DNA of 31,073 nucleotides from an uncultured virus (IMG/VR IMGVR_UViG_3300030100_000622) (lineage: Duplodnaviria > Heunggongvirae > Uroviricota > Caudoviricetes): IMG/VR virus record IMGVR_UViG_3300030100_000622; one strand, 5' to 3'. Under the pieces are notes generated by a model. It did no database searches, was not told the origin of the DNA, and was given only the letters and a program-made list of their open reading frames with translations. This document shows positions 1 through 31,073 of this stretch, piece by piece. The translations under genes and the position numbers were made by a program. Numbering within the stretch: the first letter of the stretch is position 1; each line of letters begins with the position of its first letter.

Positions 1-272
1 TGTTGCTCATCTCTTGCTTTTCTCTCCCAATAGGCCGCAATTTTTCTATCAAGAAGCCACATCTCAATTTTGTCATTAAGAACCAAATCAAATACTGCTT
101 TCATAATCATAATTGCACCCACTGTCATTAGACCAAACAAGATAGAATGGGCCAATACTCCGTGTGGGAATGTTATACCATAGTTAGCATAAAAAAATAC
201 ATTTGCACCACTAAGCGCACCGACAAATAAAATTGTCATAATCAACCGTGTGTCTTTATTTAATACTGCCAA
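1..272 (-). CDS. Membrane protein with two predicted TM helices, 3' end outside the window (not in ORF track)
   Basis: Hand translation from TTG at 272, with GAGGTG RBS at 279-284: MAVLNKDTRLIMTILFVGALSGANVFF...SILFGLMTVGAIMIMKAVFDLVL...; the frame stays open to the window edge. Confidence 0.75.
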   Translation of the reverse strand, partial: MAVLNKDTRLIMTILFVGALSGANVFFYANYGITFPHGVLAHSILFGLMTVGAIMIMKAVFDLVLNDKIEMWLLDRKIAAYWERKARDEQ

Positions 273-282
273 AATTAACACC

Positions 283-591
283 TCAAGAGAAGTGAACCGA
301 TACTGCCGCCCCCGTACCCGTACCTGTGGATATATCCAAATATATTCCATTAGAGCAGATAGCACCATGTAAATCCATCTCAATGATTTGTGGAGATGAA
401 GGGTCGGCAGGGTCAAGAACAAGTCTAATCATTTCTTTGCCAGAAGCGGCTGAAGCATTATCAAATAATCTAACTGTTGTAGTCGCACCCATACCTGTTC
501 TAAGACAATGAACAGAAACTAATCTGCTTCTTTCGCCAGAAACGGCTTCACTTGCAGTTAATACTCCACTACTTCGACATACTGACGACAT
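283..591 (-). CDS. Hypothetical beta-rich virion protein (~102 aa)
   Basis: Start moved to MSSVCRS at 591 (GAGGG upstream); Gly/Ser/Thr/Ala-rich; lies downstream of the MCP. Confidence 0.65.
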   Translation of the reverse strand: MSSVCRSSGVLTASEAVSGERSRLVSVHCLRTGMGATTTVRLFDNASAASGKEMIRLVLDPADPSSPQIIEMDLHGAICSNGIYLDISTGTGTGAAVSVHFS

Positions 592-645
592 ATTGGTTCC
601 CTCGATTTTTGTTTGGGGATAACTCCCTCTTAACACTTGCGTAAA

Positions 646-975
646 TCATTCCGATTCAGCAACAGGTTTTGGTGCTGAAACTTTCTTTGGCTTGGTTTTC
701 TTCTTTTTAGGAAGAAGCAAGTCACACAATTGCTCATGGGTAGTAATAGTTTTACCTAATTCTCTTGATATGATTTCAAATCTATCAAGCCCAATTTGCA
801 TTAGACCTTCTCTATCAGATTCCTCAAAGATAAAGTCTAAGTTTTTGTCACTGTATCGAACCAAAGCCCCAATTAAAGATGGAAATGCAACAGGTTCGGG
901 GCTGGTTTTACTTAGCCCCAAACCCATTACATTCAAAGAAAACGGAGATGTACTACTCAGTTTTACTTTAACCAA
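646..975 (-). CDS. Hypothetical protein with Lys-rich C-terminal tail
   Basis: 109-aa ORF, TTG start with GAGGGA RBS, in the capsid operon. Confidence 0.7.
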   Translation of the reverse strand: MVKVKLSSTSPFSLNVMGLGLSKTSPEPVAFPSLIGALVRYSDKNLDFIFEESDREGLMQIGLDRFEIISRELGKTITTHEQLCDLLLPKKKKTKPKKVSAPKPVAESE

Positions 976-984
976 TTAAATCCC

Positions 985-1350
985 TCAAAGATTACCAAAT
1001 ACTCTAACTCGGAATTGCATTCCACTATGAGTACCGCCGTCTGCTACTTCGGCAGGGGTCGCTTGCAACGCTTGAACCAATAACATTGTTACTGAATCTG
1101 CGCTGGTATAACTACCGTCTGTTCCCGAAATCACAAAGGTTGGATAAAACAATACATTACTTGTCCCTGTATGGGAAATAGAATTAATTGTATTTAGACC
1201 GAATTTGGTTGCAGACATCACTACTCCGCTTGCATCATATGTGGAAACATCAATTAGCGCATCAACCATATATTCATCACCATTTGCTCTTGGCTTGGTG
1301 AATCCCTTATGGTCGGCTAATAGCGTGACCGTAAATACCTCTTCTGTCAA
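985..1350 (-). CDS. Putative capsid decoration/minor head protein
   Basis: 121 aa immediately downstream of the MCP, GAGGTGA RBS, beta-strand-rich composition; function inferred from position only. Confidence 0.55.
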   Translation of the reverse strand: MTEEVFTVTLLADHKGFTKPRANGDEYMVDALIDVSTYDASGVVMSATKFGLNTINSISHTGTSNVLFYPTFVISGTDGSYTSADSVTMLLVQALQATPAEVADGGTHSGMQFRVRVFGNL

Positions 1351-1361
1351 GTTAAATCACC

Positions 1362-2714
1362 TCACAGAAGGTTGGTAATTTTACCTTGTCCTTTGAAGTA
1401 TGAACAACCGACTTCAGCAATTGTGCGGTAAAGAGCCTTGTTTCCAAGAGTACCGACACCGAATGGGTTTCCGTTGCTAATACCATCCTCAAAGTATTGG
1501 GTTGGTTTCATAACGCTCATCCATAGATGGTCTGTATCAAGGAATAGCATATCACTAATACAAGCCGAATTAACTCCGGTTGAAGCCATAGCCGCAACAG
1601 GAATCATAGGAATGTCGTAGTATGTTGATACACGGAATCCGACTTCTTGACCTTTAACACCACGAACACCATTTACAGTTGGAACAATTTCCTTTCTATC
1701 CATGAATCTCTCTTGTGCTTGTAGCAAATCAGAGATAGTTTGTAGTGTGTCATATCCTGTTAGAATAACCTTTGGTGAACCACCAGCAACACGAAGTAGT
1801 CTAATCATTTCATTTAGAACAGTTAGTGTCAATTGGCGGGCATCTGCACTTGCATATGAATCACCGAAAGTAACCTGTGCATCAAGATAAGAAGCACTTG
1901 TACGGTTCTTTCCGTATAGATTGTTTGCTTCGTTAGCAGTAGCACTTGTTAGAAGGTTTGCAGTAGCCATAGCCTGTAATTCTTCTGTTGAAGAAACAAC
2001 CTTGTTTAGAGAAGTATAGTTTCTCTCGATTGTATCGACTGTTGCAGAACCCGATACATTTGTATCAGCATTATAGAATTCCAATGGCATTACAAGCATT
2101 AGATTCTGTACTTCAGCGTGATGCTTACCCATATCTTCACGCATTTGCGCTCTAATATCGCCAATTCCATCGTCAATTTGTGCCATTTCCATAGCCAATT
2201 CACTGAATTCAAATTGATGTGCAACAATTTTTGGGCTGGTGAACAATTGCTCGTATTTTGGTGCAATTGAAGCCAATCCATCAGCAACAGTATCTAATCC
2301 AGCATTTTCTGGAACACCACCAATCAAATCTGCTCTTGGAGTTGTTGAACCAAGATTAGCCGCATCTTTTGAACCCTCAACATCAACTGCCAAGAAATTA
2401 CCGCTACCACCAGCAGGTCGCTCACTTAGGACTCTCCATCCACTTGAAGTGTATGGTCGCTTTGCAATTACTGAAAGAGCATTACATTCACGGTTTAGCA
2501 TAGACCAAACTTTTTGTCCATAAACTTGGTTATACAATGCACCAAGAGAAGAAGCCGCAGTAGTACCACTACCGACTCCTAAAGATACATCATGGCCTGT
2601 GTGAATACCTGCCACTGCACCGACTTGCTTCAACAATTGGTTGTTGAATCCGCCTCTTGCGCCTGTTCCGTATGTCTGTGCTTCTAAGTCTGCTATTGTG
2701 TTAATATAACTCAT
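1362..2714 (-). CDS. Major capsid protein (HK97 fold)
   Basis: ~450 aa, start corrected to MSYINTIADLEAQ 1 nt after the protease stop; directly follows the prohead protease; C-terminal pattern typical of archaeal-virus HK97 MCPs (PKVILTG...YYDIPMIP...MLFLDTDHL...QGKITNL). Confidence 0.88.
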   Translation of the reverse strand: MSYINTIADLEAQTYGTGARGGFNNQLLKQVGAVAGIHTGHDVSLGVGSGTTAASSLGALYNQVYGQKVWSMLNRECNALSVIAKRPYTSSGWRVLSERPAGGSGNFLAVDVEGSKDAANLGSTTPRADLIGGVPENAGLDTVADGLASIAPKYEQLFTSPKIVAHQFEFSELAMEMAQIDDGIGDIRAQMREDMGKHHAEVQNLMLVMPLEFYNADTNVSGSATVDTIERNYTSLNKVVSSTEELQAMATANLLTSATANEANNLYGKNRTSASYLDAQVTFGDSYASADARQLTLTVLNEMIRLLRVAGGSPKVILTGYDTLQTISDLLQAQERFMDRKEIVPTVNGVRGVKGQEVGFRVSTYYDIPMIPVAAMASTGVNSACISDMLFLDTDHLWMSVMKPTQYFEDGISNGNPFGVGTLGNKALYRTIAEVGCSYFKGQGKITNLL

Positions 2715-2715
2715 C

Positions 2716-3957
2716 TTAAATTCCCCCAACCATCTTGTGAATGTCATTCCAATCCATATCTGCAATTTCATCCAATGTTGGTAGTGTGACTGAAGATTCT
2801 TCTTGTGCCTTTAGGATTGTTTCCTTTTCAGCAGTCAAAGACTTTCGTAGTTGTGTAAATTCATCCTTTAGGGATGCAATTTCTGAAGCCGCATCATATT
2901 GCGACTTAGCAAGAATAGTTTCTTTTGTGTTCTTTTCGGCCTCAAATCTGGCTTCAAATCTCTTTTGAAGATTATCGTATGCAATCTTTTCTAATTGCTC
3001 TTGGCGGAAAGCCTCATATGCTTTCTCAATATTAGCAACTGACAAATCAAGTGTTTCCAATTCTCTGTTATCAAATGCCTTAACTACCGGCATATCAGAT
3101 GCAGTTGGTTTGCCACCGCTAATTACAATACGGTTTGCTGGCTCGCCAATTTCGACACCTGCGCCATCAAGGGTTGAAAGCACTGCCGCATTCTTGGCAT
3201 CATCAAACTCTTCTTTTTCATAATCAGCATATTCAGCCATTTCTGTATCTGTCAATTCTTTGTCGTCATGACCTGCACCATGACCTGCTTCTTTCATTTC
3301 GGGCATAGCCGCTTCTTTTTCCGGCATGTCCTTGTCTATTTCTTCTTCTTCTTTTCGTAGCATATTAACTTCCTCCATTAGAGTGTCTAATTCTGCCAAT
3401 GCTTTTTCCAATTTACTCATGTTTTTCGCCTCTTTTTCTTGTTTTAGAATATCAAATTTTGCTTCGGGGTTAATTCCTTTTTCACAGATTGTTACTTCAT
3501 GTAATTCCAATTTACTGATTTCGTTATATTCACCTAATTCTGGATGCTTTTTCTTCACCTTATGAATTGCTTGTCCTCCAATACTAAATGACCTCAATGA
3601 ACCTTTTCTAATGCCTCTATTAATTTCTTTGGCTTTTTCTATATCATCTCTTAATTTAATTACTACAAAGAATCCAACATCATCAACTTCTGTTTTCCAT
3701 AGTTTTCCATTCTTATCTCGATATGATTTTACTACTTCTCCTACTTGAACATTTGAATGATTTGTCATTACATTTCTAAATTTTGGGTTCTCCATATAGC
3801 CATTTACTGCTTCTTGTAGTGCTTTGAGGGTAATTAAGTCATTTTGCTTATCAACGATTTCGATGCTTGCATATCCTCCAATCATTAAATCGTCGCTTTT
3901 GAGTATTCTGAAATCATTAGAACGAGTAGCCATTACTGCCGATGCCATTCTTCTCAA
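2716..3957 (-). CDS. Prohead (maturation) protease fused to C-terminal scaffold domain
   Basis: HK97/S78-type protease motifs IGGYAS, VDKQND, H in MTNHSN..VG, S in SFSIGG, LHEVT....GINPEA; then an acidic coiled-coil scaffold; the real start may be ATG at 3948. Confidence 0.9.
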   Translation of the reverse strand: MRRMASAVMATRSNDFRILKSDDLMIGGYASIEIVDKQNDLITLKALQEAVNGYMENPKFRNVMTNHSNVQVGEVVKSYRDKNGKLWKTEVDDVGFFVVIKLRDDIEKAKEINRGIRKGSLRSFSIGGQAIHKVKKKHPELGEYNEISKLELHEVTICEKGINPEAKFDILKQEKEAKNMSKLEKALAELDTLMEEVNMLRKEEEEIDKDMPEKEAAMPEMKEAGHGAGHDDKELTDTEMAEYADYEKEEFDDAKNAAVLSTLDGAGVEIGEPANRIVISGGKPTASDMPVVKAFDNRELETLDLSVANIEKAYEAFRQEQLEKIAYDNLQKRFEARFEAEKNTKETILAKSQYDAASEIASLKDEFTQLRKSLTAEKETILKAQEESSVTLPTLDEIADMDWNDIHKMVGGI

Positions 3958-3977
3958 CCCCTATCATTTGCGTTCAG

Positions 3978-3986
3978 TATATAAAA
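3978..3986 (-). promoter_or_regulatory. Candidate archaeal TATA box for the protease/MCP transcript
   Basis: TTTTATATA on the minus strand in the 30-nt gap, 21-30 nt upstream of the two candidate protease starts. Confidence 0.45.
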
Positions 3987-3987
3987 C

Positions 3988-6501
3988 TCACGGTATTTTC
4001 ACTTTAGAATACTTATCTTCGTAAATATTCCATATTCCTTCATCTGTATTGGGGTCTGCTGGTTTTTGTTCATACCCTGTCCATGCAAGCCACATCTTTT
4101 CTCCCTTAACAGGCAAGTACCTAACATGCAACTTAGTTTGAAATTTATTTCCATCCAACATATATTCGTGATACCCATGTCTTTGAACACCTAATTCAAC
4201 AGTACCGCTATCAATGACTTTTTCCTTTTCTATGTTAGAGGACACTTCAGCAGGGTACTTTCCAGCCGCACCAAATAAATCAAACAACTCTTTTTCGTTT
4301 TCTAAATCAATAGTCCAATTAATTGTTTCATCATCTAATTTAATTGATAGAGTAACATTATCATCTTGTCTTGCATATATTTTGAATGGGCCACTTCTTT
4401 TCTTTTCGGGAGTTTTATATTCTTTTTTAATTTCTTCAGTTTCTTGAAGTATCTTATCTTCATCTGCTTGAAGTTTATTATTTACAAAAGTAATACCATC
4501 TCTTAGATTCGCCCATTCTTTTAATTTCTGTGCTTTACCCTCTAAGATGTCTTTGTATAAATCTGATGCCTCTTTCATTAAGTAATTATGCAATTCATTT
4601 ACAGGCTTAGGCCCGTTGTCTTTCAAATATCTAAATATAATTAATGTTAAATTAGCCTGTTTAGTTTTCATAATCTCTTCAACTTGTGTTTTCCAAACAT
4701 CAATATCTAAAAGAGCATTCTTCGCCATAAGATTATTTTCTTCAAAAGAATAGAATACCAATCCTTCTGTATCAAACTTAATTAATAGATTGGCTTCTCC
4801 ATGTATATGGTCTGTAATCTGTACTCCTTTTTTCAAAGCATCCACATTATAGTTTAATGACTTTTTAGTATCTTGAGATAAAAACTCCAAAGTCACTAAT
4901 TTGTCTGGCATTTCAACTTCGGGAATCTCTATTACTTTAGCAGAATACAAAGTATATCTGTCGCCTGTCTTTTTTACTTCATCCACTTTAACACGAACAA
5001 TATCACCGACATTGGCAGATATTTTAGTATTCAATGCTTTACCAACATTCATGTATTTTTTACCGTCTATTTCTTTAATGAATTTATTATTCATATCTTC
5101 AGTACCAATATCAACACCAAGAACATAAGAATTCAGATTACTCTTAGTCTTTGTTTTATCTAATACAATAACATCTATATCAACAAACTTTTTCCACTTA
5201 ACCCATTTAGGATTCTTTCTCGCACCTAAATAATATGTTGAAGTAGCATCTTTAATTACAACTCCTTCAGCAGTCGGCATGTTCATTATTTTCTTAGCAT
5301 ACTCATCAATATCTTTTAGACTGTCTGCCATTCGAGTATCTTTTTTTGATGGAAAAACTAAATGTTCAGAAGAATGAGCAGAATAATTGTTGAACATAAT
5401 ACCCATTCTATTTTCTAATTCTTCATCTAATAAAGTCTGCTCATCATGTCGCATAATATCAAAAACATGACATCTTAGTTTAGCATCTTTGTATTTATCT
5501 TTGAATACATGAGCAATAGTATCTGCTCGATGCAGTGCATCATCACCGGAAAATAAAATCAATTCAGCATCTAAAATACAGTCACCGAAATGTTTCTTTC
5601 TCAATTCACTAACAATGTCTTTACACTTATCAGTAATGTTTTTCTTATTATAAGAATACACCTTTATTGAGTTATCTAACTTGTGCAATTGCACACGCAT
5701 ACCATCATATTTTTCTTGAACATACCATTGGCCACTAAAGCCTTTTAATTCTTTTAGGTCGTCAATCTCAAATATACGATACATTGGTTTATTGGGAATA
5801 ATGAAATCACTAATAGACTTCTCATCTTCGGACTTCTTTTCAGACTTTTTCATCTCGATGTCCTTCAATTCCTCCCATTCTTTTTCTTCATGTTGAGAGA
5901 AAAAGATTAACTGCAACATATCCATGGCCGCTTTTACCTTCTTTTCGACCTTCTTTGAGTCTTTTCCATCCCCATAATGCTCAATAATATACAGGGCTAT
6001 GTCGTCAGATTGTAGGTCAAGACCCTCTAAACCCTCTGTTAAATCGTCGGGTTCCATGTCTTTTATTGCATATGCTGAAGGAGTTAATGCTTTAGTGTTG
6101 TTCCTTAGAGCATAATGCACGAATTTAACCATAGATTCGGGATTATTCATTAATTCCTCAAGAACACTACCTTTGAATCTTTTAGCGAAAGGGTCAGCAA
6201 CTAAATCAGAATTATATCTAACTAACTTAATTTTTTCATATAATTCCTTTGCTTGATTTGATTCAACATTATTAATTTCTTTATCATCAAAATCCTCAGC
6301 ATCAATAAAATTCTTTAATTCTTTACCTGCTGCATCTAATTCTTCATAAGATTCTTCTATCAATTCAACTGCTTTACGCCAGCGACTCCCATATTCTTTG
6401 GGGTCGTGCCTTGCTGATAGATAGGCAACCCTTGTTTTTTCAAACAAACGAATAATCTCGATAGAAGGTTGTCTATCTTTTTCGATAGAACCTAATTTCA
6501 T
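3988..6501 (-). CDS. lig: ATP-dependent DNA ligase with long N- and C-terminal extensions
   Basis: Nucleotidyltransferase motifs I QEKYDGMR, III ILDAELI, IIIa VFDIM, IV EGVVIK, V WVKWKK, followed by an OB-fold region (DVIVL...VGKA). Confidence 0.9.
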   Translation of the reverse strand: MKLGSIEKDRQPSIEIIRLFEKTRVAYLSARHDPKEYGSRWRKAVELIEESYEELDAAGKELKNFIDAEDFDDKEINNVESNQAKELYEKIKLVRYNSDLVADPFAKRFKGSVLEELMNNPESMVKFVHYALRNNTKALTPSAYAIKDMEPDDLTEGLEGLDLQSDDIALYIIEHYGDGKDSKKVEKKVKAAMDMLQLIFFSQHEEKEWEELKDIEMKKSEKKSEDEKSISDFIIPNKPMYRIFEIDDLKELKGFSGQWYVQEKYDGMRVQLHKLDNSIKVYSYNKKNITDKCKDIVSELRKKHFGDCILDAELILFSGDDALHRADTIAHVFKDKYKDAKLRCHVFDIMRHDEQTLLDEELENRMGIMFNNYSAHSSEHLVFPSKKDTRMADSLKDIDEYAKKIMNMPTAEGVVIKDATSTYYLGARKNPKWVKWKKFVDIDVIVLDKTKTKSNLNSYVLGVDIGTEDMNNKFIKEIDGKKYMNVGKALNTKISANVGDIVRVKVDEVKKTGDRYTLYSAKVIEIPEVEMPDKLVTLEFLSQDTKKSLNYNVDALKKGVQITDHIHGEANLLIKFDTEGLVFYSFEENNLMAKNALLDIDVWKTQVEEIMKTKQANLTLIIFRYLKDNGPKPVNELHNYLMKEASDLYKDILEGKAQKLKEWANLRDGITFVNNKLQADEDKILQETEEIKKEYKTPEKKRSGPFKIYARQDDNVTLSIKLDDETINWTIDLENEKELFDLFGAAGKYPAEVSSNIEKEKVIDSGTVELGVQRHGYHEYMLDGNKFQTKLHVRYLPVKGEKMWLAWTGYEQKPADPNTDEGIWNIYEDKYSKVKIP

Positions 6502-6512
6502 CTATATCACTT

Positions 6513-6749
6513 CTAATCGTAATCAACCATTTGCCCGCCTAATCCATAACCTTCTTTATCTTGGTTCTTAGGTATTAGGTTTTTAGCATTCTCCGCTTTA
6601 GGTCGCTTTACTTTGACAACTTCAGAATCCGCTTTTTCTGGACTTCTGTTATTGTCATTTAGTGAAAGTGACAATTCTTCTTTTGCGGCTCTCGCTTTTT
6701 CAATAGCAAGGCTAACTACTCTTTCTTCTTTAGTTACTCTTTCTGGCAT
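6513..6749 (-). CDS. Hypothetical protein
   Basis: 78-aa ORF packed in the operon, GAGGG upstream. Confidence 0.7.
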   Translation of the reverse strand: MPERVTKEERVVSLAIEKARAAKEELSLSLNDNNRSPEKADSEVVKVKRPKAENAKNLIPKNQDKEGYGLGGQMVDYD

Positions 6750-6751
6750 AT

Positions 6752-7000
6752 TTATCCCTCAACATTTTCAACCATCTTATGTATTTCCGACCAATCCATT
6801 GTTGAAATATCCTTTGGCATTCCTGTTGGAGTACCAATAGAATTATCCATAGCAGGTGTTGGGCTATCCGTTACAACGAAACCGGCTTTCATAAGAATGC
6901 TATCTTTTGCATAAATTGTTTTTTCCAATGCCTCAACTTTTGAAGTTAAGGCTTTAATTATCTGCAATAATTCTTCATTAATTGTTTTTTCTTCTGTCAT
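6752..7000 (-). CDS. Small scaffold-like coiled-coil protein with C-terminal MDWSEIHKMV motif
   Basis: N-terminal heptad pattern; C-terminus nearly identical to the protease-scaffold C-terminus MDWNDIHKMV. Confidence 0.7.
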   Translation of the reverse strand: MTEEKTINEELLQIIKALTSKVEALEKTIYAKDSILMKAGFVVTDSPTPAMDNSIGTPTGMPKDISTMDWSEIHKMVENVEG

Positions 7001-7004
7001 AGTA

Positions 7005-7244
7005 TCATCTCTTTTCTCTTATTTTTTTGCAAGTTTTACAATAATTTATCTTATTTTTTTGGTGTTCTTTATTATATTTACTTAATCCTACTCCGCACAT
7101 GGCACACTTATATTTTGGCTGGTCGGGTTTTCGAGTAGCACCTCTTCTTTTATCACCCATTCTCCAATTTCGTTGGGCTTGTTTGAATCTTTTGTATCTT
7201 TCACCTTTATTATCTTCATCAACTTTAATTAAATCTTTCCACAT
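7005..7244 (-). CDS. W-tagged basic Zn-ribbon protein
   Basis: Starts MWKDLIK; CAMC...CKTC. Confidence 0.75.
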   Translation of the reverse strand: MWKDLIKVDEDNKGERYKRFKQAQRNWRMGDKRRGATRKPDQPKYKCAMCGVGLSKYNKEHQKNKINYCKTCKKIREKR

Positions 7245-7246
7245 AA

Positions 7247-7609
7247 TTAGTCTTCCTTTTTCTTTTTACCATATACCAAATCATACAATTGGCGGTATAG
7301 TAATTCATATTCTTTGCGAAGTTTTGTAGCAGTGGCTACAATATCAATATTGCGCTCATCCATAGATTTCATCTTCTTATTTAGTTTTTTATCTGATTTA
7401 GTTAAATCTAATTCTTTGAGAACATCAATTAATTCACCTAACTTGGTAAAATCCTGTCCAAAAAATTCTGTTGGAGAAGCCGCTTGAATTGTCTTTTTGA
7501 TTCTCTTTTTTTGTTTAGCATCTAAAGAATCAAGAATATCTTTAGGAGAATCTTTTTTTTCTTTTAGAATGAATTCTTCTCCTTCTCCATAATAATCCCA
7601 TGTTGTCAT
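7247..7609 (-). CDS. Hypothetical helical protein
   Basis: 120-aa ORF with tight operon spacing. Confidence 0.75.
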   Translation of the reverse strand: MTTWDYYGEGEEFILKEKKDSPKDILDSLDAKQKKRIKKTIQAASPTEFFGQDFTKLGELIDVLKELDLTKSDKKLNKKMKSMDERNIDIVATATKLRKEYELLYRQLYDLVYGKKKKED

Positions 7610-7611
7610 AA

Positions 7612-9708
7612 TTAATCCCCCTTTCTTTTTGCTCTTTCAGCCTCTCTTTTTTCTCTTTCGGCCCTTGCTCTTGCTTGATACTCTTTGCCGCCTAATTGTT
7701 GCTCATCGGTATAACCTTCTTCAGTCCAAGAAGTTTCTTCTTCACGATAATCATATTCTCTTCTGCCAGCATCGGGTCGAGTAGTATATTCTCCTGTTTC
7801 CTCTAAATCTTTTTTCTTTTGTTCAGGAGTTACCGTAGTATCAACTTCTGCACTTGGTATAGAATCTTCTGTTCTTTTAATAGCATCATTAATTGCAGGA
7901 ATTAAACCTGTAATTTCCCCAACAAGAATATTGGCTTGCTTAATATCAGATTCTTTTAATCCTAAATCTTCTAATTGTTTTGTTGCCATTTCTGGTAAAA
8001 TAGTTAGCATGTCTGTTATTCCTTTCATATCAACTCCTACCATTGTATCTCTTGAAGGCTGTTTTGCTTTACCTTGTTTGAGCCATTCTTTCCATTCTTT
8101 TTTGGCTTCTTCTCCCATATCTTCTATTTCTCTAAATAGTTTTTTAATTGAGCCAACAAGATTACTTAGCATTCTGCTTGATTCTGTCAAAGACGATGAT
8201 AAACTCTTAGATGGTAATTTTACTTCATCCGTTTTATCAATAAGAGCATCCATTTTTTCAACTATGCTGCTTAAATATCTCAAAAACTTAACATTAAATT
8301 TAGATAATAGCCCATCTATTTTTTTATTGTTTTCTTCTATTCTATCTGATACTTTACCTATTTCTTCTTTTATTTCTTTAGGCAAATTGTTTCTCATTTC
8401 TTGTATTCTGTCAAGTAACTCTGTAAAATATTCTGGAATATTTTCAATTTCTCCGAGTTCATCAATATCTAAAGGAGTTTCTTTTGCTCTTGGGTCAGCA
8501 GATGGTCTTTCTGTTCCTTCAGATATTGTTTTTCCTTGTTTATCTTTGCGAGTAGTTACTTTTCTTTTAGGAACAATTATCTTTTTACCCTCTTCTGTTT
8601 CTCTCACAACAAGATTAGATAGTTTAATTTTAATCTCTTTTACTTCATTAGCAATTCTATCTTCTATTTCTTGGCGAATAGTTTCTTCTGGCAATTCTTT
8701 CAAATTTTTATTATATTGTTTAATTTCTTCTAAATTATTTTCTAAAGATTCTAAGTAATTATTGGCACTTTTAATTGTTTGACGAAGATTTTTTCTCGCT
8801 CTCTTGTATGTTTCAACATGGCCTTTGGTATCTCTATCTTTGAGCCTTTGTCGTAAATTAGACAAATCTCTTCTTACGGCTGGAATATTTTGTAAAGCCT
8901 TTGGTTCAGCATTAAACTTCTCTAAATGAATTTCACCAAGCGTAGTCAATAAATCAACATCATGGTTATCTAATTTAGCCTTAGATAATTCTAATAGAGT
9001 ATTATTCATATCGTGAATGTTTATTTCTCTTTTGCTTTTTTTCTTTGTATATTGATTCTTTTTCTTTTTATACATTTTACCAGAATAAATAGGAAAATCT
9101 CCGCCTTCAGTAAATTCACTTGCTCTTTTAATCAGATAATTACCTTCTTTCTTTAGAGCAACCAAAGTAGTTATGAGTCTCTCAGATTTAGTTTTAGTCA
9201 CATTTTTATATGGACTTTGGCCAGAAATTACTTTTTGGTCGGAAACAGGTTGAGTTATTTGAATAGTCCTAATCATTTCTCTTAATTTAGGAATTAATTC
9301 TTCATAGGTCAAGATTTCTCTTTGAAGTGAATTCTGCCTATTTGCTTCTCCGGTTTTTTGCCTTGCTTCTGCTGAAATTGCTTCTGCTGAACCTTCATCC
9401 ATTAACCTTCGTTGCTCGACTTCTGAAATATCCCCTCTCCCTCTTTTTGCATCGGCTCGCCTTTGAGTACCATAGCCGGTTCGATAGCGAACATCTCCCT
9501 CTAATTCACCATAATCTTCTTCTTTTTTAGCAATAGAGATATACTTTCTATATTGAAACATATTAGAAGGATTAATGTTTTTAATCAAAGACTTCTTGAT
9601 TTCTCCGGCACTTGCCTTAGCAGTAACTAACTCTCTTGTTTCATCATCCAATTCAACTTTACTTAGAACATAAAGTAAAGATTTATCTTTAGACAATTCA
9701 AAAAACAT
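7612..9708 (-). CDS. Large charged coiled-coil hypothetical protein
   Basis: 698-aa ORF, GAGGTGA RBS, K/E-rich heptads; no family recognised. Confidence 0.8.
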   Translation of the reverse strand: MFFELSKDKSLLYVLSKVELDDETRELVTAKASAGEIKKSLIKNINPSNMFQYRKYISIAKKEEDYGELEGDVRYRTGYGTQRRADAKRGRGDISEVEQRRLMDEGSAEAISAEARQKTGEANRQNSLQREILTYEELIPKLREMIRTIQITQPVSDQKVISGQSPYKNVTKTKSERLITTLVALKKEGNYLIKRASEFTEGGDFPIYSGKMYKKKKNQYTKKKSKREINIHDMNNTLLELSKAKLDNHDVDLLTTLGEIHLEKFNAEPKALQNIPAVRRDLSNLRQRLKDRDTKGHVETYKRARKNLRQTIKSANNYLESLENNLEEIKQYNKNLKELPEETIRQEIEDRIANEVKEIKIKLSNLVVRETEEGKKIIVPKRKVTTRKDKQGKTISEGTERPSADPRAKETPLDIDELGEIENIPEYFTELLDRIQEMRNNLPKEIKEEIGKVSDRIEENNKKIDGLLSKFNVKFLRYLSSIVEKMDALIDKTDEVKLPSKSLSSSLTESSRMLSNLVGSIKKLFREIEDMGEEAKKEWKEWLKQGKAKQPSRDTMVGVDMKGITDMLTILPEMATKQLEDLGLKESDIKQANILVGEITGLIPAINDAIKRTEDSIPSAEVDTTVTPEQKKKDLEETGEYTTRPDAGRREYDYREEETSWTEEGYTDEQQLGGKEYQARARAEREKREAERAKRKGD

Positions 9709-9717
9709 TTAGTCACC

Positions 9718-9942
9718 TCAGAATGGAATATTTTCTTTTTTGTTTCTGTGCTTTGGTGGCAGTGTAACTACATCGGGAACATCTGCTGAAACAGGTTTAG
9801 CCTTATGTGTAGTATCTTGCGGTACTCCAACGCTGAAGTCCTTTGTCTTTCTTAATTTGGTATCAGCGTTAGCGTTTATTGCTTTCACTTGTGCCAATTC
9901 TTTTTTCAATCTTATTTCTTTTTGTCTTAAATCTTCTGTCAT
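9718..9942 (-). CDS. Hypothetical protein
   Basis: 74 aa; TAATG overlap with the upstream gene. Confidence 0.7.
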   Translation of the reverse strand: MTEDLRQKEIRLKKELAQVKAINANADTKLRKTKDFSVGVPQDTTHKAKPVSADVPDVVTLPPKHRNKKENIPF

Positions 9943-10307
9943 TATTCCACCAACCTATTTGGGTCTATGCTATCAAAGCCATGTTCATCATCAAAGTAGT
10001 CGCTATATCCCTTATATCCACCAAGAGTACCTTTGTAAATAGCAATTATGCTTTTGCTACTTGGTATATCAACAATATAATCATCAATTTTGATTCCCAT
10101 TTCTTTTAATTTATCGAATGCTCTTACTTGCAGATTTCCATGATTGTCTGATAAATCCACTTTTAATTGATATTCTGGCGGATTGTATCTGTAAAACTGA
10201 GAATATCCTGATGTATGACCTTGCTTTATCTCAGAAATTCTTTTTTCAATAAACTCTTCTAAACTTATTGCTTGTTTCTCTTCTTTTAGTATATCTTGCC
10301 AAGTCAT
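9942..10307 (-). CDS. W-tagged hypothetical protein (121 aa)
   Basis: Start corrected to MTWQDILKE at 10307, 1 nt after the portal stop. Confidence 0.75.
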   Translation of the reverse strand: MTWQDILKEEKQAISLEEFIEKRISEIKQGHTSGYSQFYRYNPPEYQLKVDLSDNHGNLQVRAFDKLKEMGIKIDDYIVDIPSSKSIIAIYKGTLGGYKGYSDYFDDEHGFDSIDPNRLVE

Positions 10308-10308
10308 A

Positions 10309-11943
10309 TCAACCAACTCTTCTTTCTGTTCTTCTATCCACATTCTGATTTCCAGCATCCTTTGGTAATCCCGCTAATCTTTTATCCGGCCCTTCGCTCA
10401 TTGATGGTTTATTTCTTGTTGCCGGTGGATTTTCTTGAGGCTTGCTTTGCATCATTTGTTCTTGCATTTGGCCCATCTGTGAAGCATCTATGTTAGTTCC
10501 AGCGTATTGGTCTAATTCAACCTTTCCCTCTTCATCGGGTGATTCGCCGCCTTCGGGTTCTTTTGGTTCTGGCTTCTTAAATGTAAATTGTCCATCCTCA
10601 TCCATATCAACTTCAAATCCTAAGTTTTTGGTAGCGGCGGCAATATTGACTTCAATCTCTCTTTTACGAAGAACAGCAATTTCATCTTCTTCTTCGCTTG
10701 GTGGGAGTTTTAATTTCCAATCTGTAATTCCAAATTGCTTTACAAGGAATGGGAATACATATTCATTATACACATTTTGAGCCATTTGTACTGCTCGATT
10801 AGTTACAAGAATCTGCATACCTTCGTTATTCAAACCTCCACTTGTAGTGTTATCGGCCATGAATACTTTACTAACACCATAGAATGCTGATATTCTATCT
10901 CTCAAATCATCCTTGACTGAAACATAATCCATTTCCTTGAGGCTATCCATGAATTTAATCCATTCGACTGCACCCTTTCCATTTTCTGCCTCAATACCCA
11001 TTACAGGAATAAAGTGAGGGTCTTGTTCCATCTTTTCTTTGACTGCTCTCCAAAAAGATTTCATTGAATCCATATTTCTTGTTTGTACTGCCAGCAAACC
11101 TTTAGGCATTCGGCTCTTAGTATATGAAGAATTAACATAGTTTTCCATAGCAATTAAAGTCATTATGTTATTGTAAAGAGTAATAACAGGTGACATACCA
11201 TACAGTCGAGAAGGACTATATTTACTGAAATGCAATACTTCTCCTTTCAAGAAGTATTGGTCTTCTCCATTTACTCTATTGACATAATGAACGGGGAATA
11301 GATTAGCACCGCAAGTTTCACATCTTTCATGCGGTTCTGTTGCAAGCATGTTTCTATGATTAACACAAGTGAATCCCGTAGTACCTCTTTCTCCTAACTC
11401 ATCAGTGTAAATATACATAGTAACAGGGTCGCCTCTATACACTTCTTTGATTCTGTGCATTCTAATTTTACCGTTACCATCTATGAAGTATTCTTTTACT
11501 AAGACAATGTACGCATCATCCATGATATTCAAATCATCTTCTAATTCTCTAAGAACATCAATAAATAATTGCTCTGATTTATTGACATATCCTTCAATAA
11601 ACTTTTCAGCATATTCTAACTGTTTTACATCAGGAGTTTTCAAATCTGTGCTACCACATCGAGAACATTCTGCTACGGGTCTTTGATGTATTTTACCACA
11701 ATTGTTGCACTTTGCTTCGTATGCTTTTTCCCAGAGATAACCTCTTCTAAATATCTCCTGTTTCAATTGAGTAATACAAGTTCTCGCAATAACTGATTGA
11801 TTAATCAGATGATAGATTAGAGGGGCAGTCATCATATTTTGATTCTGCCTTTCTTGAATACCCATATTGAAGATTTTTCTATCAGCAGGTTTAGGAGTTT
11901 GCCTTCTAAATAAATTGGTTACGGAAAATCTTTTTTTAGCCAT
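10309..11943 (-). CDS. Portal protein with two Zn-ribbon insertions
   Basis: 544 aa; portal-like segments DAYIVLVK, EVLHF....RLYGMSPV, PKGLL, ISAFYGVS; GGAGGT RBS; lies between terminase and protease. Confidence 0.88.
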   Translation of the reverse strand: MAKKRFSVTNLFRRQTPKPADRKIFNMGIQERQNQNMMTAPLIYHLINQSVIARTCITQLKQEIFRRGYLWEKAYEAKCNNCGKIHQRPVAECSRCGSTDLKTPDVKQLEYAEKFIEGYVNKSEQLFIDVLRELEDDLNIMDDAYIVLVKEYFIDGNGKIRMHRIKEVYRGDPVTMYIYTDELGERGTTGFTCVNHRNMLATEPHERCETCGANLFPVHYVNRVNGEDQYFLKGEVLHFSKYSPSRLYGMSPVITLYNNIMTLIAMENYVNSSYTKSRMPKGLLAVQTRNMDSMKSFWRAVKEKMEQDPHFIPVMGIEAENGKGAVEWIKFMDSLKEMDYVSVKDDLRDRISAFYGVSKVFMADNTTSGGLNNEGMQILVTNRAVQMAQNVYNEYVFPFLVKQFGITDWKLKLPPSEEEDEIAVLRKREIEVNIAAATKNLGFEVDMDEDGQFTFKKPEPKEPEGGESPDEEGKVELDQYAGTNIDASQMGQMQEQMMQSKPQENPPATRNKPSMSEGPDKRLAGLPKDAGNQNVDRRTERRVG

Positions 11944-11947
11944 ATTA

Positions 11948-12097
11948 TTAAACCTCCTGTGATTTTTCTAAATCCTTTTCAGTTATCAATCCTTTCATAG
12001 ACTTAGGCCTACCATGCGCTACCCAACACTTTTCACAAAAGCCATGTGGTCGCAAGTCGGGTGTAGTATAACATAGCCCGCAGTATTGGAACTTCAT
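11948..12097 (-). CDS. Small Zn-finger protein (49 aa; below the ORF-track cutoff)
   Basis: MKFQYCGLCYTTPDLRPHGFCEKCWVAHG...; ATGA overlap with the upstream gene; fills the gap to the portal exactly. Confidence 0.65.
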   Translation of the reverse strand: MKFQYCGLCYTTPDLRPHGFCEKCWVAHGRPKSMKGLITEKDLEKSQEV

Positions 12098-12348
12098 AAA
12101 TCTTCACCTACTTTTCTAAATGTTTTTCTAATGTCACGCACAACTAAATTATATCTTCCCGATTTAGCAGGGGTAGCAGACACAAAGACCAGCCTTGTAG
12201 TGTCTGTTTTATTACTACGCACTGTTAATTTAACATGCTTGCTACCCATTTCTGCACCGATAATTTTAACGGGTAATCGAGATTCAACAAACTTTTGAAT
12301 TTGCCTAACTTCTTTTTTTGACGATTTTAGTATGTATTCCCATGCCAT
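12094..12348 (-). CDS. W-tagged HicA-like (dsRBD-fold) protein
   Basis: Start corrected to MAWEYILKS; GSKHVKL...VFVSATP...VRDIRK resembles HicA-type mRNA interferases. Confidence 0.55.
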   Translation of the reverse strand: MAWEYILKSSKKEVRQIQKFVESRLPVKIIGAEMGSKHVKLTVRSNKTDTTRLVFVSATPAKSGRYNLVVRDIRKTFRKVGEDL

Positions 12349-12352
12349 TGTA

Positions 12353-13987
12353 TCACAACACATCATAGTCGCTTGTAGGATTCAACCAATCCCTCTTCTC
12401 TCCTTCGGCAGTAATCTCATACCAAATGTAACCACTAATCCATCCTATATTATCACCCATCCAATCTAACAACTTATCTTCAATAGATTCTTGGTCTTCA
12501 TCTTCATCAATATTTAATTCTTTAGCAGTAAGGAAAACATTCAATTCAATATCTTCCATAGGGTCATCTTCTGTTGAATAAGACTCAATCACAAAGGTTC
12601 TCTCTTGTTGCTTAACTATTGTGCCACCAATATTTTCTAACTCATCCATAACCGACATTTTACAATTACCTTGTAATTTTGAAATATCATCTAAGTTAAT
12701 ATTTTCCTTTGAGAAATCAAACCCAACATGGTCTTTATGGTTCTCCCATTTCATCAATTTGAAAATTTCATCACATCTTTGCTTATACCAATCTGCCTTC
12801 TTGTATGATTTTTTCATACGAATTAACTCTAACAATAATTCAGCATTACCCTTCTTCATTCGGAAATGTGGCAAACACTTGGTTAATAATTTAGAAACAT
12901 CATCCTGTGAATAGAAATTCAAACGATTTACCGGCCTTGTGTCCTGTGGAGATTTTTGGTCTAAATGTAATCGACCAAAACCAATGGACTTGTGCATTTC
13001 ATACATGAAAGTCTTACCTCTCTCCCCTGTTGCGACTAATCCGACTCTTGGATTCATGTTACGGTCAAGAGTAATATATCCATCAGAATCAATAAATGCC
13101 GCAGTATAAGCCCACACATTCTTCTTTAACATACTCGGCATCTTGTAATAACTACCATTGTAACAAGCAATATCTAACTTGTTTATGCTTTTAGATATGG
13201 AATTACTGTTAGTAATTTTGAACAAATCTGAAGGCATTCTTTCATGTATTCCTTTAGCATTTATGCCCGGATTTTCACACACCATTTTTAGAATGAAGTC
13301 ATTCTGTCTGTCTTTTTTAGATTTAGTTAAAGACTGATTAGAAATTTTAGAAATAACATTTCTGAATTCTTTTTTGCTGGCTCTCATGGTTTTGAATAAG
13401 TCACTATATTCTTTTCCATAGACCATCCCATTCTGTTCTAATTCAGCCTCCCAATATTTACACAAGGCATCAACTACTTCTCTTCGAGTTTCAACATCAG
13501 TCATTTTGTTTAACTTTTGTAAATCTTTTTCACTAAATCTCATTTTATTTAGAGGCACTCGATATGGATTAAGCCAAGTAATAGAATCTATACACTTTTG
13601 TAAATGGTCTGAATAAGCATCAATCATAGTATCAATAGCCTTTGCCATTTTTATTCTCTGTTCTCCCTTTAATTCTCTTCGAGCCTTTCTCATTTTTTTA
13701 ATTAGGTCGGGAACTGTTTGGTCTTGAACAATGTATTCATTAGGAAAATTAACTAATTGTTTTCTTGCCTCGGTAGCATTAATTCCATGGGTTTCTGATA
13801 ATTTAGAAATCTCTTCATGTTGTGACATAACATAGGTATCAAATGAAGTAGCAACCTCACTTTCTTCGGTTGGTGCGGTTAATTCTTCTTGCATTTCTTG
13901 AAAAGTTTCTTTCTCTTCTTCTTTTATTCTGTCAAGATTGTCTGCAAACTCTCTTAATTTATCCGGTAATTCTTTTCTTAATGTCAT
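12353..13987 (-). CDS. Multidomain protein with LAGLIDADG endonuclease-like domain
   Basis: AYTAAFIDSDGYI motif, then IGFGRL and LLTKCLPHFRMKKGNAELLL typical of LAGLIDADG domains; preceded by a helical region and a wHTH-like segment (ENPGINAKGIH). Confidence 0.75.
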   Translation of the reverse strand: MTLRKELPDKLREFADNLDRIKEEEKETFQEMQEELTAPTEESEVATSFDTYVMSQHEEISKLSETHGINATEARKQLVNFPNEYIVQDQTVPDLIKKMRKARRELKGEQRIKMAKAIDTMIDAYSDHLQKCIDSITWLNPYRVPLNKMRFSEKDLQKLNKMTDVETRREVVDALCKYWEAELEQNGMVYGKEYSDLFKTMRASKKEFRNVISKISNQSLTKSKKDRQNDFILKMVCENPGINAKGIHERMPSDLFKITNSNSISKSINKLDIACYNGSYYKMPSMLKKNVWAYTAAFIDSDGYITLDRNMNPRVGLVATGERGKTFMYEMHKSIGFGRLHLDQKSPQDTRPVNRLNFYSQDDVSKLLTKCLPHFRMKKGNAELLLELIRMKKSYKKADWYKQRCDEIFKLMKWENHKDHVGFDFSKENINLDDISKLQGNCKMSVMDELENIGGTIVKQQERTFVIESYSTEDDPMEDIELNVFLTAKELNIDEDEDQESIEDKLLDWMGDNIGWISGYIWYEITAEGEKRDWLNPTSDYDVL

Positions 13988-13996
13988 ATAATCACC

Positions 13997-15418
13997 TCAA
14001 AAGTTTAGCCCCAATGTATTGCCAGAACGGTTAGAAATCTTATCATCAAACAAACCTAAATCATCGAGTAGTATGAAGTTATCTGTGGCTTGGTATGTTG
14101 CGGCATTAGCCAATGCAAGGCTCATTACCATGTCATCATGTGCGCCAATTCCTTCAAACTTGCCCTTGTCGGTAATAGCAAACATAGACAATTCTTCAAT
14201 CAATGTTGAAGTTACTCTTCTGCTTTCTTCATTACCATAAGGAAAATTCATCTTTGAGTTTTCAAGAGTCATTTGAAGATTCAAAATAATTTCCTGTTTC
14301 TTTCTTCGAGTCGTGTTAAAGTCATGCACATTCAAATCTGCTACCTGCCTCAACTCTTGAGTAAAAGACTTAGCAAAAGTATTGGTTTCAAAAAGAATAG
14401 CCTCCGGTCTAAACATTTGACCTATGAGTTTGACCTTCTGAATATTCTCTCTAAACTCGACATTCTTTGCTCGGTCAATATATACAATGGATTTGTTTTC
14501 ATTCTCATCCATTTCTAAAACAGTAATCACATTATAGTCGCCATCGGTTGAAATAGCAGGGTCAACCCCAACGAAATATTTGTAGCCTTCACGCTTCATT
14601 GGCTTCAATACCAAATCCTTATTCTTAGCATTATCAAGATATTCTGGATTGAATAGAGAAGTACCTGTTGAAATTGGTACACACATATATTCTCTTGTGA
14701 ACATGAGAGAACCAACTTCAGCCTTACGAGCCATCAGTGCATCGTAATTCCAACGGGCTGGCCATAGCGGTTCATTTAAGGAATTCAAGCAAGGATATGT
14801 ACGAACAGTATATGCGGCATTTTCTGACAACTGAGCATAAATATCTGTATAACTGAAAGGAGTACCTATTACTCTTAGAGAAGCCGTATGGTGAAGCGTT
14901 GGTATCATGTCACCATAAAACCAATCAGTTACCTTTTGAATACCTGTCATACTAAACTCTTTCAAAGGGTCGTCAATAATAATTTCTTGAGGGTGCAATC
15001 CACGAATCTGAGAACCAACTGACCTCTCAAGAATCTGATTCCCATTGGTTAGAGTAATGTTTCCAATAGCCCAACCCCTTGCAGGTTTGTATTTTTTTAA
15101 CATGGGGTGCTGAAACATTTTATCAATATCTCTCATGTGAACCAATGTCTGTTTTTGGTTAGATGAAATGTATAGCATTTGATATGGGGGTTCTTCAAAA
15201 ATTAATTTCCAAACAACCCAACTGTGCATAAATACTGATTTACCATGGTCACGACTACAAATAATAACTGTTCTTTGTGTACTATTCATTAAGTCATGCC
15301 ATTCACTAATATAAGAAGGAAAATCAAACCCTAATACATTTTGAAAAAAATATGGAAAAGAGTTTTTAGATAACTCCATATCCATTTGATGTTCAAAATT
15401 TAAGGCTTCTAATTCCAT
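13997..15418 (-). CDS. terL: Terminase large subunit
   Basis: Walker A SRDHGKS, Walker B IIIDD, coupling motif IGTP, RNase H-like nuclease GVDPA...HDDMVMSLALA. Confidence 0.95.
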   Translation of the reverse strand: MELEALNFEHQMDMELSKNSFPYFFQNVLGFDFPSYISEWHDLMNSTQRTVIICSRDHGKSVFMHSWVVWKLIFEEPPYQMLYISSNQKQTLVHMRDIDKMFQHPMLKKYKPARGWAIGNITLTNGNQILERSVGSQIRGLHPQEIIIDDPLKEFSMTGIQKVTDWFYGDMIPTLHHTASLRVIGTPFSYTDIYAQLSENAAYTVRTYPCLNSLNEPLWPARWNYDALMARKAEVGSLMFTREYMCVPISTGTSLFNPEYLDNAKNKDLVLKPMKREGYKYFVGVDPAISTDGDYNVITVLEMDENENKSIVYIDRAKNVEFRENIQKVKLIGQMFRPEAILFETNTFAKSFTQELRQVADLNVHDFNTTRRKKQEIILNLQMTLENSKMNFPYGNEESRRVTSTLIEELSMFAITDKGKFEGIGAHDDMVMSLALANAATYQATDNFILLDDLGLFDDKISNRSGNTLGLNF

Positions 15419-15420
15419 CC

Positions 15421-15831
15421 TTATTCCTCTTTATCTTCTCTTTTCATTTGGTTCTTTTTGGATTTCTCATCCTTTGTGATTGGGCCACCTTTAGCCCATG
15501 TATAACAAGTCCTATCTTCATGGCATTTGAAATCGTGCATCCAACAATATCCTAAGCCGCCTTTTACATCTTCAATAGGCATACAGTCTTTCATTCGTGG
15601 ACTAATATCAAAAGCAATACAATTTGAGCATTTAGATTTTTTAGCGGCCTCAACTGATGTGTCCCAATGTTCCGCTACTTTGTCCCAATAATCAGCCGGT
15701 TCATCTATATTCAAAGGCCCGTATTTAATATCCTCATCTTTGATAGCCGCATTTCTATTCTTAGTGTTCAGTTTAAGATTCTGTGTTGCCGCAGGGCAAG
15801 CCAATTGTTTTAAGATAATTTCCCAACTCAT
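15421..15831 (-). CDS. W-tagged Cys-rich metal-binding protein
   Basis: MSWEIILKQ; CSNC...GYCWMHDFKC....TC..W. Confidence 0.75.
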   Translation of the reverse strand: MSWEIILKQLACPAATQNLKLNTKNRNAAIKDEDIKYGPLNIDEPADYWDKVAEHWDTSVEAAKKSKCSNCIAFDISPRMKDCMPIEDVKGGLGYCWMHDFKCHEDRTCYTWAKGGPITKDEKSKKNQMKREDKEE

Positions 15832-16184
15832 CTTGTGAACCCCCTCCCTCGACTTGGTTTATGTGTGTAAATATCTCCGTCTTTGTGAATAAATATCTTT
15901 CCTTCTTTTACCATGCGGTCAAGAGTTTCTTTTAGATTAGGAATACCCTTTAGGTTTTTCATACCTAATGCACCGCCTTCTTTCTGAATTTCACGAAGAA
16001 TCATTTTTTCAGGATTTTCTTTGTTTAAGAGTTTGAAATCGTTTCCGGTAATTTTACCATCTTTATCTGCATCAATTCTTTTCTGATTACCAATAAGTTT
16101 CTTCTCGAATTCTTCTTTTTCAGAATCTAACTTGCTGGTATTACAGTGCGCTTTTTCTGTTTTTAGTATGTCTTTCCATGTCAT
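15828..16184 (-). CDS. W-tagged protein with EF-hand-like loop and C-terminal wHTH-like segment
   Basis: MTWKDILKT; DADKDGKITGND fits the DxDxDGxI Ca-binding loop. Confidence 0.7.
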   Translation of the reverse strand: MTWKDILKTEKAHCNTSKLDSEKEEFEKKLIGNQKRIDADKDGKITGNDFKLLNKENPEKMILREIQKEGGALGMKNLKGIPNLKETLDRMVKEGKIFIHKDGDIYTHKPSRGRGFTR

Positions 16185-16600
16185 TTTCCTTTTCTCCTTT
16201 TGTATGTTTTACATGCCGCACAGGTAGGGCGGCATCTTTGTTTTGTTCCTTTAGAAGCATCTTTTCTCCCGCAAGGTTTTGTTCCTTTTTTATCATCTTC
16301 ACAAGATTGACAGGAAACCCAACCCTTTTGTCCATCTCCACCTCTTCTTGAAAACCAACCGTGTAATCCCGATTCTTTTTCTCTTTTGAAATTATCTCCA
16401 CCTTTTTTTACAGAGTTACCCCAATTCTTTGCACCGACTTTACGACATTGTACTAATGCCCCACTTGCGTATGCTGAAGGCCACTTTTTGTAGCGACTAC
16501 GGACTTTGTAATAACAAGCATCTTGTTTTTTACCCGACCTCTGGGTTCTCCTTCTTCGGAGTTTTTTCTTTTTTGCTTTCAAAATATCTTGCCAAGTCAT
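16181..16600 (-). CDS. W-tagged highly basic two-module protein
   Basis: MTWQDILKA; modules DACYYKVRSRYKKWPSAYASGALVQCRK and GLHGWF...KPCGR...CRP. Confidence 0.75.
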   Translation of the reverse strand: MTWQDILKAKKKKLRRRRTQRSGKKQDACYYKVRSRYKKWPSAYASGALVQCRKVGAKNWGNSVKKGGDNFKREKESGLHGWFSRRGGDGQKGWVSCQSCEDDKKGTKPCGRKDASKGTKQRCRPTCAACKTYKRRKGK

Positions 16601-16602
16601 CT

Positions 16603-16875
16603 TCATCCCTCTTGACCTTCATATTCAGTAACTAATTTTTTAATGGTTGAAGATATTTTTCTTATATCTGCCGCAAGTTTTTGATATTGCTTGGCCCTTC
16701 TTTTGTCTATATATGGAAACTGCCCCTCTAATTCGGGTACAAACCTATTAACTGCTCCATGAAATCCGGTTTTAGAAAAATTTGTTCTTAGTAATTTAGC
16801 AACATCTTTTCTCGGATATTGAATTGGATTTGCCAAGTCTATTCTCTCGGCTTTTATTATATCTCGCCAACTCAT
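16603..16875 (-). CDS. W-tagged hypothetical protein
   Basis: MSWRDIIKA, 90 aa. Confidence 0.75.
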   Translation of the reverse strand: MSWRDIIKAERIDLANPIQYPRKDVAKLLRTNFSKTGFHGAVNRFVPELEGQFPYIDKRRAKQYQKLAADIRKISSTIKKLVTEYEGQEG

Positions 16876-16879
16876 AATA

Positions 16880-19591
16880 TCACGCTCTAAAGTTAGCCTT
16901 AATCAAATACACTTGCTCGGTGCTAATACCATATTCTTTCGATAAGTTAGAATGTGAATCATCCGACTTAACGATATTCTCCACTTCTAAGTGACTTAAA
17001 TCAACTCTCTCTTCATGGTACATTTTATCAAGGAAAGAATCGAAATTCTTTTCTAAATTAAGGAAACCATAAACAACTTTTTTGCCTAACTGCTTTCTAA
17101 TAATGTCGTGAGCCTTGAGCAACTTCTTGACTTGGAAAGGAATATCTTGTTGTTTCTGCGCAAAGAAGTTCATTATTTTATCATAGTGTATTTTCTTTTT
17201 ATCGTTTTCTGATAAGACACCTTGATTGACTTCTAAATAATTAACTAACGCAACAAGGTATCTTCTTTTTCCTATCGAATTCATGTAGCCTTTTACTCTA
17301 TCCTGTATTGTTTTATTGCTTCTTCTTGGGAATCTTTTTCCTATTCTGGTTAAATCCTCAACTTCATTCATAAGAACAAATATAATCATACCTAATTCAT
17401 TTGCAATATCTTCTTCGGCTTCTTTTCCAAATATTTCCACCAAGGCTCTCAATGCTCTTGTTCCAATACTAAATAACTCATTACTAATCCCTATCTGTTT
17501 TTCATCTCGATAAGATAAGAATTCTGAAATATCTTCTAATGCACCAGCAGTAATTTCTTTTGCTGACCCTCTCGCCATTTTCTCCCAACTCGAACCAAAT
17601 ACATTCTCCAAGCCTATTTCTCTCGCCCAAGCATCTATTCCACGGCTACCAACTCCATTCATAAATGCAGGTGCGCTAACAACCAATAGACCTGTTTGTA
17701 AAGGACTGATGAAATAATCCATAGAGGCTTCTAAAAACTCTTGTAAAGATTTTGTTAATTTCTTATACTCTTCTTTAATATCCGCAAATCCTCTATCGCT
17801 TGCTCGGCTGCCTTGTCCTCTAATTAATCCTAATTTATTTGTTCTAACTGCTTCAACCCAATCAATAGGGGCCGCACCTTTTGGTTGTCCTTTTGTACTT
17901 CTATTAGAAACATGGAATGCAAACGATTCTTGGACTTCATCTGCTTCATATTTATCTCCAACCTTTGCGCCTTCGGGAATATCATCACCTTCAGCGTATT
18001 CTCTCTCAACCTTTTTAGTCTTGAGTCTAAGAACCTCATACAAGTCATTAAAGAATTCTTTAATGGTTTTATCCACCTCATCATCTAATTTTTCATCAGT
18101 GATTGCGCCCTTAACATCTCGCTTATACATCTCCATAAACTCTTTATTATCTAAAACAGAAATAGGCAAAGCAAACATATTATTTTTCAAATCTTCTTTT
18201 TCTAATCTCAAGGTATCATCAATTTCATCAGCCCACTGAATTACCTTATGTTTAGTTGTAGGCTGGATAATTAATTCTGTTGTTTTATCAGCCGCTTCAT
18301 CTAAAAAGTCATAGATGTAATCTCTAAGTATATTATGTTGTCTTGTTGTTAAAGCAACTAATTTATTATTTCTTTTTAATTCCCATGCCAATAGAGGGTC
18401 AAGGTATTCAGTTAATTTTATATCTATCTCTTTCTCTTTAGACTCTAAAGAATCCTTAACTGCATCTTCAACCATTTCACCTGCTTCTGCTTGAGCAATA
18501 GCACCCAAGGCTCTTTCTGAACCAGCCATTATTTGTTGTTCCCCAACTTCACTGCCAGAAACTTCATCTCTTTCCTGTTCCTGTATTTGTCGCAATTCTT
18601 CTGCTGACATATCAGAATCTCTTTCACCAAGCCCTCTCTCTTCTTGGTTTTCTTTTTCTTCTTGCATGATATTATTTGTTGCCATCCAAGCATCAATTAG
18701 ATTAATAAATCTTTCAATAGGGTCGTCATGCCTTGAATTATAAGGTTCAAATTTACCAATGTATTCTAAGTTTTTATTTCTGTATCTTTTGAAAAACTTC
18801 TCAAAATCTAAAACTAATTCATTTGGAACTTCGTTCTCTTTTTTCACTAACTCCTGAGCAAAAGCATCAAACTTCTCCTTGAAAATAGTATATTTTTTTG
18901 CCGTTTCCGACCAATGTTCATAAACAATCTTTCGGTAAGAACCTTTAGAAGCATCAACCGCACCATAAATAAAATCAAAATCAAGAGGCGGTATATCAAC
19001 GCCTTCTCTTTCTTTAGTATATTTTCGTCTATATCTGCCTACTCTTTCCTTTGTCCTTTCTTCGGATGAACCAAAAGCATCTTTTTCTTCTTTAACATAC
19101 TCATACAGTAAAGGAATATTATGTGCTAATGCTTCAAAACTTTCTGGCAATTCCTCCATTGATTGAATGTAATCTTTTGCTTTTTCAAGTTCATTAAGGT
19201 TAATCATTTGTATATTTTTGACATTAAACAAAAACCTACCCTCTTTACCTGTTTTTAATTTTACAGTAGTGGCTAATTGTGCAGGAGAAATTGTGCTGCC
19301 TCTAAGATTTTCAACTTTTATGTTTCTAAATACTGTGGCTAATTGACTCATTTCCGCAGAAGCACCAGACTTTGATTTTCCTGCTTCTTCCATGGCTTGC
19401 CTTAATTCTCTTTGGAATTTATTTCTCAAATCACTTTGATTACCTAAATTCTCACCTCGAATAAATTGTGTAAATTTATCCACTTCTTTTTTGAATGCAA
19501 GATTTCTTTTTCTTCCTGTTGGTATTTTAAGAATGTCCTTAATAGTATTTTCAGAAATATCATAATCAACTTCTTGTACTAATCTTACCAT
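16880..19591 (-). CDS. Large hypothetical protein with C-terminal HTH-like motif
   Basis: 903 aa; SHSNLSKEYGISTEQVYLIK at the C-terminus resembles an HTH; GGAGGT RBS. Confidence 0.8.
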   Translation of the reverse strand: MVRLVQEVDYDISENTIKDILKIPTGRKRNLAFKKEVDKFTQFIRGENLGNQSDLRNKFQRELRQAMEEAGKSKSGASAEMSQLATVFRNIKVENLRGSTISPAQLATTVKLKTGKEGRFLFNVKNIQMINLNELEKAKDYIQSMEELPESFEALAHNIPLLYEYVKEEKDAFGSSEERTKERVGRYRRKYTKEREGVDIPPLDFDFIYGAVDASKGSYRKIVYEHWSETAKKYTIFKEKFDAFAQELVKKENEVPNELVLDFEKFFKRYRNKNLEYIGKFEPYNSRHDDPIERFINLIDAWMATNNIMQEEKENQEERGLGERDSDMSAEELRQIQEQERDEVSGSEVGEQQIMAGSERALGAIAQAEAGEMVEDAVKDSLESKEKEIDIKLTEYLDPLLAWELKRNNKLVALTTRQHNILRDYIYDFLDEAADKTTELIIQPTTKHKVIQWADEIDDTLRLEKEDLKNNMFALPISVLDNKEFMEMYKRDVKGAITDEKLDDEVDKTIKEFFNDLYEVLRLKTKKVEREYAEGDDIPEGAKVGDKYEADEVQESFAFHVSNRSTKGQPKGAAPIDWVEAVRTNKLGLIRGQGSRASDRGFADIKEEYKKLTKSLQEFLEASMDYFISPLQTGLLVVSAPAFMNGVGSRGIDAWAREIGLENVFGSSWEKMARGSAKEITAGALEDISEFLSYRDEKQIGISNELFSIGTRALRALVEIFGKEAEEDIANELGMIIFVLMNEVEDLTRIGKRFPRRSNKTIQDRVKGYMNSIGKRRYLVALVNYLEVNQGVLSENDKKKIHYDKIMNFFAQKQQDIPFQVKKLLKAHDIIRKQLGKKVVYGFLNLEKNFDSFLDKMYHEERVDLSHLEVENIVKSDDSHSNLSKEYGISTEQVYLIKANFRA

Positions 19592-19593
19592 AA

Positions 19594-22014
19594 TTATACC
19601 TCCAATAAATTAACATCGCTGCTTGTAAAGACTTTAATAATGTTGGATAAATGCCTCTTATCATACATAGTCGGGAAATTAACCAAATGTTGTAGTTGGT
19701 TCTCGAAGGACTTCATAATTAAACCTTTCATATCAGTTAAGAAGGTGGTCATTACTTGAGTGCCTAATTCTTTCTCTGCAATTTCCTTTGCTTGAGAGGG
19801 GTTTTTGTCTATCTTATCGTATGCTTCACCTATGAAGTCCGGCTTCTTTGGATAATATTCTGCCAATATTGCAAGGAATCCTATTGCCGCATCTGCGCTA
19901 AGAACAGCCAATTTGTTAAAGTTAGTATCAATTTCTTGTATAATTGAATTGAGAGCATTCTCTCCTGTCTGTGCTAATTGAGCAACCATAGAAGGGTAAT
20001 CATCCACCGCATTTACAGTTTCTCTCAATCGTGGTAACAAATCTCTTTTAATTTGTCCTTTGCTTTCTGACATTTCTTGGAATCTCTTAATGTTGGCCTT
20101 CTTTTGAGCAATAGCATTTCTGATTCTTTTTTGTTCGGCACTGCTTTTGCCTTCAAGAGCCGCTTCTAATTCTTTAATTTCCTTCTCCTTTTCCTTAGTA
20201 GTATCTTTTAATTTACTTTCCTTGTATGCAGGATTTCTTTTGAAAGACCCTTCTAATTCATCAATTATTGTTGTGGGAGTATAATATTCAAACGGGTCAA
20301 ACTCTTTGGGGTTATTGTCCTCATCCCATTCATTCGCCCAAGCCACTTCTATCTGTGCATATTCAGAATTACCTATCATATTAGTTTCACTTTCAAATTG
20401 TTCTAAAACTAACTCTTCTTCAGATATTGGAGAAGAAAACCAATGTACTTTCAGTTTTCCTTCACTATCTAAATTATTTTCTTTCCAATAGTCAAGGAAA
20501 GCCACGGCTTCTTTTTGAGTCCATCCCTGCTCAAGTCTGTCAATAGTGTCTTTTCTCAATTTATTTCTTTTATCATTTATTTCCTGTGTTAAAGTAGGGC
20601 TCCCCTCTATTTTTTTCTTGACTTTTCTTTTAGCCGACTCTTCATTTGTAAAGTCAATCGCTCTGTCTTTTGAGTCTAAAGCATACCTTCTTAGAGGAAT
20701 ACCATACTTGAAACTGCTTGTCATTCTTCCGTGTTTTCCAGCAAGAGTATCAACAATATCATTCACTATCAAAGACCTTGCTCTTTCTTCTGAAATAAAC
20801 TCTGTTTTTCTTGCCATGTTAAAATAAGTTTTGAACCAACCTTCATTTGAAACAGAATGATACAATATAGCAGAACCATAAGGATTGAAAGTTAATTTCT
20901 TTTTATTTCCACTCCCTCTTTCTAAGAACATTATATCTGGGAATTGTATGTTGGTTCCACCAACCGTTGCTTGAGATGATACTTTATTGTAATCTTGCTT
21001 GTCGGGAGATACACCGGAAATCCATGTTGGTATTAATTGAGAAGGGGTTCCTGTAACTGCTTCATATCCACGAATATACTTTTGAACATCTGATGCAGAA
21101 TTTATTGGCTTTACTTTATATTCTATTCCAGAATAAATTATTTCCAAACTTTTTCCTCTAATATCTTGTAATGCTTCTTTTTTACCACCAAATATTAATT
21201 GAATACCGTATTTTTTCTTCAATTCCAAATAAATATTTTTTATTTCTTTCTTTTTCTCAACAATTTCTTTTTTATCAGGATTAATTTCATCAACGCTTTT
21301 TCCATCTTTAGACTGTATTCTTTTTAACTCCCAATTTTTTTGATTTTTGTTTTTCCACAAAATAGGATTGATTTTTTCAGAAAATTCTCCTATTTTTCTA
21401 ATTTTTAGCAAAATTACACCGTCTTTATACTCAGAACCAAAATATTCTGCTAATTTTTTGACATTTTCATCATTTTCATCAGGATTATTTTTAAATGCTA
21501 TCATGTTTTGCTCATTTTTAGCATTTAGACGCTCTTGATACGCAATAATATCTCTTGCTTCGGGGTATCTGCCCCAATCATCTTTTCTTGAAGGCATTAA
21601 TTCCTTTAATTTCTCAACTAATGCTTCTTTATCACTAAAAAATGCTTCTTTTATTTTTTTTACGAGTTTTTCAATCTCCTGAGCATTACCTTTTGATGGT
21701 TGACCTGTTTGTTTTGGCATCATGTCAGAAAGAGTTTCTAAATTTGACTTGATTTGTTGAACATTTAGGTCTTTATCAGGATAATTTTTGTATTTTTCTA
21801 AAATTTCTTTTATTTTTGCATCATTTCCCTTAATCTGATTGATTCTTCTTGCCAAAATTTGCAAATCAGCATCAGAAATCTGATTATTTTTTATTTTGTC
21901 CATCAAATCTTGGGTGTTATCAGCAGAAATTATGTCAAAGGCAAACATCATTGGGTCGTCAATGTACGGATAACCAACAGGTTTCTTCAAAATCTGAAAC
22001 CAATTGCGACTCAC
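19594..22014 (-). CDS. Large W-tagged hypothetical protein
   Basis: 806 aa, starts MSRNWFQILKK (GTG start overlapping the upstream stop). Confidence 0.8.
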   Translation of the reverse strand: MSRNWFQILKKPVGYPYIDDPMMFAFDIISADNTQDLMDKIKNNQISDADLQILARRINQIKGNDAKIKEILEKYKNYPDKDLNVQQIKSNLETLSDMMPKQTGQPSKGNAQEIEKLVKKIKEAFFSDKEALVEKLKELMPSRKDDWGRYPEARDIIAYQERLNAKNEQNMIAFKNNPDENDENVKKLAEYFGSEYKDGVILLKIRKIGEFSEKINPILWKNKNQKNWELKRIQSKDGKSVDEINPDKKEIVEKKKEIKNIYLELKKKYGIQLIFGGKKEALQDIRGKSLEIIYSGIEYKVKPINSASDVQKYIRGYEAVTGTPSQLIPTWISGVSPDKQDYNKVSSQATVGGTNIQFPDIMFLERGSGNKKKLTFNPYGSAILYHSVSNEGWFKTYFNMARKTEFISEERARSLIVNDIVDTLAGKHGRMTSSFKYGIPLRRYALDSKDRAIDFTNEESAKRKVKKKIEGSPTLTQEINDKRNKLRKDTIDRLEQGWTQKEAVAFLDYWKENNLDSEGKLKVHWFSSPISEEELVLEQFESETNMIGNSEYAQIEVAWANEWDEDNNPKEFDPFEYYTPTTIIDELEGSFKRNPAYKESKLKDTTKEKEKEIKELEAALEGKSSAEQKRIRNAIAQKKANIKRFQEMSESKGQIKRDLLPRLRETVNAVDDYPSMVAQLAQTGENALNSIIQEIDTNFNKLAVLSADAAIGFLAILAEYYPKKPDFIGEAYDKIDKNPSQAKEIAEKELGTQVMTTFLTDMKGLIMKSFENQLQHLVNFPTMYDKRHLSNIIKVFTSSDVNLLEV

Positions 22015-22955
22015 TGCAAATCCTCCACAAAATCATCAATATGTTCTGCAAAAATTTCCGCTACATTGGCCCATTCAACATCACTAATAGCGTCTATTTC
22101 ACCATATCCTTCTAACTCATCCATAAAACCACTATGATGAACCATCATATTAGGCAACCATGCGCTTAACTTAGACATTATTTTGGCTTTATCGTGCCCA
22201 GATTGGACTAAACTTTTAATGTAGCCAAGTGCCATTTGATTTAAGTCATAATCATTAGCAATCCATAATTCTGCTGAACGGGTTGCGGTTTCCATTCCCT
22301 TCATTAATTTAGTAACTGTATCTTTTAGTCTATATTCTGTACCATAACTTGATGAACTCATCTTAATATATTCAGGATTCGATTTAAGATACATGGCTAC
22401 TGCTTTTTTAGTAGGAATACCTCTTGTTGATTGCTTTTTATTATTCTGATAAGTGTATAAACTTTCAATAATGCCTCTTGAAGTTCTATTATATCCATCC
22501 GACATAATTTCATCAATAATTGGCCCCCATCTATTCATGGGCTTACTGCCGCCTTTCAGCATTTTTTTCTTATACGGATTAGTTAGATTTCTTGCGGGGT
22601 CAGAACCCGTAGTACCAAAATTAGACAGAGGCGGCGGATTTCTTTGTTCTTGTATTAATCTCATAGCACTATTAACTTGTGATGATGCCGGCGTTTCTTT
22701 TTCTGGGAGGCCATGAGCAGATGAACCTACTTGCTTTAGAGCGAGCCTAATACCTTCAATGGTTCTGTTTGCTTTAGGCATTCTATAAATTGCTTGAGTG
22801 AATGCTTTTTTTGCATATGAATTTCCGCCCCAATGAATAGAGTTTTGTAATTCTCTCTGATAAAATTCTTTGGCTTCTTGATTAGGAAACCTAAGACCCA
22901 TTACATCTAAGAGTCCTTTCTCAACATCATTTTTTAGGACATCTTTCCAATCCAT
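22011..22955 (-). CDS. W-tagged multi-module protein
   Basis: MDWKDVLKN; 314 aa; apparently three modules. Confidence 0.8.
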   Translation of the reverse strand: MDWKDVLKNDVEKGLLDVMGLRFPNQEAKEFYQRELQNSIHWGGNSYAKKAFTQAIYRMPKANRTIEGIRLALKQVGSSAHGLPEKETPASSQVNSAMRLIQEQRNPPPLSNFGTTGSDPARNLTNPYKKKMLKGGSKPMNRWGPIIDEIMSDGYNRTSRGIIESLYTYQNNKKQSTRGIPTKKAVAMYLKSNPEYIKMSSSSYGTEYRLKDTVTKLMKGMETATRSAELWIANDYDLNQMALGYIKSLVQSGHDKAKIMSKLSAWLPNMMVHHSGFMDELEGYGEIDAISDVEWANVAEIFAEHIDDFVEDLQ

Positions 22956-22959
22956 ATTA

Positions 22960-23247
22960 TCACCACAATTTTTTACATGCTAAACATTTAGGGGTAGTAA
23001 TTCTCCCTTTGCATTGGTCGCAGTTATGCCTTGCTTTGAAATTAGCCCTACGCTTTTTATTAGTATGGGTTCCTCCGCCTCTATTCTTTCCTTTGCCTTT
23101 GTAATTCCCATATCCTTTAGCACCAGCATGAATTTTTTTACCTTCATGTGTTAGCATCATAATTTTTTTACCTGCTCTATCAGAAGGATAGACTCGACCT
23201 ACTCGCATATCTTTCTTATCTTTCTTCAATATTTTTATCCAACTCAA
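22960..23247 (-). CDS. W-tagged basic protein
   Basis: MSWIKILKK; GKKIHAGAKGY...RRANFKARHNC...LW, a pattern I recall from small basic viral proteins. Confidence 0.75.
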   Translation of the reverse strand: MSWIKILKKDKKDMRVGRVYPSDRAGKKIMMLTHEGKKIHAGAKGYGNYKGKGKNRGGGTHTNKKRRANFKARHNCDQCKGRITTPKCLACKKLW

Positions 23248-23450
23248 TCTAATTCACCTCTCACTGTTTTGATATTGTATTCTAAAAATTCAATCATATC
23301 GGGAACATTAGGTTCGGGTTGCTTCATCATCTTGAGCAATTCCTCCATGTAAAATAATGACTGTTGTAAAATAATTAATTCTGCTGGTGTTTCTAAATCA
23401 CCTCTGGCCTGTTCTCGCCAATCAGATTTAATTATTTTTTTCCAAGCCAT
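23244..23450 (-). CDS. W-tagged hypothetical protein
   Basis: MAWKKIIKS, 68 aa. Confidence 0.72.
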   Translation of the reverse strand: MAWKKIIKSDWREQARGDLETPAELIILQQSLFYMEELLKMMKQPEPNVPDMIEFLEYNIKTVRGELD

Positions 23451-23451
23451 A

Positions 23452-23763
23452 TCAAACCCTCTTTAACTTAGCCTTATCCCTACTGCCTTCTCTCTCTATG
23501 TAGTTATTACGCATACCATAATTAGTAAAATAGTTAGGAAACCAATTCTGTCCTTTTCCTTTACTCCAAACAGTCCACTGTCTTCTTTCTTGATTTCCTG
23601 AGCCGATTTTAGGTGCAACTATTTCAACAAATTTTTCATACATATCATTACTTTTGAAAACAGTTCCAACAGGAATAGTGGCATATAATTCTTCAACTGA
23701 TTCTTTTAGCATTTTTAGATTCTTAGAAGAATAACTTGCTTTAACTATATTTTGCCAACTCAT
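23452..23763 (-). CDS. W-tagged hypothetical protein
   Basis: MSWQNIVKA, 103 aa. Confidence 0.75.
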   Translation of the reverse strand: MSWQNIVKASYSSKNLKMLKESVEELYATIPVGTVFKSNDMYEKFVEIVAPKIGSGNQERRQWTVWSKGKGQNWFPNYFTNYGMRNNYIEREGSRDKAKLKRV

Positions 23764-24032
23764 TGTGATTCCCCTTCTAACGCATCTAAATATTCATGAA
23801 TTATTTGCCAATATTTATCCCTTGTTTTCTTATCTTTATGTGAGCGTGGTGGTTTGTGAGCAAGCCTATGAAAGCCTTTTCTTCTTGGCATATCTTTCAT
23901 AGCCTCGTCTATTTTTTTACCCATTTCTAATGCTTCTTCTTCATCATCGGGCATACCATAAGCAAAAAGAAACTCTCTAATCTCTTTTATTTTATCTTTA
24001 TTAACTTGTTTAATAATATCTTGCCAACTCAT
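23760..24032 (-). CDS. W-tagged hypothetical protein
   Basis: MSWQDIIKQ, 90 aa. Confidence 0.75.
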   Translation of the reverse strand: MSWQDIIKQVNKDKIKEIREFLFAYGMPDDEEEALEMGKKIDEAMKDMPRRKGFHRLAHKPPRSHKDKKTRDKYWQIIHEYLDALEGESQ

Positions 24033-24033
24033 T

Positions 24034-24216
24034 CTAATCTCTCCTTGTAACTTTTTTAAGTATATTTATGAGATTTTGTAATTCTTCAGGAGTATGGGCT
24101 GTATGTCTTTCAATATCTCGCATAGCATCCGGTGACAAAAAAGTTCTTAAAACATCAAATAATTGTGCAAACTGTCCTCTTTGCAATTCTTTGTTAATAG
24201 TATCTTTCCAACTCAT
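24034..24216 (-). CDS. W-tagged hypothetical protein
   Basis: MSWKDTINK, 60 aa. Confidence 0.7.
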   Translation of the reverse strand: MSWKDTINKELQRGQFAQLFDVLRTFLSPDAMRDIERHTAHTPEELQNLINILKKVTRRD

Positions 24217-24878
24217 TGTAATTTCTCCTGCATTCTTTTCTTAATATCTAACCAAATCTCAGGATTGTTTTGTGCTAACACTTCTTGAACAATTTGCATT
24301 TGTGCAACAATAACAGTATCTTGTCGCTTATGAATAAGTTTGCCTTTGAATTCCATCAGATACTTTAGTGACTCTCTAATTTCTCTTGCTAACTTAGTTA
24401 GAGCATCAATCATCTTAGGGTCTAAGTCATTTCCTAATTCATTGAACACTTGCTCTAATCTCGCATCTAACTTCTCAACATTGTTAGAAAGCAAATCAAT
24501 TTCATTTACCTCCTTCTTAGCAATTATGGCGGCTGCGGATTGCTGCACAATTGGAGTTAAGTGATGTTTCATATGTCGTTGAATTTGTGCTTTTGTAGTA
24601 TCTAATGCCAAAGCCACCGCTTCACTGTCTATCTCTCCATTACTCAATGCCTGTTCGTAATGTTTTCTCATTGGGTCTGTGCATAAAACACATTTAGGAT
24701 TAGCCGACATAACATAATCCCCCATATGATTTCTTTGATGTTGTGCCGCAGTTCCACTTCTCCAACCATTAGCCGCATCTATTTCATCACAAGTCATAGT
24801 ACCGTTTTCAAGAGCATCCTCTAATTCTTGTCTATTGTCTGCTTGACACAAACCGCAACGCTTTCTATTGACTGCCAT
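24213..24878 (-). CDS. Tandem C2H2/HTH DNA-binding protein, candidate terminase small subunit
   Basis: Two repeats CGLC...HQRNH and CVLC...HMKHH, each enclosing an HTH-like segment, followed by a two-helix oligomerisation-like region; the CDS is certain, the TerS role is inferred. Confidence 0.5.
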   Translation of the reverse strand: MAVNRKRCGLCQADNRQELEDALENGTMTCDEIDAANGWRSGTAAQHQRNHMGDYVMSANPKCVLCTDPMRKHYEQALSNGEIDSEAVALALDTTKAQIQRHMKHHLTPIVQQSAAAIIAKKEVNEIDLLSNNVEKLDARLEQVFNELGNDLDPKMIDALTKLAREIRESLKYLMEFKGKLIHKRQDTVIVAQMQIVQEVLAQNNPEIWLDIKKRMQEKLQ

Positions 24879-24882
24879 AAAA

Positions 24883-26334
24883 TCAACTCCATAGAAGGCT
24901 TTGCCACATTCCTTTCAGAACAATTTTCTCATCAGTGTTAGGTGCATTCATACTCTGTAAATCTCTTGTTCGAGTAATTACCGATTGGTTCAAAAGAGCC
25001 TTCATAGCATTCTTAGTTAATTTCAACTGAATGGATTTAGGTTGCGCTTTTTCTTTCCTAAACAAATTAAGAATTGCTTGTTGAGAAGTAGGAGAATAAT
25101 TAAATTTCTTTTCTGCTAAGAGTTTAGCCGCATTGGAAGTTTGGAAATTTGGCCCATTGTATAGGTTAGTTTTTCTTAAAAGTCCTTGAGCAAATCGTTT
25201 AATCTCCGGTATCTTTGCTAATTCTTTTGCTATTCTAACACTATTTACAGGGAACACTAATTCTTCTTCTCCGGCTATTCTATAATCGAATCCTGTTCTA
25301 ATTGCATTCTGCCAAGCCATTTGGTCGTTAGGTGCAATACGACCTTTACGGCCAGATGGCTGTTGTCGTATCAATGCCCTATCAACTAAAGTCACTAATG
25401 TTAGTGGTGAAGCCTCAAAAGTAACTGATGTAATTTTACCTGCTGGTGCATCTTTTTGCTTTAATCTTGGAAACTCTCTAATTACATCTTGGTCTTGAAC
25501 ACCTAATTTGAATTTAGTATTTTCAAATTCTCTCTTGAGAGGCCCAACTAATAGACGACCATCTTTACTCCAAAATCCTACATTTCTAACAACCTTGTCA
25601 AAGAATTGTTCAATGTCACCAAGAGCCTCATATTCTTGGATATTATCATCTTCGGGAATAGGAATATCATCAACTTCATTTGTAATGTCTGCAAGTTTTC
25701 CTTTTACATCTTGCATAATTACTGCTAATCCTCTTGACTTAAATTCATCATCAGCACTTTCGTTAAACAAAGCCTTGTGTGGTAAATTAGTACCTGTGAA
25801 CCAATGGCCGGGTGCGGCAGTAGTTTTGTTTTTCTTAGCATAGGCTTCTGTTCGATAATGTCCTTGAACAATCTTGGGTGCTAATTTTTGATTTCTTCTG
25901 CCTCTTTTACTTTCAGTAAATAGAATAAAACCGGGGTCTAAAGCCGGTGAATCATCAGTTTCTTTTCCTGTACCTTTCAGAGCCATTAAAGCATCTCCTA
26001 AGTTTTTGATAATCATTTCATCGCCAACAGTATAGAATTTTCTTTCTAATAGATTGTCAAGTAATTTGATGTATTTATTTGCACCCGAATTCACATGGCC
26101 TCGGTTTCTGCTACCTGTTCTTATTGAAGTCGAAGTAATATGCTCAACCAAAAAATCATACAATGTTGGAATACCTTGAACCATCATTTTTCCACTTTTA
26201 ATTCCGGTACAGGTTCTTTTCCAAGCAAGGTAGTCTTGAATAAATTCAGACTTTGAAGTATTTTGAGTAATTTTCATACCTTTCCAATCTTTCTGATTTT
26301 TCTTGGTGGTACTTGTCTTTTTCTTTTTACTCAT
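24883..26334 (-). CDS. Hypothetical basic protein (483 aa)
   Basis: Long ORF with ATGA overlap; ends ...IVLKGMWQSLLWS. Confidence 0.8.
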   Translation of the reverse strand: MSKKKKTSTTKKNQKDWKGMKITQNTSKSEFIQDYLAWKRTCTGIKSGKMMVQGIPTLYDFLVEHITSTSIRTGSRNRGHVNSGANKYIKLLDNLLERKFYTVGDEMIIKNLGDALMALKGTGKETDDSPALDPGFILFTESKRGRRNQKLAPKIVQGHYRTEAYAKKNKTTAAPGHWFTGTNLPHKALFNESADDEFKSRGLAVIMQDVKGKLADITNEVDDIPIPEDDNIQEYEALGDIEQFFDKVVRNVGFWSKDGRLLVGPLKREFENTKFKLGVQDQDVIREFPRLKQKDAPAGKITSVTFEASPLTLVTLVDRALIRQQPSGRKGRIAPNDQMAWQNAIRTGFDYRIAGEEELVFPVNSVRIAKELAKIPEIKRFAQGLLRKTNLYNGPNFQTSNAAKLLAEKKFNYSPTSQQAILNLFRKEKAQPKSIQLKLTKNAMKALLNQSVITRTRDLQSMNAPNTDEKIVLKGMWQSLLWS

Positions 26335-26666
26335 TCCTCATCCTCCTTCTTCTTTTTTCGCTGGCCATATGTAGTATTAAACAGTGCTGGCGAAGAAGTA
26401 GTAGTTACTGCGCCAGCCATAGCCTCTTTGAATTCTTGAAAAGATGTGCCTTTAGTATCATCCTCTATTTGGAATTTGACATCATCAACCATAGTTAATC
26501 CTTTAGATGGTGAATTGAGTTTAGCCTTCTTTTCATCAAATAGGATTTCTTTTTCGCCGTTAGAATATTTACCTAAGTTACCTTGTCTGCCAACAAAGTG
26601 AAATGCTTCGCCGTTTTTATCATGGATTACATCGGGAAACGCTTTGATAATATCTCGCCAAGACAT
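26331..26666 (-). CDS. W-tagged hypothetical protein
   Basis: Start at MSWRDIIKA (26666). Confidence 0.75.
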   Translation of the reverse strand: MSWRDIIKAFPDVIHDKNGEAFHFVGRQGNLGKYSNGEKEILFDEKKAKLNSPSKGLTMVDDVKFQIEDDTKGTSFQEFKEAMAGAVTTTSSPALFNTTYGQRKKKKEDEE

Positions 26667-26671
26667 TCTAA

Positions 26672-27211
26672 TCATTCCTCTTCTTCTGATGGTTTTTGTG
26701 ACTTAGGCGTTGGTTTATCCCAACCAACTCCGGCATATTTAGCCGCACCATGAACAGTTCGCAATAATGCCCCTACTTTTTGCTTATCGTCAGGATTTAC
26801 ACCCAAAGCAGGAATTCTCCCATGAAACCATTTCTTTTTATTTCCTTCAAATCGAGAATCTCCTTTTTGATGAGAACCGTAATAAGTAGCATAAAGATTT
26901 CTTTCTTTTTGTTTCTGTAATGCTTCAGTCACTCTTTTTCTAATATGATTAAGTAAAGAAGCACTAACTTCTTTATTTTCTTTCTTCATTCTTTTAACCG
27001 CATATTTAGTATGCTTATCCATCTCTTTAGCAATTTCTTTTTCATATGCGGCATCAACAAGTGGTGTAACTTCGGGGTCAATGTCACTTAATTCGTGGTA
27101 TCTAAATAATCCACCTTGGCCACTACCTCTTATCGCCCTTCGGCCCCCACGACCTTTTCTATTAGTCATATGGTTAGGATAAGGATTTTTAAGTATATCA
27201 AACCAAGTCAT
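26672..27211 (-). CDS. W-tagged basic hypothetical protein
   Basis: MTWFDILKN; RG-rich segment; AGGTGA RBS. Confidence 0.78.
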   Translation of the reverse strand: MTWFDILKNPYPNHMTNRKGRGGRRAIRGSGQGGLFRYHELSDIDPEVTPLVDAAYEKEIAKEMDKHTKYAVKRMKKENKEVSASLLNHIRKRVTEALQKQKERNLYATYYGSHQKGDSRFEGNKKKWFHGRIPALGVNPDDKQKVGALLRTVHGAAKYAGVGWDKPTPKSQKPSEEEE

Positions 27212-27216
27212 TTATT

Positions 27217-27594
27217 TCACCTATGTAGTGGGTCTTCAGAATATCCCATTCTTTCATCTCTTTCATCAGTATCTTCATCTTTGGTTTCAACCATAGCAAG
27301 AACATGAAGGAAAGTTGGAACGCCTTTTTCCATTTGTTCTAAAATAGGATAGTTTTCATCTAACATTTTTTTATGTTCGGGAGTAATAGATTTACCTTTA
27401 TGTTCTCTTGCCGCAAGATAGAATATGTCCATCATATGTTCTGTATTCATAGGGTTAATTCTATTTTCGGGTTTTAGGACTTCTTCGCCTTCGACTTCAT
27501 CATAGTCTAATGAATCAATTTCTTCTCGAAGTTTTTTCTGCCATTCATCATCGGCAGTAAATTCTATTCCCTTAACAATATCTCTCCAAGACAT
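27217..27594 (-). CDS. W-tagged acidic hypothetical protein
   Basis: MSWRDIVKG; GAGGT RBS. Confidence 0.78.
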   Translation of the reverse strand: MSWRDIVKGIEFTADDEWQKKLREEIDSLDYDEVEGEEVLKPENRINPMNTEHMMDIFYLAAREHKGKSITPEHKKMLDENYPILEQMEKGVPTFLHVLAMVETKDEDTDERDERMGYSEDPLHR

Positions 27595-27680
27595 ATTTAT
27601 TACCTCGACATATTTCGTTGTCTTTCTTTAACCATTTCTTCATATATGTTTTTCATTGGGTAATATAAATCTATTTCTTC

Positions 27681-27962
27681 TCACCTAAAATTACTCAAGA
27701 AAATGCCAAGTGCTTTGAATCCTTCATCAAAATCCTTTTTTGCTTTTTCTTTATATTCTGAAATATCTTCTTTTTCTTGAAATTCATCTGCGAATCCACT
27801 ATGAAACGCCCAAAACCTTTCTTGTAATTCTTTATCTTTATACATCATCATATATGCTTCAGCAAGTATATCCATCACTTTATCAGCCTCTTTTGACATT
27901 GGACTGTGTATAATCTTAGTATATGGGTCTGATTGTTTTTTAATCTCATTTTGCCAATTCAT
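27681..27962 (-). CDS. W-tagged hypothetical protein
   Basis: MNWQNEIKK; AGGTGA RBS. Confidence 0.75.
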   Translation of the reverse strand: MNWQNEIKKQSDPYTKIIHSPMSKEADKVMDILAEAYMMMYKDKELQERFWAFHSGFADEFQEKEDISEYKEKAKKDFDEGFKALGIFLSNFR

Positions 27963-28066
27963 TTCTTCTCACCTGTAATCAAATCTTTCTTCTTCTCTTT
28001 TTCTGCTTTATCTAATTCCTTAGACTTAGCATCAAACCAAGTGTCAAGTAATGTGCATCTTGTCAT
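27959..28066 (-). CDS. 35-aa microprotein (not in ORF track)
   Basis: MTRCTLLDTWFDAKSKELDKAEKEKKKDLITGEKK; same GTGATTAATATGACA start context as two neighbours; ATGA overlap with the next gene. Confidence 0.6.
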   Translation of the reverse strand: MTRCTLLDTWFDAKSKELDKAEKEKKKDLITGEKK

Positions 28067-28071
28067 ATTAA

Positions 28072-28368
28072 TCACATAGTACCCATAGAATAATATCTAT
28101 CGCCTTGTGCTTCTCTTTCACGATACATAGCATCTTCCATAGGAGTGGCACCCTCATTTTCATATTTACCTGTATATCCAATATCAGTCAATAAATGAAA
28201 CTCTAATTCTTCAAAGGCTTTCTTTGATTCTCCAAAATCTAAATTATACTTTTTCATATATTCTTCTATCTTTTCTAATAGGGGCGAAATTATATCATAT
28301 TTTTCTTTTTCTTCATCTGTGGTTCCTTCTTGTCCATCTTCTTTCTTAATCATATTTTTCCATGTCAT
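28072..28368 (-). CDS. W-tagged acidic hypothetical protein
   Basis: Start MTWKNMIKK; GAGGTGA RBS. Confidence 0.75.
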   Translation of the reverse strand: MTWKNMIKKEDGQEGTTDEEKEKYDIISPLLEKIEEYMKKYNLDFGESKKAFEELEFHLLTDIGYTGKYENEGATPMEDAMYREREAQGDRYYSMGTM

Positions 28369-28373
28369 ATTAA

Positions 28374-28727
28374 TCACCTCTTAGATAGTTGCGCTAAACT
28401 TTTATCTTCTTTATTCAGTGCTTCATTTACTACTGCTCTAATTTTTTCAAAGGCATCTTCAATAGCGTCTTCTGTTCGGACATCACCGAGAATACTACCT
28501 CTTTGTTTAACATCATATTCTCTCATAAAAGCCGATTGTGCGCTTTGCATTAAATTTTCAATTTGGCCCTTAACCATTTGCTCTAATTTTACTATTCCAT
28601 CATACACTTCATCAAATGGATTTGCCCCTTCATCGAATTGAGGAATTGAATAAGAAGGTAACGCCCTCATTCTATCTTTATGTTCTTCACTTACTCTTTC
28701 TTTCTTAATCTCGTCTTTCCATGTCAT
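28374..28727 (-). CDS. W-tagged hypothetical protein
   Basis: Start MTWKDEIKK. Confidence 0.75.
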   Translation of the reverse strand: MTWKDEIKKERVSEEHKDRMRALPSYSIPQFDEGANPFDEVYDGIVKLEQMVKGQIENLMQSAQSAFMREYDVKQRGSILGDVRTEDAIEDAFEKIRAVVNEALNKEDKSLAQLSKR

Positions 28728-28732
28728 ATTAA

Positions 28733-29038
28733 TCACTCCCCCATTCTAATTTTAAGTTCGTCAAACTCTTTTAGTCTTAGTCCCAAAGCACTTATTACTG
28801 CTAATTTAGTAATAATGGTATCTTTATCCATAGAATCAAGTACTCCTACCGTATTACTTATTGCTTGTATTTGTTTCTCAGTTAATCTTAGTTTTCCCTC
28901 ATCATTATTATATACGGCATTTAGAAGTTCTATTGCAACATTGGGTTTGATTCCTCTAATACCACTAATTTGACTATTTAACATAGCCGTGTTATCATAG
29001 GGGTCAACATCTTTTCTTATTTCGTCTTTCCATGTCAT
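28733..29038 (-). CDS. W-tagged hypothetical protein (first gene of the array)
   Basis: Start MTWKDEIRK. Confidence 0.75.
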   Translation of the reverse strand: MTWKDEIRKDVDPYDNTAMLNSQISGIRGIKPNVAIELLNAVYNNDEGKLRLTEKQIQAISNTVGVLDSMDKDTIITKLAVISALGLRLKEFDELKIRMGE

Positions 29039-29184
29039 AATCATCAATTCCTGTTATTTGTCCATAATGAAGTAAAATTTCTCAAAAAATGTGGCGGAAT
29101 TTTTTTGGCACTTGCGCCCGGTTTTAATTTTTCTCATTTATATTCCCAGAATAAAAATCATATCATTTAATTATGTAGTTTTAT

Positions 29185-29421
29185 TTATTGTTTAAAATCA
29201 GTTAGTGAAGTTTGTCTGTATATTAGATTAATATATTCTGTTATTTTGGTTTTAGCATCTCTTAATTGTTTGGTAATCTTGTCTAATTTGCTATTGTCGG
29301 TATCGTCTATTTGCTGAGGTGACTTTCTTTTTTGCTTAATATCGTCTATCATTTCTTTAATGTATTTATTAATATCATTCAGTATCTCTAATGCCTCGTC
29401 ACCATTGGCCATATCAAACAA
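29185..29421 (-). CDS. Small helical-hairpin protein with C-terminal PIP-box-like motif
   Basis: 78 aa (start may be ATG 29412); ends RQTSLTDFKQ; TTTATA box at 29444-29449 upstream. Confidence 0.6.
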   Translation of the reverse strand: MFDMANGDEALEILNDINKYIKEMIDDIKQKRKSPQQIDDTDNSKLDKITKQLRDAKTKITEYINLIYRQTSLTDFKQ

Positions 29422-29547
29422 TAATGTCCAAAGTGGCCCATCATATAAATGCTGCGGCTAATCTCCATGATAATTAAAGCCGAAATCGCTAAACAAGAGC
29501 CTTTAGAACCTAATATTTGAATGAGAAGGTAAAATAAAAAATTTGAA

Positions 29548-29570
29548 CAAAGCCATATGGTTGTGCTTTG
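29548..29570. repeat. Palindromic element copy 1
   Basis: CAAAG-CCATATGGTT-GTG-CTTTG. Confidence 0.75.
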
Positions 29571-29606
29571 CAAAACCCTGTCTGAAACATAAAGCGGAGG
29601 ATAACT

Positions 29607-29933
29607 ATGGCACAAATTGATATTGATGCGGCTTATGCACTGATGAATAAAATACCATTCAAGAGAGGCAACACAGTAGTTACTCACACTGAATACCCCG
29701 AAGGAACGGCTTCTGAAATGCTATTACATGGCAATTTAATTGCATGGATTACACCAAGAAGCCAACAACTTTGGATTAGTCACAGTGGATTTATGACACG
29801 CACTACCAAGAACAGATTGAATGCCCTACCAAATGTTAACATCGTTCAACGCAACTATATGTGGTTTCTAAACGGTACTTATTGGGGTGGCACTTCTCAA
29901 TATATTGGTAACGGTATTCCGCAGGTATGGTGA
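29607..29933 (+). CDS. Conserved viral hypothetical protein (likely early gene)
   Basis: GGAGG RBS; motif NT.V...LHGNLIA...TRTTKNRLNAL...VQRNY.W, which I recall from phage hypothetical proteins. Confidence 0.8.
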   Translation: MAQIDIDAAYALMNKIPFKRGNTVVTHTEYPEGTASEMLLHGNLIAWITPRSQQLWISHSGFMTRTTKNRLNALPNVNIVQRNYMWFLNGTYWGGTSQYIGNGIPQVW

Positions 29934-30172
29934 TTAAAATGACACAAAGAAGAGATGAAAGAGTCCGTTGGCTTTTGAATTGGATAGATGAACAAGACGA
30001 TAAATGCCATGTTATTGTTGCTATGCGTTTTTCATGCGTCTTATACTTCAAAACTGAAGAAGATAAATCAGAGTACAATAAAGACAAATATTGGACTGCT
30101 ATAAGAATACTTGGCCATAAGCCCTATCCTCACTTGCCGGTTTGGAAGAAGGGCTGGAAGCCTAAAAAGTGA
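29927..30172 (+). CDS. Hypothetical protein
   Basis: 81 aa, coupled to the upstream gene; the real start may be ATG 29939 after GGTGA. Confidence 0.65.
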   Translation: MVIKMTQRRDERVRWLLNWIDEQDDKCHVIVAMRFSCVLYFKTEEDKSEYNKDKYWTAIRILGHKPYPHLPVWKKGWKPKK

Positions 30173-30179
30173 TATTCCA

Positions 30180-30281
30180 CCACTCACTGTAATAGAATCC
30201 TGTTCAAAGAGTTTGATACGGGTAATAGGTAATTTGGAAGCCTCTTAGGAAGGGGATTACTGAATCTATTACAGTGAGTGG
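30180..30281 (+). ncRNA. Structured element: 17-bp perfect stem closing two inner hairpins
   Basis: CCACTCACTGTAATAGA (30180-30196) / TCTATTACAGTGAGTGG (30265-30281); the inner helices use G-U pairs on the + strand. Confidence 0.5.
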
Positions 30282-30306
30282 CCCAATAGGGAGTTTATTT
30301 TATTGG

Positions 30307-30335
30307 CAAAGCCACACCATATGGTTTTATCTTTG
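30307..30335. repeat. Palindromic element copy 2
   Basis: CAAAG-CCACA-CCATATGGTT-TTAT-CTTTG. Confidence 0.75.
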
Positions 30336-30339
30336 TAAC

Positions 30340-30790
30340 AGTGAAACGAACCCTAATGGAACGCCCCGTACTCCATGCACCCGAATTACTACTATCACCA
30401 CTTGTTTCCCTACCTTTAAGCCATGGCTAATTGGTATTGTGTCCGGCTTAGACTTACAACGCGTGTTTCCGGTTTGTTCCACTATGGTTTTATGGCCACT
30501 AATCGCCATAGGAATATAATGGGTGGGAATCAGGACTGCGTACCTGAAATAGTGATGCGATTGACTCGCACTGACTTTGGGTTGCTCTTGTTCTTAAGAG
30601 CCACTATACCGATATTATCAACCACCTTGGCAGGGTGGCCCCTTTTGAGGCTTAATGACTTTCACACTTCCCATAACTTACTCATTAGAGCATCATTATG
30701 GGGTTGTGTCGCACCACACGAAATATCGTACCTTAACGCCAACCCGTAGCGTTATTCGGTCATTCCCTCCGGGGGTAATTACTCCCCGGC
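30340..30790 (-). ncRNA. Candidate large structured ncRNA (~450 nt)
   Basis: Raised GC, no credible ORF, >10 hairpins plus nested long-range helices; most G-U versus C-A asymmetries favour the minus strand. Confidence 0.5.
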
Positions 30791-30837
30791 AATAAAAACA
30801 GTGGTCGCAAATATAGGGTTGTAACATTACATTATCA

Positions 30838-30867
30838 CAAAGTTATTACAACCATATGGTTGCTTTG
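30838..30867. repeat. Palindromic element copy 3
   Basis: CAAAG-TTATTACAA-CCATATGGTT-G-CTTTG; contains the perfect 14-bp palindrome CAACCATATGGTTG. Confidence 0.75.
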
Positions 30868-30883
30868 TAATTTACTTGCCCCA

Positions 30884-30961
30884 TTAGTGGGGTTCCACGC
30901 ATCCAAATGATACACAGAACCCCACAGAATTACCACACTTAACACACATCAATACTCTCAT
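30884..30961 (-). CDS. 25-aa Cys-rich microprotein
   Basis: MRVLMCVKCGNSVGFCVSFGCVEPH; starts 2 nt after the upstream stop, with GGAGATGA upstream. Confidence 0.4.
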   Translation of the reverse strand: MRVLMCVKCGNSVGFCVSFGCVEPH

Positions 30962-30963
30962 TC

Positions 30964-31073
30964 TTAATCATCTCCAAATATTTCTGGTTTTACATCTGAA
31001 ACATCATAACACTTGATTTTGAAGCCCCCTAATGCTAAACTTACTAACTGCATGTTTAGCATAGTTTTCAAAT
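30964..31073 (-). CDS. 3' end of a gene entering from beyond the window
   Basis: Open frame ...LKTMLNMQLVSLALGGFKIKCYDVSDVKPEIFGDD-stop. Confidence 0.5.
   Translation of the reverse strand, partial: LKTMLNMQLVSLALGGFKIKCYDVSDVKPEIFGDD

Follow-up and report, generated by a model that had tools for sequence, protein, structure and literature searches.

Does the scaffold of a tailed virus end in the same peptide with which its putative cargo proteins begin? The question is raised by a window of 31,073 nucleotides (the whole stretch of DNA that was analysed) from an uncultured member of the Caudoviricetes (IMG/VR record IMGVR_UViG_3300030100_000622). In this window the C-terminus of a protease-scaffold protein, MDWNDIHKMV, resembles the start of about 21 late open reading frames (ORFs), which open with M-[ST]-W-x-[DN]-[IV]-[LI]-K. 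A first-pass annotation had treated the C-terminal tail and the N-terminal tags as one motif. We infer that the source is a head-tailed archaeal virus of the magrovirus type, roughly 90–100 kb in size and with halovirus-like head genes. The hosts of such viruses are among the commonest archaea in surface seawater; to our knowledge none of the viruses has been cultured, and their head assembly is almost unstudied. A search of article texts for the motif strings and for an N-terminal motif or scaffold tail found no description of either, and passages from two magrovirus papers mention neither.

A Protease-Scaffold Fusion in a Viral Head Module

2716..3957, minus strand: prohead protease-scaffold fusion of 413 residues (translation; PF04586; phrog_23555)
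1362..2714, minus strand: major capsid protein (MCP), HK97 fold, presumed receptor of the tail (PF17236; phrog_24667, E = 6e-21)

The protease-scaffold matched the family profile PF04586 over residues 25–176 (E = 1e-08; score 35.9 bits, cut-off 21) and phrog_23555 (E = 6e-15), and it scored 36.6 bits with TIGR01543, which is under the cut-off of 59 for that model. Judged by the first two profiles, the protein is a prohead protease of the S78 (HK97) family that continues into a scaffold. Its S78 domain (residues 25–176) is followed by an acidic linker, a helical scaffold region, and a C-terminal tail. A conserved internal methionine, Met180, sits behind the sequence GAGG, and some database ORFs begin at Met180; together these features suggest a nested scaffold product. 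The gene adjoins that for the MCP, for which a sequence search found no relative in the PDB. When eight of the larger head-module proteins, including a tagged ORF of 806 residues, were compared with NCBIfam, none scored above the cut-offs.

Encapsulin cargo carries a short terminal peptide that attaches to the inside of a shell of the HK97 fold and is enough for loading (PMC10960027, PMC10402063), which is the same mechanism as the first-pass annotation had proposed for the tags. Encapsulins, however, have no portal, terminase, protease, or scaffold, whereas the virus has a portal, a terminase, and a protease. We therefore rejected an encapsulin system: the portal (PF04860, phrog_18178), the large terminase (phrog_38), and the S78 protease, all of which lie in the window, mark a true virus head module.

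The Scaffold Ends in a Conserved Tail

2719..2781, minus strand: conserved C-terminal tail LPTLDEIADMDWNDIHKMVGGI, with the core MDWNDIHKMV at 2728–2757 (conservation among homologues)

Translation confirmed the C-terminus of the protease-scaffold (2716–3957, minus strand) as MDWNDIHKMVGGI; the 413-residue product finishes ...LDEIADMDWNDIHKMVGGI*, and the span that had been assigned to the motif, 2716–2757, corresponds exactly to the last 13 codons and the stop codon. Conservation of this C-terminus, on which the first-pass reading depended, was found in 119 of 120 close homologues, and the tail occurs in three lineages. All 215 scaffold tails collected from the three lineages have Trp at position 3, an acidic residue at position 5, and [IVL] at position 6, and the lineage variants include MSWADLNRLA, MSWDEVHQLA, and MSWGDIHNLA. 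Mean column identity was 0.63 in the tail core, as compared with 0.42 in the linker and 0.57 in the helical region. Among distant representatives the pattern was present within the last 26 residues in 24 of 150 sequences, as compared with 51 of 2611 internal windows. Judged from this distribution, the tail is old.

The last 20 or so residues are compatible with an amphipathic helix that is followed by a short Gly-rich stretch; the tail has a hydrophobic moment of 0.44, which 3.3% of shuffled sequences reached. HVTV-1, a cultured relative, lacks both the tail and the LLK sequence that is found in the N-arm of the MCP, so nothing could be transferred from HVTV-1. Mutual information between tail positions 7–10 and the columns of the MCP (146 unique pairs) was dominated by phylogeny and revealed no clear hotspot; in this same phylogeny-dominated analysis the bin containing the MCP N-arm was slightly higher than the others (0.41 versus 0.31–0.39).

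A Second, Small Protein Bears the Same Kind of Tail

6752..7000, minus strand: candidate mini-scaffold of 82 residues, with the tail MDWSEIHKMV at 6770–6799

A second copy of the tail, which the first-pass annotation had overlooked, is found at the end of an 82-residue ORF located 3 kb upstream of the protease-scaffold gene. The inferred product is coiled-coil-like and consists of an N-terminal helix, an invariant L-M-K-[AS]-G, a Pro-rich linker, and the scaffold-type tail (MDWSEIHKMV). Homologues were present in 102 loci, the protein was found in lineages A, B, and C, and an alignment of 70 of these small proteins revealed that M68, W70, and I73 are near-invariant. The hydrophobic moment of the small-protein tail was not significant (17% of shuffles reached it). 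The two tails co-vary. In 57 unique same-genome pairs drawn from 108 loci, an average of 2.16 of positions 7–10 were identical, as compared with 1.48 after shuffling (none of 5000 shuffles reached 2.16), a difference that is confounded by shared ancestry and that gene conversion could also produce.

The closest parallel is provided by the scaffolding protein SP of phage 80alpha and the CpmB protein of the satellite SaPI1. These share a C-terminal amphipathic helix of 11 residues followed by a five-residue hook and containing an RIIK motif, and the shared tail binds the N-arm helix and the A/P cleft of the capsid protein (PMC5644958). The likeness lies in the arrangement: a full scaffold and a small helical, dimer-type protein, separately encoded, end in one short conserved tail, which in the virus may form an amphipathic helix with a short Gly-rich end and co-varies between its two bearers. 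There is no likeness in sequence (RIIK in the one case, M-D-W-x-D-I-H-K-M-V in the other). Also, the two bearers in 80alpha are divided between a phage and its satellite, whereas those considered here belong to one virus, in which the scaffold is fused to a protease and in which the binding is putative. Because the tail is conserved, compatible with a helix, common to a second small protein, and co-varying, we propose that it would serve as a common docking handle. By analogy with SP and CpmB, it would attach the protease-scaffold and the 82-residue protein to the inside of the capsid shell during assembly, presumably at the region of the MCP N-arm.

Other viruses, too, use a common C-terminus. 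The protease and the scaffold share one C-terminus in herpesviruses (UL26 and UL26.5) and in lambda (C and Nu3), and the HK97 protease reportedly has a C-terminal capsid-targeting region, a finding credited to Duda et al. in 2013. In those systems the C-terminal element with which the maturation protease enters the prohead is shared with the scaffold function, as would be the case here. Unlike in herpesviruses and lambda, the second tail-bearer is a separate gene for an 82-residue protein and not only a nested product, and, unlike in HK97, the MCP has no HK97-type delta domain.

Contacts between scaffold and portal are known from other tailed viruses, and the tail might instead dock both of its bearers on the portal or on the protease domain, for example to nucleate assembly at the portal vertex or to keep the protease inactive. 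In keeping with such a role, a third core protein (24213–24878) ends in P-[DE]-[IV]-W-L-D-[IV]-[KR]-K, which is loosely like the tail, as if W-x-D-I helices were a general docking device of the head module. We nevertheless regard docking of this kind as very unlikely. The protease-scaffold and the mini-scaffold should each number from tens to hundreds per particle, which is well above the capacity of 12 portal subunits, and where the structure of a tail common to two scaffold proteins has been solved, as for SP and CpmB, the tail binds the capsid.

N-Terminal Tags Are Confined to Tag-Bearing Lineages

7224..29038, minus strand: block with 21 tagged ORF starts of the pattern M-[STDNA]-W-x-x-[IV]-[LIV]-K (ORF starts; PSSM)
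29038, 28727, 28368, 27962, 27594, 27211, 26666, minus strand: ends of tags, each the first eight codons of an ORF
24216, 24032, 23763, 23450, 23247, 22955, 22008, minus strand: ends of tags, likewise
16875, 16600, 16184, 15831, 12348, 10307, 7244, minus strand: ends of tags, likewise (that at 7244 being a seven-residue variant)
22932..22955, minus strand: tag MDWKDVLK of the 314-residue ORF at 22011–22955 (PSSM score 21.5)

The tag that had been chosen for comparison with the scaffold, MDWKDVLK, does indeed open the ORF at 22011–22955. An unbiased search for ORFs that share an N-terminus recovered 9–18 of them in each tag-bearing genome. The tagged ORFs lie on the same strand as the head genes and are hypervariable: most have 0–7 relatives in 250 loci, and a large protein search with one of the tagged proteins yielded only four homologues. 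Comparison of the tagged proteins with Pfam and PADLOC yielded nothing above threshold. No tag, nor any other shared N-terminus, was found in the 74 loci of lineage B, which carries both tails, or in either of two whole genomes (G005 and G007). We propose from this distribution that the tags are a younger, lineage-restricted invention on about 21 unrelated and fast-changing late proteins.

Could the shared letters reflect a signal in the nucleotide sequence, such as a translation start context, a recombination linker, or the site of a regulator, or be due to chance? Every tag is found at a start codon behind a Shine–Dalgarno sequence (GGAGG-like, at −12 to −8), and both tails are located just upstream of the start of the next gene. 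The tag codons vary synonymously, however, with AGT or TCT for Ser, six codons for Leu, and three for Ile, and synonymous or family-switching codons are found at every conserved residue. Since synonymous codons vary, conservation of the tag is at the level of the protein. Moreover, the start codon that a tag adjoins is its own and precedes it, whereas the tails lie upstream of that of another gene. As to chance, frames of 40 or more residues from the window and 80 related loci contained 168 instances of the strict pattern M-x-W-x-x-[ILVMT]-x-K: 56 times at ORF starts, 112 times within 25 residues of a stop, and never internally. A nucleotide signal or a coincidence is thus an exceedingly improbable explanation, and the ranking described below argues further against chance.

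Tail and Tag Are Alike in Their First Half Only

To what extent are the tail and the tag one motif? A tag matrix derived from three other genomes, which together supplied 39 N-terminal tags, was used to score the 9165 octamers in 38 proteins of the window. The tags took ranks 1–18, 20, and 23, the tail of the 82-residue protein ranked 21st, and the scaffold tail ranked 22nd; a single internal octamer outscored both tails (MAWQNAIR, at residue 339 of 24883–26334). Tail and tag share M1, [SD]2, W3, [DE]5, and [IV]6, with identical spacing and placement at the end of a chain. The earlier claim of one motif with the same spacing accordingly stands for positions 1, 2, 3, 5, and 6, which are alike across 234 loci, and fails for positions 7–10, which differ. 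At position 7 the tags have [LIV] in 170 of 181 cases, whereas the scaffold tails have His in 192 of 215 and never Leu, Ile, or Val. Lys8 is present in 176 of 181 tags as compared with 61 of 215 scaffold tails, and the match between tail and tag at this position is particular to the lineage of the window. Finally, the scaffold tails need hydrophobic residues at positions 9 and 10, and the tags lack them.

The first-pass annotation had proposed that the tags are true mimics of the coat-binding peptide of the scaffold, which would compete with the tail for one and the same pocket on the inside of the MCP. The shared residues and spacing are as that model would have them, as are the high rank of the scaffold tail under the tag matrix and the rare occurrence of His7 in tags (MSWRELHK or MSWRELHR, 2 of 181). 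In addition, the tail predates the tags and has a wider distribution, so that copying from tail to tag would be possible. Set against the model are the different residues at positions 7–10 and the failure of the tags to follow lineage changes in the tail: the tags remain M-S-W-x-D-I-L-K where the tail is IHKMV, IHNLA, IHNIV, or LNRLA, and no co-variation of the tag consensus with the scaffold C-terminus was therefore apparent. Lineage B, moreover, has kept both tails and has no tags. The tags form a class of their own, distinct from the scaffold tail, and we consider true mimicry rather doubtful. What likeness there is hints at a common pathway by which proteins would be brought into the head. 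Equating tag with scaffold tail is justified for one half of the motif alone and should not by itself be read as a mechanism.

A different possibility is that the tags bind the scaffold core (its helical region or the 82-residue protein) and not the shell, the likeness to the tail being a remnant of origin or a coincidence. The targeting sequence of T4 brings reporters to the core structure (PMC9958956), and both the independent evolution of tags and tails and the interleaving of cargo genes with head genes on one strand are compatible with binding to the core. However, the scaffold and the small protein are also found in the tag-less lineage B, and no candidate receptor tracks the tags. A search for proteins present in four tag-bearing genomes and absent from two tag-less ones returned just small head-proximal ORFs and part of a 903-residue protein (g283, g985, g7247, g9718, and part of g16880 are restricted to tag-bearing genomes). 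This search is confounded by the greater divergence of lineage B, in which these proteins may seem to be missing through divergence alone. On balance, binding to the core is in our judgment unlikely.

The Second Half of the Tag Resembles Candidate Cleavage Sites

3898..3912, minus strand: F-R-I-L-K (residues 16–20 of the protease-scaffold), immediately N-terminal to the protease domain; candidate site of cleavage during maturation
3442..3456, minus strand: F-D-I-L-K (residues 168–172), just after the protease domain and eight residues before Met180; candidate cleavage site
2628–2636, minus strand: L27-L28-K29 of the MCP N-arm, conserved; candidate cleavage site

The part of the tag that departs from the tail has counterparts elsewhere in the head module. 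Within residues 16–20 of the protease-scaffold, [ILVMF][LMI]K was retained without exception across lineages A, B, and C (167 sequences), and the site at residues 168–172 was kept in 96% of the 167. The latter site carries the same D-I-L-K as the second half of the tag and, with a PSSM score of 5.5, is the best non-terminal match to the tag within the protein. In the MCP, K29 was invariant and L27 and L28 were each present in at least 90% of 60 aligned sequences, and LLK was kept in 150 of 150. More generally, at least 94% of sequences retained [ILV][LMI]K at residue 27 of the MCP, residues 18 and 170 of the protease-scaffold, and residues 14 and 36 of the small protein. In the ligase none of four sites was conserved, and the portal had no conserved [ILV][LMI]K site, a zero count close to chance (roughly one expected) in a proteome rich in Lys, Ile, and Leu in which [IL]-L-K is common.

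We also considered an extra N-terminal extension of about 50 residues on the MCP of tag-bearing lineages, an idea that originated from a tblastn match of the MCP to lineage B beginning at residue 52. It was dropped, as the N-arm with which the extracted lineage-B MCPs open (MARNYVRTITDMERYYYG...LLK) is homologous.

The tag ends in [IV]-[LI]-K and so matches the motif that is conserved at the borders of the protease, in the MCP N-arm, and in the mini-scaffold. From these alignments the D-I-L-K half of the tag appears to be better explained by conserved [IL]-L-K motifs resembling protease sites than by mimicry of the tail. Residues past Lys8 of the tag are variable, and a defined P1′ preference is therefore not evident.

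A Possible Load-and-Clip Signal

A short N-terminal address that is removed after use has a precedent in T4, the prohead protease of which is said to remove the capsid targeting sequence (CTS), as Mullaney and Black are credited with finding in 1996. The CTS is an N-terminal sequence of about 10 residues on internal proteins (PMC9958956), and the DarB protein of P1 has an N-terminal packaging signal within 30 residues (PMC9024508). The bearers of these signals are dispensable proteins directed into the prohead, and the tags resemble the signals in being short N-terminal peptides on otherwise unrelated proteins in a virus that has a prohead protease and a scaffold. They differ from the CTS in several respects: the protease is of a different family (S78), the two motifs have nothing in common, the virus has an archaeal host, the tagged ORFs number 12–20 per genome as compared with a handful in T4, and one half of the tag is like the scaffold tail. 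For the tags, furthermore, packaging and clipping are proposals.

Taken as a whole, our view is that the tail is the docking handle of two scaffold-type proteins and that the tags are a T4-like load-and-clip signal that half-copies the tail, a view to which we assign even chances of being right. The tag would have two parts, a docking-like half (M-[SD]-W-x-[DE]-[IV]) and a protease-site half ([LI]-K), and the tagged proteins would be loaded into the prohead and then clipped, by analogy with the CTS. A more specific version, which we put forward as an improbable one, holds that the tag combines the first half of the scaffold docking tail (M-S-W-x-D-I) with a protease cut site (I-L-K), such that the cargo would dock in the pocket of the MCP that receives the tail, be freed when the protease fires, and enter the archaeal host with the DNA.

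The tail that is common to the protease-scaffold and the mini-scaffold offers a concrete handle on capsid assembly in archaeal tailed viruses, and the eight-residue tag could serve as a trial packaging signal in a heterologous assembly system. If the tags are a load-and-clip address, then the injected cargo, which would likely consist of host-takeover or anti-defence factors, could be listed directly from sequence. And if the two-part address is true, then a very abundant group of ocean viruses would carry a sequence-readable and fast-evolving library of injected proteins, about 15–20 per genome and differing between near-identical genomes.

Head Module and Related Genomes

The minus strand carries every long ORF between 283 and 29047. 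In transcription order, the head module comprises:

First, minus strand: a run of small ORFs, together with two large ORFs of 806 and 903 aa
13997-15418 (-): large terminase (phrog_38, E 1e-54)
12353-13987 (-): core protein of 544 aa, between terminase and portal
10309-11943 (-): portal (PF04860, phrog_18178)
Between portal and ligase, minus strand: several small ORFs
3988-6501 (-): ATP-dependent DNA ligase (PF01068)
2716-3957 (-): protease-scaffold (PF04586 at aa 25-176; phrog_23555)
1362-2714 (-): major capsid protein (PF17236; phrog_24667)

The 544-aa protein, found in six of six whole genomes, contains a homing-endonuclease-like stretch at aa 293-410 (phrog_5046 HNH). Related IMG/VR contigs are 85-107 kb long, and the only cultured relatives found, about 30% identical over the protease domain, were the haloarchaeal siphoviruses HVTV-1, HCTV-1, and HCTV-5; both points agree with the published description of magroviruses (PMC5434244). 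Three lineages were compared, with the following capsid identities to the window: A (65-90%), C (51-65%), and B (40-42%; loci L100-L173 and whole genomes G005 and G007).

A Motif at Both Chain Ends

On translation, 2716-2757 corresponds to the final 13 codons and stop of the protease-scaffold, which ends in ...LPTLDEIADMDWNDIHKMVGGI, and the ORF at 22011-22955 opens with MDWKDVLK. A six-frame scan of the window for W-x-[DEQN]-[ILVM]-x-K returned 17 matches: 13 at ORF starts, two at C-termini (those of the protease-scaffold and of an 82-aa ORF, 6752-7000, ending in ...STMDWSEIHKMVENVEG), one located 13 residues before the end of the 221-aa ORF 24213-24878, and one spurious. The tag opens 21 window ORFs once looser variants are counted. 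Across the window and 80 related loci, the strict pattern turned up at 56 N-termini and close to 112 C-termini, with no internal occurrence. When the 9165 window octamers were scored with a matrix trained on 39 tags from three other genomes, window tags took ranks 1-18 and the two tails ranks 21 and 22, with just one internal octamer outscoring the tails. That octamer, MAWQNAIR (aa 339-346 of ORF 24883-26334 (-)), could reflect an internal start, a two-gene fusion, or chance.

A Shine-Dalgarno sequence lies upstream of each tag start. A signal at the nucleotide level might also produce a shared motif, but the conserved tag residues are specified by synonymous and family-switching codons, and we disfavor this explanation. 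Because of this codon variation, the terminal placement, and the matrix ranks, we conclude that the likeness between scaffold end and N-terminal tags proposed in the first-pass annotation is real and resides in the protein.

An Old Tail Common to Two Proteins

The scaffold tail, whose sequence fits an amphipathic helix, is old and common to two proteins. The sequence [ML]-[DENS]-W-x-x-I-H-K-M ends 119 of 120 close homologs, the remaining one being truncated, and in a sub-lineage of 62-66% identity the tail reads MSWADLNRLAGN. Among 150 representatives from a 50%-identity library, many of them fragments or of other architectures, 24 had a W/Y-x-[DEQN]-[ILVM]-... tail within the last 26 residues, versus 51 of 2611 internal windows. 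The tail was absent from HVTV-1.

The second bearer had escaped the first-pass annotation:

6752-7000 (-): 82-aa ORF with the scaffold-type tail MDWSEIHKMVENVEG

A small second ORF with the same tail type occurs in all three lineages. Homologs of the 82-aa protein were found in 102 loci, and the family (70 sequences) conserves a helix, an invariant L-M-K-[AS]-G, a Pro-rich linker, and the tail. Within one genome the two tails are alike: IHKMV is found with IHKMV, VHQLA with IHEMA, [IV]-N-E-L-[AV] with [IV]-D-E-L-V, IHSIV with I[NS][DQN]II, and LNRLA with MAKII, His7 being lost from both of the last pair. At positions 7-10 the tails (57 unique pairs from 108 loci) had 2.16 identical residues versus 1.48 when the pairs were shuffled, and 0 of 5000 shuffles reached 2.16; since shared ancestry inflates this figure, the evidence that the two tails change together is only suggestive.

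The 221-aa core protein (24213-24878 (-)), present in six of six whole genomes and with a weak HTH match, is possibly the small terminase. Its C-terminus reads P-[DE]-[IV]-W-L-D-[IV]-[KR]-K-x-M in A and C, whereas the lineage B form is P-D-T-W-K-R-I-K-A-E-L; this makes a third, looser W-x-D-I-type C-terminal helix.

Tags Are a Separate Class

A comparison of 181 tags and 215 scaffold tails from 234 loci revealed that tags differ in class from tails. Position 7 is [LIV] in 170 tags and His in two (MSWRELHR and MSWRELHK, from loci L037 and L055, the sole tail-like tags at this position), whereas in tails it is His in 192 and never L, I, or V. Lys8 is present in 176 tags and in only 61 tails, and tails are hydrophobic throughout at position 9 and have A or V at position 10 in 210 cases. 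The tag form M-S-W-x-D-I-L-K is constant across tail classes, both in the loci and in whole genomes G002, G003, G004, and G009. The first-pass annotation had equated the two motifs, with the tags mimicking a coat-binding peptide of the scaffold and docking in the same pocket on the inner face of the capsid protein. The equation holds for M1, [SD]2, W3, [DE]5, and [IV]6 but fails at positions 7-10, and we consider docking of tags in the tail's pocket unlikely. Docking on the scaffold core seems to us slightly less likely, and the tags may bind elsewhere.

Tags were found in 30 of 80 loci of lineage A and 45 of 80 of lineage C, versus 0 of 74 of lineage B, and there were none in the B whole genomes G005 and G007 (L254-L264). 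An unbiased search for shared N-termini recovered 9-18 ORFs per tag-bearing genome, nearly all with W tags; G005 and G007 yielded no tag of this kind. Yet lineage B has both tails as well as [IL]-L-K motifs, so the putative cargo-tag system is confined to certain lineages.

ORFs with tags are hypervariable, mostly having 0-7 relatives among 250 loci. Many are missing from a genome with a 97% identical scaffold, one tagged protein had just four homologs in a large protein search, and none matched family profiles above cut-off. A tagged 118-aa ORF (15828-16184 (-)) encodes an EF-hand-like loop, DADKDGKITGNDF, and a C-terminal part resembling a winged helix; every match fell below Pfam thresholds. 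The tagged ORFs 22960-23247 and 16181-16606 (both (-)) are very basic and Cys-rich, with a near-threshold match to DUF5754 and a weak one to DUF5872; they could encode DNA-condensing internal proteins. Set apart from the I-L-K tag is another shared N-terminus, M-T-W-D-[YW]-Y-[NGD], borne by a small paralogous family adjoining the head genes (7247-7609 (-), with MTTWDYYGEGEE, and loci L062, L063, L067, L075, and L076).

Candidate Cleavage Sites

We examined the conservation of [ILV]-[LMI]-K motifs in the capsid protein, protease-scaffold, 82-aa protein, portal, and ligase. The portal had none, and none of the four ligase sites was conserved.

Conserved [ILV]-[LMI]-K motifs (capsid and protease-scaffold counts include tag-less lineage B)
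Capsid protein, aa 27-29: kept in all 150 sequences
Protease-scaffold, aa 18-20: kept in all 167 sequences
Protease-scaffold, aa 170-172: kept in 96% of 167 sequences
82-aa protein, aa 14-16 and 36-38: kept in 94% or more of 72 sequences, all from lineages A and C

The two scaffold motifs flank the protease domain on both sides, and the site following it, F-D-I-L-K, contains a D-I-L-K identical to tag positions 5-8. From this pattern we propose [IL]-[LM]-K as the probable site of maturation cleavage, with which the tags would also end, although the tripeptide is common in this proteome.

F-D-I-L-K lies eight residues ahead of Met180 (3418-3420), which all three lineages conserve and which is preceded by GAGG (upstream 3421-3445); database ORFs of 209-227 aa (P0133, P0139, P0146, and P0192) begin exactly at this Met. 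The conserved Met, the GAGG, and these ORFs suggest a scaffold product that is nested within this gene or made separately, for which C/Nu3 of phage lambda is a precedent.

A Proposed Docking Handle and Cargo Signal

In the article texts searched, the motif strings of tail and tag had no matches, and neither magrovirus papers nor broader searches yielded a description of either. Both are of kinds already known, the tail being a variant of a shared scaffold tail and the tag of a capsid-targeting sequence. The scaffold protein SP of staphylococcal phage 80alpha and CpmB of SaPI1 have a common C-terminal helix-and-hook that binds the capsid N-arm (PMC5644958), the same principle as the role proposed here for the tail; the tags are likened to the capsid-targeting sequence of T4 (PMC9958956) and the N-terminal packaging signal of P1 DarB (PMC9024508). 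Our best reading, drawn from sequence and analogy and to which we give roughly even credence, is that the tail would be a handle common to the protease-scaffold and the 82-aa candidate mini-scaffold, docking both inside the growing shell, and that the tags would be a younger, T4-like load-and-clip signal on accessory cargo that has reused only half of the tail motif.

Follow-up and report, generated by a model that had tools for sequence, protein, structure and literature searches.

manA RNAs have been orphans since 2010. Weinberg et al. (2010) placed them in 5′ UTRs and made a riboswitch-like proposal (available text of PMC2864571), Rfam keeps the family (RF01745) in its Cis-reg class, and the RNA is filed as a riboswitch candidate of cyanophages. 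In the meantime, manA has also acquired a structural side. According to the available part of a 2026 preprint (10.64898/2026.07.01.735769), cryo-EM shows that manA RNAs of less than 200 nt form octamers, decamers and a cage of 60 subunits in vitro; the cage is built of pentamers joined by kissing loops.

The second system of relevance here is a group of viruses. Philosof et al. (2017) described the magroviruses as viruses of marine group II archaea. As hallmarks, the available text (PMC5434244) lists a linear genome of about 100 kb, an HK97-type structural module into which genes for an ATP-dependent ligase and a homing nuclease are embedded, a chaperonin, and replication genes of archaeal type. 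No paper connecting magroviruses to non-coding RNA came up in a literature search, and the words "non-coding" and "promoter" are absent from the available text of PMC5434244.

The window, i.e. the whole stretch of 31,073 nucleotides analysed here, is a piece of a tailed-virus genome, in which nearly all genes are encoded by the minus strand. Identified were genes for a capsid protein, a prohead protease, a portal protein, the large terminase and an ATP-dependent DNA ligase, together with an HNH-like ORF; a tRNA was not found in the window. Near one end lies a gene-free gap of 0.9 kb, for which a sequence-only reading had proposed a large structured viral RNA of about 450 nt on the minus strand, possibly of a new family. 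The gap indeed houses an RNA gene. Its GC content had been called higher than that of the coding region, and it amounts to 0.44-0.45 across 30301-30900, whereas values elsewhere in the window are mostly 0.28-0.43. The RNA is large (about 430-450 nt), structured and read from the minus strand, as its folding and the covariation among its relatives reveal; its coordinates and those of its surroundings are compiled in Table 1.

Table 1. Features of the RNA gene, its flanks and its carrier (positions in the window unless a record is named)
Feature	Position	Strand	Remarks
manA-type RNA domain	30520..30790	-	enlarged, 271 nt vs 192-position model; RF01745 match, folding, covariation
P1 hairpin CCGGGGAGTAATTACCCCCGG	30769..30789	-	helix 1; 5/6 pairs changed on both sides
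UGGU of GUGGUG hairpin loop	30713..30716	-	helix 7; 5′ side of loop-loop pseudoknot/kissing pair
GCCA in loop of CCACC/GGUGG hairpin	30628..30631	-	partner of 30713-30716; corresponds to ACCA loop of Rfam manA consensus
3′ domain (tail A), 163 nt	30357..30519	-	conserved; 15 sequences
Tail helix UAUGG/CCAUA	30510-30506 with 30487-30483	-	covaries
Tail closing helix UGGAAC/GUUCCA	30481-30476 with 30362-30357	-	GGAAC/GUUCC paired in 75/75 cells
Tail helix CCG/CGG	30472-30470 with 30368-30366	-	
Self-complementary apex AGCCAUGGCU of central tail hairpin	30419..30428	-	longest palindrome of central segment
Palindromic motif CAAAG-N-AACCATATGGTT-N-CTTTG	30838..30867	.	upstream of RNA gene; candidate regulator site/promoter-associated element
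TATA-like box AACCCTATATT	30810..30820	-	near edge 20 nt before RNA 5′ end
Second palindromic-motif copy (30307-30335) with AACCCTAAT box (30349-30357)	30307..30357	+	opposite direction
RNA contig, run X1	30361-30458		depth 182
RNA contig, run X1	30429-30621		depth 1450; bridges core/tail junction 30520
RNA contig, run X1	30592-30749		depth 4660
RNA contig, run X2	30476-30790		depth 114
RNA contig, run X3	30482-30775		depth 29.6
RNA contig, run X4	30522-30790		depth 14.3
Minus-strand ORF end bordering the gap	30964	-	ORF list
Plus-strand gene converging on the RNA	29607-29933	+	PHROG 554, Pfam Kyano_Gp96
Plus-strand gene converging on the RNA	29927-30172	+	ORF list
ATP-dependent DNA ligase-domain protein, 837 aa	3988-6501	-	inside head-gene module
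ORF of 544 aa, weak HNH match	12353-13987	-	inside head-gene module
TFIIB-type zinc-ribbon protein, 292 aa	G001 65580-66458 (L291:5580-6458)	-	E 3.5e-07

The 5′ part of the RNA is not without relatives in Rfam. RF01745 aligns over its whole length (model positions 1-192) to 30789-30520 on the minus strand, with 54.6 bits and an E-value of 6e-13. The gathering cut-off of the family is 55.2 bits. The RNA of the window thus falls 0.6 bits short of it, which is why a default scan of the window at the gathering threshold yields no hit at all, the match becoming visible in E-value mode only. The next best Rfam matches have E-values of at least 0.74. As had been said, the RNA is not a tRNA, an RNase P RNA or an intron. 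In the alignment to the model, insertions of 73 and 38 nt stand out; the inner domain departs from the model by insertions and by pairs that are not standard. The architecture of the manA consensus is nevertheless present: P1, a long-range closing helix, an internal domain of several helices and two 3′ hairpins. Common to both are the closing helix GGGAA/UUCCC, the junction GACCGAAU...UAAGGU and the loop-loop pairing of GUGGUG with ACCA.

The relatives scatter around the same threshold. When 20 related loci were compared with the Rfam models, manA was matched at E ≤ 0.01 by 11 of them, with scores between 41.9 and 58.7 bits, and two of these exceed the cut-off; the other nine do not match at E ≤ 0.01. 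Judged by these scores, the family is a divergent manA branch with members on either side of the Rfam threshold, and the 5′ domain of the window RNA reads as an enlarged, divergent relative of manA, hence as a new variant and not as a new class. The nearest virus record, G001, reaches only 14.5 bits with RF01745, and its locus L003 gives no manA match at E ≤ 1 in cmscan. This RNA (L251/L280) has an insertion of about 75 nt with a duplicated CACCC between core and tail, which probably accounts for the poor score.

Relatives were collected in several ways. A second contig with the RNA was found through the proteins encoded in the flanks. A gapped pattern made of invariant blocks retrieved 5 viral contigs and 23 metagenome loci (22 distinct cores at this stage, the window included), and a pattern of the 3′ domain 11 viral contigs, 10 of them new. 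The final core alignment comprises 26 distinct sequences from ocean viral and metagenome contigs. Left out were L254, which had come up in the metagenome pattern scan and was recognised as a chance hit by alignment, the truncated L257 and L272, nine duplicates, and L282 and L284 with their too divergent inner domain. A bare 14-mer pattern gave 119 loci, of which only L030 was related by blastn; this set does not enter any count. An 18-mer search with the tail added nothing to two relatives already found, and blastn of the region 30100-31073 against GenBank phage records found no match.

The folding energy distinguishes the two strands. Folded as the minus strand, 30340-30790 is more stable than each of 100 shuffled sequences (z -2.88); as the plus strand it is matched or surpassed by 17 of 100 (z -0.97). 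All of the folding signal resides in the 5′ 271 nt, which taken alone reach a z of -5.25, with none of 200 shuffles being as stable. The expectation that the RNA folds better than shuffled sequence is thus borne out for this domain of the minus strand and fails for the 3′ domain (see below). From the 26 cores, RNAalifold derived 78 pairs, and compensatory change is seen in 56 of these; the loop-loop pairing was added to this structure before the recount, which resulted in 82 pairs in 18 helices. In this structure 97.3% of the cells are paired, as compared with 41-45% when the partners are slid by 1-3 columns; 57 of the 82 pairs are changed on both sides (slid control: 18-23), and the covariation score is 0.593 (slid control: 0.06-0.11). 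None of 500 shuffles attained the observed values. Since the structure was derived from the same 26 sequences, these numbers are somewhat favourable to it, though by far not enough to explain the margin. Most sequences have G-U at several pairs, which would become A-C mismatches on the plus strand. As many such pairs can form only in the minus-strand RNA, the fold is assigned to that strand.

Much of what had been seen in the letters of the window reappears in this structure. The hairpin P1 is the exact reverse complement of 30769-30789, G30790 is placed correctly, and P1 as well as the hairpins TAACGC/GCGTTA, CCACC/GGTGG, GCTCTT/AAGAGC, GTGCGA/TCGCAT and CAGG/CCTG are all part of covarying helices in the 26 relatives. 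So is CCCATAAT/GTTATGGG, the weakest of these seven with 80.8% paired. Different is the fate of the long-range pairings, for which a full-length alignment of 15 sequences is available: ATCACTATTT/AAGTGGTGAT is paired in 42% and CCGAAT/ATTCGG in 60%, in both cases without covariation, so the pairings that would have tied the two halves of the RNA into one fold are not supported. The string AAGTGGTGAT itself had been copied faithfully, but it occupies 30392-30401, two nucleotides away from the place assigned to it.

The pairing between the loops deserves particular attention. UGGU and GCCA, which occupy alignment columns 84-87 and 176-179, are paired in 98%, and the second of the four pairs is G-C in 14 sequences, G-U in 5, A-U in 4 and U-A in 3. 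This contact could be made either within one molecule or between molecules. An all-against-all search for stacked pairs produced many chance hits of 3 bp; only re-tested pairs were used. The loop of P1, AGUAAUUAC, contains a palindrome of 6 nt, UAAUUA; UCAUGA takes its place in other sequences of the alignment, and further members have non-palindromic loops.

The 3′ domain, here called tail A, is a different matter. It has no Rfam match at E ≤ 10, and its folding energy is that of a random sequence (z +0.50; 134 of 200 shuffles of these 163 nt fold as well). It is common to 15 distinct sequences, in which long invariant blocks are kept. Three helices are recognised in it (Table 1). Together they are paired in 93.8% of the cells, as compared with 37-60% for slid partners, and 7 of their 15 pairs are changed on both sides (n = 15), a covariation that depends on few independent changes. 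The RNAalifold signal of the tail was weak: six tails yielded 24 pairs, of which 4 had both partners changed, with a covariation term of +0.28, and 15 tails left only 13 pairs. The hairpins that had been read here, ATGGAG/TTCCAT and TATGGC/GCCATA, need revision. The former is paired in 59%, and its 3′ strand pairs instead with GGAAC, in 75 of 75 cells. The latter, with 85% paired, is possible and shows no change on both sides; its rival TATGG/CCATA reaches 95% and includes an exchange of A-U for U-A.

The tail also has a central hairpin that varies so much that MAFFT leaves it unaligned; it was judged by eye and by a count of palindromes. Its stems differ between lineages, and the centre of its apex is self-complementary in all 15 tails: CATG in 7, TATA in 4, CGCG in 2 and CTAG in 2. 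The blastn matches of the tail are close relatives of this RNA plus one weak reverse-strand match of 33 nt in L030; none of 121 loci retrieved from viral contigs with a general manA pattern has this tail by blastn.

The 3′ ends are modular. After the closing strand UUCCCACCC of the core, the relatives split into several kinds: some have tail A; others a wholly different tail B of about 120 nt; three loci have just a short hairpin, followed by the next promoter motif; L281 has both tails. In L282 and L284, the tail runs directly into a ribosome-binding site and a start codon (ATG). Tail A appears to be a lineage-specific add-on without a family in Rfam, moderately supported by its helices and invariant blocks. 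The suspicion of a new family did not hold for the 5′ 270 nt and could at most apply to the 3′ domain.

A further 3′ module is found downstream in L271, L274, L278, L279, L283, L285, L287 and L281, and again in the tail-B loci (L249, L252, L253 and others). It has a covarying stem, ACGGACA/UGUCCGU, GGCACA/UGUGCC or ACGGGCA/UGCCCGU, and a loop ending in UUUUCCCUG (by eye). Its UUCCCUG is complementary to CAGGGAA/U on the 5′ side of the closing helix of the core, with which it could conceivably pair as an alternative.

The RNA gene is preceded by a palindromic motif. Its core AACCATATGGT has 6 strand-hits in the window, where 0.67 are expected. CCATATGG was found in all 26 members whose upstream DNA is long enough (that of L272 and L274 is not), at a distance of 68-82 nt from the reference point on the upstream side. 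A TATA-like box about 25 nt upstream of the RNA had been spotted as a weak element. It is kept: in 23 of 26 members, AACC[ACT]TA[TA] precedes P1 by 20-25 nt. This location, at about -25, is unlike that of the bacterial -10 element and fits the spacing of an archaeal TATA box, and the promoter would accordingly be of archaeal type. Transcription probably starts near 30790, as had been proposed; two RNA contigs end there.

The motif recurs. Within the window, CAAAG..CCATATGG..CTTTG, followed by a box resembling AACCYTAT, is seen between small genes at 29538-29567, 30307-30335 and 30838-30867; in G002, the contig of L030, seven hits cluster within 3 kb (8834-11963). An early gene set might have such a sequence as its promoter or operator. 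The copy at 30307-30335 is oppositely oriented; with its box it adjoins the 3′ end of the RNA, with a slight overlap, and is conserved only in the window's own clade. If its box were active, an antisense transcript across tail and core would result; over 30260-30342, the four mapped RNA runs contain no contig.

Other conserved elements surround the gene. The 60 nt upstream of the palindromic motif (30868-30930, minus strand) form the hairpins GGGGTTC..GAACCCC and CCCC..GGGG; between the window, L005 and L006 they hardly differ, being more conserved than the RNA itself, and may be the terminator of the upstream gene. On the other side, just past the plus-strand gene ending at 30172, a 17-bp stem, CCACTCACTGTAATAGA/TCTATTACAGTGAGTGG, encloses 76 nt (30176-30285). 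By eye, the relatives show compensatory changes in it (T-A to C-G, G-C to A-T), and one position is a G-U pair in a plus-strand reading only; the RNA contigs do not extend to this stem.

The RNA is present in ocean RNA libraries. Nineteen runs share words with the stretch; the best four, all of one study, were mapped on 28600-31073, while the share of words is small in the remaining runs, X5-X19. Within the gap, the metatranscriptome contigs cover only 30361-30790, at depths from 14 to 4660. The flanking genes reach contig depths of 2-28. No contigs lie on 29015-29595, 30011-30342 and 30841-31073 in the four mapped runs, an absence that for 30177-30342 and above 30840 is not evidence of silence. 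Shallow flanks and three empty stretches argue against DNA carry-over. In the four mapped runs, the RNA is the most abundant one of the locus. In short, an abundant RNA is present, and its limits agree with the fold: two contigs (X2, X4) end at 30790 and one (X4) at 30522. As contigs of one study cannot prove strand, ends or level, the reads are presumed to stem from the minus strand.

What kind of virus carries this RNA? The ligase gene of the window is located between the protease and the portal genes and adjoins the HNH-like ORF; a ligase and a nuclease embedded in the head-gene module are also the arrangement in the published magrovirus description (available text of PMC5434244). The large terminase has at most 27.5% identity to that of any cultured phage. 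The nearest full virus record, G001, comprises 92.6 kb and shares 31% of the window's sampled words; its intergenic region around the RNA is 79-88% identical to that of the window. G001 encodes a split family-B DNA polymerase, a clamp-loader ATPase, an ERCC4/HhH nuclease, a second ATP-dependent ligase with three domains, a Cpn60/TCP1 chaperonin, a TFIIB zinc-ribbon protein and a class II ribonucleotide reductase. Together, window and G001 hold the gene set that the available text of PMC5434244 ascribes to magroviruses. By gene content alone, the carrier is probably a magrovirus-like virus of marine archaea.

Two of these genes merit a remark. The TFIIB zinc-ribbon protein of G001 may be a transcription factor of the virus itself, possibly one that recognises the repeated promoter motif. 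The product of the plus-strand gene 29607-29933 matches Pfam Kyano_Gp96 with an E-value of 1.2e-13; this family is named after T4-like cyanophages, and with the gene (PHROG 554) the virus group is connected a second time to the gene pools of cyanophages.

How is the RNA to be understood? By its history, manA should be a leader that senses a ligand and controls the read-through into downstream genes. Apart from the Rfam class and the placement by Weinberg et al. (2010; available text of PMC2864571), this interpretation can invoke L282 and L284, where the tail leads straight into a ribosome-binding site and an ATG, and the same-strand gene that follows another promoter motif in most other relatives. 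Precisely that fresh promoter motif between RNA and next gene, however, speaks against read-through, as does the short hairpin with which three relatives end the RNA right past the core. The 5′ UTR position characteristic of manA, although seen in L282 and L284, is not found in this window: the genes in 29607-30172 converge on the RNA, the alignment of the relatives shows no conserved reading frame after it on its own strand, and there is consequently no downstream frame for it to control in this virus. Moreover, the depth of the core RNA is far above that of any flanking gene, and no site resembling an intrinsic terminator was found on the minus strand. We consider a role as cis-regulatory leader improbable. 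Still less credit can be given to the idea that the region encodes a protein. Two frames are indeed open in the window (30423-30749, plus strand, 108 aa; 30327-30509, minus strand, 60 aa), yet all 25 relatives have, compared with the window, at least one indel run in the core that is not a multiple of 3; the region is thus not coding. By eye, the ORF on the minus strand is cut short in L005 (18 codons) and in L006 (34 codons), and substitutions track base pairing, not codons. The chance of a coding region is practically negligible. An RNA family unrelated to any known one is very improbable, too: the empty default scan would suggest it, but the full-length manA match, the common junction sequences and loop-loop pairing, and relatives scoring up to 58.7 bits, i.e. 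above the cut-off, contradict. For the tail, with no Rfam match at E ≤ 10, the idea could still hold.

More serious, though still rather doubtful in our opinion, is the view that the manA-type core of 270 nt alone is functional, the 3′ 160 nt being a trailer for processing or termination, or conserved at the DNA level beside the opposite promoter-like copy. Folding, covariation and RNA depth are all weaker in the tail, and the mature RNA may therefore be the core alone. In run X1 the tail is 8-25 times less deep than the core (182 vs 1450-4660), the contig of X4 ends at 30522, the relatives have three kinds of 3′ end, including none, and the last 30 nt of the block conserved in the window's clade are the plus-strand promoter-like copy. 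On the other side of the balance are the invariant blocks and three covarying helices of the tail in 15 distinct sequences, the self-complementarity of its apex through four sequence states, and the RNA contig 30429-30621 that runs across the junction. Also, a manA-type core lies directly upstream of the tail in all 10 other viral contigs found by a pattern of the tail only, and in G001.

The explanation we favour, and consider fairly probable, is a stand-alone gene for a non-coding RNA of two domains and manA type in a magrovirus-like virus, an RNA that by homology would self-assemble. Transcription would start near 30790, 20-25 nt past the TATA-like box that follows the palindromic motif, and would run along the minus strand to about 30360. 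The 5′ 271 nt would fold as an enlarged relative of manA, with extra helices inserted with respect to the Rfam model; the 3′ 163 nt would be an add-on closed by a covarying helix, with the self-complementary apex on its central hairpin. With no downstream frame to control, the RNA would act in its own right. Its most likely mode of action, by homology with the manA RNAs of the preprint, is self-assembly into an RNA-only particle; we rate it so because there is no gene to control, because the RNA has a promoter-like motif of its own and is the most abundant one of the locus, and because of the preprint itself. The palindromic loops, in P1 and at the tail apex, are candidate two-fold contacts.

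One may go further and suppose that a virus of archaea makes a manA-type RNA from its own promoter, at a very high level, and that this RNA assembles, within the infected archaeal cell, into a particle consisting of RNA only, in which a self-complementary kissing loop supplied by the tail sets the two-fold contacts and hence the size or geometry of the assembly. We regard this as a tentative idea, with the odds against it. If true, one RNA fold would serve viruses of bacteria and of archaea, which would speak for a structural role independent of the host rather than gene control. Be that as it may, an enlarged, free-standing manA RNA that is abundant in ocean RNA libraries, with a carrier resembling viruses of archaea, weakens the gene-control reading and fits the cage report. 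The modular 3′ ends (no tail, tail A, tail B) offer natural variants for testing what sets assembly.

Compared with manA as described in the available text of Weinberg et al. (2010; PMC2864571), the likeness extends to P1, the closing helix GGGA/UCCC, the junction GACYGAAU...UAAGGU, the two 3′ hairpins and the pairing of the GUGGUG hairpin loop with the ACCA loop, which is annotated there as "pseudoknot?". The differences are as clear: 271 nt instead of 192 model positions, with a score just under the cut-off; a stand-alone position with its own promoter-like motif instead of a 5′ UTR; a 3′ domain of 160 nt; and a magrovirus-like carrier instead of T4-like cyanophages or marine gamma-proteobacteria. 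With the manA assemblies (available part of 10.64898/2026.07.01.735769), the window RNA has the family in common; kissing loops and a GNRA-receptor contact are reported there, several conserved hairpin loops are kept here, and self-complementary loops are present. Those assemblies, however, were made in vitro from RNAs below 200 nt of other sources.

The comparison with ROOL and GOLLD, drawn already in the sequence-only reading, is apt inasmuch as manA RNAs are reported to build RNA-only multimers and cages in vitro; a match to their models was not found. ROOL, GOLLD and OLE are large, ornate, phage-associated RNAs that form homo-oligomers (available text of 10.1101/2024.12.08.627333), and the window RNA may multimerise likewise. 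It is much smaller than these, and no Rfam model but manA matches it at E < 0.7. The dimerisation initiation site of retroviral RNA, finally, is a palindrome in a hairpin loop, the sequence of which drifts and yet stays self-complementary. The tail apex behaves similarly, but this is an analogy only, as in the window RNA the palindrome includes the top of the stem.
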